DNA of 20,749 bases, from the IMG/VR virus record IMGVR_UViG_2671180890_000003; one strand, 5' to 3'. The first letter of the stretch is position 1. The number at the start of each line of letters is the position of its first letter. This DNA comes from a virus. Its lineage: Duplodnaviria > Heunggongvirae > Uroviricota > Caudoviricetes. Under the pieces are notes generated by a model. That model was not told where the DNA came from and searched no databases. It saw nothing but the letters and a program-made list of their open reading frames with translations. Of the stretch, positions 1-20,749 are shown piece by piece. The translations under genes were made by a program, and so were the position numbers.

Positions 1-402
1 ATGCGTAGCGCCGCTGTAATTAACAACGGCCTACGGAGATATGTCGCTTACTCGATATTGAATCTGTTTGTAGAGTATTGGCTTCAATGCCGCATTGTAG
101 CTGGTTTCTTCCTAATGCGATTTTTGATTATGTACACCCTTATGTACACGGTTTTTTCGGGTGCTTTGGTCAGAAGCCATTGTCTACATCCCTCAGGATC
201 GAGGTGTGTAACCATGTTCAGGCTTGTTGTCCTGCGCGCGCGTATTGCTCGTGAAATTGCTGTACCCAATAGTGATGTCCGAAAAAACCTCCGTTCTCAC
301 ATGAAACAGCCATATGCAACTGGTAACTGAACAGACTGGTAGACCGTTCGTTCAGTAAATACCTGATATTTTCGCCAACGAGAAATTGCGTTGGCTGGCA
401 GG

Positions 403-424
403 GTGCAAATTTGCACGATGGACT
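403..424. repeat. Perfect 14-bp palindrome GTGCAAATTTGCAC (403-416) followed by ATGGACT (418-424); copy D of a recurring hairpin+ATGGACT element
   Basis: Read directly from the sequence. The same heptamer follows hairpins at 9752-9781, 16384-16417 and 17472-17502. This copy lacks the T-run seen in the others. Confidence 0.5.
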
Positions 425-575
425 AACCCATTGATTCTTTCGAAAACCCCCATTGGGGGAAAAGCCTAACTCATTGGTTTTCCCACAATCCTCAATTTGA
501 GGAATGTACCTAAAACCATTTTTATAGCTCCGATCCCTTCAAAGTGAGGGGTAATTTGCCAAAACAGAGAGAGCA

Positions 576-863
576 TTACTGTCTCTGGCAATCTTTATCG
601 CGATAACGCCTGAAGTACCCTCTCGCTTCCTCATCCATACCAAGAGCCGAATGAGTCCGCTTAACTGCCTGTCTTAAATCTCCGAATCTGTCTGTAGTTG
701 CTGGTGGGCGTGCCGCCTTACGGATACATTCAGAGCGTCTGTTTGCTGCATGTTCACGTTCTTTATCGCCATCTGCCAGCATCATGACTTCTGCCCATCG
801 TGCGGCAGCTCTCCGGTATAGCCCTTTTGACTCCAGCTCTTCAGCTTTCCTGTCCCTTATCAT
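576..863 (-). CDS. PerC-like small transcriptional activator (95 aa)
   Basis: ATG at 863 preceded by a GAGAGG Shine-Dalgarno. N-terminal KAEELESKGLYRRAAARWAEVM matches my recollection of the conserved PerC/Pch core; not searched. Confidence 0.5.
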   Translation of the reverse strand: MIRDRKAEELESKGLYRRAAARWAEVMMLADGDKEREHAANRRSECIRKAARPPATTDRFGDLRQAVKRTHSALGMDEEARGYFRRYRDKDCQRQ

Positions 864-899
864 TTCTGCCTCTCAGATTATATAGATAAGCAAAAAGGT

Positions 900-1020
900 G
901 TTGGTTCAGTTGGTTCAGTTGGTTCAATTTGTAAAGATCGTTGTTTTTATTGTGTTTTTTCTGAAATATTGAACCAACATCAACTCATTTTGAACCAACA
1001 CAGCCCAGCTCTGAACCAAC
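900..1020. repeat. Iteron cluster: GTTGGTTCA x3 in perfect tandem (900-926) plus inverted TGAACCAAC x3 at 970, 991 and 1012 (exact 21-bp phasing)
   Basis: Read directly from the sequence. Lies in the divergent intergenic region between the PerC-like gene and the plus-strand DNA-binding gene, with an AT-rich spacer between the direct and inverted sets. Confidence 0.8.
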
Positions 1021-1122
1021 AACACAGCGATAGCTTTGTGATTGGCCCGTTATTTTCTGGCTGATATTTGAGCGTATAACAGTGTTATACAGTGGTATAC
1101 TGTATGGATATTACTCACTGAT

Positions 1123-1566
1123 ATGGTCTTTGCAATGAGCAAATCTAATCTGGTCGCGTTCCGCATCCCATCTGAATTGCAGGATGAGTTTAATCGGTCT
1201 GTTCTCGCTTCTGGAGGGGATAAAACCTCCTGGCTTGTTGATGCGATTCGCATGAAGCTGGGACAGCCGGAAAAGTCTATTGATTCACGAATGCTTGGGC
1301 TGGTGGAGCGCATGGAAAAAGCCGCTGCGTCGCTTATTGCCGGAAAGCCGAACATCCCACCAAAGCCATATAACGAAACGGCAGTTATAAAGATCATTGC
1401 CGATACCATCCGACAGGGATTTGATAATGGGCGTGTGATAGCGGAACGGCTCAATGAAGCAGGCTATCAAACAAAAGCTGGTAAAGCATGGGATAAAGAC
1501 ATTTACAGCGCGTGGAAGCGTCAGGGAAGCAATGCTGAAAAGTTATCAGTGGCTCTAAGAATGTAG
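1123..1566 (+). CDS. Putative DNA-binding protein (147 aa) with ribbon-helix-helix-like N-terminus
   Basis: Only credible plus-strand gene. N-terminal LVAFRIPSELQDEF...WLVDAIRMKL fits a strand-helix-helix pattern; C-terminal LNEAGYQTKAGKAWDKDIY resembles a recombinase-type DNA-binding motif (from memory). No clear SD; start may be ATG 1135. An inverted repeat ATACAGT-5-ACTGTAT sits about 25 bp upstream. Confidence 0.5.
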   Translation: MVFAMSKSNLVAFRIPSELQDEFNRSVLASGGDKTSWLVDAIRMKLGQPEKSIDSRMLGLVERMEKAAASLIAGKPNIPPKPYNETAVIKIIADTIRQGFDNGRVIAERLNEAGYQTKAGKAWDKDIYSAWKRQGSNAEKLSVALRM

Positions 1567-1582
1567 CCCTATATTTTGATTT

Positions 1583-1960
1583 TTAGACGTGCTTGGAGAA
1601 CAGGTAGCGTGCCATCACTAAAACAATGCCAAAGACTTCAGCGAGGGTTCCCCCCATAAATAGGTTTATAACGAAATCACTAAAATGGAGCAGTTTTGCT
1701 CCAATAAGGACAAAAATCCCATTCATAACTAATAGCTGGCCTATCAGAATGCCGATAAACCACCGAGCAAACATTTTTTTCAGTTTTGTGTCTGTTTTTA
1801 AATCTTTTGTTTTTGCACGCTGATGGGCTTTGGCTGGATCCTCATCATTTAGATGTGTGAGGGTTTTTGCTGATGGTGATGAGCCAGAGGCTGGTTCACC
1901 TCTGGCTTGTCTTGCCGCTTGCTTTAGTTTTTCAGATATAGCGTAAGATCTAGACGTCAT
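1583..1960 (-). CDS. Small membrane protein (125 aa): hydrophilic charged N-terminal ~60 aa then two predicted transmembrane helices
   Basis: Track ORF. Start lies 3 nt after the stop of the upstream peptidase gene (translational coupling). Hydrophobic stretches WFIGILIGQLLVMNGIFVLIGAKLL and FVINLFMGGTLAEVFGIVLVMARYL. Confidence 0.55.
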   Translation of the reverse strand: MTSRSYAISEKLKQAARQARGEPASGSSPSAKTLTHLNDEDPAKAHQRAKTKDLKTDTKLKKMFARWFIGILIGQLLVMNGIFVLIGAKLLHFSDFVINLFMGGTLAEVFGIVLVMARYLFSKHV

Positions 1961-1963
1961 TAC

Positions 1964-2446
1964 TCATCGAAGCCCTAAATTCTTTAGGCGATAACGTATA
2001 GCATCATCGGATACACCAAAATAGGAAGCCATCATTACTGGTGCATATCCTGCATTGTTGAGGCGTCGAACCTCTTTTTCTGGCATGAGAAGACATGCTG
2101 CAAAGTTATTGGCGAATATTTCTTCGCTGTCTACACCTTGGCTTGCCAGTTTTCCGCGGTAATCAACAAACTCATATTCAAGTGGCTGACCGTTCTCAGT
2201 TCGTTTGACGTAATGCCCTAACTCATGCGCACACGTAAATCGTTTGCGCACGTTACTATCATTACGATTGAGTATGATTACTGGATCTTGTTCTGGCTCT
2301 TTCAGCAATGCGCCTGAAACATCATCATCAAGCGTGGTTTCAACAACATCCAACCCTAACTCATTGGCAATCCATACTGGATCAACCGGGAATTTCCTAT
2401 CGCCCCAGATATCTTTCAAGAGGGCATGTGCAGATGTATTCGACAT
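1964..2446 (-). CDS. ImmA/IrrE-family (DUF955-like) Zn-metallopeptidase, no fused HTH domain (160 aa from ATG 2446)
   Basis: HEXXH motif in RKRFTCAHELGHYV. ATG at 2446 is preceded by AAGGAGG at the right spacing; the track ORF begins 2 codons earlier at a GTG (2452). Confidence 0.7.
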   Translation of the reverse strand: MSNTSAHALLKDIWGDRKFPVDPVWIANELGLDVVETTLDDDVSGALLKEPEQDPVIILNRNDSNVRKRFTCAHELGHYVKRTENGQPLEYEFVDYRGKLASQGVDSEEIFANNFAACLLMPEKEVRRLNNAGYAPVMMASYFGVSDDAIRYRLKNLGLR

Positions 2447-2627
2447 GTTCACCTCCTTTGATTATGGTTAAATAGTCGAAATTTTCACCACTTCCCTTGT
2501 GGATATATTTACATATAAAAGGTAACTAGTCACTAACCAACACAAATCTTTTTGAAGACAGATGGGGGGTGTTGAACGGTTTTTAAATGATTTCTTTGAT
2601 TTTTAACAGCAATAAGGAGCATTTTTA

Positions 2628-2681
2628 ATGAAATTAGACGTTGATAATAACTTTTTGAGCAATCTTTACATATCATGGTAG
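2628..2681 (+). CDS. 17-codon micro-ORF (MKLDVDNNFLSNLYISW) with a consensus Shine-Dalgarno
   Basis: AAGGAG 8 nt upstream of ATG 2628; stop TAG 2679-2681. Too short to judge as coding; possible leader peptide or chance. Confidence 0.2.
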   Translation: MKLDVDNNFLSNLYISW

Positions 2682-2905
2682 CCTTCTATGCTGTTTTTCC
2701 AACTAAAAGATTGGCACATTTATCCGCTGGTAGTGGCGTTTTTTCGCCGCCAGCGCCTCTCTGGTTCCATTCCTTACATCTGTTCAAATTCAGCAACCCT
2801 TGCCGCGATCTTGCCGTTATCGAGAAGCTCTTTCGCTTTTCGGTTAATACTATCGGTCTTCATATTGCCAGCAGCATACGCCATCCGATAATTTCGATGC
2901 TACGC

Positions 2906-3280
2906 GCGCGTACTTGTCGCAAAATATCAGGCAAAGGCCAGATTCAGAAAGTCGTGATAACCACCAGCACAACATGAGAGGTCATGTAACGCGATTTATC
3001 ACACCAGATACATGTGATTGGTGTACCCGCATAAAACATCGTCATAGCGCGTCCTGTGCGCATATACGCCGATAATCAACACATCACCACCACTCTGTCT
3101 TATGTAGAGAACAGTTTTATGGTGCTCCCCGCCATCGTGTGCGTACTGGTCGGACGCAGTTGCAAAAAATTTTGCAACTGATACCCCTCGCGCGCGTACT
3201 GGTCACGAAATTGGTGTTTTGCTGTGGCAGTGATATCAGAAAAATCTTCCTGTTTCACATAAAGCGGATATGCGCGTACT
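2906..3280. repeat. Dispersed short repeats GCGCGTACT(GGTC) at 2906, 3141, 3192 and 3272 (variant at 3047) plus inverted repeat AGTTGCAAAA-aa-TTTTGCAACT at 3158-3179
   Basis: Read directly from the sequence. Region 2460-3418 has no convincing ORF on either strand. Spacing is irregular and units are short, so this is not CRISPR-like. Confidence 0.5.
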
Positions 3281-3384
3281 GTAACGGCCCCATCAACTGG
3301 GAGCGGATTTGAGCCCCGAATGTGTAGGCAATGTCACTTAACGTTTGTCGCATACCTTCCAGAAAAAGCGATTCATGAATAATA

Positions 3385-3420
3385 GGGGCATGAATGCCCG
3401 GCGTACCGGGCTTATTAGTT
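3385..3420. terminator. Two overlapping GC-rich hairpins (GGGCAT/ATGCCC and GCCCGG/CCGGGC) with T-rich flanks; candidate intrinsic terminator just downstream of the lipoprotein gene
   Basis: Hairpins at 3386-3399 and 3396-3411. T-rich TTATTAGTT follows on the plus strand and CTATTATT on the minus strand; the T-tract is imperfect. Confidence 0.35.
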
Positions 3421-4117
3421 AATTTGGTGCTTTAGGGTCAACATTAAAAGTTATATCACCTTCTGTATTTTTCCCGGCATAGCTAGCGGCTATTCTCGCC
3501 AACCCTTTGTAATCAGCAATTCCATCAGACTGTTGCGAGACGACTGAGCTACCAACTTTCCATAACATATTAATCTGCCGATTATTGAGATAAGCCTTGG
3601 CATCAAACGACTGGAGTATCACCCCTGCGCCGTAGAACGTGTCCGTCACAGTTGTGTTATACGCGCCAGTAATTCCATAAGTAGGCGTATAAACTGTTGT
3701 TGCCGTTCCAGTGGTATTAGCTGTACCGTAGCCACCACCATAACTATTGAACGTGGTGTTCGAGTTTCCGTACGTTGTTGCTGAGCTCACACCAGTTTGC
3801 CCGTATATTGGGATGGTTACATTACGAGTATTTGAAATGGCCCCGCTTCTCAAAAAGTTCAAGAGAATTACCTGGTCAGCCAATTTTTCATCTTTAACTT
3901 GTGTATATCCTTGGCTTGATAAACTGGCGGCTACTACCGTAGCTATTTGAGTGTATTCAATCTGTTTGGTGTTCCAAAGTTCTTGGCTTGCGGGGATGAT
4001 CAAGAACTTCTTACCGACAGATTGCCCGGAAGATAAAGCATTGACCGTTACTAACGGTTTTTGTACGCATCCAGCCAATAATGACAGGGATAATATTAAA
4101 AGAAGATTTTTAATCAT
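3419..4117 (-). CDS. Lipoprotein (232 aa) with Gly/Thr/Tyr/Asn-rich central low-complexity region
   Basis: Signal peptide with lipobox LLAGC (MIKNLLLILSLSLLAGC). AGGTGAG SD upstream of ATG 4117. Possible own sigma70-like promoter (TTACAT...TAATTT) in the 150-bp gap upstream. Lower GC than the upstream module. Confidence 0.7.
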   Translation of the reverse strand: MIKNLLLILSLSLLAGCVQKPLVTVNALSSGQSVGKKFLIIPASQELWNTKQIEYTQIATVVAASLSSQGYTQVKDEKLADQVILLNFLRSGAISNTRNVTIPIYGQTGVSSATTYGNSNTTFNSYGGGYGTANTTGTATTVYTPTYGITGAYNTTVTDTFYGAGVILQSFDAKAYLNNRQINMLWKVGSSVVSQQSDGIADYKGLARIAASYAGKNTEGDITFNVDPKAPN

Positions 4118-4267
4118 GATAATCTCACCTAAGAATTGCGTGGTTATAAATTATCATCACTGTAAGCGAATGTAAGCCACAGGCTCGTAATGTGATATGG
4201 AATTTTGATAGTTGGCTCAATATCAGTATGCCGTCCTTGGCTATTATGGTTTTGTTAGTTAGAGCGT

Positions 4268-6988
4268 CTATTCCCATTCGCTAACATCTTTCATGCCACT
4301 GAGGGTAGCTACAATCCCGGCCCTTGTCAGTTTCACGAATTCTTCAGCCCCAACGGCATCACGAATTGCTTTCATGGCAATTTTATTGGCCGAAAATCGT
4401 TTCTCTGCTGCGGCGATCGCTGCTGGTGATGCCCCTGCGCGCACTGCTTTTGTAGCTTCCTGAACGGCTTTCTCTATCGCATATCGACCACTTCTTGTCG
4501 CCCCAATCTTAGCCACAGCATTTCTTAGCGCGCCACCAGCAACCAAACCACTAATCGAACCAATTACACCACCGCCAAAGCCTCCAGCGATCGCACCTGA
4601 CTGTTGAACACCGTTCATAATCACGCCGACGATCTTTGGAAGGCCTGAATCGAGCGTTTTGAGAGCCTCAGTTGTTCTTCCCGTGCGCTCTACGTATCGC
4701 TGCGGTCTGGTACTGGCTTTAGCGAGTACACCGAACTCTTTCATCATTCTACCGAGATCTGGCGCATGACGACTGATGGCGTTTACATTCTGCTGGGTCA
4801 TGAGCTTGGCAAAATACTGGATACCTGACTCTTCACCGATTCCTCCCTTCTCTCCCTGCGCCACAGCATGCTGAAGAATAGATGCTATTGCAGGTTGGCG
4901 TTCTGCTTCCGGCAGCGCGGAGATAAGACGGTGAAAAGCTCCCGTTCCAGTGTTTGCGGATGCCTTAAGCGTATCGGCACCTTTTCTTACCATAGCGTCT
5001 GATGCGAGATCTCGACCAAAAACAGATTCGGCATTTTGTTTGGCGATAATGTAACTTTTAGAGAGATCGTTAGCTTTCTGCCATTCTGTGAGGAAGTTTC
5101 CTTTTTCAGCCATGATGCGCATGTCATCAGTGATAGCTCTGCGCATTTCTCCGGCAATCCGGGCGGCATTGGCCTTACCTGCCCGGGTGTTTGCTTGTTC
5201 AGCATCAGCAAACTTAGCACGCCATGCCTTCATCCCGTCGAAGGTTATGCCGCCACCTTGGTTGTTGGCAGCCTGAAACTGTTTCATCTCCGGGCTGAGT
5301 GGAACATTGGCTGCTTTTTCTGCTTGGACGACAGCCATTCCATTACTCATTTTCATCCTTTCGCGTGGCATCGTGCTTCGCAGTTCTGCCCATGCCATAT
5401 TCTCTGCTGTTTTCATATCACTGAGGCTCGCGATGATGCGCTCTTTAATTGCTGCGCTTTTTTCTGATGCGCTTCCAGACTCAGCACCGAAATCAGACAA
5501 CTGCTTATTCAACTTTGAGGATATTTCATTGAAGGCCGTAAGGTGAGCATCCTGAACATTCCCAGGAGTTGATGCCAGAACACCTTCTGCTTGGGCAATT
5601 CCACGACTACCTGAGCGCATTCCAGGCGTCAGGGTGTTGATATTAATACCAGTGATTTTCGCCGCCTTAGCGACATCATCTCTGACGTTTGATGCCTGCG
5701 ATGCGATATGCTCTCGGCCTACGGCAGAACGCGCTGCTTTCGATACATCATTGGCGGTTTCCAGAGTATTTGCTGCCCCTAACACATGGCCTGATTGATT
5801 TGTATTACTCCGCAATACATCTCGCATTACGTCACTGGCTGTCTGTCCGCTCTTTATTAAAGCGCGTGCTCCTAGCGATCCTGCTAGGCCAATACCTGTC
5901 TCTTTTGCTAGGTCTTCTGGGCTGATCTGCCCGTTCTTTTGGGCGTTCACCAATGTACCTGGCAGGTTTTCTGCCAACATACTAGCCACCTTTGTGGCCG
6001 CACGTTCAGCACGTGGAGCGTTGGCAACTGAAGAAGCTGCGGTAGCTGCCTTTCCTGCACCTAATCCTGTAATAAGGTAAGGTGCTAGCTGCTCACCAGC
6101 CTGCGCGTATGGATCTGTAGGTTGGTCTACTGGGCGAAAGACTGGTGATATGGGCGTGTATGTGCCATCACCCACACCAAGCTTCTGAGCTGCCCATGCT
6201 CCGGCTGATTGCGCCGCATTGACTACCCCCACGCCTGCGTCCATTACATCAAACGGTATATTAGCAATCCCTCTGGCCATCTGCTCTGGCGCAGCTTTCA
6301 GTCCTGGCGAAAGATATTCCATCTCAGGATTAAGGTTAGACTTGGCTACTTGCTGCTGCGGTTCCCCGGCATTTTCATCGGCGAGAAACTGAGCTCTTTT
6401 CTGCTCCCATGAACTGGCTGTTGGTAGTCCTGCTTCTATGTTCTTAAATTGCTGACGTTTTGCTTCCCATGCAGAAATATCTCCCACCTGAGAGATTTCT
6501 TTATCAAGCTCTGAGTAGTCAGGCTGCTGAAGATTGCGATGTTGACTGGTTTGTGCAAACTGCAAGATTTCACTGTCATCAGGGATTATTCCGGCATCTG
6601 CAAATTTACTTACGTAATTAGCCGTTTCATCTGGCAGTGTAGATTTACCGTTTCTGACGGCATTAATACGAGCATAGCCAGAATTATACCCAGCCAATGC
6701 CATACCTATATCACCAAATCGCTTCATTCCTTTATTGAGATGGTTTGCTGCGATATCCATTTGCTTTTCAAATGGCAGTGAGCGCGGATCTGTTCCACGA
6801 TAACCAGCATCACTCATTACTGAGGGCATCAGTTGAGCAAATCCTCTAGCTCCTTTCGGTGACTCGGCACTTCCGTTACCACTAGATTCATTGCCAACTA
6901 ATGTTTCCATCGTCCCTGATGGGAAACCATATTTTTCATCGAGATGACGGGAATAGGCTTTCTGTTTTTCTGTCAGTTGTGCCATCAT
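4268..6988 (-). CDS. Large virion-type protein with N-terminal SLT lytic transglycosylase domain (about 906 aa); internal-virion/ejection protein-like (T7 gp16-type architecture) or tape-measure-like
   Basis: SLT signature ES...GARGFAQLMP...AGYNSGYARI in the first ~150 aa. The remainder is Ala/Gln/Ser-rich and helical, with a Gly-rich hydrophobic C-terminus. ATG 6988 forms an ATGA overlap with the upstream stop; the track start is 6994. Confidence 0.8.
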   Translation of the reverse strand: MMAQLTEKQKAYSRHLDEKYGFPSGTMETLVGNESSGNGSAESPKGARGFAQLMPSVMSDAGYRGTDPRSLPFEKQMDIAANHLNKGMKRFGDIGMALAGYNSGYARINAVRNGKSTLPDETANYVSKFADAGIIPDDSEILQFAQTSQHRNLQQPDYSELDKEISQVGDISAWEAKRQQFKNIEAGLPTASSWEQKRAQFLADENAGEPQQQVAKSNLNPEMEYLSPGLKAAPEQMARGIANIPFDVMDAGVGVVNAAQSAGAWAAQKLGVGDGTYTPISPVFRPVDQPTDPYAQAGEQLAPYLITGLGAGKAATAASSVANAPRAERAATKVASMLAENLPGTLVNAQKNGQISPEDLAKETGIGLAGSLGARALIKSGQTASDVMRDVLRSNTNQSGHVLGAANTLETANDVSKAARSAVGREHIASQASNVRDDVAKAAKITGININTLTPGMRSGSRGIAQAEGVLASTPGNVQDAHLTAFNEISSKLNKQLSDFGAESGSASEKSAAIKERIIASLSDMKTAENMAWAELRSTMPRERMKMSNGMAVVQAEKAANVPLSPEMKQFQAANNQGGGITFDGMKAWRAKFADAEQANTRAGKANAARIAGEMRRAITDDMRIMAEKGNFLTEWQKANDLSKSYIIAKQNAESVFGRDLASDAMVRKGADTLKASANTGTGAFHRLISALPEAERQPAIASILQHAVAQGEKGGIGEESGIQYFAKLMTQQNVNAISRHAPDLGRMMKEFGVLAKASTRPQRYVERTGRTTEALKTLDSGLPKIVGVIMNGVQQSGAIAGGFGGGVIGSISGLVAGGALRNAVAKIGATRSGRYAIEKAVQEATKAVRAGASPAAIAAAEKRFSANKIAMKAIRDAVGAEEFVKLTRAGIVATLSGMKDVSEWE

Positions 6989-8304
6989 TGCCATCCCTTA
7001 AGTTTTGCCTGATAGTAACTTTCCGGCAGATAGCCATGTGCGGTCACATAATCCTTAACCAGTGAAGGATCCTGCAACAGCATTTTGGTATCAGTTTCTT
7101 CGTCCTTAGATTTGGTTACAGGAATACCGAGCCCGGCAATCTGTCGTTTCTGCATTCGAATAATTACGTCCTGCGCTTTATTCAACTCTCGCAAAAATGC
7201 CTCATTGCTGGTTGCTGACTTAATGCCATTTTGAGATTGCATAAGGGCAGCCCTTTCCCCTTCGGTTGGGTTAGAGCCAAAAGTCCCTTTGAGGCTAGGC
7301 AGAATAACCTTTAGGTTGTATTCATCAGCTTTGGCGCGTAGGCTTCGTGTGTCTTCTGCTACATCAGGAAGGAATCCAAACCCCAGCGTCAGGGGGTTAT
7401 AGTTCTGCGAGCGGGTAACGGCCGAAGGATGTTTCCCTACAATTCCCGCCAGTTCATGACCCACTTCAAGCGCAGAGTTCAAGGAGTCGATGTTACCTGC
7501 AACAGTATTAATTTTATCGTTCATCTTCTCCACTTTCGCCTGCTGTATCTTGCTCAGTTCAGCATTGAGCTTGTCTCTCTCGATGTCATTTTGAGCACGT
7601 CCAAGTCGTGCTTTCAGAACCATTTCTCTCGTGCGTAGTTGGTTATCGGATAGGACTTTGAACTGCTCCATATCGAGACGTCGATTACCCTGTTCCGCAT
7701 TAACCTGAGCATTATATGCGGATGTATCTGCGTTCTGCTGTGCAATGCTCTGCCCTTGCTGCTTCTCTTGAACACTAAAGTAACTATTTGGATCAGCATG
7801 GAGGTGGATGAGGTCAGTGATTCTGTTGAATTCCTGTGGGTCATTCTGCCAAGACTGATAAACCTCTTCAGCAGGAAGACCAAATCGCTGTAATACTGGA
7901 TTTGCCTGCTGAATGGCCTTCTGCATGGTCAGTGGATCTCCAGTTTGTGACGCAAGACGCAGATTCATGGCAGCGTCAGCGGTCTGTCGATTTTGCTCAG
8001 CATCAATGAATCCCATCTGTTTTTGAGAATCAGCCATAAACTGGGGATACTGGGCCATTAACTTCTGCACGCCAACACGATCATTATTAGCTACCGCACT
8101 ACCCAACCGTGCCTGATATTCTTTTAACTGCTGGGAAATTTGCGCCTGCTGATTAATCTCAGCAACGCCTCTTAGCCCCTGTAGCGCCATTAAACCTACG
8201 TTTGGCTGCTGCTGATACTGCACAGGCTGAGGAACGGAAGAACGAGGAGCATTATCATTTTGCGGTGCCATGCTAGGCAGCCCGCCAAGTTGCCATGTCG
8301 CCAT
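6985..8304 (-). CDS. Gln-rich coiled-coil protein (439 aa); putative virion internal protein (gp15-like position)
   Basis: Track ORF. Start overlaps the upstream stop by 1 nt (TAATG) and the stop overlaps the downstream start: a translationally coupled block. Confidence 0.7.
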   Translation of the reverse strand: MATWQLGGLPSMAPQNDNAPRSSVPQPVQYQQQPNVGLMALQGLRGVAEINQQAQISQQLKEYQARLGSAVANNDRVGVQKLMAQYPQFMADSQKQMGFIDAEQNRQTADAAMNLRLASQTGDPLTMQKAIQQANPVLQRFGLPAEEVYQSWQNDPQEFNRITDLIHLHADPNSYFSVQEKQQGQSIAQQNADTSAYNAQVNAEQGNRRLDMEQFKVLSDNQLRTREMVLKARLGRAQNDIERDKLNAELSKIQQAKVEKMNDKINTVAGNIDSLNSALEVGHELAGIVGKHPSAVTRSQNYNPLTLGFGFLPDVAEDTRSLRAKADEYNLKVILPSLKGTFGSNPTEGERAALMQSQNGIKSATSNEAFLRELNKAQDVIIRMQKRQIAGLGIPVTKSKDEETDTKMLLQDPSLVKDYVTAHGYLPESYYQAKLKGWQ

Positions 8305-8981
8305 TAGAATCCAAGCCCCCCAACAAGACCAATAAGCCCACCACCAATAGCCCCGGCGACATTACCTATACCCGGAACAACGGAACCAAGTTGCGCACCC
8401 GCTAAAGCGCCTGATGCCGCCCCACCAATACCACGCGCAAGACTGGATGGCTGCTGCGCCTGACCTGCACGAATAGCGCCAAGCCCCTGCAAGAGTTGCC
8501 CGGTATTATTGGCGTAGTTTTGCCCTGCTGTTGCCTGCCCTGATGCCGCATTCATCCCGACATTTAGCAGGTTTCCATAATTTTGCATTTGCCCACTGAG
8601 CCAATTGTTATAAAGCATGGGCGCAATGGAAGATAACTGGTTACTGGTAGCTGTTGAGCCAAGCCCCCCGGTAGCTTCTGCTGAGACAAGGTTCTGATAA
8701 CGGGCCTGATCTGCCTGTGTTTTATATAAACCAGAACCAAAGAAATCATTCGCGGCTTTATTCTGCCCTTCCAGAGTCATCAGCCCTTGCAGTTGTTGTA
8801 AAGCAGGCAATCCGACTTCTGCATACGGCTTGAGATTATTCATCACCGTATTCCACTGCTCGCGCTGCAAATCAATTGCCTGCTGCTGGGCCTTCGCCTG
8901 AGCTTTAGAGGCACCACCATCACCGCCTTTTTCGTATACGGCACGATTGAGATGTTTATGAGCTATATGGGTAATTAACAT
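8304..8981 (-). CDS. Gly/Gln-rich protein (225 aa) with hydrophobic Gly-rich C-terminus GGLIGLVGGLGF; putative membrane-inserting virion protein (gp14-like position)
   Basis: Track ORF, coupled to its neighbours; composition suggests membrane association. Confidence 0.65.
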   Translation of the reverse strand: MLITHIAHKHLNRAVYEKGGDGGASKAQAKAQQQAIDLQREQWNTVMNNLKPYAEVGLPALQQLQGLMTLEGQNKAANDFFGSGLYKTQADQARYQNLVSAEATGGLGSTATSNQLSSIAPMLYNNWLSGQMQNYGNLLNVGMNAASGQATAGQNYANNTGQLLQGLGAIRAGQAQQPSSLARGIGGAASGALAGAQLGSVVPGIGNVAGAIGGGLIGLVGGLGF

Positions 8982-9436
8982 TCGCTGAATTCCTTATATT
9001 GTTGCCGAGTTAACTGATAAAGCGTTACGCCGACGGGTTTACCACATCTGATATAAGCATCATCAAGGTGACCAACACGGGTAGCGCCAAGCAAACGGAT
9101 AATTGCCCGTCCGTATTTCGTGGTGTCAGGAACCATAGTGATGCTATTAAGGAATGGTGAGTTTTCGAGAAGCCATTTGCAGAATAATCGATGCCCTTGC
9201 AGTGCATATTCGCCACGGAATCCGGGGTCGTACACCGCATGGCATTCAACAACGCTATGCCAGAAGTTACGCACTTCATGAACGCCAGCCAGCACCAATC
9301 CTTCGTAGATGCCGAGATATACCGCATCAGGCTTGATGTAGTACGTGTGCCCCGGCTCAACAATATTTTCGGTATTGGCAGGCTCGTTAAGAAAGGCCTG
9401 TAATCGCACCGGGTTATCAATAAATTTTAGTTCCAT
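8975..9436 (-). CDS. Hypothetical protein (153 aa), first gene of the ejection-like block (gp13-like position)
   Basis: Track ORF with ATG start; overlaps the downstream gene by 7 nt. No family recognised. Confidence 0.6.
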   Translation of the reverse strand: MELKFIDNPVRLQAFLNEPANTENIVEPGHTYYIKPDAVYLGIYEGLVLAGVHEVRNFWHSVVECHAVYDPGFRGEYALQGHRLFCKWLLENSPFLNSITMVPDTTKYGRAIIRLLGATRVGHLDDAYIRCGKPVGVTLYQLTRQQYKEFSEC

Positions 9437-9452
9437 GCGGTGCCATCCATTT

Positions 9453-9614
9453 TCACATACAGCCTGCCAGCGCCTTATCTATTAACCCTCGTGCAATTTC
9501 ATGCAGAGTTGGCGCTACTCCAATTCCTGATTTTTTACGCTGCTCTTCCTGAATTTTCTTTATCGCTTCCATTTGCTTCTCACTTATCAATACCGGCTTT
9601 ACTGAAATAGCCAT
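9453..9614 (-). CDS. Small putative ribbon-helix-helix regulator (53 aa, MAISVKPVLISEKQMEAIKK...)
   Basis: Below the track length cutoff. ATG 9614 is preceded by AAGGGGG SD; the stop is 16 nt upstream of the 153-aa gene. The strand-helix-helix pattern is my inference. Confidence 0.4.
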   Translation of the reverse strand: MAISVKPVLISEKQMEAIKKIQEEQRKKSGIGVAPTLHEIARGLIDKALAGCM

Positions 9615-9709
9615 AACGCCCCCTTAGAACTGTATAAAACAACAGTTATTATAGTTTCACAAATCGCAATATTCATCATCGTAATTGCAAAATATGAAAC
9701 AAATAGCAC

Positions 9710-9741
9710 AAAAAAATGCCACCGCTCAGTAGCTGGTGGCA
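9710..9741 (-). terminator. Intrinsic terminator for minus-strand transcripts: stem TGCCACC(GCT)/(AGC)GGTGGCA followed by T7 on the minus strand
   Basis: Plus strand shows A7 (9710-9716) then the hairpin 9717-9741. Ends the primase-side transcription unit before the ejection-like block. Confidence 0.6.
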
Positions 9742-9751
9742 TCGTTCTGTG

Positions 9752-9781
9752 TGTCAGGTTTTGACAGGTTTTTTATGGACT
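9752..9781. repeat. Copy A of hairpin + T6 + ATGGACT element (TGTCA-ggttt-TGACA, T-run 9769-9774, ATGGACT 9775-9781)
   Basis: TTTTTTATGGACTCYRAAAACT matches copy B at 20 of 22 positions. Contains a perfect TTGACA hexamer at 9761-9766. Confidence 0.5.
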
Positions 9782-10108
9782 CTAAAAACTATATTTATGG
9801 TATCGCATTACTCTTCACGGCAGGCGCTTTTCAGTTCTGCCCTTGCTTCTGGCTCCATTGGTAATTTGATTCGCGATCAGCTATGCGGATGGTTTGCTGA
9901 ACAGGCATAACAACATCTCAGAGGCTATTTTTTGAACTACGAAAATTTCGTAGGTCTCTCCTTCAAAAACGTCACGCCCTTGTACACTGGATTTTACAAA
10001 AGTCTCGTAAAACTCTTTCCTGTTCTGGGCTATGTGCCAAACCGCAGCGAATACCTCCGTCTGCCAGATGAGCAAAACATACCTTATAAAGAAAATCGCT
10101 GTTTTTGC

Positions 10109-10210
10109 TGTACCACCTGTACCACCATGTCACAAACCCTTGTGTGGCGCGGCCTGTAGGTGGTACAGGTGGGTAAAAATGACCTCTCCCCACCTGTACA
10201 GACCTGTACC
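10109..10210. repeat. Iteron cluster built on CCTGTAC/GTACAGG (TGTACCACC x2 tandem at 10109-10126; GGTGGTACAGGT at 10159-10170; CCTGTACAGACCTGTACC at 10193-10210)
   Basis: Read directly from the sequence; the same 12-mer family occurs in the 11230-11335 cluster. Candidate ori/crr-type binding sites for the adjacent primase. Confidence 0.75.
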
Positions 10211-10216
10211 ATTTAT

Positions 10217-10954
10217 TTAATTTTTACCCATAGCAGCACATAATCCCTTTTTTGAAATATTGAAAAATGCGTTCATTCTTCCCGCTGGCTTAACCTTGTA
10301 GCCGCTTGCCACCATCGCCGCAATAAATGCTCCGTTGGGGATATAGTGCGGGTGATCACTGTGCTGGTGGTTTATCTGGTTATATCGCTCCACTTCATGC
10401 TTCAACGTGTCAGATGTGGGGTTATCCTGCGGGAAGCTCTCAATCTGGGCATTACTCATCCCGTTGTCTCTGATCCATCTCAGGCAGCTTTTCGCCGATA
10501 CGATAAATGACGGGTTATCAAGCGGGTTTTCCCAGTCCGCATTCCGGTTGTGGAGCGCCAGTCCGTCAAGGTTAAATTGTGGGTATTCAGCGGTAATTAC
10601 TGTCACTGCGTGGCGGATTTCAGTCTCGTCACAACATGGCTCATCTCCCACACCAGCAGGGTAATAATCTGAACCACCGGGACTGATACAGCGTTTACCA
10701 CTGAAAGGCCATTGCTTCGCCATTTCGGGTGTTGAGTGATTACCGTCGCTCCGTTCGCGCTGTGCCTCTGTCCACTGGCTGGCATATTCAGTAAATGAAA
10801 CCCTTTGCCCCTGGCGCATCCAGTGCGCAATCATAATTAAAGTGCGTTCCAGACTTTGGATGTCGCCAGCATTCCCGCACTGTGTAGCGAAACTTTTTAA
10901 TTCTTCGCGCTCCGTTCTGGTCATTCCCTGCGGTATGCAATAGTTATTGTTCAT
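10217..10954 (-). CDS. Hypothetical Cys/His-rich protein (245 aa)
   Basis: Track ORF. ATG 10954 forms an ATGA overlap with the upstream gene; GAGAGG SD. No family recognised. Confidence 0.6.
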   Translation of the reverse strand: MNNNYCIPQGMTRTEREELKSFATQCGNAGDIQSLERTLIMIAHWMRQGQRVSFTEYASQWTEAQRERSDGNHSTPEMAKQWPFSGKRCISPGGSDYYPAGVGDEPCCDETEIRHAVTVITAEYPQFNLDGLALHNRNADWENPLDNPSFIVSAKSCLRWIRDNGMSNAQIESFPQDNPTSDTLKHEVERYNQINHQHSDHPHYIPNGAFIAAMVASGYKVKPAGRMNAFFNISKKGLCAAMGKN

Positions 10955-11187
10955 GTTTTACCTCTCTGTTTTACCTCTCTGATTTCTGCTGCCATATCTG
11001 TTGGCTCTATACAGCCGTCCCGACTTGCCACGCAGGGAATAATGATTTCAACGGTATCGCCGTCAATACACATTTCAACATTCGCCCATGCCGCAATGGG
11101 TAGCCAGTCTGAACGCCCCTCAAACCGTAGCTGCCAGCCAGAGGAAGAAGCTAACTGGCGCACTTTGTAAAATGGTGTGCTCATCAT
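10951..11187 (-). CDS. Hypothetical small protein (78 aa)
   Basis: ATG 11187 preceded by GAGAGGGAA SD. The 3' end contains a 13-bp tandem duplication (10955-10980) that also duplicates the SD of the next gene. Confidence 0.5.
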   Translation of the reverse strand: MMSTPFYKVRQLASSSGWQLRFEGRSDWLPIAAWANVEMCIDGDTVEIIIPCVASRDGCIEPTDMAAEIREVKQRGKT

Positions 11188-11229
11188 TGGTTGTTCCCTC
11201 TCAGCCAGCCAGAAGAAATGCGTTTGTTA

Positions 11230-11335
11230 ATGGTATAGGTGGTACAGGTCTGGTATAGGTAAGATATTGACCTGTACCACTATAACGCACTGTTTTTAAT
11301 ACTGAATTAGCAAAATGGTATAGGTGGTACAGGTA
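11230..11335. repeat. Iteron cluster: 19-mer TGGTATAGGTGGTACAGGT x2 (11231-11249, 11316-11334), half-copy TGGTATAGGT (11251-11260) and inverted CCTGTACCAC (11271-11280)
   Basis: Read directly from the sequence; sits in the 177-bp gap immediately downstream of the primase-helicase stop. Candidate replication origin. Confidence 0.8.
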
Positions 11336-11363
11336 AAAACGTTCTTCTTGTAAAAAGACTATA

Positions 11364-13718
11364 TTAAAAAACATCATAACCCCCCATACCGATCAGACGT
11401 GCAAACGCAGCCTGTAGAACTCCGACCTCTGGTAGTTCGTAGAACACGCCATTCCCACGGTCTGGTCTTCCATGCTTCACCAGTCCCATTTGTGCAAGTG
11501 ATTTACCCAGTAGTGATCTGGCTGCTGGTTCTTTAAGCTTTTCCCCACGCTCAAGCGACCACGCTACAAATCGACTAACCATATCCTTTGCAAACAAACG
11601 GACTTCGCCATTAAACGGAGGTTCATTGATTAGCTCGCCATAAAGAAACAATTCAACGCCAGACAGCCCCAGCAAGATTTCTTCACGTAAGGCATCGGTC
11701 TGTGGCGCTCGTTGAGGGTCAAAACCTGAGAGATCCACCCCTTTAAGATGCCAAAGCAACTTTGCGGCACCGCCATCATTAAGCCAACTGTACAGCCGAT
11801 CAAAATACTCCCGGCTCTGTGCTTTTTCAGGAGATGGCTCAAGCACGAGATAGCGGCGCTCTCTTATCCCTGCCTGTAATACCTGTGTGCTGTTACTGGC
11901 AAATATCAACCGGGCAAAATTCGGCATTGGTTCAGCATCAATTCCCTTGCGCTCAAGGTTAAACGTCGGTTCGCTAATAATCGCTTTAAGTCTGTCAGCT
12001 TCAGACGGCTTGTGGATCGTCACTTCGTCAGCAAATACCAGTAGCTTGTTAGCAAGTATTGAATTGAAGCGCCCTGAAATATGTCCCGCCCCGTTAATGT
12101 GGGCGGCGTACTGCCCCAGTATTTGCAGCAGCGGTTTAACCGTTGTGCCTTTCCCTGTGCCCGGGACAGATTTCATCACGATTGCCACGGACGGTTTTTC
12201 ATCAGGCTTTTGGATAATGTGCGCCATCCACTGGATAAGATATTGGTATGCCTCTTCATTACCGGCACAGACAACCTGCAACAGGTGATTAAGGTATACC
12301 GTGCAATCTCCTTCAATTGGTTCCAGTGCCAGCCCCTCATACAGATTAAAAACATCGTCAGGGCATTTGTCTGGTACTGGATAAAATCCTACGCCTCCTG
12401 GCTTGTAGTTCTTCCCACTCCATGACAGCCACGCCGATCCCGCCAGCTTTCTGGCGACTCTCGGTTTATGATGAAAATAATGCTGAAATTGTGATAAATC
12501 CTCGAAAACGTGCGATACACCGCCGGTTTGAGAAGGCTTTAGCGACACCACCTTGTGTTTCCCGCCGATGGTGACATGCGTAAACGTCCGGTTGATTTCT
12601 TTGAGGACAGCAATTTCATCATCGCTTAACACCTCGCCAGAACTGATCTCATTCAGCGCCCCGACTGACTGTTTGTGATTTTTCACCTGCGCCCCTTTCC
12701 CCCGTGGCTGGTACATCGAATCTTTAAATGCTGCTGTGGCTGCCGCCAGCCCGTGTTGTTGGTGATAGTCGTTCCAGTCGGCTTTATAGTCAGTCGGTGG
12801 CAGAGACACCCAGCCAGCTACGGAAATAGCGGCCCTCTCTGCGGCATCTTTCCCCGTGTTGATCCCTCCACTTTCGGAGTTTCCTTGCTGGTGATCGTTA
12901 TCTGCGGCAATGATGATTTGTGCCTGTGGATATGTTCTGCGCATGACTTCCGCTACTGGCAACAGGTTGCCAGCGTCGATTGCTGCCACTGTCATTGCGT
13001 CAGGGCGAATTAAATGGCACGACAGGGCGGTAGCCACCCCCTCAGCAATTATGATGCTGTGAGGTCGTTTCTGTGCGTTTATGGCGTGATATGCCCCCCG
13101 CTTTGCTGAACCTGTCAGGAGTCTTTTTTCACCATGTGAGGTAATTGTCTGTGCTGCTGTGACTGCGCCGGATTTATCCACCAGCGCCAGCAACAGAGAT
13201 CCATCGGGCAACACGGGGAATGTAAAATCACCTACCCCTTTCGCAACCAGATAATCAGATTTGCCGTTTACAGCCTTTCTGCGCATGTCATCAAACTGAC
13301 GGGAAAACGTATCCCGTCTTTGTTGTTCGTCCTTCTCTGCCCTTTTCAGGCGCTCCTGTTCGCGTCGCTGGCGCTCGGTTTCCAGTTGTTCCCGTTTCTG
13401 GCTGGTGGCTTCTGGTGTTTCCGTTGTCCGGTAATCAATACCCAGAACATCAGCGGCAAGCAGCGCCGCCTCTGTTGTGTCGCAGTTATTTACGCGTTTA
13501 ATTAAATCCAGCCCATCACCAGCGCCGCACTGATTACAGATGAAGCTACCGCGCCCGTTGTCATCGAACCGGAATCGATCTTTGCCCCCACATGCAGGGC
13601 AGGGAGCATGACGGCGCGGAGAGTCAGGGACATTTATGTTCAGGCAGCCCAGCACATGAGGCCAGTTGTTTTCAGACGCACTGATAACCTGACGGATAAG
13701 ATCAATGTTTCGCATCAC
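11364..13718 (-). CDS. P4 alpha-type primase-helicase (784 aa): Zn-ribbon, TOPRIM primase, SF3-like helicase
   Basis: CPACGG...CNQCG zinc ribbon; TOPRIM-like IIIAEGVATA and IIIAADNDHQQ; Walker A VPGTGKGTT and Walker B LLVFADEV. Confidence 0.85.
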   Translation of the reverse strand: MMRNIDLIRQVISASENNWPHVLGCLNINVPDSPRRHAPCPACGGKDRFRFDDNGRGSFICNQCGAGDGLDLIKRVNNCDTTEAALLAADVLGIDYRTTETPEATSQKREQLETERQRREQERLKRAEKDEQQRRDTFSRQFDDMRRKAVNGKSDYLVAKGVGDFTFPVLPDGSLLLALVDKSGAVTAAQTITSHGEKRLLTGSAKRGAYHAINAQKRPHSIIIAEGVATALSCHLIRPDAMTVAAIDAGNLLPVAEVMRRTYPQAQIIIAADNDHQQGNSESGGINTGKDAAERAAISVAGWVSLPPTDYKADWNDYHQQHGLAAATAAFKDSMYQPRGKGAQVKNHKQSVGALNEISSGEVLSDDEIAVLKEINRTFTHVTIGGKHKVVSLKPSQTGGVSHVFEDLSQFQHYFHHKPRVARKLAGSAWLSWSGKNYKPGGVGFYPVPDKCPDDVFNLYEGLALEPIEGDCTVYLNHLLQVVCAGNEEAYQYLIQWMAHIIQKPDEKPSVAIVMKSVPGTGKGTTVKPLLQILGQYAAHINGAGHISGRFNSILANKLLVFADEVTIHKPSEADRLKAIISEPTFNLERKGIDAEPMPNFARLIFASNSTQVLQAGIRERRYLVLEPSPEKAQSREYFDRLYSWLNDGGAAKLLWHLKGVDLSGFDPQRAPQTDALREEILLGLSGVELFLYGELINEPPFNGEVRLFAKDMVSRFVAWSLERGEKLKEPAARSLLGKSLAQMGLVKHGRPDRGNGVFYELPEVGVLQAAFARLIGMGGYDVF

Positions 13719-14073
13719 CGTACCCCACGTGGTCTATAGCGTTTGCGATATGGCTAACCAGCATCTGCCACTTGGTTATTCCGTAATCAGTCAGCATGCC
13801 ATCATTGTTTAGCCACATATCAAATTCAGCGGTTGTCGCAAGTTTCCACTTATCGCCGTGGACAGTCCTCATTGCTGGGTACATGAATGCGCAAATCAGA
13901 TCACAAACATCTGACGGCTTCAGAGATGTAGTAATGGTGCGTCCCTCTGGCGTCTGAATTGCCATTTTCTCTTCACCAGTAGAATGAAGGTTATGAATCC
14001 ACACAGCACCAGCAATCTTTGCCACCTGCTCTCCGATTGCGGAGCTAAGCGCCATTTCTGCATTTTCACGCAT
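13702..14073 (-). CDS. Hypothetical protein (123 aa)
   Basis: Track ORF; overlaps the primase start by 17 nt and the upstream gene by 8 nt. Confidence 0.5.
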   Translation of the reverse strand: MRENAEMALSSAIGEQVAKIAGAVWIHNLHSTGEEKMAIQTPEGRTITTSLKPSDVCDLICAFMYPAMRTVHGDKWKLATTAEFDMWLNNDGMLTDYGITKWQMLVSHIANAIDHVGYGDAKH

Positions 14074-14407
14074 GAGAACCTCCCGCTACAGTTGCGCCCA
14101 TGTCATTAACCATGCTTTGCCATATCTCACGACCGACGTCAGTCAATCCGTCCTTAGTGACGCAACGCTCAAGAAGCTCGATCCCCACGGTTTCCCACTG
14201 CGGGTAGAACACTTTCATGGCTGCCAGTGTGTAGCTATCGATCAGGCTGCGAACGCCTTTTACTCCATTGACGATTTCCACACGTACGGCCTCGCCGTCC
14301 GCATCAACCATGAAATAGTCCCCGCCGCTGGTGGAGGTAATGTGGTTATACAGTGCCGACGCATACTTATTTGCCAGCGCATTCAGTCGGAAATTTTTAG
14401 TAATCAT
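14066..14407 (-). CDS. Hypothetical protein (113 aa)
   Basis: Track ORF; ATG 14407 with GAGGATGGAG upstream. Confidence 0.5.
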   Translation of the reverse strand: MITKNFRLNALANKYASALYNHITSTSGGDYFMVDADGEAVRVEIVNGVKGVRSLIDSYTLAAMKVFYPQWETVGIELLERCVTKDGLTDVGREIWQSMVNDMGATVAGGSHA

Positions 14408-14417
14408 GGCTCCATCC

Positions 14418-15020
14418 TCAGTGCGTCACTGGTTCCGCTGGCATGCCGTTTTCATTCAGTTCAGCTATAAAGCTGTTGTGAAGTTCAGCAAGCGTTTCAC
14501 GACCAAATGGAGTCAGTGCTCCTTGTTCCACATCCATCATGGCTCTGTAGAAAATGATGGCGCGTTCTGTGCCAGACTCGATGCCAAAACGTTCTATCAT
14601 CGCTCCCTCAATGTTGTTTGCCATAGCGAGGCGCTCTGCTACTGGATACAGCGGCATGGCGACGATGCCGTTGGAATAAACAGCCACTTCGGAAGGATTG
14701 CCAGTATCATCAATGATGCTGACAGTGCCGTTTTCCTCTCTCATTTCCAGCATGAATACTGTTGCGATCAGCCATCTCCACATAATGACGTTATGCTGTG
14801 ATGTGTAATCGAAATATCCCTGGTTGCCGCCATCGGCAATAGCGAGATGTATAAACATGCCTTCATCTGGTTTATCGTCATAATCCCCGGCATCCAGACG
14901 ATTTACGGCATCAATATATGAGACGGTCTCAACGTGTTCTGTCATGCCATCGTTGCTGCGGTGCATGATGTTTACGCCGTCAGGCGTTGCTTCTGCATGG
15001 AAGGTTAAGAAATTATTCAT
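14418..15020 (-). CDS. Hypothetical acidic protein (200 aa from internal ATG 15020)
   Basis: Track ORF extends to 15125, but ATG 15020 gives the typical 8-nt overlap with the upstream gene stop and has a GAGG SD. Confidence 0.5.
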   Translation of the reverse strand: MNNFLTFHAEATPDGVNIMHRSNDGMTEHVETVSYIDAVNRLDAGDYDDKPDEGMFIHLAIADGGNQGYFDYTSQHNVIMWRWLIATVFMLEMREENGTVSIIDDTGNPSEVAVYSNGIVAMPLYPVAERLAMANNIEGAMIERFGIESGTERAIIFYRAMMDVEQGALTPFGRETLAELHNSFIAELNENGMPAEPVTH

Positions 15021-15234
15021 GTTTCGCCTCGCCTGAATGATTCTGTAACTCATATTTGCCCAACAATTCGTCTGCTTCCTGAATAGCTTCTGGTACGCCA
15101 TTGAGCAGTGACATAACCGCGCCAATCATTAACTTGTCTCTGTTGCTGGGGCTGGCCCCTTCAAGCCAGAACCCTAAAACAGTCTGAACCTGTTCGATGC
15201 GACATTGCGCTTCAATGAGCTGGATGTTGGTCAT
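15013..15234 (-). CDS. Hypothetical small protein (73 aa)
   Basis: Track ORF; ATGA overlap with the upstream gene. Confidence 0.45.
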   Translation of the reverse strand: MTNIQLIEAQCRIEQVQTVLGFWLEGASPSNRDKLMIGAVMSLLNGVPEAIQEADELLGKYELQNHSGEAKHE

Positions 15235-15494
15235 TTCGCACTCTCCACATCGATTAAACTGATATCTATCAGGGAGGTAACTTTTTGTAGCCAGCTATTG
15301 ATTACTGTCGCCTGTTCCCCTCCCACCGAGGGAATAATCTCATTCATCACATGAACCAGACCTGTGCGCGCTCTGGTAAGCCGTTCAGTCGCGCAATCTG
15401 CGGGAGTGAATGTGTCTGGATATGGCTCTTCGCGCCCCAGCAATGATTCAATTTCCAGCTCACACGGATGACGATAAATTAAGTTGATATTCAT
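15231..15494 (-). CDS. Hypothetical small protein (87 aa)
   Basis: Track ORF; GGGGGTG SD and ATGA overlap. Confidence 0.45.
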   Translation of the reverse strand: MNINLIYRHPCELEIESLLGREEPYPDTFTPADCATERLTRARTGLVHVMNEIIPSVGGEQATVINSWLQKVTSLIDISLIDVESAK

Positions 15495-15685
15495 TTTTCA
15501 CCCCCAAGAATTACCAGCTCGGCACGGGCATCGTTAACCAAAGATGAGCACGCTTTAATCGCATCCACGACATCAGCAGCGTCCATTTCTTCAGCCGAAA
15601 GACTGACAGCAACCAGGACAGCCGCTGCTTGCTCGATTAATTGAAGTGCGGACGTAAGGCGAGGGGTATTAATTGAGTTATTCAT
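15491..15685 (-). CDS. Hypothetical small protein (64 aa from ATG 15685)
   Basis: Internal ATG with GGGGG SD and 8-nt overlap with the upstream stop; the track ORF extends to 15742. Confidence 0.4.
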   Translation of the reverse strand: MNNSINTPRLTSALQLIEQAAAVLVAVSLSAEEMDAADVVDAIKACSSLVNDARAELVILGGEK

Positions 15686-15896
15686 TGGTTGCCCCCGTTT
15701 TGCATGGCATTTCGCCACCTTCCAGCAGGAAATGAACGTCACGAACGGCGAGATCCAATATCGCGAGTAACGCCTTCAGTCTTTCGTCTCGTGAGGGAGA
15801 GTTGCTCACCAGAATGTCGTTAATCACTTCTGTCAGTGTGATGATCTGGCTTGTGCGTTCGAGGGGGTCCATATGCACATCGTAGGTTTTAATCAT
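15678..15896 (-). CDS. Hypothetical small protein (72 aa, MIKTYDVHMDPLERT...)
   Basis: ATG 15896 preceded by GGAGGTGG SD. It is the C-terminal part of the 355-aa track ORF, which I interpret as a run-on frame. Confidence 0.5.
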   Translation of the reverse strand: MIKTYDVHMDPLERTSQIITLTEVINDILVSNSPSRDERLKALLAILDLAVRDVHFLLEGGEMPCKTGATNE

Positions 15897-16083
15897 GTGC
15901 CACCTCCATGCGGATACGACCAGCAAAAAAGCAGACGTGATCGCGCACCAGAGAACGGCGAGCATCGCGTTCAGACTCGGCAGCAATATGATGAATTTTG
16001 GCGGTAATTGTCGGGCAATCGCGGCGAACTGCGGCGATAATCCAGATAAATTGCGGTTTTTGGGTAGGGGTAGTAGCCAGCAT
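15889..16083 (-). CDS. Hypothetical small protein (64 aa), first gene after the candidate promoter
   Basis: ATG 16083 preceded by AAGGAGG SD. The region is GC-rich with open frames on several strands, so coding status is uncertain. Confidence 0.35.
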   Translation of the reverse strand: MLATTPTQKPQFIWIIAAVRRDCPTITAKIHHIAAESERDARRSLVRDHVCFFAGRIRMEVAHD

Positions 16084-16231
16084 GTGGCAGCCTCCTTGTA
16101 CTGGGAATTCTTCCCACCACCGGAGCTGCGAAACTCGCTGGTGGTGGACTGAACAGAGTTCGCAGTACCGGCGTACAAGGAAACCGGCCAGCCTTTCGGC
16201 TGCCCTGTCCAGCCCACCATAATTTTGCAAG

Positions 16232-16270
16232 CGACGCGGATTATAACCACATCACTGAAAAAAGTGTGAG
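16232..16270 (-). promoter_or_regulatory. Candidate sigma70-type promoter for the small-gene/primase operon (perfect TATAAT -10, weak -35, T-rich upstream)
   Basis: Minus strand reads CTCACACTTTTTTCAGTGATGTGGTTATAAT immediately downstream of the 16286-16307 terminator. No strong -35. Confidence 0.25.
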
Positions 16271-16285
16271 TCTGGCTAACGGCAC

Positions 16286-16307
16286 AAAAAAAGACGCTCG
16301 GCGCGTC
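16286..16307 (-). terminator. Intrinsic terminator for minus-strand transcripts: GACGC-tcggc-GCGTC hairpin followed by T7
   Basis: Plus strand A7 at 16286-16292 then hairpin 16293-16307; the stem is only 5 bp. Separates the regulatory operon from the primase operon. Confidence 0.5.
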
Positions 16308-16310
16308 ATG

Positions 16311-16745
16311 TGTCGCCTCGTACATTTCCGGGCTGCGAAACCCGGCACCCGTTTTATGAGGTGCCTTATAACCATAAACCGTGTTGCCGCATAACGGCAA
16401 GCTCTTTTTTATGGACTCCGAAAACTCACTATTGGAAGAACCAGAAGCACAGTACATCGCGCTCATTTCGTTAACGTCACGCGCGTGGACGAATGTTTTT
16501 GTGGAGTCACTACACGAGCGGAAGACATCATCTACGACCAGAAATTTTCTGGCGCAGCCGCTGACCTTCTCAATGCTAATATCATCGCCCGAGATTTCTG
16601 GTATGGTTAAGGCATCCGTTCCGACCACCAGCAAATGATAAACTTTGCTTGTATCTGCTGTATTAATGCCTGACTTTGCCGTCATATTTCTGGATTTTGG
16701 CGACATGCCAGCCAGTGAAAATGTCTTCTTCTGGACGGGTATCAT
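16311..16745 (-). CDS. ORF of unknown function with a strong start but unresolved 3' end (possible frameshifted or fused gene)
   Basis: ATG 16745 has a GGAGG SD and an ATGA overlap with the upstream gene. The frame has no stop until 15678 and runs through a terminator hairpin and a promoter-like region; the end coordinate is nominal. Confidence 0.3.
16384..16417. repeat. Copy B of hairpin + T6 + ATGGACT element (TTGCCG-cataa-CGGCAA, T-run 16405-16410, ATGGACT 16411-16417)
   Basis: Shares the 14-mer TTTTTTATGGACTC with copy A. On the plus strand it resembles an intrinsic terminator; it lies inside the minus-strand ORF that starts at 16745. Confidence 0.5.
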
Positions 16746-16921
16746 TGGTTAACCTCCGCGAACTCCTTCATGAAACGCGCCAGCGGTTGTACGCATGGCG
16801 ATTGATACCCGTCGCGATAAAACCTCACTCGGTTGTGAGACACGCTTTCGACAGTAACGAGTGCTCCGTGGGCATCTTTGTAGCGTTTTTGTGGTTGTGG
16901 TGTTCCTGTTGGCTTAGACAT
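16742..16921 (-). CDS. Hypothetical small protein (59 aa from ATG 16921)
   Basis: GGAGG SD and 8-nt overlap with the antirepressor-like gene stop; the track ORF extends to 17008. Confidence 0.5.
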   Translation of the reverse strand: MSKPTGTPQPQKRYKDAHGALVTVESVSHNRVRFYRDGYQSPCVQPLARFMKEFAEVNQ

Positions 16922-17747
16922 TGAGCGCCTCCAGACGCTTGGCGAGCCAGCGTTGCGACAGGCGGGTGAGTTCTCCTTTGCGCTGCTCATATTCCATGCC
17001 CATATCAATTAACGTGATATTGGTGCTTTCGAGATATGAGAGGTGCTCAAGCTGTTCTGCGTTCATATGGTCGCGAGGTTCGCCAGAATAGCCATTTATC
17101 CGCGCCCACTGCTTAGCAGTTAGCCCTCCAAGAACGATACGAGAAATCATATTGCTCTCGTTTGTGTAGTGGTGTTGCTGCGTCGTTTTCCCCTGCTCGG
17201 CACGGGCCATATTCAGCGCATCGCACATTGGCTTAAAGTTGTTTGCGGCACTGATACGGGCTTTTAGCTGGCGACGATAGCGGGCGGCGATTTCAGGCAC
17301 GCTACGCTGTAATTCTTCCTCGCACTGGATGAAATAACGACGGATAGCGCGACCCTGATCATTGCGTTCGATCATTGCCAGTTCTTTCGCCATTCCGACA
17401 CTTAACAGATAGTCTTTGCCGGGTCTGCCAGACTGCTTAATCTTGCTGTAAGCCGCGCCATTCGGGCTTTTCCCCAAATTTGGGGAAATAGTTTTATGGA
17501 CTGAGTAATCGTGCCCAATGGTGAAGTCATATTCAGAGATGCGATCAGTGATCCATGTAGAGAAGTCTTTTCCCACGCCCAACGCTTTGTGTAACGCTTT
17601 TGCGCTAACAATATTGGTTTCACGCCCACCGATATGACCAGGAATAACCGGGACAATTGCGGCAAATTCATTACCGTTAATTGTGCTCAGAGAGGCGTTC
17701 AGATGAGGGGCGGCCTCAGAAATTAATCTGCTTTTTTCGATGTTCAT
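16914..17747 (-). CDS. Phage antirepressor-like regulatory protein (277 aa)
   Basis: GGAG SD upstream of ATG 17747. The N-terminal region (NGNEFAAIVPVIPGH...SAKALHKALGV) resembles Bro-N/KilA-N type antirepressor domains; from memory, not searched. Confidence 0.55.
   Translation of the reverse strand: MNIEKSRLISEAAPHLNASLSTINGNEFAAIVPVIPGHIGGRETNIVSAKALHKALGVGKDFSTWITDRISEYDFTIGHDYSVHKTISPNLGKSPNGAAYSKIKQSGRPGKDYLLSVGMAKELAMIERNDQGRAIRRYFIQCEEELQRSVPEIAARYRRQLKARISAANNFKPMCDALNMARAEQGKTTQQHHYTNESNMISRIVLGGLTAKQWARINGYSGEPRDHMNAEQLEHLSYLESTNITLIDMGMEYEQRKGELTRLSQRWLAKRLEALNV
17472..17502. repeat. Copy C of hairpin + T-run + ATGGACT element (CCCCAAATTTGGGG palindrome 17472-17485, TTTTATGGACT 17492-17502)
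   Basis: Read directly from the sequence. Lies inside the antirepressor-like coding region, in a different reading frame from copy B, so conservation is at the nucleotide level. Confidence 0.5.
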
Positions 17748-17759
17748 TTTCAGTCTCCG

Positions 17760-18191
17760 TTAAGCGGCGTTAAACGCGTCCGGGTAGAGTTTCAGAATGT
17801 CGGCAATTTCCTGCTGAGAAAGTCCGTTGTGATCATTTATGTTCGCAAGATGGTTAATATGAGTGATCACTTTCAGAACATCACCACGGCAGGAGAAACG
17901 GTAGCGAAGGTGTGTTCCGATACCATCAGGATTCTTTTCGTCGATACGCTCCAGAGTGATTCCAAGCTGGCGTTCTAACTCTGTTGCATAGTTACGACCA
18001 GAAGACAGACGGCAGTAGCGAAGAATGTCGTTTTCTGTCCATCCCTCTATACCAGTACGCAGCATATAGACTCGGGCACGATGCTTTTTCGGTGTGCGCT
18101 TTGGTGCTTGAAGGGATTTTGTAAGGGGCGTAATATCAGATACGCGAATATCTGAATTAGCCGCCTGTAATGGGCGGTTTTTCTTTTCCAT
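17760..18191 (-). CDS. Hypothetical basic protein (143 aa)
   Basis: Track ORF; start overlaps the AlpA-like stop by 1 nt. No family recognised. Confidence 0.55.
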   Translation of the reverse strand: MEKKNRPLQAANSDIRVSDITPLTKSLQAPKRTPKKHRARVYMLRTGIEGWTENDILRYCRLSSGRNYATELERQLGITLERIDEKNPDGIGTHLRYRFSCRGDVLKVITHINHLANINDHNGLSQQEIADILKLYPDAFNAA

Positions 18192-18409
18192 CAGGCCACC
18201 TTCCCGCGGCGTTCTGCCAGCCAGTTATTAATTTCCACCGCATCAAACGCAGTCACGTTATCTGTTAGCTTCACTGGGCGTGGAAGAGTGCCATTTTTAA
18301 CCCATCTATCAATAGTAGGCAGTGAAACACCTAGCAATTCCGGCATGCGAAAGCGACGGATGTATCCAGTTGTTGGGATAGCTGATGATGCTGGCTTGTG
18401 TGCTGTCAT
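18191..18409 (-). CDS. alpA: AlpA-family prophage transcriptional regulator / excisionase-like HTH protein
   Basis: RFRMPELLGVSLPTIDRWVKNGTLPRPVKL...WLAERR matches the AlpA pattern. ATG 18409 chosen for a plausible SD; the track ORF extends to 18478. Confidence 0.7.
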   Translation of the reverse strand: MTAHKPASSAIPTTGYIRRFRMPELLGVSLPTIDRWVKNGTLPRPVKLTDNVTAFDAVEINNWLAERRGKVA

Positions 18410-18514
18410 ATGTCCTGTAACTCCTGTGATAGCTGTTGAAGTTACGGTAATCATGTGAGCAGGGGGATTAGATGTCATCGCAACGAAAAATGGATTTTCG
18501 TTGCGAAATTATCT

Positions 18515-19396
18515 TTATGATTTAAAAGATTTGTTAGCTGATGAGAAATATTCATCCAGTAAGCGGGAGCTTAATTTTAAACCCCTATCCAGCATTTCTG
18601 CTTTGAGGGCTTCTTGTGTCCACCTTTTAGAAGTTGGTTCGGCTTTCTTTAAAGCGTTGAGCACCGCGCCAAGCAGTAAAAGGCTTTCATCGAGGTTCAG
18701 GAGACTGTTGTTATCACTGAGTGTTTTCTTTTCAAATTCTGCAATATTTTCTTTTCTGAATACGAACTCGACATTACCCAGCCCATCAGCAGGATAGAAA
18801 AAGGGATGATAACCATCGAGGCTAAAGTCAACAAACCTCTGTGATTCTTTGTCGTACAGTTTAGGTTTGCCATTTTCATCTGACTTGATGGCATATTCAT
18901 TGAACGCGTTCAGAATATTCACCAGACCAAATTCTGTTAAGAGGAAAGCACCTTCCATGTTGTGAAATTCACGGGGAACCTTGTCGCGTGAAAGGTCAAA
19001 CTCGTGCATAACATCTAAAGATTCAGCCCCAACCATCGGTAGATCGTATATGCCATGATTAATACGAAAAACATCACTGACTCTTTCTATATCTTCGTAT
19101 TCATAATCCAATTGTTCATTAGTATAGAATTCATCACCGGCAGGAGTTCTAATTACCGCACCTTCGTTAGTATTTTCAACAATCCACTTTTCAAAAACTC
19201 TTCGTTGCGAGTTTTTGATGACTTGAGCAGCGATAGCGTAACGGCCTTCGTCCAATATCGCTGAAATTGTAATGTGGCCTTCTACAGCCAATTGCAGGCA
19301 ATCGGCTACAGATACCCTTTCACCGAGTGTTGTGCTTAACCTGTTTGCGGTTTCCTCTATGGTCAACCAACTTTTGAACTGGAACAATTTGCTCAT
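18515..19396 (-). CDS. Hypothetical protein (293 aa), AT-rich cargo gene between integrase and AlpA
   Basis: Track ORF with ATG start and AAGG SD. Visibly lower GC than the flanking integrase and regulatory genes. No family recognised. Confidence 0.65.
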   Translation of the reverse strand: MSKLFQFKSWLTIEETANRLSTTLGERVSVADCLQLAVEGHITISAILDEGRYAIAAQVIKNSQRRVFEKWIVENTNEGAVIRTPAGDEFYTNEQLDYEYEDIERVSDVFRINHGIYDLPMVGAESLDVMHEFDLSRDKVPREFHNMEGAFLLTEFGLVNILNAFNEYAIKSDENGKPKLYDKESQRFVDFSLDGYHPFFYPADGLGNVEFVFRKENIAEFEKKTLSDNNSLLNLDESLLLLGAVLNALKKAEPTSKRWTQEALKAEMLDRGLKLSSRLLDEYFSSANKSFKS

Positions 19397-19489
19397 AGCG
19401 TAACCTTTCGCGCTGCCTTAAAGAGTGACCGGAACAGGCGGTAAGGCTTTCCGCTTTTCGCCCCGTCGGGCTAGTTCCGGTCTGTTCGG

Positions 19490-20749
19490 TTACTTTGCCT
19501 TTCTGATAGGCGTCACGTTGTAATCTTCGCCCTTCTCCAGAGCCACCAGCAAGCCCGCCCACTGTGTTAACGCAGCCCGGCGCTCGTCAAAGTATTGGTG
19601 ACGGTTATAGATACCCTCAACGCCTTTTATGCGGTGATTGAGGCATCTTTCAGCCACTACCGGATCAACGCCCAGCGCTGCTAAATGAGTACGTGCGGTG
19701 CGTCGGAAGTCGTGAATCGTGAAATTAGGCACATCCGGCATTTCGGCGCGAACCTTAGCCAGTGCTACGGGTAAAGTGCTTTCCTGAATATGTGGGATCA
19801 TTCTGTTTTGCATTTTCCTGGCTGGAAGCACCCATGCGCTATTACATGAAAAGGCGTGAAGCTCTCTCAACCATTCAACGGCTGGGGAAGGTAGAGGTAT
19901 ATCAATAGGGTCTCCGTTTTTGCTGCGTTCTTCCGGCAAATGCCATACCGCACCATCTAAATCAAACTCTTCCCATCGTGCGGCGCATAACTCCATCTTA
20001 CGAACGCATAGTGCCAGCAATAGCTTAAATGTCAGTTCGTTCTGGCGGCTGAATCCTTTTGCGGTGCGCATAGCCTCGAATAGCCTGATAAGCTCATCGC
20101 GAGTTAGCCAACGGTCGCGGGAAACCTCTTTACCACCAGCATCAGATACTTCAAACGCTGAACAAGGGTTTATCTCCAGAGCGTGGCGTTTTATTCCATA
20201 GTCAAAGATACGGCGTGTCCAGCGTAATACATCTGTTGCTATCGTTGGTGCTCCTCGGTCAACGATACCTTTCAACATGTCGTCAATGTGGCGTGGCTTA
20301 ACGTCCTCTACCTTCATATGCCCAATGCAGGGGTTAATATCCTTATCAATTCTCCGGCGAAGGATATCGGGATGTTTCCATCTCGGAAGTATCTGGCGCT
20401 CGAAGTATTCGGAGGCCAGATCTGAAACACGCATGGCGTTTTTCTCAGTCTCCATTTTTGCCAGTGCTTCAGCTTTTCGTTCCTGTTTCTCTGCTGCTAC
20501 GTCATAGCCAAGAGCAACTCTGGCTGACAGCTCTTTTGCTGTTTCTCTGGCTTTTGATAGTGACAGTTCGGAGTAAGAGCCTATAACCATAGCCCGCTGC
20601 TTTCCTGCGAGCTTATAGCGGAATCGCCAGAACGGGACTGTGTAGTTTTTGGGGTAGCAAATATAAAGGCCGTTGCCGTCTGCCTTGCCATCAAATCTGT
20701 CTCCCGCCTTTATCCATGCGCGGATCTGCATATCTGTGAGTTTTGGCAT
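19490..20749 (-). CDS. int: P4/CP4-57-family tyrosine integrase (419 aa)
   Basis: C-terminal catalytic motifs HDFRRTARTH (HxxR) and a conserved Tyr in GIYNRHQY; N-terminal region typical of P4-type integrases. The start codon is at the last base of the window. Confidence 0.9.
   Translation of the reverse strand: MPKLTDMQIRAWIKAGDRFDGKADGNGLYICYPKNYTVPFWRFRYKLAGKQRAMVIGSYSELSLSKARETAKELSARVALGYDVAAEKQERKAEALAKMETEKNAMRVSDLASEYFERQILPRWKHPDILRRRIDKDINPCIGHMKVEDVKPRHIDDMLKGIVDRGAPTIATDVLRWTRRIFDYGIKRHALEINPCSAFEVSDAGGKEVSRDRWLTRDELIRLFEAMRTAKGFSRQNELTFKLLLALCVRKMELCAARWEEFDLDGAVWHLPEERSKNGDPIDIPLPSPAVEWLRELHAFSCNSAWVLPARKMQNRMIPHIQESTLPVALAKVRAEMPDVPNFTIHDFRRTARTHLAALGVDPVVAERCLNHRIKGVEGIYNRHQYFDERRAALTQWAGLLVALEKGEDYNVTPIRKAK

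Follow-up and report, generated by a model that had tools for sequence, protein, structure and literature searches.

A probable SaPI/PICI-type origin unit beside perC, likely orphaned from its DUF927 replicase, in an EcCIMP1-like island of Escherichia coli

An array of short repeats located between a perC-family gene and a gene encoding a 147-aa protein, in an integrated island of E. coli, raises the question of whether these repeats control the neighbouring genes or belong to the replication of the element itself. The first-pass annotation of the locus had allowed for both, an operator array on the one hand and a site resembling a second origin on the other. The window (the whole 20,749-bp stretch of DNA analysed) is a complete integrated EcCIMP1-like phage-inducible chromosomal island (PICI) of E. 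coli at the dinD/yicC site, and yicC-dinD is a listed PICI attachment site (PMC6092414 supplement). The thrW version of the island (locus L003) matches in layout EcCIMP1, which has been published as a PICI that the P22-like phage Kapi1 mobilises (PMC11773190). The EcCIMP1 paper (PMC11773190) describes neither an origin nor iterons, and iteron strings are absent from the supplementary text of PMC6092414. The 1.2 kb surrounding the array (500-1700) was matched in 556 E. coli records, nearly all of them chromosomal. BLAST searches of phage and plasmid sequences with the same segment revealed marginal or chromosomal-type matches only, and a plasmid replicon feature was rejected. Rfam located C4 antisense RNA, isrK and int-alpA RNA in other parts of the island; at the array it recognised no RNA family. 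The features of the window are presented in Table 1.

Table 1. Position and strand of the genes, repeats and exchanged segment identified in the window.
Feature	Position	Strand	Remarks
perC-family gene	576-863	-	Pfam PF06069, E 2.6e-33
TATAGATAAGCAAAAAGGT-like sequence conserved on the left side of the origin unit	880-899		Resembles the sequence before tandem iterons elsewhere
Three head-to-tail GTTGGTTCA iterons	900-908, 909-917, 918-926	+	9-bp spacing
A+T-rich spacer, candidate DNA-melting region	927-969		43 bp, 79% A+T
Three GTTGGTTCA iterons oriented towards the spacer	970-978, 991-999, 1012-1020	-	21-bp phasing
Direct repeats GTATAACA / GTTATACA / GGTATACT, likely the 147-aa gene's own operator, and -10 region	1074-1100	+	Period 10
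147-aa gene	1123-1566	+	RHH-like by eye; without family match
ImmA	1964-2452		
P22-like ejection-protein genes	4268-9436		
Replacement cassette: DUF5906 helicase half and its own iterons	10020-12693		blastn breakpoints against L001 and L003; protein alignment; Pfam
Three TGGTACAGGT iterons, second cluster of the TGGTAYAGGT type	10108-10211		Beyond a 245-aa ORF
Six TGGTAYAGGT iterons, candidate resident origin	11231-11334		Start ~30 nt after the resident rep stop
Primase-helicase Pri-Rep	11364-13718	-	
Ash	15678-16745		
AntA	16914-17747		
AlpA	18191-18478		
Integrase	19490-20749		

The repeat array reported at first pass is real. Six exact copies of GTTGGTTCA are present in the window, every one inside 900-1020, and dinucleotide-preserving shuffles of the window contained a mean of 0.22 copies with a maximum of 2, never reaching six. 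Tandem Repeats Finder identified 3.0 perfect copies of a 9-nt unit at 900-926, and the phased triple TGAACCAAC-N12-TGAACCAAC-N12-TGAACCAAC, which occurs once in the window, was found in none of 100 shuffles. The array consists of two sets of short iterons (3 + 3 exact 9-mers) around an A+T-rich region, the three iterons on one side (+ strand) and the three on the other (- strand) pointing in opposite directions. The original description of three direct and three inverted copies at 21-bp spacing holds for the inverted set, whereas the direct set is spaced by 9 bp. The argument that sites 21 bp apart occupy the same face of the helix is geometrically sound and extends to relatives, whose spaced copies are 11 or 21 bp apart. 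Among all 40-nt stretches of the window, the spacer separating the two sets ranks within the least stable 0.55%.

Comparison with the variant array of L138/L002 revealed no difference at the iterons (0/54 positions), in contrast with 29 differences over the 67 other positions (Fisher p 1.7e-9). In the minus-strand set, both the iterons and their spacing were unchanged while 15 of the 24 bases between the iterons differed. The array is thus a genuine, non-random and evolutionarily constrained element. A left flank resembling that of the window (TATAGATAAGCAAAAAGGT-like) also precedes the tandem iterons in L004, L016, L020 and L023, where it lies beside unrelated genes. The flank of the window contains a 7/9 DnaA-like match. 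A by-eye search of 864-1122 for a LexA box, which was looked for since the island adjoins dinD, and for IHF or DnaA boxes gave no convincing site, and a sigma-70 promoter scan of 500-1700 on both strands returned no site.

BLAST searches with the intergenic region revealed variants in which similarity ends exactly at the end of the array, with other genes beyond, and in L003 and L138 the array is present while another gene replaces the 147-aa gene. A scan of viral contigs for the array identified 41 loci, each located directly after a DUF927 gene or adjoining either perC or the 147-aa gene, and a DUF927 gene was present on the same contig wherever the contig was long enough. In an island lodged inside a prophage (L004) and in a capsid-encoding island at fis (L005), continuous fields of ~300 bp with 12 and 10 exact iterons, respectively, lie directly 3' of the DUF927 primase-helicase gene. 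The sister islands L001 and L003 display two units, one 26 nt after the rep stop and the other beside perC ~8 kb away, which are inverted relative to each other and separated by accessory and ejection-protein genes. The perC-side array region of L001 is 100% identical to the window over 500-1700, and window 893-1002 aligns in inverted orientation with the rep-proximal unit of L001 at 78.5% identity. The two-unit arrangement was found in L001, L003, L020, L023 and L037; pairs of inverted units, ranging from contiguous to ~9 kb apart, occur in Escherichia, Rosenbergiella, Chimaeribacter, Serratia and Lonsdalea.

The geometry of these origins was analysed in a wider survey. A scan with the DUF927 alignment, using one genome per species, collected 80 loci with 39-100% protein identity, which together with four E. 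coli loci constituted a set of 84. In the 72 loci with at least four repeat copies within 420 nt after the stop codon, the median distance from the rep stop to the first iteron is 26 nt (IQR 24-27); the field contains a median of nine copies and ends with the same tandem set as that at 900-926. The first switch in orientation occurs over a median of 53 nt start-to-start, across a spacer with a median A+T content of 79%. Iteron offsets (~25/34/43, 97/108/129, 172/193/215 and 259/268/277) are kept regardless of the sequence of the repeat. This organisation resembles that of SaPI origins, in which 6-12 iterons immediately follow rep around an AT-rich centre, with at least two iterons per side pointing in opposite directions and one hexamer on each side (PMC9371898).

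The DUF927 Rep is a relative of the self-loading helicases represented by staphylococcal SaPI Rep and SCCmec Cch. The DUF927 half of the protein matches a 'Pathogenicity island protein' (PDB code 8tch; E 1.4e-11) and the Cch helicase (PDB code 5dgk). An AlphaFold model of the last 217 residues, comprising the C-terminal domain, was obtained with a pLDDT of 86.7; it matches Cch at a probability of 1.0 and TcpK, an oriT-binding protein with a winged helix, at 0.97. SaPI Reps are self-loading helicases in which a C-terminal winged helix recognises the iterons (PMC9371898).

The sequence of the iterons covaries with the C-terminus of Rep. The most frequent iteron types are TGAACCAAC (41 loci), TGAGACAAC (8 loci) and TGAACCGAC (8 loci), accompanied by at least a dozen rarer types. 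Type A proteins, associated with GTTGGTTCA/TGAACCAAC sites, display the motif G[YF]Q[RQ]KSPR[IV] in 39 of 39 aligned sequences, while Reps of the TGAGACAAC group carry QGRV-RE or QGKTPRL and those of the TGAACCGAC group mostly TRK[ST]LRI, the sole exception being L036 with QRKTPRI, one residue off type A. In the predicted structure the covarying motif maps to a beta-hairpin before the last strand, which forms the wing. The last two 40-residue segments analysed predicted iteron type with an AUC of 0.87-0.89, the other segments giving 0.59-0.81; these comparisons of segments, like those of motif and iteron, carry no phylogenetic correction. The strongest part of the covariation argument is provided by two natural pairs, compared at the level of sequence. 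Upstream of the motif, L011 (type A) and L015 (type B) share 94.9% identity, which falls to 52.6% within its 19 residues, and their iterons are not the same, whereas the Morganella protein L054 (type A) and L003 are 58.9% identical upstream and 89.5% identical in the motif, and have the same iterons. Pairing of Rep with its origin was thus apparent from one locus to another, and GTTGGTTCA is probably the cognate site of the type-A DUF927 primase-helicase, as suggested by this covariation together with the homology to SaPI Rep.

The resident Rep of the window does not belong to this type. The protein is a chimaera whose zinc-ribbon/Toprim half matches that of L003 and whose helicase half is DUF5906 (P4-alpha-like) and not DUF927; alignment and Pfam revealed neither the DUF927 C-terminal domain nor the QRKSPRI motif. 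A cognate winged-helix initiator-helicase, found in the sister islands, is therefore lacking from the window, and the array lies ~10.3 kb from the rep stop (11364) instead of directly 3' of rep. By blastn, window 10020-12693 stands in place of L003 28442-30370, which contains the DUF927 helicase/C-terminal half and the rep-proximal GTTGGTTCA unit. The replacement carries iterons of its own: TGGTAYAGGT occurs nine times in the window against 0.05 copies expected by chance, in two clusters ~1 kb apart, of which the one behind the resident rep is the candidate resident origin. At least 118 E. coli genomes carry the DUF5906 cassette, and a viral-contig scan with the DUF5906 half returned only three copies, which are identical. 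The combination of a DUF5906 rep with the array is also present on IMG/VR contigs.

The array is best explained as a complete SaPI/PICI-type origin unit of 121 bp, orphaned from its DUF927 Rep and most likely inactive, a reading to which we assign a probability of roughly 0.75. The origin half of the first-pass proposal is retained, being supported by the SaPI/PICI layout, the place of the relatives behind rep and the covarying Rep C-terminus, while the operator half is not. If the cognate Rep acted as SaPI Reps do, each of the two iteron sets would be occupied by one helicase hexamer, with melting of the intervening spacer. Sister islands of the EcCIMP1 type have two inverted units, one on the rep side and the other on the perC side ~8 kb downstream. 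In the window, recombination inside rep, with breakpoints near 10020 and 12693, has swapped out the DUF927 half together with the proximal unit, and the incoming P4-alpha-like DUF5906 helicase half has brought its own TGGTAYAGGT iterons. The perC-side unit has thereby probably been stranded, and would be active only with a type-A DUF927 Rep provided in trans from a different island. No protein of the window has a matching recognition motif, and for this reason the unit is most likely inactive; its distance from rep would reflect an origin that, in this lineage, consists of two inverted units flanking cargo genes.

The integrity of the array was compared between E. coli islands chosen by rep cassette, eight with DUF5906 and eight with DUF927, the islands of each group being non-independent. 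Among the DUF5906 islands, six exact iterons were found in two (the window and L088), one copy was lost or mutated in two (L089 and L132), the same 107-bp deletion had left two iterons in three (L090, L133 and L134), and one (L135) had lost the array along with its entire left end. Of the DUF927 islands, six have six exact iterons and two (L003 and L137) have five exact iterons and one with a single mismatch; the 107-bp deletion or loss of the left end was seen in none of the eight. The difference between Rep types is below significance (Fisher p 0.077 and 0.13), and the erosion is suggestive of relaxed constraint after the swap. Since the array of the window is intact and identical to those of DUF927 islands, the swap appears to be recent.

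The same data bear on the possibility that the unit has been kept for use, either as an origin fired by the type-A DUF927 Rep of a co-resident or incoming island, on which the window's island would hitch-hike, or as a decoy titrating the Rep of a competing satellite. The window array is fully intact, E. coli frequently harbours type-A DUF927 islands at several sites (thrW, yicC-dinD, fis and within prophages), genomes with any copy have a median of two and up to six places, and the occurrence of DUF5906 rep with the array on IMG/VR contigs points in the same direction. In plasmid incompatibility, cloned iterons interfere via titration, and additional iterons of theta plasmids can exert incompatibility or control in trans. 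Retention for such a purpose is nevertheless decidedly unlikely: six of the eight sampled DUF5906 islands have lost at least one iteron, the disappearance of the spacer and tandem set from four of the eight counts against strong selection for retention, and some genomes of the window type (H42, H50-52 and H58) show a single place with array sequence.

A second alternative is that the 147-aa (RHH-like) protein, PerC or both bind the iterons and thereby control the divergent perC and 147-aa promoters. The PerC-like nature of one neighbour was borne out by Pfam (Table 1), the array is placed between the two genes, and its tandem iterons sit 37-63 bp upstream of the perC ATG, given which the array may affect perC transcription. 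Binding to arrays of short repeats, both direct and inverted, is a known property of RHH proteins of the omega, ParG and CopG type. A homologue of the 147-aa gene also adjoins the distal unit in four split loci from four genera (L001, L016, L020 and L023); these are all type A, so the covariation leaves room for a second binder there. Across relatives, however, the repeats do not co-occur with the regulator gene. A homologue of the 147-aa gene is present in many surveyed loci. Those in L021, L036, L054, L057, L074 and L075 (61-66% identity) have no upstream array, and all six keep their own direct-repeat pair at the promoter, corresponding to window 1074-1100. These promoter repeats, GTATAACA/GTTATACA or GTCTTAC twice, overlap a -10-like GGTATAAT/GGTAAAAT, are conserved before all 147-aa homologues whether or not an array is nearby, and vary in type (GTATAACA or GTCTTAC) independently of the iterons. 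Conversely, L003 and L138 retain the array with another gene in place of the 147-aa gene, and most arrays immediately follow rep and have no perC or 147-aa gene in the vicinity. perC itself accompanies an iteron unit in a minority of loci and, in some, adjoins the proximal instead of the distal unit.

Control of the two flanking genes also sits poorly with the covariation of the iterons with the Rep C-terminus and with the natural 107-bp deletions of the array, which leave both flanking ORFs intact. As for the RHH fold of the 147-aa protein, assigned by eye, no match in Pfam, NCBIfam or among solved structures (PDB) backs it; the protein has a weak match to phrog_30270, and its single-sequence AlphaFold model (pLDDT 44.8) was too poor for use. 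The array thus resembles the repeat arrays of RHH proteins (omega of pSM19035, ParG, CopG and Arc/Mnt) in combining direct and inverted repeats by a small RHH-like gene, and differs from them in tracking the C-terminus of Rep rather than the small gene, which has separate repeats. The operator proposal made at first pass is accordingly not upheld, and we regard it as quite improbable. A partition site (centromere) was rejected on the same grounds and because no ParA/ParM-type gene was found among 20 ORFs compared with Pfam.

Use of the GTTGGTTCA unit as an active second origin, whether by the resident DUF5906 Pri-Rep or by an initiator of the host, is highly improbable. A precedent is P4, whose GenBank annotation places crr immediately 3' of alpha and ori 4.5 kb from it, upstream of the alpha operon, both bearing the same repeat, an octamer annotated as type 1 repeat, in both orientations; the resident TGGTAYAGGT iterons are likewise split into two clusters. 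The two sites of P4 have one common iteron, however, while those of the window differ: GTTGGTTCA and TGGTAYAGGT are unrelated, the DUF927 C-terminal domain is missing from the resident Rep, and most of the sampled DUF5906 islands have an eroded or deleted unit. A bipartite origin of P4 type would have two clusters of the same iteron and a resident helicase for both, and a single GTTGGTTCA cluster is present in the window. P4 resembles the island of the window in its Zn-ribbon/Toprim primase, Ash, C4/isrK RNAs and AlpA/Vis-type regulator, and its two separated iteron sites are a precedent for the two-unit arrangement of the sister islands. It differs from those islands in that the alpha helicase is DUF5906 / D5 / Pox_D5, unlike DUF927, and from the window array in that a resident protein binds both sites, which is not expected here.

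Theta plasmids such as pSC101, R6K, F and P1 have helically phased repeats of ~21-22 bp beside an A+T-rich unwinding element. Their iterons measure 17-22 bp, share for the most part a single orientation and are bound by a Rep_3-type initiator, which recruits DnaA and DnaB. In contrast, the sites of the array are 9 bp long, form two inverted sets and are tied to a helicase-initiator, and no gene for a Rep_3-type initiator was found among the window's 20 ORFs scanned against Pfam.

The closest parallels of the orphaned unit are the SaPI/PICI origins, which similarly consist of short opposed iteron sets around an A+T-rich region, with 6-12 iterons per origin (PMC9371898, PMC6092414). In these systems, as in the relatives of the array, the field starts just after the rep stop and the initiator is a self-loading winged-helix helicase. 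SaPI iterons are 5-6-mers, whereas those of the array are 9-mers. The window array is further distinguished by its position ~10 kb from rep and beside perC and by the absence of the cognate Rep, and the sister islands by an origin split into two inverted units, which ~8 kb of accessory genes keep apart. The origin region of EcCICFT073, an experimentally tested origin, resembles the array in having tandem 9-mers at its start and end, although its Rep is DUF5906 / D5_N / Pox_D5 with different iterons, unlike DUF927 Reps. Tests of Rep-dependent replication and origin binding have been reported for SaPIs and EcCICFT073 only (PMC9371898, PMC6092414).

It may also be proposed that enterobacterial DUF927 islands have a dual origin, whose stranded distal unit persists as a functional cis site after the swap, a proposal that we consider unlikely. 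If true, the stranded unit would let the island replicate in trans via a co-resident type-A satellite or, alternatively, would titrate the Rep of that satellite, providing satellite-against-satellite incompatibility, and it may couple perC expression to the presence of Rep.

The conclusion for the window itself is modest: the array appears to be an ordinary origin unit of the SaPI/PICI kind in the wrong company and no new regulatory device. Few origins of Gram-negative PICIs have so far been mapped, in a figure, and one (EcCICFT073) has been tested. For the widespread satellite replicases of the DUF927 branch, the present analysis supplies a definite iteron, GTTGGTTCA, together with a predicted recognition motif, the QRKSPRI wing. 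With more than a dozen natural pairs of motif and iteron tabulated, the specificity code would be open to swaps of a few residues. Satellite specialists might find use for this table, for the splitting of the origin and for the orphaning of one unit. The comparisons indicate that origins can split into two inverted units around cargo and that exchange of the replicase module can strand one of them, which bears on recombination between satellites, on their cross-replication or exclusion, and on the annotation of repeat arrays found beside virulence regulators like perC.

The 10-mer TGGTAYAGGT occurs nine times in the window, against 0.05 occurrences expected by chance, and the repeats begin ~30 nt past the stop codon of the island's own DUF5906 Pri-Rep. 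The clusters that they form are a candidate for, and likely constitute, the working origin of the window island, which is also arranged in two separated parts, like the origin of the array type, represented here by the six 9-mer iterons between perC and the 147-aa gene. The start of the 245-aa ORF displays a perfect 13-bp tandem repeat, TGTTTTACCTCTC, present in 2.5 copies. Comparison with the related locus L003 located the breakpoints of a recombination within pri-rep, in which the helicase and origin-binding half of the gene was exchanged as a single cassette together with the neighbouring origin, while the Zn-ribbon/Toprim half was retained.

Coordinates of features in the window and in related islands (L-numbers)
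Feature	Location	Remark
Direct repeats GTATAACA-GT-GTTATACA-GT-GGTATACT	1074-1100	directly upstream of the 147-aa gene
Variable slot	1583-2452	147-aa gene to ejection genes
Four P22-like ejection/internal virion protein genes	4268-9436	
Breakpoints in pri-rep	10020-12693	versus L003 28442-30370
TGGTAYAGGT clusters	10108-10211; 11231-11334	one on each side of the 245-aa ORF
13-bp tandem repeat	10954-10985	
C4 antisense RNA	16137-16224 (-)	Rfam, above gathering score
isrK	16287-16364 (-)	Rfam, above gathering score
int-alpA RNA	19415-19481 (-)	Rfam, above gathering score
Identical 107-bp deletion	L090 4757-4920; L133 4061-4224; L134 3085-3248	

The deletion shared by L090, L133 and L134 has eliminated the spacer together with the tandem iterons and one of the inverted ones, and the islands that carry it are all of the DUF5906 type and occupy two attachment sites (yicC-dinD and thrW). 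In otherwise similar arrays the head-to-tail set comprises two copies in L132 and four in L100 and L116, a range of the kind that slippage would be expected to produce. The Yersinia pekkanenii locus L026 presents three separate GTTGGTTCA iteron fields within ~6 kb (-4555 to +1498, counted from the stop codon of rep), which may reflect tandem or nested islands. Enterobacterial-type DUF927 islands were also identified on contigs labelled Chryseobacterium sp. (L008; protein 85% identical to the Rep of E. coli) and Pseudomonas lundensis (L055; 61%), labels that may result from assembly contamination or mislabelling.

Repeat pairs, either GTATAACA or GTCTTAC, are conserved upstream of every homologue of the 147-aa gene that was found, and the repeats in the window are probably the autoregulatory operator of this gene, overlapping its -10 element. 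The slot that follows is variable when compared with L090, L134, L136, L139 and L003, and appears to be a hotspot for cargo or defence; in the window it encodes ImmA/IrrE and a 125-aa protein, with no Xre-type partner adjacent, and other islands have a member of the Abi family or a protein of 319 aa in this position. RNA immunity elements of the P4 type are located in the region of the Ash gene in this PICI-like island. Among the products of the ejection-gene region is a 908-aa DNA-transfer protein with an N-terminal transglycosylase, and the island, a satellite, contains these genes without capsid or terminase genes. The layout corresponds to that of EcCIMP1, which has the P22-like phage Kapi1 as its helper.

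Follow-up and report, generated by a model that had tools for sequence, protein, structure and literature searches.

What does a standalone ImmA/IrrE-type zinc peptidase do when the gene beside it encodes a small membrane protein? The question is raised by 2 adjacent genes in a 20,749-nucleotide stretch of DNA (IMG/VR record IMGVR_UViG_2671180890_000003; here called the window), which carry the RefSeq label [quoted passage not shown] and are not called as a system by PADLOC v2. We find that the pair is not a new kind of system; it is an unannotated relative of the known RosmerTA family. It probably belongs to the HTH-less RmrA_D25/RmrT_D5 lineage as a RosmerTA-type toxin–antitoxin (TA)/abortive-infection module, acting as described for the pair of Gordonia phage Kita, and a likely function can thus be assigned to the 2 genes.

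Gene structure of the locus

Both ORFs are on the minus strand, with the 160-aa peptidase first (putative rmrA-like antitoxin gene; positions 1964–2446), followed by the 125-aa membrane protein (putative rmrT-like toxin gene; 1583–1960). Three nucleotides separate the peptidase stop codon from the toxin start codon (TGA-gta-ATG; spacer 1961–1963, minus strand), and this short distance implies a single transcript and translational coupling. The peptidase ORF was listed as 1964–2452, from an alternative GTG start at 2452. Because a Shine-Dalgarno sequence (AGGAGG, 2457–2452) sits just ahead of the ATG at 2446–2444, the latter is the likely start codon, giving a protein of 160 aa.

The first-pass annotation had described an HTH-less HEXXH peptidase of this length, with no adjoining HTH repressor, followed 3 nt downstream by a two-helix membrane protein in the lower-GC arm of an island, and our analyses agree on each of these points. 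The ~960 bp upstream of the peptidase gene contain no convincing gene, and the downstream neighbor of the pair is a convergent 147-aa gene (1123–1566) without a significant domain. GC content is 42–46% over roughly the first 4.5 kb vs ~44–53% (mostly 47–53%) elsewhere in the window. An Rfam search of positions 1400–3500 returned no matches, and a promoter scan at the locus gave scores no better than those of shuffled sequence. Both ORFs are conserved across phyla, which indicates that the peptidase and the membrane protein are real genes.

A standalone M78 peptidase

The 160-aa protein matches Peptidase_M78 (PF06114) with E = 9.2e-20 and 71.1 bits against a Pfam cut-off of 22; the match covers residues 28–155 and model positions 2–123 of 123, i.e. 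the domain is full length. A Pfam search identifies no HTH domain in this protein. Its zinc-binding and catalytic motif, HELGH (residues 74–78; 2213–2227, minus strand), is intact, and an alignment of 34 peptidase homologs shows that H74, E75, G77, H78, and E109 are invariant, together with the ANxFAAxLLMP block. Residue E109 (codon 2120–2122, minus strand), which opens the wider E-x-FAN-x-FAA-x-LLMP block, is by analogy with IrrE a candidate third zinc ligand.

The AlphaFold2 (AF2) model of the peptidase has a pLDDT of 88.5, and its closest folds in the PDB are CapP (7t5t) and PprI/IrrE (8sln and 3dte). Among defense models, the PADLOC RmrA profiles match at E = 9e-14 or weaker and only via their C-terminal (peptidase) halves, while the capP match spans just positions 10–150 of 242.

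A membrane hairpin with a variable N-terminal tail

The AF2 model of the 125-aa protein comprises a short helix (residues 4–19), a disordered stretch (21–41), and 2 helices (42–87 and 95–122) that form a hairpin. The membrane hairpin model has a pLDDT of 63, with values of 78–87 for helix 42–87 and below 50 for residues 21–56. From these predictions and the family alignment, 3 segments can be distinguished on the minus strand. The putatively cytoplasmic N-terminal tail (residues 1–65; 1766–1960) includes helix 4–19, the disordered linker, a weakly conserved "LDP" motif, and a juxtamembrane helix with the pattern D..LKK.[FY]A.WF. Transmembrane helix 1 (approximately residues 66–88; 1697–1765) carries an invariant Q75 and a nearly invariant N80, and transmembrane helix 2 (approximately residues 96–119; 1604–1675) carries the invariant motif G104-T105-x-x-E108-x-F110-G111. 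The tail is placed in the cytoplasm because its flank is rich in K and R (positive-inside rule); the predicted topology of the hairpin is N-in/C-in.

Across the toxin family, the tail preceding the juxtamembrane motif has a median length of 50 residues (range 6–101), and no extra domain was found in the long forms (170–236 aa). A protein that looked like a natural peptidase–toxin fusion (P0021) was rejected, as it is actually a deletion without the toxin tail. A word-indexed search recovers 60 homologs of the membrane protein and a profile search matches 1443 clusters at 50% identity, while Pfam, NCBIfam, and PADLOC models give zero matches.

Homology to the RosmerTA pair of Gordonia phage Kita

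Searches by profile and structure, which had been proposed as a check, connect the peptidase to M78 and the CapP/PprI fold, and both proteins to homologs in the RosmerTA system of phage Kita. The peptidase is 43% identical to Kita RmrA_D25 (YP_009301393.1) over its full 160 aa (E = 3e-44). For the toxin, single-sequence similarity to Kita RmrT_D5 (YP_009301394.1) is remote (BLASTP E = 2e-5; 25% identity, 25–32 bits), and profiles give higher significance. Specifically, the membrane-protein family HMM matches Kita gp33 (E = 1.1e-9), the Kita-family HMM matches the window protein (E = 1.5e-9, 31.8 bits), and profile–profile comparison with hhalign gives a probability of 87%, rising to 95.9% with the Kita-family profile (E = 6.1e-9 over 77 columns). 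Reciprocal HMM searches recover ~178 of the 192 family members and, in a reversed-sequence control, 0 matches. Alignments to Kita gp33 show the helix-2 motif as T-V-V-E-V-L-G; the conserved polar positions (T-x-x-E-V-x-G) and the empty reversed control argue against a composition artifact of hydrophobic hairpins. A tblastn search of phage genomes with the membrane protein found no match, nor did a DNA-level search with the pair; the Kita toxin is beyond the reach of tblastn and was found through the peptidase and the literature.

The 2 pairs also share their architecture. In both, the peptidase comes first and is followed by a co-oriented membrane protein (~120 aa in Kita, where the genes overlap by 4 nt), the antitoxin consists of Peptidase_M78 alone, and the toxin combines a soluble N-tail with a C-terminal membrane hairpin bearing T-x-x-E-V-x-G. 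They even leave the same signature in the libraries, i.e. only M78 in Pfam, capP and the C-terminal halves of RmrA in PADLOC, and nothing for the toxin. An N-terminal Xre-type HTH, common on RmrA in RosmerTA, is missing from the 160-aa protein; it appears dispensable in the HTH-less D25 lineage because the validated Kita RmrA is likewise M78-only. The pairs differ in toxin sequence (just ~25% identical), in host (an actinophage pair vs E. coli, a gammaproteobacterium), and in carrier: the Kita genes are at the tail–integrase junction of a temperate phage, the window pair in the cargo slot of a P4-like island.

The Kita pair has been validated experimentally. RmrT_D5 alone is a pore-forming protein that is strongly toxic to E. 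coli, arresting growth and depolarizing and permeabilizing the cells (Ernits et al. PNAS 2023, PMC10440598). Co-expression of RmrA_D25 lowers this toxicity, in part only, and the pair protects E. coli from 2 BASEL phages, Bas54 and Bas59; modeling of the RmrA/RmrT complex was unsuccessful (pDockQ 0.05; PMC10440598). By analogy, the E. coli pair would share the toxicity, neutralization, depolarization, and defense seen with Kita. This sole validated example, from an actinophage, belongs to a far larger family, whose 1443 clusters are spread over many phyla.

The 2 genes are paired in every locus examined

Co-occurrence of the 2 genes is strict. In 36 of 36 loci (~27 nonredundant), spanning Beta- and Gammaproteobacteria, Nitrospirota, a Bacillota MAG, Desulfobacteraceae, and Balneola, the membrane gene has the same M78 subfamily directly upstream. 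Further loci reached from the toxin side (2 distant family members, Pectobacterium, and Serratia) have the same pairing and bring the total to 44 (~32 nonredundant) in at least 6 phyla-level groups. Starting from the peptidase, 3 look-ups gave 4 loci, all paired with the membrane gene. As such, the co-occurrence that the first-pass annotation had asked for is found in every locus examined, and the 2 adjacent, co-oriented genes form a self-contained pair as in RosmerTA, with an M78/COG2856 zinc peptidase that has an intact HEXXH. According to our own ORF calls, the peptidase and toxin genes of the 36 loci overlap by up to 4 nt or are separated by up to ~15 nt. Locus L030 is an exception to this range, and its start is probably miscalled.

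Outside Pseudoalteromonas synteny, no third conserved gene accompanies the pair. We rejected the convergent 147-aa gene (1123–1566) as a possible hidden RHH partner, as it recurs only in Serratia and is retained in E. coli islands that do not have the pair; since it is kept there, it is part of the island backbone and outside the cassette.

A swappable cargo slot in a P4-like island

The carrier of the pair in the window is a P4-like integrative island at yicC. Comparison by blastn with 2 other islands (L048 and L050) places the break-points of a swappable cassette at 1558–2832, which includes the 2 genes and ~385 bp upstream. This upstream DNA presumably holds the promoter of the pair, and a block within it, TAGTGAC...TGTAAAGAT (~2500–2540), is common to the window, Pectobacterium, and Serratia. 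In other E. coli islands (L048–L050), the annotations place an Abi family gene in the same slot or leave it nearly empty, with the backbone unchanged.

The regulatory region of the island is also P4-like, with a C4 antisense RNA and Icd-like, Ash, and AntA/B antirepressor genes. Such a setting would suit an ImmA-type anti-repressor. The peptidase would then cleave a DNA-binding repressor, either the island's own or one from a helper phage, to bring about induction, with the membrane protein serving only as an accessory or sensor. In ICEBs1, too, ImmA is a small M78 protein that stands alone. We nevertheless regard this role as extremely improbable. No HTH or other repressor gene is beside the pair in any locus examined, there is no third conserved gene, and members of this peptidase subfamily are invariably partnered with the membrane protein. 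Moreover, the pair is also found outside mobile elements, and the island backbone stays the same where the slot is empty or holds an Abi gene.

Members of the family occupy P4-like islands, prophage moron sites, and plain chromosomal sites. For example, the pair is cargo of related primase islands in Pectobacterium, Serratia, and Plesiomonas, and a moron within a prophage tail region in Salmonella. In P2-like phages, related M78 and membrane-protein pairs lie immediately behind gene A, the replication gene, a position that we take to be the tin/old cargo region. On chromosomes, the pair is flanked by cysD-like and cysN-like genes in Methylobacter, placed amid thiamine, histidine, and ABC-transporter genes in other loci, and fixed at a single site in Pseudoalteromonas. 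Among the first 125 of 251 flanking ORFs, drawn from 20 nonenteric loci and Plesiomonas, most are housekeeping genes, and PADLOC matches are sparse (14 families, with 1–2 members each). These flanks provide no support for a classic defense-island association outside enterics, and they are equally compatible with a selfish TA module and with a defense gene.

Could the pair then be a purely selfish addiction module that, through post-segregational killing, stabilizes the island, prophage, or chromosome segment carrying it, with no meaningful anti-phage role here? The many lone insertions amid housekeeping genes, the rarity of defense genes among the neighbors, and the single fixed site in Pseudoalteromonas are compatible with this, as is the distribution within E. 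coli, where the pair is present in 69 of 5426 complete genomes, always in single copy and at least 99% identical. Conversely, the Kita homolog protects against phages, an Abi gene takes the place of the pair in the slot of other E. coli islands, and homologous or related pairs are found at prophage moron sites and after gene A in P2-like phages. Addiction and anti-phage roles are also not mutually exclusive, and we consider a purely selfish function unlikely. The earlier proposal of a two-gene defense or abortive-infection module is thus supported by the strict co-occurrence, the slot shared with Abi genes, and the homology to the validated Kita pair.

Proposed mechanism

In the RosmerTA-type model that we favor, the 125-aa protein would form an N-in/C-in helical hairpin in the inner membrane and, by homology with Kita RmrT_D5, oligomerize into a pore that depolarizes and permeabilizes the membrane, whereupon transcription, translation, and replication would stop. 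The 160-aa M78 zinc peptidase, predicted to be translated first from the same transcript and coupled to the toxin, would be the antitoxin that restrains it, possibly by acting on the disordered cytoplasmic N-tail in a manner that needs its invariant catalytic site. A phage cue or a loss of antitoxin supply would then free the toxin, and the infected cell would die before phage release.

The first-pass annotation had instead proposed a protease-gated membrane effector. In such a mechanism, the membrane protein would be made as an inert pro-form, and the M78 peptidase, latent until activated by phage infection or DNA damage, would cut its N-tail and release an active pore, as gasdermin is released by its protease. 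To our knowledge, every characterized M78 regulator (ImmA, IrrE/PprI, and CapP) is a signal-activated protease. The top fold matches, CapP and PprI, are both stimulated by ssDNA; in addition, the catalytic residues are invariant, and the long, disordered, and variable-length tail of the toxin could serve as a substrate linker. The Kita data point the other way, as the membrane protein is strongly toxic alone and the peptidase lowers rather than raises this toxicity, which makes the peptidase an antitoxin and not an activator gating an effector. RosmerTA antitoxin genes also could not be deleted, and Tn-seq of Pectobacteriaceae finds them essential, the opposite of what is expected of an activator. 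The peptidase-first order is, furthermore, the usual antitoxin-first order. Gated activation of this kind therefore appears quite improbable.

How an antitoxin without an HTH neutralizes its toxin is a separate matter. Tentatively, the HTH-less M78 peptidase may act enzymatically by cutting the toxin N-tail, with the fragments perhaps cleared by ClpXP, which is essential in the presence of other RosmerTA toxins; we rate this as possible, though doubtful, and we know of no TA type for which a protease antitoxin acting on the toxin itself has been demonstrated. If such cutting takes place, the trigger would be inhibition of the peptidase by a phage product. The pair provides an E. coli-native member with which to ask how a repressor-less M78 protease silences a pore-forming toxin.

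Comparison with other systems

Canonical RosmerTA (Millman et al. 2022), PD-Lambda-2, and the E101 clpP-dependent TA (Rousset et al.) are all TA-like anti-phage modules in which, as here, a COG2856/M78 antitoxin is combined with a toxin of variable family. The window pair differs from these in several respects. Canonical RmrA has ~360–400 aa and an N-terminal Xre HTH, whereas the window protein has 160 aa and is HTH-less; the canonical toxin is frequently encoded first and comes from unrelated families, while here the peptidase is first; and PD-Lambda-2 has 3 genes rather than 2. Literature searches for defense systems that combine M78 with a membrane protein, under whatever name, yielded only RosmerTA, PD-Lambda-2, and CapP.

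ImmA/ImmR (ICEBs1), IrrE(PprI)/DdrO, and CapP/CapH have the same peptidase fold and catalytic motif as the window protein. Their partner is an HTH repressor and their output is gene expression, in contrast to the membrane hairpin found here. Neither the neighboring domains in the window nor the other loci reveal the cognate HTH repressor that would be next to an ImmA/ImmR-type peptidase. IrrE and CapP are also larger (240–290 aa, with extra C-terminal domains that the 160-aa peptidase does not have), and the locus has neither a protein of CapP length, nor a CapH-like gene, nor a CBASS or other operon.

On the toxin side, the effectors PanT_D11 (Panacea), GhoT, and RexB-type proteins resemble the window toxin in being short hydrophobic hairpins that are expected to dissipate the membrane potential and arrest growth. 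Searches of Pfam, NCBIfam, and PADLOC detected no sequence relationship between them and the window toxin, and their antitoxins (a Panacea domain, an RNase, and RexA, respectively) differ from the M78 peptidase. PanT_D11 and RmrT_D5 are both membrane-depolarizing TA toxins (PMC10440598).

Architecture and co-occurrence of the two genes

The peptidase ORF, listed with a GTG start (1964-2452, minus strand), has an ATG at 2446, 5 nt past a perfect AGGAGG (2457-2452), that yields a protein of 160 aa. Pfam assigns this protein to Peptidase_M78 (PF06114; E 9.2e-20), with the entire model and almost the entire protein covered, and detects no HTH domain in it, in line with the first-pass annotation, which had described a 160-aa ImmA/IrrE-type peptidase with an HEXXH core and no fused HTH. 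The motif reads HELGH (residues 74-78; 2213-2227, minus strand), and in an alignment of 34 homologues (50-86% identity) H74, E75, G77, H78, E109, and an ANxFAAxLLMP block are invariant. The AlphaFold2 model is confident (pLDDT 88.5), and its top PDB matches are CapP (7t5t), PprI/IrrE (8sln and 3dte), and an M. tuberculosis regulator with the same domain. Among PADLOC models, the peptidase matches those for capP and RmrA, the latter via their C-terminal halves.

The membrane protein ORF (125 aa; 1583-1960, minus strand) begins 3 nt past the peptidase stop, and the two-helix membrane protein read there from sequence is recovered by AlphaFold2 as a hairpin of two long helices (residues 42-87 and 95-122), preceded by a short helix (4-19) and a disordered stretch (21-41). 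Because its hydrophobic cores (approximately residues 66-88 and 96-119) are flanked by Lys/Arg-rich stretches, the predicted topology is N-in/C-in. Searches of Pfam, NCBIfam, and PADLOC gave no match, and the sole family-library match is phrog_5346, of unknown function. A word-indexed search found 60 homologues, while an exhaustive profile search returned 1443 clusters (50% identity) at E ≤1e-3, with 325 at E ≤1e-10. The family alignment reveals a highly conserved C-terminal hairpin, with invariant residues including Q75, G104, T105, E108, F110, and G111, and a variable, disordered N-terminal tail in which 6 to 101 residues precede the juxtamembrane motif; tail motifs are a weak LDP and a juxtamembrane helix, D..LKK.[FY]A.WF.

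Membrane-gene loci were gathered through a one-genome-per-species scan (30 loci, from Beta- and Gammaproteobacteria, Nitrospirota, a Bacillota MAG, Desulfobacteraceae, and Balneola) and exact look-ups (six more), with ORFs called anew. A same-subfamily M78 ORF (E 1e-29 to 1e-80) lies immediately upstream on the same strand in 36/36 loci (~27 non-redundant), with junctions ranging from a 4-nt overlap to a gap of ~15 nt, except at one locus (L030) where the start is probably miscalled. Two very distant family members are also paired, one on a Firmicute-like contig and one on a prophage-like contig beside YdaS/YdaT, and the Pectobacterium and Serratia loci are arranged likewise. In the reverse direction, three peptidase look-ups gave a membrane-family member downstream of the peptidase in 4/4 loci. 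Clustering of flanking ORFs revealed no third conserved gene around the pair, synteny in Pseudoalteromonas being the only shared context. The peptidase and membrane genes are thus an obligate pair, which answers favorably the co-occurrence check that the first-pass annotation had called for.

One homologous protein, P0021 (195 aa, from a 3124-bp ENA metagenome contig), has residues 1-138 of the peptidase fused to residues 69-125 of the membrane protein—i.e. the peptidase C-terminus and the whole tail of its partner are deleted. Inactivation of the allele or an assembly artefact could account for it.

Relationship to the RosmerTA pair of phage Kita

A tblastn search of phage genomes with the window peptidase returned gene 32 of Gordonia phage Kita and its relatives. 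The RosmerTA pair of this phage has been validated, and consists of RmrA_D25 (gp32; YP_009301393.1, annotated "Peptidase_M78") and RmrT_D5 (gp33; YP_009301394.1, annotated "Transmembrane") (Ernits et al. 2023; PMC10440598). The peptidase is 43% identical to gp32 over 160 aa (E 3e-44), and the membrane protein is 25% identical to gp33 over 96 aa (BLASTP, E 2e-5). Profile comparisons extend the latter match: with hhalign, the profile of the window membrane-protein family aligns to gp33 at 87% probability and to the Kita toxin family profile at 95.9% (E 6.1e-9, 77 columns), and the HMM of the former family matches gp33 at E 1.1e-9. Conversely, the Kita-family HMM matches ~178 of 192 members of the window family at E ≤1, including the window protein itself (31.8 bits, E 1.5e-9), and none of the reversed control sequences. 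A purely compositional match is disfavored because the polar motif T-x-x-E-V-x-G in helix 2 is common to both.

The Kita genes also run from peptidase to toxin, with a 4-nt overlap, and carry a library signature identical to that of the window pair. Given that both proteins are homologous and that gene order and signature are the same, we conclude that the window pair can be assigned, as judged from sequence, to the RmrA_D25/RmrT_D5 lineage. It adds a new, unannotated member to an already known kind of system; the remaining interest lies in the size of the previously unrecognized membrane-protein family and in the antitoxin mechanism.

By itself, RmrT_D5 shuts down transcription, translation, and replication, and it depolarizes and permeabilizes E. 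coli; RmrA_D25 neutralizes it only partly, modeling of the complex failed, and the pair shields E. coli from phages Bas54 and Bas59 (Ernits et al. 2023). Homology thus supports the membrane protein as a putative pore-forming, depolarizing toxin and the peptidase as its likely antitoxin. The first-pass annotation had proposed a defence or abortive-infection module in which the protease gates the membrane effector open. Homology to the Kita pair supports the module but points to the opposite direction of control, with the peptidase as a likely antitoxin; gating is disfavored because the Kita toxin acts alone and its peptidase lowers toxicity. In family-level data, RosmerTA antitoxins are not deletable and are essential in Tn-seq, and in E. 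coli E101 a different RosmerTA toxin renders ClpP essential. Proteolysis probably matters for the window peptidase, since its catalytic residues are invariant, and its sole conserved candidate substrate would be the cytoplasmic tail of the toxin.

Two further settings have a peptidase of this clade paired with a small, unrelated membrane protein. In Mycobacterium phage Che9c (L054, 1147-2812), an M78 peptidase 48% identical to the window protein is overlapped by the gene of a 129-aa partner that has a single C-terminal TM helix and falls outside the RmrT_D5 family; this pair directly adjoins a HicAB module. In P2-like phages (NC_070905, L053 1998-3174; Salmonella phage MET_P1_103_31, L055 1992-3143), a peptidase with 35-37% identity is followed by an unrelated membrane protein of 159-199 aa. 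These genes lie immediately past replication gene A, which we take to be the tin/old cargo region, and may represent further RosmerTA-like variants. Such differences in partner match the partner-swapping previously described for RosmerTA (Ernits et al. 2023).

The island and its cargo slot

E. coli G749 has a sequence identical to the window, a ~20-kb integrative island lying between yicC and yicG/ligB. As the first-pass annotation had noted, the pair lies in a lower-GC arm (42-46% across the first ~4.5 kb, vs. ~44-53%, mostly 47-53%, in the remainder). The island encodes an integrase, an AlpA-like HTH protein, an AntA/B antirepressor, an Ash pseudogene, an Icd-like gene, and a primase/helicase, with a PerC regulator gene at its far end; this gene content suggests a P4-like, satellite-type backbone. 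Minus-strand Rfam matches to C4 antisense RNA (16137-16224, 81 bits), isrK (16287-16364, 69 bits), and int-alpA RNA (19415-19481, 66 bits), beside the Icd-like and Ash genes, are a P1/P4-type RNA immunity region. They are overlapped by a listed 355-aa ORF (15678-16745), which is unlikely to be a real gene.

Capsid, tail, and terminase genes are absent from the island, and a P22-like ejection-protein set occupies 4268-9436 (minus strand), with matches to phrog_651/DUF2824, phrog_598 ("DNA ejection"), phrog_917/2534, and phrog_770, the last a 908-aa DNA-transfer protein with an N-terminal lytic transglycosylase. It looks like a satellite-type island that would supply its own ejection proteins.

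We find the pair in 69 of 5426 complete E. coli genomes, in each case as one chromosomal copy with at least 99% identity. The flanking island segments are common to ~570 genomes. Comparison with three other loci (L048, L049, and L050) indicates that the interval ~1558-2832 is a swappable cargo slot: the pair fills it in 69 genomes, and elsewhere it contains an "Abi family protein" cassette or a small HTH gene, or is nearly empty. Upstream of the peptidase, ~960 bp (2453-3418) contain no convincing ORF and no Rfam match; 2833-3312 is conserved in islands with different cargo, and a terminator-like hairpin, one per strand, lies at 3386-3411, just past a lipoprotein-like gene (3419-4117).

A convergent 147-aa gene (1123-1566, plus strand) yields no significant domain, a phrog_30270 match of 2.6e-4, and an N-terminus that is RHH-like by eye. 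A 71% identical copy lies beside the pair in Serratia (L047), but we rejected it as a partner: it stays, with PerC, in islands carrying other or almost no cargo, and is therefore island backbone.

Distribution beyond the E. coli slot

Homologous pairs occur in related primase islands of Pectobacterium (also at yicC), Serratia, and Plesiomonas, and in a Salmonella prophage the pair is a moron in the tail region, in opposite orientation. Lone insertions amid housekeeping genes also occur. For example, in Methylobacter sp. G7 (L005/L006, 4512-5348) the pair lies between PAPS_reduct (cysD-like) and GTP_EFTU (cysN-like) genes, apparently splitting a sulfate-adenylyltransferase gene pair. In Pseudoalteromonas (L015, L017, L019, and L025-L028), its chromosomal site is always the same, with FlgO-like lipoprotein genes on one side and genes read as flgN/flgM/flgA on the other; its presence there in seven genomes of several species suggests long vertical retention.

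Among the first 125 of 251 flanking ORFs, representing 20 non-enteric loci (plus Plesiomonas), PADLOC matches are few (14 families, none with more than two members, chiefly from a MADS cluster and generic domains) and Pfam matches mostly metabolic, so that the defence-island signal is weak outside enterics. In its distribution the pair resembles a small autonomous TA-type cassette. Less probably, it serves selfish addiction alone, a role compatible with the chromosomal insertions.

On one metagenome contig (L040, 1081-4711), a long-tailed family member of 236 aa and its peptidase lie in prophage-like surroundings, three genes away from a divergent YdaS/YdaT-type switch region and on the opposite strand. 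In lambdoid phages, exclusion genes such as rexAB occupy a comparable position near the switch region.

Follow-up and report, generated by a model that had tools for sequence, protein, structure and literature searches.

A mobile lipoprotein gene beside phage ejection genes in a satellite-like Escherichia coli island and its possible role in phage exclusion

The minus-strand gene at positions 3419-4117 of the window, by which we mean the whole 20,749-nucleotide stretch of DNA analysed here, encodes a predicted lipoprotein that recurs beside DNA-injection genes in prophages and a satellite-like island, and it is therefore a good candidate for a phage-blocking factor. Exclusion at the level of the cell envelope is the best reading of this protein, and we give it a probability of about 0.5, arguing by analogy with known systems. 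The modelled fold resembles those of outer-membrane lipoproteins that form rings, the surface-exclusion protein TraT among them. A Serratia homologue with 62% identity occupies the position that sieA holds in phage P22, and homologues have been inserted independently beside the DNA-delivery genes of several phage types.

The lipoprotein gene and its product

The flagged interval holds a single long open reading frame. The initial annotation had marked 3419-4267 as a lipoprotein gene with a promoter-like region, without naming a strand; the reading frame is real and runs from 3419 to 4117 on the minus strand.

3419-4117, minus strand: lipoprotein coding sequence of 232 amino acids, stop included in the coordinates (open reading frame list and translation)
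4067-4117, minus strand: signal peptide and lipobox, residues 1-17, MIKNLLLILSLSLLAGC (sequence)

The N-terminus, MIKNLLLILSLSLLAGC, has a canonical lipobox, L-A-G-C, at residues 14-17, with Cys17 as the residue to be lipidated. This cysteine is conserved in at least 90% of aligned homologues, which bears out the earlier description of the product as a lipoprotein. The window protein fits the pattern of a signal peptide ending in [LVI][ASTVI][GAS]C, and 152 of 184 family sequences have a lipobox-like N-terminus. The gene thus encodes a predicted lipoprotein of the Sec/Lsp type. Under the +2 rule of E. coli, lipoproteins of Enterobacteriaceae without Asp at that position are sorted to the outer membrane, and the Val that follows Cys17 here points to an outer-membrane location.

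In RefSeq the protein is annotated as a hypothetical protein (WP_000594596.1). Against homologues of 88-89% identity, dN/dS is 0.04-0.06, indicating strong purifying selection and therefore a working protein-coding gene. The GC content of the gene is 42.5% and that of the 150-bp intergenic spacer 38%, compared with 49.1% in the ejection block, in agreement with the lower GC that had been noted relative to the upstream module.

Sequence relatives

Scans of the lipoprotein against Pfam, PHROGs, NCBIfam and PADLOC gave no significant match; the count of PHROG families at E <= 0.01 was 0, as was that of PADLOC-DB defence-protein families. Searches with tblastn, using two different family members, found no homologue in 50,697 cultured phage genomes, and no homologue of the lipoprotein appeared in 72,556 plasmids; the protein therefore has no characterised relative. 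A profile search of PDB sequences with the family returned chance matches only.

More distant relationships emerged from a word-indexed homologue search, which recovered 37 relatives; those nearest in sequence came from Enterobacteriaceae and Serratia, and those farther off carried PF13590 (DUF4136). The lipoprotein matches PF13590-positive proteins at E = 4.7e-22 to 1e-9, with invariant columns common to both, and when the aligned members were scanned with Pfam at E <= 1, 20 of 29 matched PF13590 (best E-value 1.3e-15). The window protein itself scores 14.2 bits against PF13590 (E = 0.062), short of the gathering threshold of 32.8, and 12.9 bits against TraT PF05818 (E = 0.091), short of the cut-off of 31. 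Judged from these matches, it is a divergent member of the DUF4136 superfamily, in an uncharacterised branch.

The wider family is large. A profile search of 1.84 billion representative proteins returned 3,840 clusters at E <= 1e-3, with 648 of them at E <= 1e-30. A pattern scan of one genome per species placed family members in Desulfobulbus, Planctomycetota, Verrucomicrobiota, Nitrospirae and Chlamydiae, and also in Bacteroidota, Campylobacterota, Leptospira and several proteobacterial classes. In other phyla, some members have unremarkable chromosomal surroundings, such as a place between secA and addB. Since the wider family spans many diderm phyla and also occurs in such plain chromosomal settings, its ancestral role was probably cellular. 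Literature searches on DUF4136 function and on PDB entry 4L8N found nothing relevant.

A conserved, uncharged hairpin on an outer-membrane lipoprotein fold

The best-conserved segment of the family is a stretch nearly free of charge in the middle of the protein.

3626-3853, minus strand: uncharged Gly/Thr/Tyr/Asn-rich region, residues 89-164, modelled as a long beta-hairpin

A Gly/Thr/Tyr/Asn-rich core had been pointed out before. The enrichment is there, with 80% G/T/Y/N/S/A and 1 charged residue at positions 99-164 against 42% G/T/Y/N/S/A and 17% charged residues in the rest of the mature lipoprotein, yet it is more than a feature of composition, being the conserved structural heart of the family. 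All 15 invariant alignment columns fall within it: P103, G106, Q107, T108, G109, T115, G117, G127, T141, P145, T146, Y147, G148, T150 and G151. The region includes two invariant motifs, P103-x-x-G106-Q-T-G109 and P145-T-Y-G-I-T-G151, and 170 of 184 family sequences have GQTG. In a set of 153 sequences (median pairwise identity 33%), charged residues account for 1.6-1.9% of the hairpin stretch vs 21-23% of its flanks, and 86 of these sequences have no charged residue at all within residues 103-152. A low-complexity or disordered linker is rejected as an explanation, the region being the most conserved part of the family and confidently modelled.

AlphaFold2 (pLDDT 86) predicts an alpha/beta core whose strands beta3 and beta4 extend into the hairpin, with about 35 residues per strand (E82-124 and E132-172). 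The same hairpin architecture is predicted for a PF13590-positive member of 27% identity (pLDDT 88). If a two-residue turn is assumed, the invariant residues pair Gly-Tyr and aromatic-Gly across the strands. In an assumed strand register, not taken from coordinates, one face would consist of 68% S/T/N/Q and the other of 32% aromatic or aliphatic residues, 34% Gly/Ala/Pro and 33% polar residues. The modelled faces are weakly amphipathic, unlike a classical lipid-facing surface; the pattern is suggestive of a barrel, though not conclusive for membrane insertion. With E of about 1e-3 to 1e-2, Foldseek aligned the hairpin to stems in the pore state of aerolysin, lysenin, epsilon toxin, CDTb, iota-Ib and anthrax PA; this likeness to beta-pore-forming toxins is purely geometric.

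The modelled core belongs to the alpha/beta type of LptE, CsgG, PelC and TraT. Its matches include the outer-membrane lipoproteins PelC (dodecamer; fold-match figure 10.5-10.8), TraT (decamer; 9.5), DUF4136 BT2437 (9.0), CsgG (8.7) and LptE (about 7), and TolB-N and LpoB are also among them. Together these matches represent the folds of outer-membrane lipoproteins, a class in which several members assemble into rings. A Foldseek search of the BFVD viral structures returned nothing at E <= 1e-3. Alignment of the family with F-plasmid TraT by hhalign, for which the TraT sequence was verified against PDB 9FS5, gave 86% probability over the N-terminal beta1-beta2-alpha-beta3 region. In TraT, the helical hairpin that follows beta3 forms an outer-membrane-embedded barrel, and a separate beta-hairpin knits the decamer together (PMC11733297). 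CsgG is likewise a lipoprotein, and hairpins from its subunits make a 36-stranded barrel (PMC4594475).

Gene neighbourhood across phages and islands

In the window the lipoprotein gene follows a P22-type ejection module.

4268-9436, minus strand: P22-type ejection module, gp14, gp7, gp20 and gp16 (Pfam and PHROG matches)
8975-9436, minus strand: gp14, DUF2824 (Pfam and PHROG)
8304-8981, minus strand: gp7 (Pfam and PHROG)
6985-8304, minus strand: gp20 (Pfam and PHROG)
4268-6994, minus strand: gp16 with an N-terminal SLT domain (Pfam and PHROG)

The gene begins 150 bp downstream of gp16 on the same strand, and the placement right after an ejection-like block proposed in the initial annotation is thereby confirmed. 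The same order, with the lipoprotein gene directly after gp16, recurs in CRE1540 and five further satellite-like islands. The further islands occupy other chromosomal sites and other Enterobacteriaceae, and one lies on an IMG/VR contig. Between them and the window, the lipoprotein is 88-89% identical and the ejection proteins 71-87%, and the replication genes and distal cargo differ.

Farther afield, the setting changes with the phage. The 62%-identical homologue belongs to a complete P22-like prophage of Serratia and lies between gp16 and arc/tailspike, the slot of sieA in P22; there the adjacent ejection proteins show 25-56% identity. Homologues of 39-40% in a Serratia prophage and in IMG/VR viral contigs come after T7-gp16-like internal virion proteins and before the tailspike, and a 34% homologue on an IMG/VR viral contig follows two large virion proteins, again before the tailspike. 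In a lambda-like prophage a 46% homologue sits between gpK and gpJ, and in a myovirus a 41% homologue sits between the tail tube and tape measure genes. Others are found in small integrase islands (28-34%) and at the end of a P2-like prophage (about 30%).

Present in five or more element architectures and deviating in GC, the gene shows the presence/absence pattern and the composition of a moron. It has been inserted independently beside DNA-delivery genes in several phage types, and its accessory status is supported. Every enterobacterial relative lies in a mobile element, adjacent to genes for DNA delivery. Sequence comparison shows the gene to be an accessory one, shared by mobility among temperate phages and satellite-like islands, where its place is within the DNA-delivery block or at the end of it. 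Against an exclusion role, accessory genes are inserted beside ejection genes quite generally, the site being a hotspot for them. Literature searches on lipoproteins encoded after gene 16 found nothing relevant.

The carrier island

The window corresponds to one integrative element of ~19.9 kb, bounded by a 24-nt imperfect direct repeat (window 127-150). The island lies between dinD and yicC and is present in 75 of 5,426 complete E. coli genomes, and its carriers are clinical and avian-pathogenic E. coli. Besides the lipoprotein and ejection genes, it encodes an integrase, AntA/B, Ash and Icd-like proteins, a Zn-ribbon/Toprim/DUF5906 primase-helicase, an M78 peptidase, a small membrane protein and PerC, and it also specifies the int-alpA RNA, a C4 antisense RNA and isrK. 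The island contains no capsid, portal, terminase or tail genes, and its layout is therefore satellite-like. From its gene content, the element is a capsid-less, satellite-like island and not an ordinary prophage. Literature searches found no satellite-like island of about 20 kb with its own ejection proteins, and such a carrier is a more unusual object than the lipoprotein gene itself.

Upstream leader and expression signals

The sequence before the lipoprotein gene contains a conserved stretch that ends at the start codon, and a short hairpin follows the stop.

4124-4130, minus strand: Shine-Dalgarno sequence AGGTGAG, 6 nt 5' of the ATG (sequence)
4118-4229, minus strand: leader of about 112 bp, conserved with the gene across related islands (alignment)
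4243-4270, minus strand: sigma-70-like site TAGACG-16-CATAAT, 9/12, overlapping the end of gp16; unsupported
3396-3411, no strand assigned: GC-rich hairpin GCCCGG-nnnn-CCGGGC, 8 nt past the stop, with a T-run on the plus strand only

The strong ribosome-binding site reported earlier is present, and in the related islands the alignment keeps it as GGTGAG. The leader includes a GCTTACA direct repeat in two copies and a possible stem, GAUGAU/AUUAUC, that adjoins the Shine-Dalgarno sequence and the AUG; its RNA fold gives z = -1.76, below significance. Because it is conserved with the gene across related islands, some cis-regulation is plausible, and the sequence fits a cis-regulatory leader, short of proof of a promoter.

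A separate promoter had been put forward for the gene, and this proposal finds no support: upstream of the lipoprotein gene, 2 sigma-70-like sites were observed vs 3.0 +/- 1.7 in shuffled sequences, no more than expected by chance. The only match on the coding strand of the lipoprotein, the 9/12 site at 4243-4270, falls in the non-conserved part of the spacer and is not kept in the related elements L002-L004 or L014 in the spacer alignment. No terminator-like site was found between gp16 and the lipoprotein gene, so the gene could equally be transcribed by read-through from the ejection-gene operon. The hairpin at 3396-3411 at best marks the end of the transcription unit; it is no canonical intrinsic terminator for the minus strand, which has no U-run there. 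An Rfam scan of 3000-4300 found no RNA, and repeats in the 2453-3418 gap are unremarkable.

Proposed role and alternatives

The exclusion model is built on comparison with two proteins, TraT and SieA, the latter blocking the gp20/gp16 conduit at the inner membrane. The window protein would be lipidated at Cys17 and then directed by Val at +2 to the outer membrane, where it may assemble into a ring as do PelC (12-mer), TraT (10-mer) and CsgG (9-mer). Packed side by side, the hairpins would form a beta-barrel-like collar in or at that membrane. Such a ring could serve the resident element as an exclusion factor, hindering an incoming phage at the breach of the outer membrane or while its ejection-protein conduit is being put together. 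Its role at the outer membrane would parallel that of the inner-membrane SieA for P22, and that of TraT against conjugation. Transcription would probably occur with the ejection-gene operon and perhaps also from the gene's own leader.

A bolder version makes the protein the founding member of an outer-membrane exclusion system against podovirus conduits, carried by an undescribed capsid-less satellite class. A TraT/CsgG-like ring with a hairpin collar would then stop incoming P22-like gp7/gp20/gp16 from crossing or assembling at the outer membrane, and the satellites would re-equip helper virions with their own, possibly exclusion-resistant, ejection proteins. Taken as a whole, this version is speculative and improbable.

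Several other explanations draw on parts of the same evidence. TraT and the lambda proteins Bor and Lom also raise serum or complement resistance or envelope robustness, and the lipoprotein might similarly be a lysogenic-conversion factor that benefits the host from the outer membrane. A TraT-like fold, the clinical and avian-pathogenic carriers, the PerC-family virulence regulator among the neighbouring cargo and the non-phage chromosomal contexts of the wider family all speak for host benefit. The enterobacterial clade, however, repeatedly places the gene beside the DNA-delivery genes of unrelated phage types, its divergence tracks that of the ejection block rather than that of the variable cargo, and no PHROG or Pfam match links it to Bor/Iss or Lom, so that we consider conversion unlikely. 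The wide distribution of this ancient family over many diderm phyla, partly in housekeeping neighbourhoods, would also suit a cellular DUF4136-type role unrelated to phage biology, with the gene captured as a hitch-hiker together with the ejection block. That account is highly improbable: within mobile elements dN/dS is 0.04-0.06, the gene has entered at least five element architectures independently, and in the Serratia comparison the lipoprotein is better conserved than the adjacent ejection proteins (62% vs 25-56%).

Timing and mechanism raise two more possibilities. T5 Llp has a second ascribed role in stopping DNA ejection into a dying cell, debris or vesicles, and as the last gene of the ejection unit the lipoprotein could act late in the lytic cycle to keep progeny or competing phages from ejecting DNA there. 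It shares a strand with gp14-gp16, no terminator-like site intervenes, no convincing promoter of its own is seen and a hairpin follows it, all as expected of a late gene; its low GC and co-transferred leader point instead to an autonomous cassette, in the Rouxiella and myovirus loci the gene is surrounded by tail genes, the neighbours in the myovirus locus being divergently oriented, and lipoprotein maturation and Lol transport take time late in infection. A late function is accordingly rather doubtful. The hairpins of a CsgG-like ring might alternatively build a true transmembrane beta-barrel for export, release or lysis, which we hold very unlikely: each subunit offers a single hairpin of weak amphipathicity, no partner gene such as csgE or csgF lies nearby, a lysogen would pay heavily for a constitutive pore in its outer membrane, and full prophages carry their lysis genes elsewhere.

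A spanin or other lysis lipoprotein is rejected on size, fold and position, the full prophages again having lysis genes elsewhere, and a virion component is rejected because a lipoprotein exported by Sec/Lol cannot be packaged in the cytoplasm.

Should envelope-level exclusion prove correct, an outer-membrane factor at the sieA locus would add a second layer to this defence and open a way to study the passage of ejection proteins through the outer membrane. A branch of DUF4136, a family whose members number in the thousands across diderm bacteria, would thereby gain its first function, and DUF4136 would be linked structurally to TraT. Interest in the gene rises if its link to the ejection proteins proves functional.

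Comparison with known systems

The beta-sandwich core fold of TraT (PF05818; PDB 9FS5, 9FSM and 9E2V), which mediates surface exclusion in F-like plasmids, is common to the window protein. At the same site after beta3, TraT has an amphipathic membrane helix pair (alpha3-alpha4), whereas the window protein is predicted to have a long beta-hairpin bearing GQTG and PTYGITG. TraT is encoded in a conjugative transfer region or plasmid, while the window protein has phage and satellite neighbours, no conjugation genes nearby and no plasmid copies. Membership of the TraT family is rejected, the Pfam threshold being missed and the helical hairpin absent. The DUF4136 protein BT2437 (PDB 4F54) also matches in fold, aligning over 114 residues, less than the core plus hairpin of the window protein. 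CsgG and PelC belong to curli and Pel polysaccharide export operons; the lipoprotein gene has no such partners nearby, and neither protein shows a sequence-level relationship to the window protein.

Among phage proteins, Cor (phi80, N15 and T1) and Llp (T5) are likewise lipoproteins of phages or prophages encoded beside tail or receptor-binding genes. Both block entry at an outer-membrane receptor by acting on FhuA; they are cited in PMC10883804. They are much smaller than the window protein, which has no PHROG match to the Cor/Llp/Bor families and no tblastn matches in cultured phages.

For P22 SieA the likeness is one of position. The window protein matches no SieA-annotated family in the Pfam or PHROG scans, and SieA differs as an inner-membrane protein encoded on the opposite strand from its own mapped promoter (P22 map), whereas the window protein is a lipoprotein and not polytopic. 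SieA blocks the gp20/gp16 DNA-delivery conduit of P22-like phages and, acting at the inner membrane, is the only system studied as a DNA-injection block for short-tailed phages (PMC10883804). Its gene fills the same slot as the lipoprotein gene, immediately following gene 16 and preceding mnt/arc/tailspike, and exclusion genes are known from this slot.

A satellite-like island with its own ejection-protein genes

The lipoprotein gene (window 3419-4117, minus strand, 232 aa) lies directly after gp16 in an integrative element inserted between dinD and yicC. This element is a satellite-like island with ejection proteins aboard. Its regulatory and replication backbone is P4-like, it has its own P22-type gp14-gp7-gp20-gp16 block, and it is without capsid, portal, terminase or tail genes. 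The same layout, including the ejection proteins, recurs at different sites in other Enterobacteriaceae, and literature searches found no publication describing such an island.

Features of the element (window coordinates unless stated)
127-20749 (16828-36745 in L001, the E. coli CRE1540 locus): integrative element, about 19.9 kb, edged by 24-nt imperfect direct repeats (ATTATGTACACCCTTATGTACACG)
576-863: PerC
1583-2452, minus: ImmA/IrrE M78 peptidase and a 125-aa predicted membrane protein (phrog_5346)
4118-4160, minus: putative stem in the lipoprotein leader
4268-6994, minus: gp16 homologue, 908 aa; SLT lytic transglycosylase domain at the N-terminus (residues 17-119)
16137-16224, minus: C4 antisense RNA (Rfam, 81 bits, above gathering threshold)
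16287-16364, minus: isrK (Rfam, 69 bits, above gathering threshold)
19415-19481, minus: int-alpA RNA (Rfam, 66 bits, above gathering threshold)

Together with Icd-like, Ash and AntA/B genes, the three RNAs point to an antisense immunity module of the P1/P4 type. Comparison with CRE1540 shows that the interval from gp14 to the primase is mosaic (window 9437-11363 versus L001 26316-26899), with a 245-aa ORF at window 10217-10954 missing in that strain. The two primases have only 86% identity over 44% of their length; the ejection block and the lipoprotein, in contrast, match at 99-100% identity.

The lipoprotein gene and its homologues

In the putative leader stem, GAUGAU would pair with AUUAUC, which sits between SD and AUG. 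Related islands have AUCGUC as the 3' arm, and the G-U/G-C and U-A/U-G changes would preserve the pairing; the fold z-score is not significant. Homologues P0002, P0003, P0004 and P0010, from related islands (L002-L005, 10001-10120), are 267-272 aa as database entries and have an N-terminal extension of about 40 residues preceding the signal peptide. Because the SD and ATG are conserved and other homologues have 232 aa, the start codons of these entries appear to be mis-called.

Distant homologues are likewise island-borne (loci L011, 8536-10708, and L012, 10001-16747). In Vibrio fluvialis, the homologue follows a gene for a 426-aa reverse transcriptase within an integrase/KilA-N/resolvase island. 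Homologue P0032 is found in a small int-AlpA-Toprim-primase island, at its end.

Distal cargo

The M78 peptidase, whose top PADLOC match is capP (E = 4.9e-25), may form a two-gene cargo or defence pair with the phrog_5346 membrane protein, whose gene overlaps the stop region of the peptidase gene. The neighbouring stretch of about 970 bp (window 2453-3418) has no RefSeq-annotated gene and no family match. A 23-nt motif, CGCGCGCGTACT.GTC...AAAT, occurs in it three times (at 2903, 3136 and 3189), and another copy lies in L001, close to the element's left end.

Relation to P22-like phages

Against gp16 of any cultured P22-like phage, the island's homologue reaches just 47-52% identity. Its alignment to the CUS-3 and HK620 proteins begins only at about residue 177; with those of Dewey and Huey, it begins at residue 21.

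Follow-up and report, generated by a model that had tools for sequence, protein, structure and literature searches.

P22-type ejection-protein genes form a probable DNA-delivery module in an EcCIMP1-like satellite of Escherichia coli

An E. coli island of ~20.7 kb was found to carry on its minus strand a gene for a 53-aa protein followed by four overlapping genes (153, 225, 439 and 908 aa), whose products are, by sequence, homologues of P22 gp14, gp7, gp20 and gp16 and not of T7 proteins. This block is probably the DNA-delivery module of an EcCIMP1-like satellite, a phage-inducible chromosomal island (PICI), that parasitises P22-like podoviruses, and helper capsids are most likely equipped with ejection proteins encoded by the satellite. 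The conserved cassette and the copies of the P22 packaging signal together suggest that the island borrows the capsid of its helper yet brings its own DNA-delivery kit. The element type is not new, as its relative EcCIMP1 was already described in 2025; new here are the purifying selection on the ejection genes, the gp20/gp16 swaps in E. coli islands and the P22 pac-site mimics. The features of the window, i.e. the whole stretch of 20,749 nt analysed, are listed in Table 1.

Table 1. Features of the island with their positions in the window
Feature	Position (nt)	Strand	Details
Candidate att repeat	127-150, and ~58 nt past the window end (related genomes)		ATTATGTACACCYYTATGTACACG
pacB, P22 pac-like unit	3220..3249	-	GAAGATTTTTCTGATATCACTG...; directly downstream of the ejection module, same strand
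Lipoprotein gene	3419..4117	-	lipobox LLAGC17; travels with the SLT-gp16 allele
SLT + P22 gp16-type ejection protein fusion	4268..6994	-	SLT ~nt 6638-6946; gp16 part ~nt 4403-6430
P22 gp20 ejection-protein homologue, 439 aa	6985..8304	-	Pfam Inj_translocase E 3.7e-22; phrog_917/2534
P22 gp7 ejection-protein homologue, 225 aa	8304..8981	-	Pfam P22_gp7 E 1.9e-72; phrog_598 E 1.2e-69
P22 gp14 homologue (DUF2824), 153 aa	8975..9436	-	Pfam DUF2824 E 4.2e-62; phrog_651 E 2.6e-67
53-aa leader gene	9453..9614	-	ORF call; first module gene in every island variant examined
Intrinsic-terminator-like stem-loop	~9741-9710	-	GCCACC...GGTGGC then T7; upstream of the ejection operon
Candidate iteron-type replication origin	10108..10211		GGTACAGGTGG-type repeats, direct and inverted, clustered; downstream of the primase operon
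Primase-helicase of the satellite replicon	11364..13718	-	zinc ribbon, Toprim, DUF5906
pacA, P22-type small-terminase gene fragment, 107 bp	16491..16597	+	gene 3 nt 268-374
AlpA-like helix-turn-helix regulator	18191..18478	-	Pfam Phage_AlpA 25.6 bits, cutoff 21
Tyrosine integrase	19490..20749	-	yicC-proximal island end

EcCIMP1 is a PICI of E. coli MP1 that excises solely on induction of the P22-like phage Kapi1, by which it is transduced (Pick, Stadel & Raivio, ISME J 2025, PMC11773190). The window is 96-99% identical to it across ~12.7 kb with matching gene order, namely 98.8% over 2810-10019 (ejection operon, lipoprotein gene and pacB) and 96% over 12694-18201 (from the N-terminal part of the primase via Ash and AntA as far as AlpA), so that the earlier suspicion of a satellite with its own ejection proteins now has an experimentally verified helper-dependent counterpart. 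The two islands differ in the integrase (only 29% identical), the insertion site (tRNA-Thr near proA in MP1 against yicG/dinD-yicC here), the C-terminal domain of the primase (DUF5906 here against DUF927), the ori segment and the accessory genes at the PerC end; the repeat cluster at the candidate origin sits within 10019-12694, a segment that differs along with the C-terminal part of the primase. In EcCIMP1, the counterpart of the AlpA-like gene is the helper-responsive master activator (PMC11773190).

The backbone consists of integrase, AlpA, Ash, AntA and primase. The first-pass annotation had called it P4-like, which was right for the P4-type primase, Ash, AlpA and integrase; psu, sid and delta, however, were not detected in the larger ORFs by Pfam and PHROG scans. 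EcCICFT073, EcCIEDL933 and the P4-like satellites likewise have an integrase, an AlpA-type activator, a P4 alpha-type primase, an Ash-family protein, a PerC-family gene and helper dependence. The island showed no trace, however, of Rpp and the capsid-size proteins, by which cos packaging is redirected in classical E. coli PICIs, or of the P4 proteins Sid, Psu and Delta. The same scans detected neither capsid nor terminase, portal or tail genes in the window, in agreement with the first-pass annotation for capsid, terminase and tail. In complete genomes yicG (or dinD) and yicC flank the island directly; genes for capsid, terminase or tail are therefore absent immediately outside the window too, and core host genes stand where a complete podophage had been considered. 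The stem-loop at 9710..9741 separates the primase operon and ori region from the ejection block, and is terminator-like, in line with its earlier reading.

Successive genes of the four overlap by 7, 1 and 10 nt, which makes the translational coupling proposed earlier plausible. The block had been taken for a podovirus-style ejection cassette mirroring T7 gp13-gp14-gp15-gp16, and of this the ejection families were borne out but the T7 membership was not. In both systems three proteins of small, medium and large size form an envelope-spanning conduit and the N-terminus of the largest is a lytic transglycosylase; however, there is no detectable sequence or profile similarity beyond the SLT domain (phrog_342) and the island proteins are much smaller. 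The relation is one of functional analogy or very distant homology. Tape-measure or secretion families had also been considered, and the proteins matched P22 ejection families instead (Pfam, PHROG). The 14-7-20-16 cluster of P22/Sf6/HK620-type (Lederbergvirus-like) phages has the same four families, order and close coupling, with gp20 and gp16 as its variable mosaic members, as in the islands. Unlike in those phages, the island cluster follows primase/ori rather than the tail genes 4-10-26, is preceded by the conserved 53-aa gene and comes without tailspike, capsid or terminase; its gp16 bears an N-terminal SLT domain, and no gp20 of a phage exceeds 28% identity to that of the island.

By family, gp14 is a non-virion head-assembly or virion-stability factor, gp7 the conduit part proximal to the tail and outer membrane, and gp20 the periplasmic tube. 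The 84% identity of the island gp14 to Kapi1_055 (81.7% at the nucleotide level across gp14 and the first part of gp7) shows exchange with phages, and gp7 is ~58-60% identical to gp7 of Kapi1, P22 and Dewey. The 53-aa leader, shared at 100% identity with EcCIMP1 and L008 and at 85% with a Leclercia island, heads the operon also in variants without gp14 and/or gp7; it had no match in Pfam (even at E<=5), PHROG or PADLOC, and its AlphaFold model (an extended N-terminus and two helices) gave no significant PDB fold match, leaving its former label 'RHH-like' unproven. Variants without gp14 (L011), or without gp14 and gp7 (L019), indicate that the four-gene set is not obligatory, which counts against a delivery module.

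The SLT-gp16 fusion measures 908 aa from the first ATG (906 aa in the RefSeq call). Its N-terminal lytic transglycosylase, already recognised in the first pass, was confirmed by Pfam (SLT, residues 17-119, E 1.1e-12); residues 9-217 match T7-type gp16 (phrog_342) and residues 189-864 match phrog_770, 'DNA transfer protein' (E 5.3e-121). E36-S37, G48-A-x-G-x-x-Q54-x-M-P57 and Y103-x-x-G106 were invariant in seven homologues, and judging from the sequence the catalytic motifs are intact. Relatives have the PF01464+PF26808 (Phage_P22_gp16) architecture. A 2022 review described the N-terminal SLT domain as absent from P22-like phages; the fusion is present in the bona fide P22-like phages Dewey and Huey, which it matches at 47% over the full length, and in a Serratia prophage.

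It is clear from the comparison with the Leclercia island that the ejection genes are under strong purifying selection and kept intact in satellites of several genera: dN/dS was 0.03-0.08 for all five genes (leader 0.03, gp14 0.07, gp7 0.08, gp20 0.065, SLT-gp16 0.083), with dS >=1 and no internal stops. Among 50,697 phage records the best identity to the island gp20 was 28% (about 25-28%), and every relative of 72-89% identity with an inspected genomic context sits in a satellite. The layout int-AlpA-primase-small ORF-(gp14)-gp7-gp20-SLT_gp16-host genes occurs in E. coli, Leclercia, Pectobacterium and metagenomes, and 9/9 classifiable IMG/VR loci were satellite-type. The gp20 lineage is thus satellite-specific across Enterobacterales, which is also new here. 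The first-pass annotation had allowed for a podophage remnant, but it is scarcely credible that a P22-like prophage left the cassette behind without function, to hitch-hike in the P4/PICI-type island into which it had recombined. The close similarity of gp14 to the Kapi1 protein would fit such an origin, as would the decay of some island copies through IS elements, but intact frames under selection, the same architecture across several genera, a gp20 lineage absent from sequenced phages and an intact operon head in 252 of 5,426 complete E. coli genomes (coverage >=80%) contradict it, and no P22 structural-gene fragment was found besides the cassette and a precisely delimited pac fragment. The remnant reading is thus already largely refuted.

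That fragment, pacA, has the first base of the pac 22-mer as its start and runs antisense to the Ash-family ORF in which it lies. Its identity to gene 3 is 91.6% for Dewey and CurroJimenez, 90.7% for IME10 and 86% for P22 (positions 9-110; annotated P22 pac site, positions 4-25), and wherever it occurs in E. coli genomes it covers exactly nt 268-374. The weight-matrix score was 33.1 for pacA and 23.7 for pacB, the highest of 40 shuffles reaching 15.9. pacB is identical in EcCIMP1, L008 and L018 although their gp16 alleles differ, and its position is the site of pac arrays in L010, L011, L014, L020 and L022. In other genera, arrays of 4-8 pac units lie downstream of the module (0 matches in shuffles), one unit being an exact 22/22 copy of P22 pac. 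Two observations count against the delivery module: the pacA 22-mer deviates at two positions from the published P22 pseudo-pac pattern, which had no exact match anywhere in the window, and E. coli islands have two units only. SaPIs and pac-carrying plasmids likewise display the pac sequence of a helper for high-frequency headful packaging; many SaPIs, however, encode their own small terminase, whereas the island has no terminase gene and instead carries P22 gene-3 pac copies, of which some genera have accumulated 4-8. Literature searches found no helper-type ejection proteins or pac-site arrays in other satellite families, and we know of no other family with either.

The authors of EcCIMP1 labelled its ejection genes 'DNA transfer'/DUF2824 and left them uncharacterised as packaging candidates, on the grounds that they follow the primase, a place occupied by packaging genes in other PICIs; ejection, transglycosylase and pac sites are unmentioned (PMC11773190). 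A role of the cassette in packaging satellite DNA would agree with this site, with the pac-like units directly downstream and with a leader protein that could bind DNA or terminase. We nevertheless regard it as very unlikely: the four larger proteins are all of families that serve ejection in P22, Pfam and PHROG scans of the window found neither a terminase nor an Rpp-like or capsid-size protein, and a pac mimic alone suffices for recognition by helper gp3. P22 gp7, gp20 and gp16 leave the virion ahead of DNA entry, and P22 mutants lacking 7, 16 or 20 still package DNA.

For the delivery module, we propose that helper induction would lead to satellite replication and operon expression, and that, assisted by gp14, the island gp7, gp20 and SLT-gp16 would enter helper-built procapsids. 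A P22-type small terminase would bind pacA (16491) and pacB (3249), and headful packaging would give about two island copies per particle. In the next cell, the satellite proteins would form a trans-envelope conduit with the SLT domain cleaving peptidoglycan. The likely benefit would be independence from the ejection alleles of the helper; conceivably, SieA-type exclusion acting on gp20/gp16 would be escaped as well, in which case the satellite could enter cells already harbouring the helper. Foreign P22-family ejection sets do assemble into P22 virions and function if gp20 and gp16 are matched, while mixed gp20/gp16 sets fail, and escape from SieA has been mapped to gp16/gp20 (PMC10883804). 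Among E. coli islands gp20/gp16 allele pairs are exchanged on one backbone, as they are among P22-like phages. The low identity of gp20 to phage proteins counts against this proposal as regards the fit to helper tails.

With Kapi1, the sole helper tested, transduction of EcCIMP1 was very infrequent (~4.8e3 particles/ml; PMC11773190), which also counts against the proposal; the Kapi1 small terminase is Sf6-type, a further new observation, and its mismatch with P22 pac mimics may account for the low rate. Kapi1 titres from induced lysogens were the same with or without EcCIMP1, another point against a delivery module, and EcCIMP1 increased superinfection immunity to Kapi1 in lysogens, a phenotype assigned to no gene. 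This immunity could indicate that the cassette is an anti-phage device, in which gp20/gp16, possibly with the lipoprotein, disrupt conduit assembly by incoming P22-like phages, or in which mismatched 'poison' subunits enter helper virions and protect the host population or reduce helper fitness. P22 gp7 and gp20 do not yield viable phage in combination with Sf6 gp16, variants devoid of both gp14 and gp7 retain gp20 and gp16 only, and a TraT/DUF4136-like lipoprotein accompanies the module. Interference is still the less probable reading and rather unlikely, as the unchanged titres argue against poisoning, the proteins have no signal peptides but the conduit assembles from the cell exterior, gp14, a producer-cell assembly factor, is conserved in most variants, the small protein and the lipoprotein match no PADLOC defence family, and the lipoprotein alone could account for the immunity.

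The lipoprotein itself is a candidate DUF4136/TraT-like exclusion protein according to its AlphaFold model (pLDDT 83.5), for which Foldseek returned DUF4136 (4f54) and TraT decamers with probability 0.84-0.92 and low TM-score. It is 100% identical in EcCIMP1 and had no homologue among phages, its homologues occurring in Kluyvera, Pluralibacter, Serratia and other Enterobacteriaceae. One homologue (88%) lies downstream of SLT-gp16 in L022, a satellite locus; in L014 this position is taken by a gene of 232 aa.

The ejection block was analysed gene by gene. The coupled run of four genes of 153, 225, 439 and about 906 aa, its large SLT protein and the terminator, all described in the first-pass annotation, were confirmed, and the run was placed on the minus strand, which the annotation had left unstated. 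Neighbouring genes of the run overlapped by 7, 1 and 10 nt, and a stem-loop followed by a T-run was found at about 9741-9710 on the minus strand, upstream of the block. The Pfam match of the 225-aa protein spanned positions 19-229 of the 230 in the P22_gp7 profile, and the 439-aa protein matched phrog_917 (E 4e-44) and phrog_2534 (E 2e-42) in addition to its Pfam family. The 908-aa protein matched phrog_770, a 'DNA transfer protein' of the gp16 type, with an E value of 5.3e-121; it was 47-52% identical to gp16 of the phages Dewey, CUS-3 and epsilon34, and its close relatives bear PF26808 (Phage_P22_gp16). The gene order, 14-7-20-16, was that of P22 and phage Dewey. Judged from these sequence matches, the cassette is homologous to the P22 ejection cluster and not to T7 gp13-16. 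In P22, the cluster is part of the virion-assembly genes and lies between tail genes 4-10-26 and the tailspike, whereas the island cassette has the primase operon, a candidate ori and the terminator upstream, and a lipoprotein gene, accessory genes and host DNA downstream. An RHH fold was sought in the 53-aa leader, with no Pfam match at E<=5 and no Foldseek match.

Coordinates of the features of the island and of related loci
Feature	Sequence	Coordinates	Strand	Details
PerC-family gene	window	576-863	minus	
ImmA/IrrE-type metalloprotease	window	1964-2452	minus	PADLOC capP model E 5e-25, also RmrA models
pacB	window	3220-3249	minus	downstream of ejection module
Lipoprotein, 232 aa	window	3419-4117	minus	lipobox LLAGC; directly after gp16
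SLT-gp16, 908 aa	window	6994..4268	minus	SLT residues 17-119; phrog_770 residues 189-864
gp20 homologue, 439 aa	window	8304..6985	minus	Pfam Inj_translocase: 79.5 bits, cutoff 29.7, E 4e-22
gp7 homologue, 225 aa	window	8981..8304	minus	Pfam P22_gp7: 244.3 bits, cutoff 28, E 2e-72
gp14 homologue, 153 aa	window	9436..8975	minus	DUF2824: 209 bits, cutoff 25, E 4e-62
53-aa gene	window	9614..9453	minus	leads block
Primase	window	11364-13718		zinc ribbon/Toprim/DUF5906
Ash-family ORF, 355 aa	window	15678-16745	minus	start 16745, strong GGAGG ribosome-binding site
pacA, gene-3 fragment	window	16491-16597	plus	antisense within Ash ORF
AlpA-like regulator	window	18191-18478		25.6 bits, cutoff 21
Integrase	window	19490-20749		integrase domains
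ATTATGTACACCYYTATGTACACG copies	L001 (related genome)	12127 and 32021		
SLT-gp16 of phage Dewey	L007	12330-14957		
SLT-gp16 of Serratia prophage	L016	11335-13926		
gp14-like fragment, O157:H7 example	NZ_CP015832	1558207-1558493		
pac-like array	Leclercia island			8 units
pac-like array	L010	13548-14086		
pac-like array	L011 (related satellite)	14989-15200		5 units
pac-like array	L014 (related satellite)	16530-16823		4 units
pac-like array	L020 (related satellite)	9465-9835		5 units
pac-like array	L022 (related satellite)	15041-15167		3 units

The likeness to the T7 internal-virion cassette proposed at first reading held for the position of the SLT domain at the N-terminus of the largest ejection protein; it did not extend to homology of the proteins with T7 families. 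No T7-family match in Pfam or PHROG was obtained for the 225-aa and 439-aa proteins, and the 908-aa protein resembled the N-terminus of T7-type gp16 (phrog_342) within the SLT domain only. T7 family membership was thus rejected, and the resemblance is a functional one; in a review, T7 gp14, gp15 and gp16 are paired with P22 gp7, gp20 and gp16 as the outer-membrane, tunnel and inner-membrane parts, in that order. A tape-measure or secretion-system identity, the outcome named in advance as speaking against an ejection block, was also rejected because all Pfam and PHROG matches fell to P22 ejection or SLT families. A sequence search of the PDB with the 908-aa protein gave no match.

According to a 2022 review, P22-like phages have no such transglycosylase. 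Contrary to this, gp16 with an N-terminal transglycosylase exists in the P22 family: the phages Dewey and Huey encode full-length SLT-gp16 fusions, 47% identical over residues 21-903, and another was found in a complete P22-like prophage of Serratia. The SLT motifs E36-S37, G-A-x-G-x-x-Q-x-M-P and Y103-x-x-G106 were invariant in the satellite and phage versions.

The ejection proteins are themselves virion components; beyond them, genes for capsid, portal, terminase, tail or lysis were not found in the window. The lack of capsid, terminase and tail genes had been reported at first reading, and none of these three kinds lay just outside the window when the flanks were inspected in complete genomes. 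The island is bordered in complete E. coli genomes by yicG (or dinD) on one side and yicC on the other, core genes in both cases, and an ordinary prophage with its structural genes beyond the window was therefore rejected. The dinD gene beside the left end was lost in some carriers. An imperfect 24-nt direct repeat, ATTATGTACACCYYTATGTACACG, was present at both island ends in three genomes, at window positions 127-150 and about 58 nt past the window end; this repeat, a candidate att core, delimits an element of about 20-20.7 kb. Of the marks of a Gram-negative PICI, the window showed an integrase at one end, a neighbouring AlpA-type regulator and a primase with iteron-like repeats, and it also encodes AntA, an Ash-family protein, an ImmA/IrrE protease and a PerC-family protein. 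Several direct and inverted GGTACAGGTGG-type copies were observed at 10108-10211, just downstream of the primase operon, and they likely form an iteron ori. The sid, psu and delta families of P4-like satellites were not found in the Pfam and PHROG scans, which covered the larger ORFs.

Comparison with EcCIMP1, a phage satellite of E. coli MP1, gave 98.8% identity over 2810-10019 and 96% over 12694-18201, together about 12.7 kb of shared backbone with AntA, Ash, the primase N-terminus and the ejection operon. By this shared sequence, the island is a new member of the EcCIMP1 family, a kind of satellite published in 2025. The two elements differ in their integrases (29% identical), insertion sites (yicG/dinD-yicC for our island, tRNA-Thr/proA for EcCIMP1 in MP1) and accessory genes, and in the stretch 10019-12694, where the candidate ori and the primase C-terminus lie; a replicon specificity module that has been swapped would be expected to differ in this way. 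EcCIMP1 excises only upon induction of the P22-like prophage Kapi1, by which it is transduced at low frequency (Pick et al., ISME J 2025, PMC11773190). Pick et al. regarded the 'DNA transfer' and DUF2824-like genes downstream of the primase as packaging candidates and did not characterise them, and their paper never mentions ejection, transglycosylase or pac sites (PMC11773190). A packaging role is one rival reading of the cassette, against which stand the matches of its proteins to P22 ejection families. In the literature searched for satellites with ejection proteins, EcCIMP1 was the only case, and the meaning of the ejection cassette and of the pac mimicry was absent from that literature.

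To see whether the cassette is functional, its genes were compared with those of a Leclercia adecarboxylata island whose five block proteins are 82-88% identical to those of the window. The dN/dS values were 0.03 for the 53-aa gene, 0.07 for gp14, 0.08 for gp7, 0.065 for gp20 and 0.083 for gp16, with dS of at least 1 and internal stops absent in all five genes. While the scan of species-representative genomes had a sole close relative, in Leclercia, the wider spread is known from a database of 5.8 billion proteins, in which full-length gp20 relatives at 62-89% identity were found in Citrobacter, Kluyvera, Klebsiella, Salmonella, Pluralibacter, Pectobacterium and Serratia. A decaying prophage remnant, and with it the podophage remnant entertained in the first-pass annotation, is contradicted by the low dN/dS and by this conservation across several genera. 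The best identity of the island gp20 to any phage was 28% (50,697 phage records). Every context examined of gp20 relatives at 72% or more read int, AlpA, primase, small ORF, (DUF2824), gp7, gp20, SLT-gp16 and host genes, and all nine classifiable IMG/VR loci were of the satellite type; gp20 relatives at 45% (Serratia) and 38% (Providencia) lay in complete P22-like prophages. Selection and the satellite-only close contexts together indicate that the cassette has long belonged to the satellite lineage and been kept there by selection, and is neither a recent capture nor a remnant.

The islands are common: among 5,426 complete E. coli genomes, the whole block was present at about 99% identity in 71 and the operon head (53-aa gene, gp14 and gp7) in at least 252. 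Other Enterobacterales have related islands as well. In E. coli, a single backbone at a single site was found with at least three pairs of gp20 and gp16 alleles, of 439+908 aa with SLT (the window), 473+701 aa and 432+705 aa; the gp16 of the 473+701 pair was 67% identical to those of phages N7 and HZ41. One variant held the small ORF, gp20 and gp16 only and another was without gp14, and the constant core of the module is the small ORF, gp20 and gp16. Among the virion genes of P22-like phages, too, gp20 and gp16 vary the most. A stretch of some 290 bp, 97.6% identical to the island gp14 gene and labelled a DUF2824 protein, was found in many E. coli O157:H7 genomes.

The window was also found to hold two units resembling the P22 pac site. 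The first, pacA, corresponded to nt 268-374 of the small-terminase gene 3, with 91.6% identity to Dewey and CurroJimenez, 90.7% to IME10 and 86% to P22. As the P22 pac is annotated at genome positions 4-25, which are nt 268-289 of gene 3, the fragment opens at the first base of the pac 22-mer, and the homology stops on both sides; partial gene-3 matches in E. coli genomes were always exactly nt 268-374. With a weight matrix trained solely on pac-like units from outside E. coli, pacA at 16491(+) scored 33.1 and pacB at 3249(-) scored 23.7, the maximum among 40 shuffles being 15.9, and pacB was identical in islands with different gp16 alleles. A third pac-like site at window 291 was dropped, its score being within the shuffle range. 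The window sites were detected through homology and the weight matrix only, and neither the P22 pac 22-mer (<=3 mismatches) nor the published pseudo-pac pattern had a match in the window. The pac mimic is part of a coding sequence: about residues 50-85 of the Ash-family ORF are read from the strand opposite to the captured terminase-gene fragment. The Ash region was annotated inconsistently in RefSeq, with an ash pseudogene and an Icd-like gene in MP1. In distant islands, the long gene-3 fragment was absent, and arrays of pac-like units lay directly downstream of the ejection module on the same strand; one of the five units of L011 matched the P22 pac at every position (22/22).

Both units of the window point outward, pacB at 3249(-) to the yicG-side end and pacA at 16491(+) to the yicC-side end. 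If used before excision, such outward units could start headful packaging into the flanks, that is, lateral transduction.

Kapi1, the sole helper tested, had no pac-like unit, its small terminase belonged to the Sf6 family (PF20901) and not to that of P22 gp3 (PF16677), and no DNA similarity was found between the island and the Kapi1 terminase region. It may be, therefore, that Kapi1 is a non-cognate helper as regards packaging; this would account for the low rate of transfer and would give the poor transfer of EcCIMP1 by Kapi1 a concrete reason. Efficient helpers are predicted to be carriers of P22-type gp3 (Dewey-, IME10- and P22-like phages). In about 258 of the 5,426 E. coli genomes such phages were present as prophages, with a full P22-type gene 3.

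Taken as a whole, the cassette is best explained by a satellite that brings its own ejection set, in three steps. The satellite would express a matched set that is loaded into helper procapsids, and a P22-type terminase would package island concatemers from the pac mimics. A P22-size headful is roughly 43 kb, and about 2.1 island copies would fit one. The particle would then deliver its DNA through the satellite's own conduit, with the SLT domain helping. The proteins gp7, gp20 and gp16 exit the virion and form the DNA conduit; P22 virions accept whole foreign ejection sets in working form, and the combination of P22 gp7 and gp20 with Sf6 gp16 is non-viable (Leavitt et al., mBio 2024, PMC10883804). 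In the same work, changes in gp16 and gp20 escaped SieA exclusion (PMC10883804). A plausible selective gain from the satellite's own set, as we infer, is escape from exclusion aimed at gp20/gp16 in helper lysogens.

A defence or poison role of the cassette is a further rival reading: it is favoured by the finding that EcCIMP1 adds to superinfection immunity in lysogens, while the finding that EcCIMP1 leaves Kapi1 titres unchanged speaks against a poisoning of helper virions (PMC11773190). The lipoprotein encoded after gp16 is a candidate for the immunity phenotype. In its model, an alpha/beta lipoprotein domain bears a very long beta-hairpin (about 40 residues); the fold resembles DUF4136 and, weakly, the TraT surface-exclusion decamer, both at modest scores. 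The lipoprotein gene also follows SLT-gp16 in EcCIMP1 and L022, and probably in L014; homologues were found in several enterobacterial genera and no phage homologue was found.

Extending the own-ejection-set reading, EcCIMP1-like elements might be the first satellites to pirate entry as well as the capsid, replacing the trans-envelope DNA conduit of the helper by their own matched gp20-gp16 pair with SLT. To this they would join a TraT-like exclusion lipoprotein and multiplied P22 pac sites that out-compete the helper genome for gp3 terminase, and they would gain entry into helper lysogens protected by SieA; the two outward pac units in E. coli might also drive lateral transduction of the flanking chromosome. 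We offer this extended proposal tentatively and regard it as rather doubtful. Thefts of capsids, tails, terminases and packaging signals by satellites are known; if the proposal is true, own ejection machinery adds the entry step. Overall, what the first-pass annotation had observed was borne out, and its interpretation in part.

At the variable end of the island, the ImmA/IrrE-type metalloprotease gene lies beside two small genes, 1583-1960 (-) and 1123-1566 (+), without family matches; possible readings are a regulator pair and a small defence or accessory locus. Only part of the PerC gene was about 88% identical in DNA to EcCIMP1_025. EcCIMP1_025, the PerC-family gene of EcCIMP1, silenced LEE1 and LEE virulence-gene expression when expressed in Citrobacter rodentium, and so the window island, too, may influence how virulence is regulated. 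At the same site, a decayed island copy was observed in E. coli TW10690 (L009, NZ_CP127034 410089-435462), with gp16, Ash and AntA truncated by IS5 and IS66 insertions, which shows erosion to be a further way in which the element can disappear.

Follow-up and report, generated by a model that had tools for sequence, protein, structure and literature searches.

A primase-helicase gene is followed by two repeat clusters

The window (the whole stretch of DNA that was analysed, 20,749 nucleotides) contains an island located between yicC and dinD, which carries int, an alpA-type HTH gene, an antirepressor gene, ash, rep and perC. The rep gene (11364-13718, minus strand) encodes a 784-aa primase-helicase, Pri-Rep, in which Pfam recognises a Zn-ribbon, a Toprim domain and a DUF5906 SF3-type helicase; the protein also matches the PHROGs DNA primase, and its helicase core matches the NrS-1 primase-helicase structure 6k9e. 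According to fold prediction, the C-terminal 135 residues (11367-11771, minus strand) form a winged helix, which would follow the SF3 helicase core as in the SaPI-type self-loading Rep. In SaPI Reps, the C-terminal winged-helix domain reads the iterons (PMC9371898), and the predicted domain of Pri-Rep is a candidate for the same role.

The first repeat cluster (cluster B, 11231-11334) begins 30 nt past the stop codon of rep, from which it is separated by an AT-rich leader (11335-11363, 76% A+T). It is followed by a two-gene cassette, consisting of a 78-aa ORF (10951-11187, minus strand) and a 245-aa ORF (10217-10954, minus strand), and then by the second cluster (cluster A, 10107-10211). The ORF and unit coordinates agree with the original prediction, according to which the clusters bracket these two genes downstream of the primase-helicase. 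Adjoining cluster A is the tail of the replicon module (10020-10106) with a conserved AAAAACAGCGATTTTCTTTATAAGG, and further downstream an intrinsic terminator (9707-9751, minus strand, fold z-score -5.7), which closes the rep transcription unit, stands between cluster A and an ejection-protein operon.

Ten copies of GGTAYAGGT were found in the 20.7-kb window, whereas dinucleotide-preserving shuffles contained 0.14 on average and never more than 1; nine of those in the window fall within 10115-10210 and 11232-11334. When up to two mismatches were allowed, the 12-mer occurred 9 times versus 0.77 expected, and none of 100 shuffles reached 9. The 9-bp unit of both clusters is TGGTAYAGG. The 19-mer TGGTATAGGTGGTACAGGT, previously noticed as an exact duplication at 11231-11249 and 11316-11334, is indeed duplicated, and the full exact repeat is a longer 21-mer, AATGGTATAGGTGGTACAGGT, at 11229-11249 and 11314-11334. 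The related units noticed at 10109-10210 were likewise recovered in the unit map of cluster A, which extends over 10107-10211.

Starting from rep, cluster B opens with the proximal terminal pair (11316-11324 and 11325-11333, plus strand), which together reads TGGTATAGG TGGTACAGG(T) at 11316-11334 and, read in the rep direction, is oriented away from rep. The pair is followed by a 36-nt AT-rich spacer (11280-11315, ~73% A+T), a candidate DNA-unwinding element containing AATTCAGTA, which is likewise present in the spacer of the EcCICFT073 origin. Beyond the spacer there is a lone unit in the opposite orientation (11271-11279, minus strand), a position that is filled in all relatives, and three direct iterons (11231-11239, 11240-11248 and 11251-11259, plus strand), which at spacings of 9 and 11 bp occupy 11231-11259 and close the first half of the putative origin.

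In cluster A, the second half opens with a pair made of a perfect unit (10203-10211, minus strand) and a degenerate one (10193-10201, minus strand), followed by an internal iteron (10161-10169, plus strand) and its degenerate neighbour (10152-10160, plus strand). A GC-rich spacer with GCCGCGCCA and a short hairpin (10125-10151), also present in the Kluyvera-like and Buttiauxella relatives introduced below (L043 and L002) and in EcCICFT073, leads to the distal terminal pair (10107-10115 and 10116-10124, minus strand). This pair reads TGGTACAGG TGGTACAGC on the minus strand and is inverted with respect to the proximal pair, so that the outer pairs of A and B form an inverted repeat of 23 nt (87% complementary); the two clusters are mutually inverted and are not copies of one long unit. 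We considered the GC-rich hairpin as a conserved structural element and dropped it, as the spacer is AT-rich in L045, L050 and L056.

Neither a DnaA box (at most one mismatch) nor an IHF consensus site was found in 10000-11400, which distinguishes the locus from DnaA-dependent iteron plasmid origins of the RepA/RepE type, with their DnaA boxes and often IHF sites. Rfam gave no RNA families in 9400-11400. A full-text literature search for the TGGTAYAGG iteron returned no relevant paper; the iteron figure of PMC6092414 may include it.

The same iteron follows rep in seven other genera

When the C-terminal 145 residues of Rep were used as the query, the hits were confined to fragments of this protein, and the matches of its C-terminal half in viral and metagenome contigs were nearly all identical copies; the relatives were recovered with a 385-residue query. 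The comparison with the iterons of related elements, which had been proposed as a check, revealed the same iteron directly after rep in relatives of the Rep helicase/C-terminal half from seven other genera. The proximal iteron pair after the rep stop codon was also found in L002, L040, L041, L043, L044, L045 and L051.

In the capsid-forming PICIs of Yersinia (L041), a Kluyvera-like source (L043) and Moellerella (L045), the iteron of the window occurs in the same group order and in one unbroken array of about 210 bp; such uninterrupted relatives have ~12 iterons directly after rep. Their Reps are 53-56% identical to the window Rep over the C-terminal half and differ from it in lacking the fused Zn-ribbon/Toprim primase. 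Only 15-17 nt are present at the position of the window's cassette, and in the alignment the counterpart of the pair at 10193-10211 comes immediately after the first half in these three arrays; in the Kluyvera-like element, moreover, the layout of the three direct iterons is identical to that of the window. The capsid-forming PICIs carry neither cassette gene, and downstream they have capsid, protease and portal genes, whereas the window has ejection proteins.

The array was also found in split form. The window shares with the Buttiauxella (L002) and Raoultella (L051) elements a two-gene cassette that separates iteron group 3 from group 4. The Salmonella element (L040) has 4.4 kb of DNA in the gap, which encodes SSB, ProQ and other cargo, and the second half of its array is degenerate apart from the terminal pair. 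The insertion point is different in Xenorhabdus (L050), where the repeats are arranged differently around the two genes. Homologues of the 78-aa protein are encoded at the same place in L002, L003, L040, L050 and L051. Pfam, PHROGs, PADLOC and NCBIfam gave nothing useful for the 78-aa and 245-aa proteins. Symbiopectobacterium (L042) has no array, its locus being disrupted by insertion sequences, and no obvious iterons were seen near rep in Methylomonas (L055).

The inverted outer pairs flanking a two-gene unit would also be expected if the 78-aa and 245-aa genes formed a small mobile cassette with the clusters as its terminal inverted repeats. We rejected this explanation, to which we give hardly any credence: the same ordered repeats exist without the cassette in the relatives, they flank other cargo in Salmonella and are differently arranged around the genes in Xenorhabdus, and no transposase or recombinase is encoded within the cassette. 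The two layouts could differ either because a contiguous origin acquired the cassette or because a split one lost it.

The C-terminal half of Rep and the repeats were exchanged as one block

The window represents an EcCIMP1-like PICI in E. coli and not a P4-like element. EcCIMP1 is the PICI of E. coli MP1 and is mobilised by the P22-like helper phage Kapi1 (PMC11773190); that paper describes no origin, and the word 'iteron' is absent from it. The two elements have in common an antirepressor, an ash gene, the N-terminal primase of Rep, DUF2824, P22-like ejection proteins and perC, and the order int, alpA, antirepressor, rep and perC is that of Gram-negative PICIs. However, they differ in the integration site (proA/tRNA-Thr in EcCIMP1, yicC-dinD in the window) and in the Rep/origin region, which in EcCIMP1 comprises TOPRIM+DUF927 and GTTGGTTCA iterons, and in the window DUF5906 and TGGTAYAGG. 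A near-identity search of 9400-13800 against phage records yielded no match, and the element is not a deposited phage. The sid, delta and psu genes are not annotated and were not among the ORFs scanned.

Outside 10020-12693 the window and EcCIMP1 are 96-99% identical. The differing segment, whose left edge is at 10019/10020, consists exactly of Rep residues ~342-784, cluster B, the cassette and cluster A. Rep is a chimera, in which residues 1 to ~341 are common with the EcCIMP1 Rep (96% DNA identity) and residues ~342-784 are part of the swapped module. Judged from the sequences, the origin and the C-terminal half of Rep have been exchanged as one block relative to EcCIMP1.

Across the loci compared, the iteron sequence is specific to the Rep allele. 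The 21 loci with a complete Rep that has only the N-terminal primase in common with the window Rep are devoid of the TGGTAYAGG motif; instead, they have their own 9-bp iteron right after rep, which is GTTGGTTCA, TGTTGTCTCA, TAACCCGT, GGTAGGGAT or CCGGTCACA. Altogether, six iteron classes sort with six classes of the Rep C-terminus. The window itself contains, in addition, a non-cognate 'orphan' array of the EcCIMP1 class (900-1020, plus strand), composed of three GTTGGTTCA, 43 AT-rich nt and three TGAACCAAC at 21-bp spacing. In EcCIMP1, the cognate iteron forms two arrays, which are separated by 8.4 kb and the second of which adjoins perC.

The original prediction regarded the clusters as an ori/crr pair for the adjacent primase. 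Since the repeats travel together with the Rep helicase/C-terminal half across genera and were part of the module swap, we read them as the iterons of the neighbouring Rep, belonging to one replication system, and this part of the prediction stands; its P4-type ori/crr part does not, as discussed below.

These comparisons also bear on the possibility that the repeats are operator or activator sites, cluster B for the cassette and cluster A for the ejection-protein operon. Both clusters are intergenic and upstream of minus-strand genes, cluster B being upstream of the 78-aa gene, and the 245-aa protein, the model of which gives weak winged-helix-like matches at the C-terminus, could be the factor. 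However, no sigma-70-like promoter was predicted in cluster A or B, and the terminator after cluster A intervenes before the operon, which together with its upstream DNA is 98.8% identical in EcCIMP1, an element without the TGGTAYAGG motif. Moreover, the array is present in capsid-forming PICIs that do not have the cassette genes, and the 245-aa family also adjoins another iteron class (L049). We therefore rejected the operator explanation as very improbable.

Both halves of the array are conserved

When compared with the window, the iteron columns of the first half were 87% identical and the spacer columns 37% (9 loci), and those of the second half 77% and 45%, respectively (7 loci, six genera), although this contrast is partly inflated by the anchoring of the alignments on the iterons. 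The distal pair (10107-10124) is the best conserved portion of the second half in all seven aligned loci, and the distance between the internal iteron and the terminal pair is constant at ~45 bp across nine loci.

It could be argued that only cluster B is a working origin and that cluster A is a remnant decaying since the insertion of the cassette. No second half was found within 4 kb downstream in L044, or within 6 kb in L003, whose rep is truncated at the N-terminus; the inner units of the Salmonella second half are degenerate, as are two of the six units of cluster A. The elements L044, L003 and L040 suggest that the distal half may be dispensable. Nevertheless, the contrast between iteron and spacer columns in the second half, the nearly invariant terminal pair, and the retention of cluster A in 129 E. 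coli genomes and inside the swapped replicon module all argue against decay, and in the L052 allele one change brings a degenerate unit back towards the consensus. A remnant is thus, in our view, quite unlikely.

The split array has the architecture of a PICI origin

The pri-rep/ori region of EcCICFT073 is an experimentally validated Gram-negative PICI origin (Fillol-Salom et al. 2018, PMC6092414), and we compared its layout (L047 12010-12240, iteron CTGTCTACC) with the window group by group. Read in the rep direction, the EcCICFT073 origin opens with a forward pair, which a 39-nt AT-rich spacer separates from a single reverse unit and three forward ones; then come two to three units in reverse, an internal unit, a GCCGCGCCA hairpin and, last, a reverse pair. 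As in EcCICFT073, the array of the window is located directly 3' of rep, and its 9-bp iterons occur as tandem pairs and as oppositely oriented groups on the two sides of an AT-rich spacer. The groups follow each other in identical order, the three direct iterons have the same layout, and the GCCGCGCCA element again stands ahead of the last pair. The differences are the iteron itself (TGGTAYAGG instead of CTGTCTACC), the absence of BLASTP similarity between the two Reps, and the 1.0-kb two-gene cassette that breaks the array between groups 3 and 4. The locus accordingly combines the features of Gram-negative PICI origins, i.e., a position 3' of rep, an iteron pair and four further units on either side of an AT-rich spacer, an ordered architecture, a Rep-allele-specific iteron and a PICI host.

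The locus also resembles the Rep/ori of SaPIs, in which a self-loading SF3 helicase-initiator with a C-terminal winged helix, a fold also predicted for Pri-Rep, is encoded immediately upstream of its iterons, and an AT-rich centre has oppositely oriented iterons on either side (PMC9371898). SaPI iterons are nevertheless 5-6 nt long and belong to a Gram-positive lineage, and as far as tested the proteins are unrelated at the sequence level.

We conclude that the two clusters are probably the halves of one PICI-type origin of the adjacent Pri-Rep, split by the cassette. The clusters are considered halves of one origin, rather than an origin and a second element, because the array is contiguous in the capsid-forming PICIs and in EcCICFT073. 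The kind of origin is already known, whereas the split layout has so far not been described.

In phage P4, the initiator iterons are also located in two places, 4.7 kb apart, with crr directly 3' of alpha, and further likenesses of the locus to P4 are that the initiator is a multifunctional primase-helicase, that the short iterons are tandemly paired with a spacing of about 9 bp, and that one iteron block is directly 3' of the initiator gene and a second one kilobases away. One could thus assume a P4-style pair, in which cluster B is the origin proper and cluster A a separate crr-like cis enhancer bound by the same initiator and looped to the origin. The distance between the halves, which varies among elements from 17 nt through about 1 kb to 4.4 kb, and the two EcCIMP1 arrays are in line with this assumption. 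However, P4 alpha and the window Rep are 33% identical over residues 8-338 and have nothing in common beyond the primase domain; Rep is not homologous to the origin-binding C-terminus of alpha. P4, according to its record and sequence, has TGTTCACC as its type-1 iteron and two 120-bp direct repeats as its crr; the window clusters are built of neither. As the two blocks form one continuous array in the closest cassette-free relatives and in EcCICFT073, the P4-style explanation differs from ours in its wording on mechanism and does not imply a separate element, and we consider it rather unlikely. The likeness to P4 ori/crr survives as an analogy: one initiator and two iteron blocks kilobases apart.

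Discussion

From the architecture of the locus we infer Rep binding, melting, looping, the need for the distal half and origin firing. In the mechanism that we propose, the C-terminal winged helix of Rep would read the 9-bp TGGTAYAGG, and Rep bound to the inverted iteron groups would assemble its SF3 helicase on the 11280-11315 spacer, which would thereby be opened. The Toprim/Zn-ribbon part of the same Rep would then prime synthesis without DnaA. The cassette between the third and fourth iteron groups implies that Rep either loops across ~1 kb or fires from cluster B alone, in which case cluster A would be an auxiliary block for binding. Moreover, since the halves are kept at varied distances, any joint function must tolerate distance.

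A more far-reaching idea, which we put forward tentatively and consider less likely than not, is that the PICI origin serves as a modular clamp, in which Rep holds the inverted halves together across any DNA, and the gap is a protected cargo slot. The gap is 17 nt in the capsid-forming PICIs, 1 kb in the window, 4.4 kb in Salmonella and maybe 8.4 kb in EcCIMP1. The cargo of the slot would ride along when Rep and the origin are exchanged between satellites and would be the first DNA amplified at induction. If the clamp is real, the 900-1020 array would be the far half of the earlier replicon, left stranded in the window, and a Rep of the EcCIMP1 type in the same cell could perhaps use it for cross-replication.

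So far, a PICI origin has been taken to be a compact cassette, some 200-300 bp long and immediately downstream of rep, and engineered phage-delivery vectors already make use of such origins as conditional replicons (bioRxiv 10.1101/2022.09.30.509847). If the kilobase split is kept across genera, the ori of a satellite could not be delimited by the first intergenic region after rep, and accessory genes inside the replicon module would move with Rep/origin swaps, as seen in comparison with EcCIMP1. The natural 17-nt, 1-kb and 4.4-kb variants would in that case represent a tractable test case for the question, standing since P4 ori/crr, of how a self-loading SF3 initiator uses distant iteron blocks. 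The results also allow the origin to be annotated in satellites of the EcCIMP1 group, where such an annotation was missing, and the table of Rep classes and iterons predicts which satellites would cross-replicate or be incompatible.

Repeat family and layout

The repeat clusters were present where the original prediction had placed them, and the exact duplicate proved even longer, the 21-mer AATGGTATAGGTGGTACAGGT occurring at both 11229-11249 and 11314-11334. The 9-mer GGTAYAGGT had 10 copies in the 20.7-kb window, whereas dinucleotide-preserving shuffles gave 0.14 on average and never more than 1, and 9 of these 10 lay inside the two clusters (cluster A, 10107-10211; cluster B, 11231-11334). 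When up to 2 mismatches were allowed, the 12-mer had 9 matches in the window versus 0.77 expected. The iteron unit is the 9-bp TGGTAYAGG, found mostly as tandem pairs.

All genes of the region are on the minus strand. In the direction of rep, the gene for the 784-aa primase-helicase (Rep; 13718-11364) is followed by an AT-rich leader of 29 nt, cluster B, the 78-aa ORF (10951-11187), the 245-aa ORF (10217-10954), cluster A and an intrinsic terminator (9751-9707). Past the terminator lies the P22-like ejection-protein operon (4268-9436), encoding in this order DUF2824, gp7-like, gp20-like and 908-aa gp16-like proteins, the last with an SLT lytic transglycosylase domain; an IS66 element disrupts the gp16-like gene in strain M160133. 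Cluster B consists of 2 forward units, 36 nt (~73% A+T), 1 reverse unit, 11 nt and 3 forward units, and cluster A of 2 reverse units, ~22 nt, 2 forward units (1 degenerate), a GC-rich spacer of ~27 nt with a short hairpin, and 2 reverse units. Neither DnaA boxes nor IHF consensus sites were detected when the region was scanned, and the cluster region contained no Rfam families.

Allelic differences were also observed. The degenerate unit CCTGTACAG at 10200 is CCTGTACCG, nearer the iteron consensus, in E. coli SEV1 (L052), and most remaining L052 differences in cluster A are in spacers or in the other degenerate unit. Where the two ORFs join, the 13-mer TGTTTTACCTCTC is exactly duplicated in tandem (10954-10979); the E. 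coli alleles L052 and L053 carry a single copy, and in them a 76-aa ORF extends into the beginning of the 245-aa ORF.

Iteron class and the C-terminal half of Rep

Clusters of TGGTAYAGG were absent from all the loci (L004-L028) whose Rep has nothing but the N-terminal Zn-ribbon/Toprim primase in common with that of the window. The 21 of these with a complete Rep have another 9-bp iteron array (GTTGGTTCA, TGTTGTCTCA, TAACCCGT, GGTAGGGAT or CCGGTCACA) about 25-70 nt past the rep stop, and these iteron classes sort with the classes of the Rep C-terminal tail. TGGTAYAGG was found immediately past rep in the loci sharing the DUF5906 helicase and C-terminus, namely those of Buttiauxella (L002), Pantoea (L003), Salmonella (L040), Yersinia (L041), Kluyvera-like (L043), Erwinia (L044), Moellerella (L045), Xenorhabdus (L050), Raoultella (L051) and Shewanella (L056), the last despite a Rep identity of 53%. 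Judged by this distribution, the motif travels with the C-terminal half of Rep and not with the N-terminal primase.

Exchange of the replication module

The window represents an E. coli chromosomal island with yicC on one side and dinD on the other. It carries genes for an integrase, an alpA-type HTH protein, the antA/antB antirepressor, ash, the primase-helicase, ejection proteins and perC; capsid and terminase genes were not found in this PICI-like island. Three RNAs on the minus strand scored above the Rfam gathering score: a C4 antisense RNA (16137-16224, 81 bits), the isrK Hfq-binding RNA (16287-16364, 69 bits) and, in the int/alpA interval, the int-alpA RNA (19415-19481, 66 bits).

Over 2810-10019 and 12694-18201 the window is 96-99% identical to EcCIMP1 of E. 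coli MP1, a PICI whose excision and transfer by the P22-like phage Kapi1 have been demonstrated experimentally and for which no origin was described (PMC11773190). The sole large difference, 10020-12693, contains the part of rep for residues ~342-784 together with cluster B, both ORFs, cluster A and 86 further nt. In this segment the Rep of EcCIMP1 has TOPRIM+DUF927 as its C-terminal part and the iterons are GTTGGTTCA, whereas the window has DUF5906 and TGGTAYAGG. The window's rep is recombinant: codons 1 to ~341 (Zn-ribbon and Toprim) show ~96% DNA identity to EcCIMP1, and from codon ~342 the helicase and C-terminus belong to the DUF5906 lineage, as in capsid-forming PICIs. The exchange point in rep (12694) coincides with the primase/helicase domain border, and the other module edge is at 10019/10020. 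The DNA left of cluster A, including the region upstream of the ejection operon, is common to EcCIMP1, which lacks the motif. Since both clusters lie inside the exchanged segment, they are parts of a single replicon module, swapped in one piece.

A complete second array of a different iteron class was observed at 900-1020 (plus strand), immediately upstream of a perC-like ORF (576-863, minus strand), and also in L048 (10736-10860). It comprises 3 tandem GTTGGTTCA, 43 AT-rich nt and 3 copies of TGAACCAAC spaced 21 bp. GTTGGTTCA belongs to the EcCIMP1-type TOPRIM+DUF927 Rep. As the element of the window no longer encodes such a Rep, this array is without a cognate Rep there. EcCIMP1 has the same perC-proximal array in inverted orientation, 8.4 kb from the rep-proximal one.

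Contiguous and interrupted arrays

Three capsid-forming PICIs (L041, L043 and L045) contain the iteron groups of the window in the same order as a single unbroken array: 2 forward units, ~37 nt, 1 reverse, 9 nt, 2-3 forward, 15-17 nt, 2 reverse, ~22 nt, 1 forward, ~35 nt and 2 reverse. The window departs from them solely at the 15-17 nt gap, which is replaced by 971 nt of coding sequence with short flanks. Clusters B and A are thus probably the first and second halves of one predicted PICI-type origin for the adjacent Rep, with the two-gene cassette between them.

Two other functions of the clusters were considered. That the iterons serve as operator or promoter sites is unlikely, as no sigma-70-like promoter was found in either cluster, a terminator stands between cluster A and the next operon, and the array occurs also where both cassette genes are absent. 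For this last reason it is equally unlikely that the clusters are inverted repeats of a mobile cassette.

The split layout is found in other genera too. The cassette separates the halves also in Buttiauxella L002 and Raoultella L051; in Salmonella L040 a homologue of the 78-aa protein, SSB, ProQ and other genes intervene, the second half lying 4.4 kb downstream with degenerate inner units. In Xenorhabdus L050 the small cassette gene separates the first pair from the remaining array, past which lies the 260-aa gene. In the E. coli PICI L049, where Rep is of the AAA_25 type and the iterons are AAAGTGGGGAG, the homologue of the 245-aa ORF comes first among the genes past a contiguous array. No second half was found in the 4 kb of downstream sequence covered for L044 or the 6 kb for L003, and the distal half may be dispensable. 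Columns under the iterons of the window were 87% (first half, 9 loci) and 77% (second half, 7 loci) identical to it, compared to 37% and 45% for the respective spacer columns, a contrast somewhat inflated because the alignment was anchored on the iterons.

Comparison with known origins

The origin of EcCICFT073 (L047) has been validated experimentally: a plasmid with pri and ori was maintained and a pri plasmid without ori was not (PMC6092414). Its architecture is that of the window, and both have AATTCAGTA in the AT-rich spacer and GCCGCGCCA ahead of the last iteron pair, although the EcCICFT073 iteron is CTGTCTACC and similarity between the two Reps is undetectable. GCCGCGCCA with a short hairpin precedes the terminal pair at 10125-10151 in the window, 12185-12215 in L047 and 5865-5895 in L043, origins that belong to two unrelated Rep/iteron classes. 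In another three relatives an equally long AT-rich spacer takes its place. Across nine loci the internal unit and the terminal pair keep a constant spacing of ~45 bp.

The original prediction had regarded the clusters as a P4-like ori/crr pair, which the comparison did not bear out. P4 alpha shares with Rep the primase domain alone (33% identity, residues 8-338), the P4 iteron is TGTTCACC instead of TGGTAYAGG, and the P4 crr (4291-4590) is built differently, from two 120-bp direct repeats directly 3' of alpha and 4.7 kb from ori. A functional analogy to P4, in which a single initiator would act on distant iteron blocks, is nevertheless reasonable and is strengthened by the varying spacing between the halves among elements.

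PICIs are already known to have iteron origins 3' of their rep genes. A full-text literature search for the iteron sequence, its coverage excluding the figure of E. coli PICI iterons in PMC6092414, returned nothing relevant. What appears to be new is the pairing of TGGTAYAGG with the DUF5906 Rep, the presence of 1-4.4 kb of cargo within the array in several genera, and the block transfer of a split array into the EcCIMP1 backbone.

Follow-up and report, generated by a model that had tools for sequence, protein, structure and literature searches.

A P4/P1-type RNA immunity module on an EcCIMP1-like island, embedded in a coupled open reading frame that is probably the counterpart of P4 eta

RNAs of the C4 class are matured by RNase P from a longer transcript, and they repress downstream expression. 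For the immI region of phages P1 and P7 (c4-icd-ant), Citron and Schuster reportedly described in 1990 a C4 antisense RNA that is cotranscribed with its target. In P1, two recognition elements of this RNA are said to pair with the sites a2 and b2 at the icd ribosome-binding site, and a further copy of the sites, a1/b1, is said to lie upstream. The satellite P4 has an immunity region ordered PLE-seqA-cI-seqC-kil/eta. The summary of Forti 1999 in PMC10111431 describes eta as containing a constitutive promoter, as coupled to an alpA homologue and as translated only from the late promoter; according to the same summary, eta translation was reported to prevent transcription termination. In the isrK-orf45-anrP locus of the prophage Gifsy-1, the IsrK terminator is leaky, and the read-through transcript contains a C4-like processed RNA, STnc1160 (PMC4825925). 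Through its middle part, IsrK pairs with a region further downstream, and it is an activator in trans; for Salmonella IsrK, Hfq binding and partial terminator read-through have been shown experimentally (PMC4825925). The overlying orf45 is conserved in nucleotide sequence and variable in amino-acid sequence, and serves translational coupling (PMC4825925).

The window analysed here is a stretch of 20,749 nucleotides from a virus record assigned to the Caudoviricetes (IMGVR_UViG_2671180890_000003). It contains, on the minus strand, a cassette with the same order of parts as the P4 immunity region. The region is a P4/P1-type RNA immunity module on an EcCIMP1-like phage-inducible chromosomal island (PICI), and the host element, with its TOPRIM/DUF927-type primase (11364-13718), differs in this respect from P4. 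EcCIMP1, the PICI of E. coli MP1, is 97-99% identical to the window over positions 2810-10013 and 12881-18201; its IsrK-like RNA, C4 RNA and leader are identical to those of the window, and it has the same open frame. EcCIMP1 has no match to the integrase/alpA end of the window (above 18201) or to 10013-12881, a part of the primase region. Equating the window throughout with another related locus (L001; tRNA-Thr site, IS66) was considered and rejected, as the integrase end of the window differs. EcCIMP1 is mobilised by the P22-like phage Kapi1, and the paper on it counts an 'Ash family protein' among the conserved genes; isrK, antisense RNA, Icd and a pac site did not turn up in a term search of this paper (PMC11773190).

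The cassette lies within a long ORF on the minus strand (15678-16745, 355 aa in the open-reading-frame listing), which carries the RefSeq label 'ash family protein' and which is probably an eta-like transit ORF. Its ATG (16745-16743) overlaps the TGA (16744-16742) of an upstream DUF4222 gene (16742-17008, minus strand; Pfam PF13973, 82.7 bits; start at 16921 in the RefSeq annotation, which was taken from the identical locus L001), and a Shine-Dalgarno (SD) sequence, GGAGG (16757-16753), is found 7 nt upstream of the ATG. P4 eta similarly starts as ATGATG over the TGA of orf88, the upstream partner there being alpA/orf88 instead of a DUF4222 gene. From its start, the ORF passes through a pac-like fragment, an internal promoter, an IsrK-like RNA, a C4 RNA, icd (in the +1 frame) and the frame of a 72-aa gene. 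The SD, the ATGA coupling and the frame open to 15678 had been noted in a preliminary description made from the sequence, together with two small downstream genes that have their own SDs, and all of these are present. The first, an Icd/Kil-like gene of 64 aa (15889-16083, minus strand; NCBIfam NF033153, 71.7 bits), is homologous to P4 Kil and starts at ATG 16083 behind AAGGAGG (16097-16091). The second, the 72-aa gene (15678-15896, minus strand; ATG 15896 behind GGAGG, 15907-15903), provides the in-frame C-terminus of the long ORF and overlaps the icd stop by 8 nt, just as P4 epsilon overlaps kil by 8 nt. An overlap of 8 nt also links the TAA of the long ORF to the next small gene of the coupled chain (15491-15685, minus strand; ATG 15685).

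In P4 as in the window, the Kil/Icd homologue is the first gene after CI/C4, and icd is presumably the first gene under C4 control. From the promoter across seqA and CI, the window ORF and P4 eta occupy the same frame with respect to the RNAs. They differ at the end: eta is in frame with kil, and its C-terminus also matches NF033153, whereas the window ORF enters icd in the +1 frame because the SD-ATG spacer is 1 nt shorter than in P4, so that it overprints icd and terminates at the stop codon of the gene that comes next.

The first element of the cassette is a predicted promoter of the constitutive type (16371-16410, minus strand), the analogue of P4 PLE. It consists of an A-tract AAAAAAGAG (16410-16402), the -35 element TTGCCG (16400-16395), an 18-nt spacer and the -10 element TATGGT (16376-16371), and its start is predicted at G16364 (TTGCCG-18-TATGGT-6-G16364). 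The promoter-like site is conserved in 21 types and has the same position as P4 PLE, with TTGCCT-18-TATAGT at the equivalent place in P4. A generic promoter scan made no call at this site, and its function as a promoter is inferred. The preliminary description had drawn attention to a terminator-like hairpin on the plus strand and had suggested convergent or antisense transcription. The hairpin exists (16384-16400, with a T-run to 16410), but the suggestion is not supported. Read on the minus strand, the T-run is AAAAAAGAG and lies directly upstream of the conserved -35 element. Convergent transcription was set aside in favour of the reading, based on sequence, that the hairpin most likely represents a -35/spacer palindrome plus the A-tract of the IsrK-like promoter.

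The promoter is followed by an IsrK/seqA-like small RNA (16287-16364, minus strand), which scores 69 bits with Rfam RF01394 (gathering score 50), a family that overlaps c4-a1b1 (RF03163). The covariance-model match includes both 5' hairpins and the intrinsic terminator of the IsrK class. Targets for C4 are found in the loop of hairpin 2 (a1, 16339-16333) and further downstream (b1, 16323-16316). The terminator, which had been noted before, comprises a stem (16307-16293) and seven T to 16286. All 22 divergent relatives keep its helix 100% paired, two of them through compensatory GC>CG changes. By simple consensus counting, such sites are not enriched (3 terminator-like sites, versus 2.0+/-1.5 in shuffles), and the sites are therefore taken as real because they are conserved, not because they are commoner than in shuffles. 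The TATAAT motif pointed out earlier is also there (16245-16240, minus strand), 16 nt upstream of C4 and without a good -35 element. It lies in a terminator-to-C4 spacer that is 45 nt shorter than in P4, is exact in 10 of the 22 types and is deleted in 8, P4 among them. It is possibly a second promoter for C4.

The C4/CI-type antisense RNA (16137-16224, minus strand) is a full-length match to Rfam RF01695 (81.1 bits against a gathering score of 45). In P4, the isrK/c4-a1b1 matches lie over seqA and the C4 match over CI, so that the Rfam families are the same as in the window. The C4 fold has a long closing stem around two hairpins, with compensatory changes in the stems. The recognition elements are located in the loop of hairpin 2 (b', 16181-16173) and in the 3' single strand (a', 16165-16159), and the 3' end is conserved as ...CACCACCA. 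The RNA is followed by the icd leader (16084-16136, minus strand), the analogue of seqC, with the targets a2 (16132-16126) and b2 (16101-16093), the latter overlapping the SD of icd. The preliminary description had considered that termination and reinitiation might be regulated at this junction. For termination this was essentially right, as the junction consists of the 3' end of an IsrK/seqA-like RNA and, after it, a C4/CI antisense RNA; the reinitiation part did not stand.

Pairing was tested in an alignment (A3) of 22 specificity types. The intramolecular stems of isrK and C4 are 98.9% paired, with compensatory changes in 23 of 44 pairs, compared to 35-47% pairing in slid controls. For the three C4 helices, pairing is 100% in the 22 sequences, and 15 of 27 pairs have changed on both sides. 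The intermolecular pairs behave alike: a'/b' are 98.8% paired with a1/b1 (both partners altered in 13 of 15 pairs) and 97.4% paired with a2/b2 of the icd leader (13 of 16 pairs). C4 elements, targets in the IsrK-like RNA and targets in the icd leader thus co-vary three ways across the 22 types. The a/b pairs were set by eye and then tested for covariation, RNAduplex on whole RNAs having given meaningless long duplexes. When the window C4 was used as a single nhmmer query, only 57 of 87 sequences were found, C4 being hypervariable even where loci are otherwise almost identical; relatives were gathered by an icd anchor and alignment of the whole segment. The comparison yields a natural set of specificity variants, at least 20 in number, whose a/b elements match.

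The window shares with P1/P7 immI a C4 RNA, an a1/b1 copy, a2/b2 at the icd ribosome-binding site and an Icd-family gene as the next gene (RF01695, RF03163). It differs from P1 in that the gene after icd is no antirepressor, and in that the cassette lies inside a long coupled ORF, upstream of replication genes. The Gifsy-1 Salmonella locus has in common with the window an IsrK RNA followed by a C4-like RNA, with an ORF laid over the region. However, orf45 begins only after the IsrK terminator, and its coupling is to the antirepressor, whereas the window ORF enters from upstream, and no long ORF entering from upstream is described for Gifsy-1.

We consider it quite probable that the long ORF is the counterpart of P4 eta over an RNA immunity module, and that its upstream-driven translation suppresses termination and RNA pairing. 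The mechanism is carried over from P4, P1 and Gifsy-1, and for the window element it draws on sequence and comparison. By homology with P1 c4-icd and P4 CI-kil, short transcripts from the internal promoter would supply the IsrK-like RNA in the repressed state, and processed C4 RNA would come from read-through or from the TATAAT motif. C4 would pair with the leader and block translation of icd, and the untranslated RNA would then be terminated, leaving the downstream replication genes off. If events follow the example of P4 eta once the upstream operon (alpA-like gene, antirepressor, DUF4222) is on, ribosomes would move from the DUF4222 stop to ATG 16745 and cross promoter, terminator hairpin, C4 and targets in one pass. 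Their transit would block hairpin formation, antisense pairing and Rho access, and the transcript would become insensitive to immunity.

Such a role is consistent with the way in which the frame is maintained. In 49 unique isrK-to-icd segments, delimited by nhmmer anchors and read in fixed phases, the ORF frame is stop-free in 48; the other five frames contain 2.3-4.2 stops on average and are stop-free in 0, 0, 4, 2 and 7 segments. In mononucleotide shuffles, one frame is stop-free over the 281-nt RNA region with P ~0.026, and the open frame goes far beyond what chance would produce. Among the 22 types, whose common descent makes the stop and indel statistics partly dependent, the ORF frame has 2 stops, both from one frameshifted locus. 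The net length differences computed from the indel list of the relatives' alignment (-42, -39, -36, -15, -12, -12, -9, -3 and +45 nt) are without exception divisible by three. The avoidance of stops and the in-frame indels lend indirect support to the suggestion that translation of the ORF would prevent premature termination of transcription. The start is maintained as well. In 64 of 67 unique loci, the ATG of the ORF (GTG in two) overlaps or abuts the stop of the upstream gene, in most coupled loci with a GGAGG- or GGGGG-type SD ahead of it, and the coupling persists in spite of differing upstream genes (52-295 aa) and 5' regions. The ORF is in frame with icd/kil in 26 of 68 unique relatives and in P4, and in +1 in the window. 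In the best reading, the long ORF is a transit frame, and therefore selected for openness and coupling, not for amino-acid sequence.

Alternatively, the ORF may encode a bona fide Ash/Bro-network protein with a sequence that matters, which the RNA genes merely overlap. This is unlikely, although the ORF matches PF10554 (Phage_ASH) with 99.7 bits against a gathering score of 26 (residues 124-232, profile positions 1-106 of 107), is called an 'ash family protein' by RefSeq in hundreds of genomes, and has a conserved frame with conserved in-frame indels. In an Stx1 phage, the same frame is even fused to a real Rha domain, and the 5' 145 nt of the ORF have a weak third-position excess of substitutions (5/4/13), so that some protein-level constraint may act there. 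However, the PF10554 match corresponds to nt 16376-16050, i.e. to isrK plus C4, as it does in the Stx1 phage and SfV, and in P4 the match of the annotated 'cI' CDS is limited to the C4 half of the profile. Across the RNA region, substitutions show no third-codon-position signal (13/10/14, 10/9/7 and 7/6/7 over positions 1/2/3), and column entropy in the 22 types is 0.75/0.81/0.78 at the three positions. No part of the locus varies more than the PF10554 segment (variable sites about 40%, versus 2% in icd), and judging from the alignments this variation is explained by RNA covariation. AlphaFold2, run with a shallow alignment of 27 sequences, predicted no fold (mean pLDDT 33, residues 1-303 all below 50); values of 50-63 were reached only in the part of the 72-aa gene. 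Moreover, the 5' regions are non-homologous between relatives, and that of the window is antisense to a terminase gene fragment. With RNA covariation and without a codon-position signal, the 'family' therefore reflects RNA conservation in an open frame, and what Pfam lists as the 'Ash' domain is two RNA genes in conceptual translation.

Still less likely is an open frame that arose as an untranslated by-product of G+C-rich structured RNA genes and was inherited by descent. Conserved RNA sequence can freeze a stop-free frame, and all loci are homologous. Yet the two other forward frames of the same 22 types contain 69 and 89 stops, spread over 27 and 21 distinct columns, and the eight different sizes of the net spacer indels are all in frame, which RNA structure does not demand. 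A by-product would also leave unexplained that a coupled ATG with an SD recurs next to unrelated upstream genes, and that an open +1 frame across icd is confined to loci where the ORF enters icd in +1. A lost ancestral stop, by frameshift or in a pseudogene, which the preliminary description had offered as one of two explanations of the run-on frame, is refuted by the orthologue comparison that this description itself had named as the test: one relative (H7/L003) does have a 417-codon version through a 1-nt difference near the 3' end, but orthologues at 90-100% identity keep the same uninterrupted 355-codon ORF, 21 more divergent types and P4 are also open in the same frame across the junction, an uninterrupted ORF prevails among 478 E. 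coli genomes and among the unique relatives counted above, and the RefSeq pseudogene mark in E. coli MP1 is an annotation artefact, since MP1 has the same open frame of 356 codons (355 plus one codon upstream of the ATG).

The 5' third of the long ORF differs from P4 in holding, in antisense, a 107-nt fragment of a P22 gp3-type small-terminase gene (terS; 16491-16597, plus strand). The start of the fragment coincides exactly with the site annotated as pac in P22, and its substitutions fall on third codon positions of terS (one sequence of alignment A1, which was in the wrong orientation, was left out). It is a candidate for a mimic of a helper pac site. The 5' regions of two other types (L021 and L049) had no match in the phage collection, and the fragment is therefore specific to the EcCIMP1-like group. 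The TerS of Kapi1 is of a different type, without similarity to the fragment. The pac-like fragment offers a testable explanation of the helper range of EcCIMP1-type islands. If it is a pac mimic, the preferred helper would be a gp3-type P22-like phage, not Kapi1.

About one in five complete E. coli genomes contains the module, with a match in 1041 of 5426 and the full region in 478. Annotations of the locus vary ('ash family protein', pseudogene, 290-aa 'Icd-like protein', AntA fusion), and in most cases they overlook both the RNA genes and the true Icd-like gene. In satellite detection, PF10554 has served as the marker for P4 epsilon (PMC8628076). The P4 epsilon protein does not match PF10554 and the old 'cI' ORF does; such schemes therefore score the RNA immunity locus.

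It seems that the frame stays open to let ribosomes override the RNA switch, by a mechanism that is already known and that is met here in an EcCIMP1-like island. A broader proposal, which may equally well prove right or wrong, is that the ORFs labelled 'Ash family' in satellites and lambdoid phages are sequence-agnostic ribosome-transit frames. The DNA would be read as an RNA switch from the internal promoter and as a termination-proof translated conduit from upstream, in a variant that in the window overprints icd in +1 and shelters a candidate pac mimic of the P22 gp3 type. The locus is a clean case in which to test for selection on translation itself, and not on the protein product. If the proposal is true, one stretch of DNA would be both an RNA immunity switch and a translated conduit, depending on the promoter that is used.

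The minus-strand open reading frame of 355 codons at 15678-16745, the analogue of P4 eta, lies in a locus best read as one of a known kind: an RNA immunity module of P4 type, crossed by a putative transit ORF like eta. The window carries minor variants of it: a +1 exit over icd, an optional TATAAT, and an embedded pac-like fragment. All features named in the preliminary description of the junction are present in the sequence. The start codon (ATG, 16745-16743) shares bases with the TGA that ends the DUF4222 gene before it, and the Shine-Dalgarno (SD) sequence GGAGG lies 7 nt upstream. On the same strand follow a G+C-rich hairpin (16307-16293) with seven T after it, TATAAT (16245-16240) and two small genes, starting at 16083 and 15896, each with its own SD; a hairpin with a T-run lies on the plus strand (16384-16410). 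Counted by consensus alone, these sites do not outnumber those of shuffled sequence; they are taken as real because they are conserved. Two Rfam RNA genes lie inside the long ORF, on its strand: an IsrK-type RNA (16364-16287; 69 bits, gathering score 50), whose 3' end is the minus-strand terminator, and, beyond TATAAT, a C4 antisense RNA (16224-16137; 81 bits, gathering score 45). The first of the two small genes (start 16083) encodes an Icd-like protein (NCBIfam NF033153, 72 bits).

Using the Icd-like gene as the anchor, 80 related loci were fetched, and 21 sequence types (less than 85% identical to each other) were aligned together with P4, giving 22. CUGCGAA in the 3' single strand of C4 is complementary to UUCGCAG both in the loop of IsrK hairpin 2 and in a hairpin loop of the icd leader. 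Likewise, UCCUUGUAC in the C4 hairpin-2 loop has complements in IsrK (GUACGAGG) and in GUACAAGGA, a stretch overlapping the icd SD. The C4 element and its two targets change together between types, in all three copies (element/target ACGCCAA/TTGGCGT, GTCCTAA/TTAGGAC, AGACCAA/TTGGTCT, and TTCTCAC/GTGAGAA in P4). For C4 with its IsrK targets (a1/b1), 98.8% of cells are paired and 13 of 15 pairs have changed on both sides (covariation 0.84 versus 0.18 shuffled); for the leader targets (a2/b2), the values are 97.4% and 13 of 16 (0.755 versus 0.160). Intramolecular stems are paired in 98.9% of cells, with 23 of 44 pairs changed on both sides, against 35-47% paired when partners were slid as a control. 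The cassette is hypervariable even among close relatives (89.6-100% identical overall), with variable sites making up 42% of C4, 42% of the spacer and 38% of the leader, but 2% of icd, which is the pattern expected of exchangeable immunity specificities. In the leader (16084-16136), GGUGGUGG repeats the 5' strand of the closing stem of C4 (16137-16224). This copy changes in step with the 3' strand of C4 (GGCGGUGG in locus L007, GGUGAUGG in L021, GGCGAUAG in P4), a hint that the unprocessed read-through transcript may pair in an alternative way.

Phage P4 is laid out alike. There the C4 profile matches the CI RNA (8507-8420), and isrK and the c4-a1b1 target motif match the seqA region, which follows shortly after PLE. 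The Icd-like protein has a clear homologue in P4 Kil, and eta starts with ATGATG over the orf88 TGA, the same coupling as for the window ORF. The P4 promoter TTGCCT-18-TATAGT corresponds to a predicted internal promoter in the window, TTGCCG-18-TATGGT with AAAAAAGAG upstream, which is conserved in all types. IsrK has been called a structural homologue of P4 seqA RNA (PMC4825925), and in PICIs the profiles for C4 and isrK are stated to pick up relatives of CI and seqA (Mageeney et al., PMC10111431). As Forti et al. 1999 are summarized there (PMC10111431), a constitutive promoter lies inside eta, and the transcript made from it soon terminates through interactions of CI and seqA and is processed to CI; Kil is translated only on read-through. 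According to the same summary, only transcription from the late promoter upstream leads to translation of eta, with coupling to the alpA homologue, and this translation prevents termination.

Judged from its sequence, the window has every element needed for such P4-like logic, and by homology we infer the same mechanism. The internal promoter would yield the IsrK-like RNA and, by read-through, C4, which would mask the icd SD. Ribosomes arriving from the alpA-like/antirepressor/DUF4222 operon would translate through terminator, C4 and targets, making the upstream-operon transcript insensitive to immunity. The earlier suggestion of regulated termination was essentially right; the junction is the 3' end of the IsrK-like RNA, with the C4 RNA after it. 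About 70 nt upstream of the alpA-like gene, within 18478-18537, lies a promoter-like site, CTAACA-18-GATAAT, with a 12-bp inverted repeat directly after it (18478-18506); this is a candidate for a regulated upstream promoter with operator, analogous to P4 PLL. TATAAT is dispensable, because no more than 10 of 22 types have it in exact form and 8, P4 among them, have lost it by deletion; it may be an added direct C4 promoter. The plus-strand hairpin, previously taken for a terminator, is most simply read as the A-tract and the -35/spacer palindrome of the internal promoter.

The alternative that the ORF runs on as a pseudogene, or because an ancestral stop was lost, is refuted by the relatives. 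Its frame is stop-free in 48 of 49 unique isrK-to-icd segments; in the other five frames the mean is 2.3-4.2 stops, and 0, 0, 4, 2 and 7 segments have none. By shuffling, a frame is open with P ~0.026. Net length differences (-42, -39, -36, -15, -12, -12, -9, -3 and +45 nt) all keep the frame, and in locus L082 out-of-frame indels offset one another. Across the 22 aligned types, stops number 69 and 89 in the other two forward frames, spread over 27 and 21 distinct columns. The long-ORF frame has two, both in the IMG/VR locus L065, the only one of the 49 with a broken frame; its IsrK-like terminator is 1 nt short in the T-run, either because the element has decayed or through an error in sequencing the homopolymer. 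The ATG (GTG in two) overlaps or abuts the preceding stop (ATGA, ATGnnTAA or TAATG) in 64 of 67 unique loci, mostly with a GGAGG- or GGGGG-type SD. This coupling is kept even between groups that share neither related preceding genes (52-295 aa) nor related 5' parts of the ORF (~70-440 nt). The open frame is neither an accident nor a decayed gene. Across the RNA region, codon positions, entropy and AlphaFold2 gave no sign of selection on the encoded amino acids: substitutions are spread evenly over codon positions, column entropy is 0.75, 0.81 and 0.78 at positions 1, 2 and 3, and the prediction from a 27-sequence alignment has a mean pLDDT of 33, with residues 1-303 all below 50.

All loci share the frame through the RNAs, and a difference of 1-2 nt between SD and icd ATG sets the exit. 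In P4 (eta/kil) and 26 of 68 unique relatives the ORF continues in frame with icd; in the other class, which includes the window, it continues in +1. On the icd tree, members of both classes are intermingled. No locus entering in +1 has a +1 stop inside icd; 17 of the 26 in-frame loci have one ahead of the icd stop codon. The window's +1 frame crosses all of icd and merges with that of the next gene (72 aa), whose stop ends the 355-codon ORF.

The match of the long ORF to Pfam PF10554 (Phage_ASH), residues 124-232 or nt 16376-16050, is precisely isrK, spacer, C4 and leader. The profile coincides with isrK and C4 also in Stx1 phage 'Ant' and in the SfV orf37 'immunity region', and its C4 half is matched by the old P4 'cI protein' CDS. 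The P4 epsilon protein matches PF25738, not PF10554, which served as the epsilon marker in a survey of P4-like satellites (PMC8628076); the P4 regions concerned are 8168-8584 and 7888-8175 of NC_001609 (L004). That reference record still labels a CDS lying over the CI RNA as 'cI gene product / transcriptional repressor'. In the Stx1 phage (L091, 1275-2297) and SfV (L092, 1143-1979), the isrK and C4 cassette lies within long, tightly coupled ORFs between cro-side and replication genes, and in the former its frame is fused to a real Rha domain. RefSeq labels the same frame in four ways (loci L001, L003, L006 and L088 of E. coli genomes), as a 355-aa 'ash family protein', a 417-aa fusion, a pseudogene with a separate Icd-like gene, or a 290-aa 'Icd-like protein', and in these regions the RNA genes are unannotated. 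The protein database holds 237 related clusters, with lengths of 196-538 aa among the 120 listed.

Over 2810-10013 and 12881-18201 the window is 97-99% identical to EcCIMP1, a PICI of E. coli MP1, and the RNA cassettes of the two are identical. It differs from EcCIMP1 at the integrase/alpA end and in part of the primase region. Matches occur in 1041 of 5426 complete E. coli genomes, and 478 have the whole region. An int-alpA RNA motif (Rfam RF02996, 66 bits; 19415-19481, minus strand) lies between the integrase ORF (19490-20749) and a 293-aa ORF (18515-19396). The long ORF also contains, in antisense (16491-16597, plus strand), 107 nt of a small-terminase gene of P22 gp3 type, a fragment 91-92% identical to terS of the E. 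coli P22-like phages Bas106 and Dewey, 90.7% to that of IME10, and 86% to P22 gene 3. Variation in this fragment falls on third codon positions of terS, and the annotated 22-bp P22 pac site marks exactly where the similarity begins. TerS of Kapi1, the known EcCIMP1 helper, is of a different type and does not match the fragment. The fragment is possibly a pac mimic, which, if true, would predict helper range.

Follow-up and report, generated by a model that had tools for sequence, protein, structure and literature searches.

A large unnamed gene family kept between integrase and alpA in AlpA-type phage satellites, tentatively read as a regulator of alpA

Analysis of a viral contig of 20,749 nucleotides (IMGVR_UViG_2671180890_000003; this whole stretch is hereafter referred to as the window) identified three consecutive genes at one end, all on the minus strand, in the order of a tyrosine integrase gene (int) whose start codon sits at the window edge, an ORF that encodes a 293-aa protein here named X, and alpA (Table 1). 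A preliminary description of this sequence had noted an AT-rich gene between the integrase and an AlpA-like regulator, and the ORF and its composition were both confirmed, with a GC content of 0.407 for X, 0.498 for each of its two neighbours int and alpA, and 0.476 over the window. A putative Shine-Dalgarno sequence (AAAGG) lies 7 nt 5' of the X start codon and X is probably made together with the integrase. The spacer between int and X additionally contains a 9-nt inverted repeat (GACCGGAAC / GTTCCGGTC; window positions 19427-19435 and 19474-19482). X is a real gene and a chance ORF is ruled out, as full-length homologues were found from 93% down to 25% identity (E values of 4e-178 to 9e-9) and the protein has conserved motifs and a confident AlphaFold model. 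Searches of Pfam, PADLOC, PHROGs and NCBIfam gave no significant match to X, weak matches to TEBP_beta and HTH_62 falling below the cut-off, and the early remark that the protein shows no recognizable motif therefore holds for curated libraries.

Table 1. Coordinates of the features discussed in the text, counted from the first nucleotide of the window.
Feature	Position	Strand	Remarks
Tyrosine integrase (int)	19490-20749	minus	419 aa; Pfam Arm-DNA-bind_3, Phage_int_M, Phage_integrase
int-X spacer	19397-19489	minus	93 nt; common to elements with the 281-aa and 321-aa slot alleles
X gene	18515-19396	minus	ATG-initiated ORF, 293 aa; member of a large unnamed family, after int and before alpA
N-terminal winged-helix-like domain of X	19253-19372	minus	about aa 9-48; most conserved part of the family; acidic
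Central beta-rich acidic domain of X	18713-19243	minus	about aa 52-228; from the AlphaFold model and conservation
C-terminal three-helix basic domain of X	18518-18694	minus	about aa 235-293; HTH-like; variable across the family
Perfect 12-nt inverted repeat, TCGCAACGAAAA-N5-TTTTCGTTGCGA	18478-18506		proposed operator of X
Candidate alpA promoter	18450-18478	minus	ATGACA, 17 nt, CATGAT; from a consensus scan, tentative; -35 abuts the repeat
Stem-loop CCGTAAC...GTTACAGG	18414-18447	minus	pairs the alpA Shine-Dalgarno sequence AGGAG (18421-18425)
alpA	18191-18409	minus	72 aa by the RefSeq start (WP_001363069); ORF reaches 18478; Pfam Phage_AlpA, HTH_17

Beyond these three genes, the window has coding sequences for a protein of 143 aa, the antirepressor AntA, a member of the Ash family and a primase with TOPRIM and DUF5906 domains, together with a late zone that comprises DUF2824, P22 gp7 (P22_gp7), a P22 injectosome translocase (Inj_translocase) and an ejection protein with an SLT domain; genes for an M78 peptidase and for PerC are also present. 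This gene content, with an inward-facing int, alpA, an antirepressor zone, a primase and captured helper genes and with structural and lysis genes short of a full set, is that used to recognize Gram-negative PICIs, elements of about 10-20 kb, and the zones follow one another as integration, Bro/antirepressor, replication and captured late genes, which is the general Gram-negative PICI layout (PMC10111431). Gene content and order thus support the assignment of the element as a phage satellite of the AlpA/PICI type, roughly 20 kb in length and EcCIMP1-like, and the term P4-like that had been applied to it was loosely right in that it named a satellite. A close relative of the element in E. coli strain CX21 lies between dinD and yicC with its int adjoining yicC, and the 3.85-kb end of this relative from int to antA is 99.9% identical to the window. 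The P22 ejection and injectosome homologues (DUF2824, gp7, Inj_translocase and a 908-aa SLT-domain protein) occupy window positions 4268-9436 on the minus strand, EcCIMP1 likewise carries homologues of P22-type ejection proteins, and these genes point to a P22-like helper phage.

Several other features of the element were recorded. The M78 (ImmA/IrrE-type) peptidase gene lies beside a 125-aa ORF without a family match (window 1583-2452, minus), and the PerC-family regulator (576-863) is close to the far end of the element. In PADLOC, the C-terminal half of AntA (window 16914-17747, minus) was matched to PDC-S22, a candidate defence family (E 1e-10). Two differences separate the window from the CX21 element, which is otherwise nearly identical: the Ash-family ORF, complete in the window (355 aa; 15678-16745, minus), is annotated in CX21 as a truncated pseudogene (L001:17211-17567), and the primase has 784 aa in the window while its gene in CX21 measures 2,757 nt.

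X was modelled by AlphaFold with a mean pLDDT of 87.7, and the model divides the protein into three parts. The complete protein is acidic, with a pI of 4.9 (family median 5.2), and its N-terminal domain carries a charge of -3.4 with a second helix that is hydrophobic and acidic, in comparison to a pI of 10.5 for AlpA. Two motifs are conserved in the central domain, G-[IV]-[YW]-DLPMIG-x-E-x-LD and YYPA-x-GL. The C-terminal domain has a pI of 9.2 and a turn-plus-helix signature (G-x-S-x-x-T-[LI]), is modelled at lower confidence (pLDDT 64-86), and gave weak but recurrent matches to HTH families, namely HTH_Tnp_Tc3_2 in 5/32 members, HTH_62, Arg_repressor and MerR. Remote homology searches and structure prediction had been proposed as a check on the gene, and they returned 2,210 relatives and the confident model described here, with no significant match in PDB or BFVD: Foldseek comparison of X with these two databases gave no match at E <= 0.001, and the beta-rich domain had no credible structural match in either. 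The sole PDB match by sequence profile was the T7 capsid protein (E 0.17), which was taken as chance, and the designed ankyrin proteins that matched the C-terminal profile were set aside as repeat artefacts. X was also considered as a paralogue of the neighbouring AlpA and this was rejected (hhalign E values of 0.16 for the N-terminal and 0.023 for the C-terminal part).

A first homologue search retrieved 54 clusters at 90% identity, all named hypothetical and nearly all from Enterobacterales. When the X profile was compared with 1.84 billion cluster representatives, 2,210 proteins were obtained at E <= 0.001 (1,527 at 1e-10; 396 at 1e-30), these being clusters defined at 50% identity, and X is therefore not the orphan it had been called. 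The names given to members in their sources were always hypothetical or uncharacterised, and no Pfam domain was found in 74 sampled distant relatives. A scan of species-representative genomes placed the family in Enterobacterales and Mannheimia (Pasteurellaceae), in Pseudomonas, Xanthomonas and Stenotrophomonas (Xanthomonadaceae) and Cellvibrio, in Shewanella, Colwellia and Pseudoalteromonas, in Desulfobulbaceae and SAR324, and among Betaproteobacteria in Rhodoferax, Variovorax, Polaromonas, Advenella and Nitrosomonas. The X gene also occurs on three IMG/VR contigs of 18-21 kb, about 1.3 kb from the contig end in the two where its position could be read.

Synteny was determined by calling ORFs in all fetched loci and searching them with profiles of X, the window's integrase and AlpA. 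An integrase gene was found no more than 500 nt upstream on the same strand in 32/42 distinct loci with enough upstream DNA, overlapping X in 3, while 6 more of the 42 had the integrase 0.8-5 kb upstream; in 41/48 loci with enough downstream DNA, an AlpA-like gene in the same orientation followed X at a distance of no more than 250 nt. The order of int, X and alpA is kept across Gamma-, Beta- and Deltaproteobacteria even at 25% identity (Neptunomonas), and the integration sites differ among loci (der in Enterobacter; yicC in E. coli and Yersinia). In the loci where int and X lie 0.8-5 kb apart, X still adjoins alpA and the gap is filled by cargo, so that the cargo hotspot beside the integrase in these islands is between int and X. 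One such gap (L039:1224-3992) holds an MmeI-type IIG restriction-modification enzyme (PADLOC, 1,234 bits), the corresponding gap of a close relative (L040:1011-3956) encodes a 981-aa protein with AAA, HSDR_N and cold-shock domains, and a third (L023:1553-3696) contains IS110 and IS630-type transposases. A Variovorax locus (L044) has a second X-like ORF (3359-3997; 212 aa, profile E 5e-8) directly upstream of a full X gene (4001-4819).

The low GC content of X had been taken as a sign of recent acquisition independent of the element's core. Our survey does not support this interpretation: the X-family gene was more AT-rich than the adjoining integrase in 35/36 loci, by a mean of 9.2 percentage points of GC and across backgrounds of 0.40-0.69 GC, and all four genes found in this slot in E. 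coli, X included, are AT-rich (0.376-0.425 GC in comparison to approximately 0.48-0.50 for int). Low GC is a standing trait of the X family and of the slot, and no sign of recent acquisition, and the order of int, X and alpA is itself conserved. The yfjH gene in the int-alpA slot of K-12 CP4-57 (L016:3145-4101) has a GC content of 0.368; YfjH, encoded between intA and alpA, was considered as a relative of X and rejected, being on the opposite strand and of no detectable similarity.

In E. coli the int-alpA slot holds either X or one of the unrelated genes for proteins of 216, 281 and 321 aa, giving at least four alternatives, whose flanks (int and alpA/antA) are 94-99% identical. Among 5,426 complete genomes, X was counted in 23, the 216-aa allele in 112, the 281-aa allele in 38 and the 321-aa allele in 77. 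Comparison of related elements, which had been suggested as a way of learning whether the slot is variable, consequently gave a divided answer, as the slot is indeed variable in E. coli while the position of X is conserved across Proteobacteria. Elements with the 281-aa and 321-aa alleles are homologous to the X element from int across the entire int-X spacer as far as the inside of the X start codon (19393), and again from within the first codons of alpA (approximately 18380); for the 216-aa allele, whose gene overlaps int by 4 nt, the exchanged cassette is 18446-19508. These breakpoints indicate that the coding sequence is swapped along with the DNA just upstream of alpA, and that the alleles have their upstream expression signals in common. 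The proteins of 281 and 321 aa resemble each other at both the N- and the C-terminus (E 2e-9), and the N-terminus of these alleles gave a weak profile-profile match to that of X (E 0.005 over 35 columns). The low-confidence model of the 281-aa protein (pLDDT 64) has the same N-terminal strand-helix-helix-strand order as X. These similarities are suggestive of kinship between X and other E. coli slot alleles and do not establish it.

The DNA that is exchanged together with the slot gene contains paired palindromes. In the window, the perfect inverted repeat begins 8 nt after the X stop codon and reads as two TCG-N3-CGA units. Alignment of loci from Enterobacterales and Mannheimia showed that a 30-nt block containing this repeat is near-invariant (19 invariant columns) between loci whose X proteins are 29-60% identical, while the remaining spacer between X and alpA is not conserved. 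The one variable position in the middle of each arm of the repeat changes without compensation, a pattern more to be expected of a protein-binding site than of an RNA stem. In other lineages, most of the loci listed have two short palindromes approximately 19-21 bp apart after the X stop codon, as read by eye and without a count, and these palindromes are lineage-specific (CCGAATTCGG, CCCAATTGGG, CCGCAATTGCGG, CCGCACTTGCGG, GGCAATTGCC, CCTAATTAGG, GGTTAACC and others). Among E. coli elements, the same AlpA protein (WP_001363069 or WP_001090781) was found, again by eye, with different slot genes and different downstream repeats, indicating that the repeats are tied to the slot gene and not to AlpA. 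Within the X family, similarity of the 70 nt downstream of the gene followed similarity of the C-terminal 65 aa of the protein (Spearman 0.50, permutation p 5e-4, 31 distinct loci), with a partial correlation of 0.42 when the other parts were controlled for; physical linkage of adjacent DNA may inflate these values and closely related Enterobacterales loci weigh heavily in them. The corresponding partial correlations with the downstream 70 nt were 0.05 for AlpA, 0.06 for the rest of X and 0.07 for Int. The half-site TCGCAACGAAAA showed no enrichment elsewhere in the window, in the CX21 locus or near the att-proximal end.

The right arm of the repeat abuts a conserved -35-like ATGAC(A/T), and GCGATGAC is conserved in the alignment; the accompanying -10 is weak and promoter-like sites in the region were no more numerous than in shuffled sequence, so that the alpA promoter given in Table 1 is a candidate. 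The 321-aa allele has a canonical terminator at the position of the repeat. Directly 5' of the alpA start codon, 37 distinct alpA leaders (among loci L003-L065) have the same stem-loop arrangement, built from sequences that are unrelated and covary, with a median z of -2.4 in comparison to shuffles (z < -2 in 21/37) and a mean of 7.4/12 nucleotides paired in the Shine-Dalgarno window. The recurrence of this structure suggests translational gating of AlpA.

The interpretation that we prefer, tentatively and at a little below an even chance, is that X is a DNA-binding regulator of alpA, and hence of induction and excision, which would make it a core protein of the satellite's integration and induction module and not cargo. 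This reading is derived from the position of the gene, the cassette structure of the slot, the repeats at the alpA promoter, which look cognate, and the C-terminal domain, which is basic and variable. What the analysis shows directly is the gene, its family and its conserved position, the conserved paired repeats and their covariation with the C-terminal domain, and from these we infer DNA binding by X, control of alpA, the sign of that control (activation or repression) and any sensing of the helper phage. The C-terminal HTH-like domain would bind the paired palindromes that follow the gene's own stop codon and adjoin the alpA promoter at its -35 edge, and binding would set the level of AlpA, the activator that would trigger excision and replication when the helper phage is active. 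The acidic N-terminal domain together with the beta-rich part may serve as an input or partner-binding module that contacts a helper-phage protein, Int or AlpA. AlpA is known as an activator, and helper-dependent expression starts the Gram-negative PICI cycle (PMC6092414, PMC11773190). Counting against this model, the HTH assignment derives from weak matches and a sequence pattern, and the repeats could instead be RNA hairpins or terminators. Additionally, EcCICFT073 and other classical PICIs have no gene between int and alpA and are nevertheless induced (PMC6092414), which means that a regulator of the X kind is not universal.

Alternatively, X may be an accessory of recombination, a directionality or architectural partner of Int and AlpA whose site of action would be the excision complex at att instead of the alpA promoter. 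The N-terminal domain as modelled has the winged-helix fold of excisionases and AlpA (4j2n, 8c3t, 8dgl, 1y6u), X is tightly contiguous with int to the point of overlap in 3 family loci, and the authors of the PICMI study propose an Int-Iolg-AlpA excision complex, with deletion of iolg abolishing excision (PMC10803314). We nevertheless judge this role to be improbable: the acidic charge of the N-terminal domain (-3.4) and its hydrophobic and acidic second helix are unlike DNA-binding excisionases, one integrase (94-97% nucleotide identity) pairs with four unrelated slot genes, the half-site shows no enrichment elsewhere in the element or near the att-proximal end, and X goes with alpA when int and X separate. 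A mainly structural role for the slot, as AT-rich DNA that nucleoid proteins would silence, for instance, or that would act as a spacer in front of alpA, with an X protein of little function, would account for the GC content of the slot alleles (0.376-0.425), for yfjH being AT-rich too and for X being AT-richer than int in all but one of 36 loci. It is very hard to reconcile with the strong conservation of the protein, in which residues stay invariant down to 25% identity across 2,210 clusters, with a fold predicted with confidence and with reading frames that are intact in nearly all loci, and we give it very little credence.

The preliminary description had favoured accessory or defence cargo, and X as a stand-alone anti-phage or abortive-infection gene in a variable hotspot beside the integrase is the remaining possibility. 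The finding that near-identical int and alpA/antA flanks hold unrelated genes in E. coli bore out the predicted variability of the slot and is what such a gene would lead one to expect; satellites do carry defence hotspots (int-psu in P4; prim-fis in PICMI; PMC10803314), EcCIMP1 confers an unexplained superinfection immunity without a known defence system (PMC11773190), and the central domain of X has no known fold. PADLOC, however, matched neither X nor any of three sampled distant relatives, and among the other slot alleles the sole match was a weak one of the 321-aa allele to PDC-S31 (E 0.002). X is almost always syntenic with int and alpA, even between very distant hosts, which sets it apart from mobile defence genes, recognisable defence genes sit beside X and do not replace it, and low GC is a property of the whole family. 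The actual cargo lies between int and X while X stays beside alpA, and we accordingly regard the defence reading as distinctly unlikely.

How the helper phage switches on alpA has been described as an open question both for Gram-negative PICIs (PMC6092414) and for PICMIs (PMC10803314). A wider form of the regulator reading, which we offer as a speculation with perhaps a modest chance of being right, is that the X family is the missing link by which infection with a helper phage leads to induction of alpA in many satellites of Gram-negative hosts and in islands of the AlpA type. X would then be a constitutive sensor-regulator, analogous and unrelated to SaPI Stl and possibly of a new fold, in which the conserved acidic module recognises a phage partner (or Int or AlpA) and the variable HTH binds its cognate palindrome pair, and the E. 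coli slot genes would be swappable sensor-operator cassettes that differ in helper specificity. The X family provides a concrete and widespread candidate for the alpA switch, with more than 2,000 clusters, no Pfam entry and a defined candidate DNA site. The analysis also corrects an error of annotation, in that an AT-rich gene of no known function adjacent to an integrase need not be recently acquired defence cargo. Our literature search found no description of the X family, its breadth, the paired palindromes or the regulator model beyond the notion of iolg/icg genes discussed below.

Among known systems, the excisionase/AlpA/TorI factors share with X the winged-helix fold predicted for its N-terminal domain, while AlpA-type factors are basic proteins of approximately 60-70 aa and X is an acidic protein of 293 aa (pI 4.9) that matched neither the Pfam Phage_AlpA and HTH_17 models nor the NCBIfam excise models. 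The Stl/Rpr master repressors of SaPIs and Gram-positive PICIs are int-adjacent, DNA-binding and highly polymorphic among islands that are otherwise alike, and contact with a helper-phage protein gates induction (PMC6092414). X is proposed to work in a comparable manner; no relation in sequence or fold was found between Stl/Rpr and X, and in contrast to Stl, which is divergent from the genes it represses and has an N-terminal HTH, X is co-directional with alpA and has its HTH-like domain at the C-terminus. The element as a whole closely resembles EcCIMP1, a 20-kb PICI of E. coli that the P22-like phage Kapi1 mobilises and whose genes 001 to 003 are int, a small gene of no known function and alpA (PMC11773190). 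Both have int, a slot gene, alpA, an antirepressor, a primase, DUF2824 and DNA-transfer proteins, PerC and a length of about 20 kb; they differ in that EcCIMP1_002 is a small protein once mis-annotated as UvrB and, as described, outside the X family, and in that EcCIMP1 is integrated at tRNA-Thr and the present element beside yicC.

The closest described class for X, judged by position, appears to be the iolg/icg genes of the PICMI satellites of Vibrionaceae. In PICMI115, iolg lies between int and alpA and is required for excision and transduction (PMC10803314). PICMI iolg genes, termed icg if merely contiguous, are thought to be constitutively expressed with int and fall into 13 unrelated slot families with no assigned function (PMC10803314). 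As with these genes, X is a single gene flanked by int and alpA and co-directional with them, it is contiguous with int (a 93-nt gap, with overlap in some family members), and its slot is filled by many unrelated families. The host of X differs, being a 20-kb EcCIMP1-like PICI in E. coli, and iolg has been described without the paired palindromes or their covariation with the C-terminal region of the protein. The deletion phenotype of PICMI iolg suggests, by analogy, a positive role for the gene in this slot.
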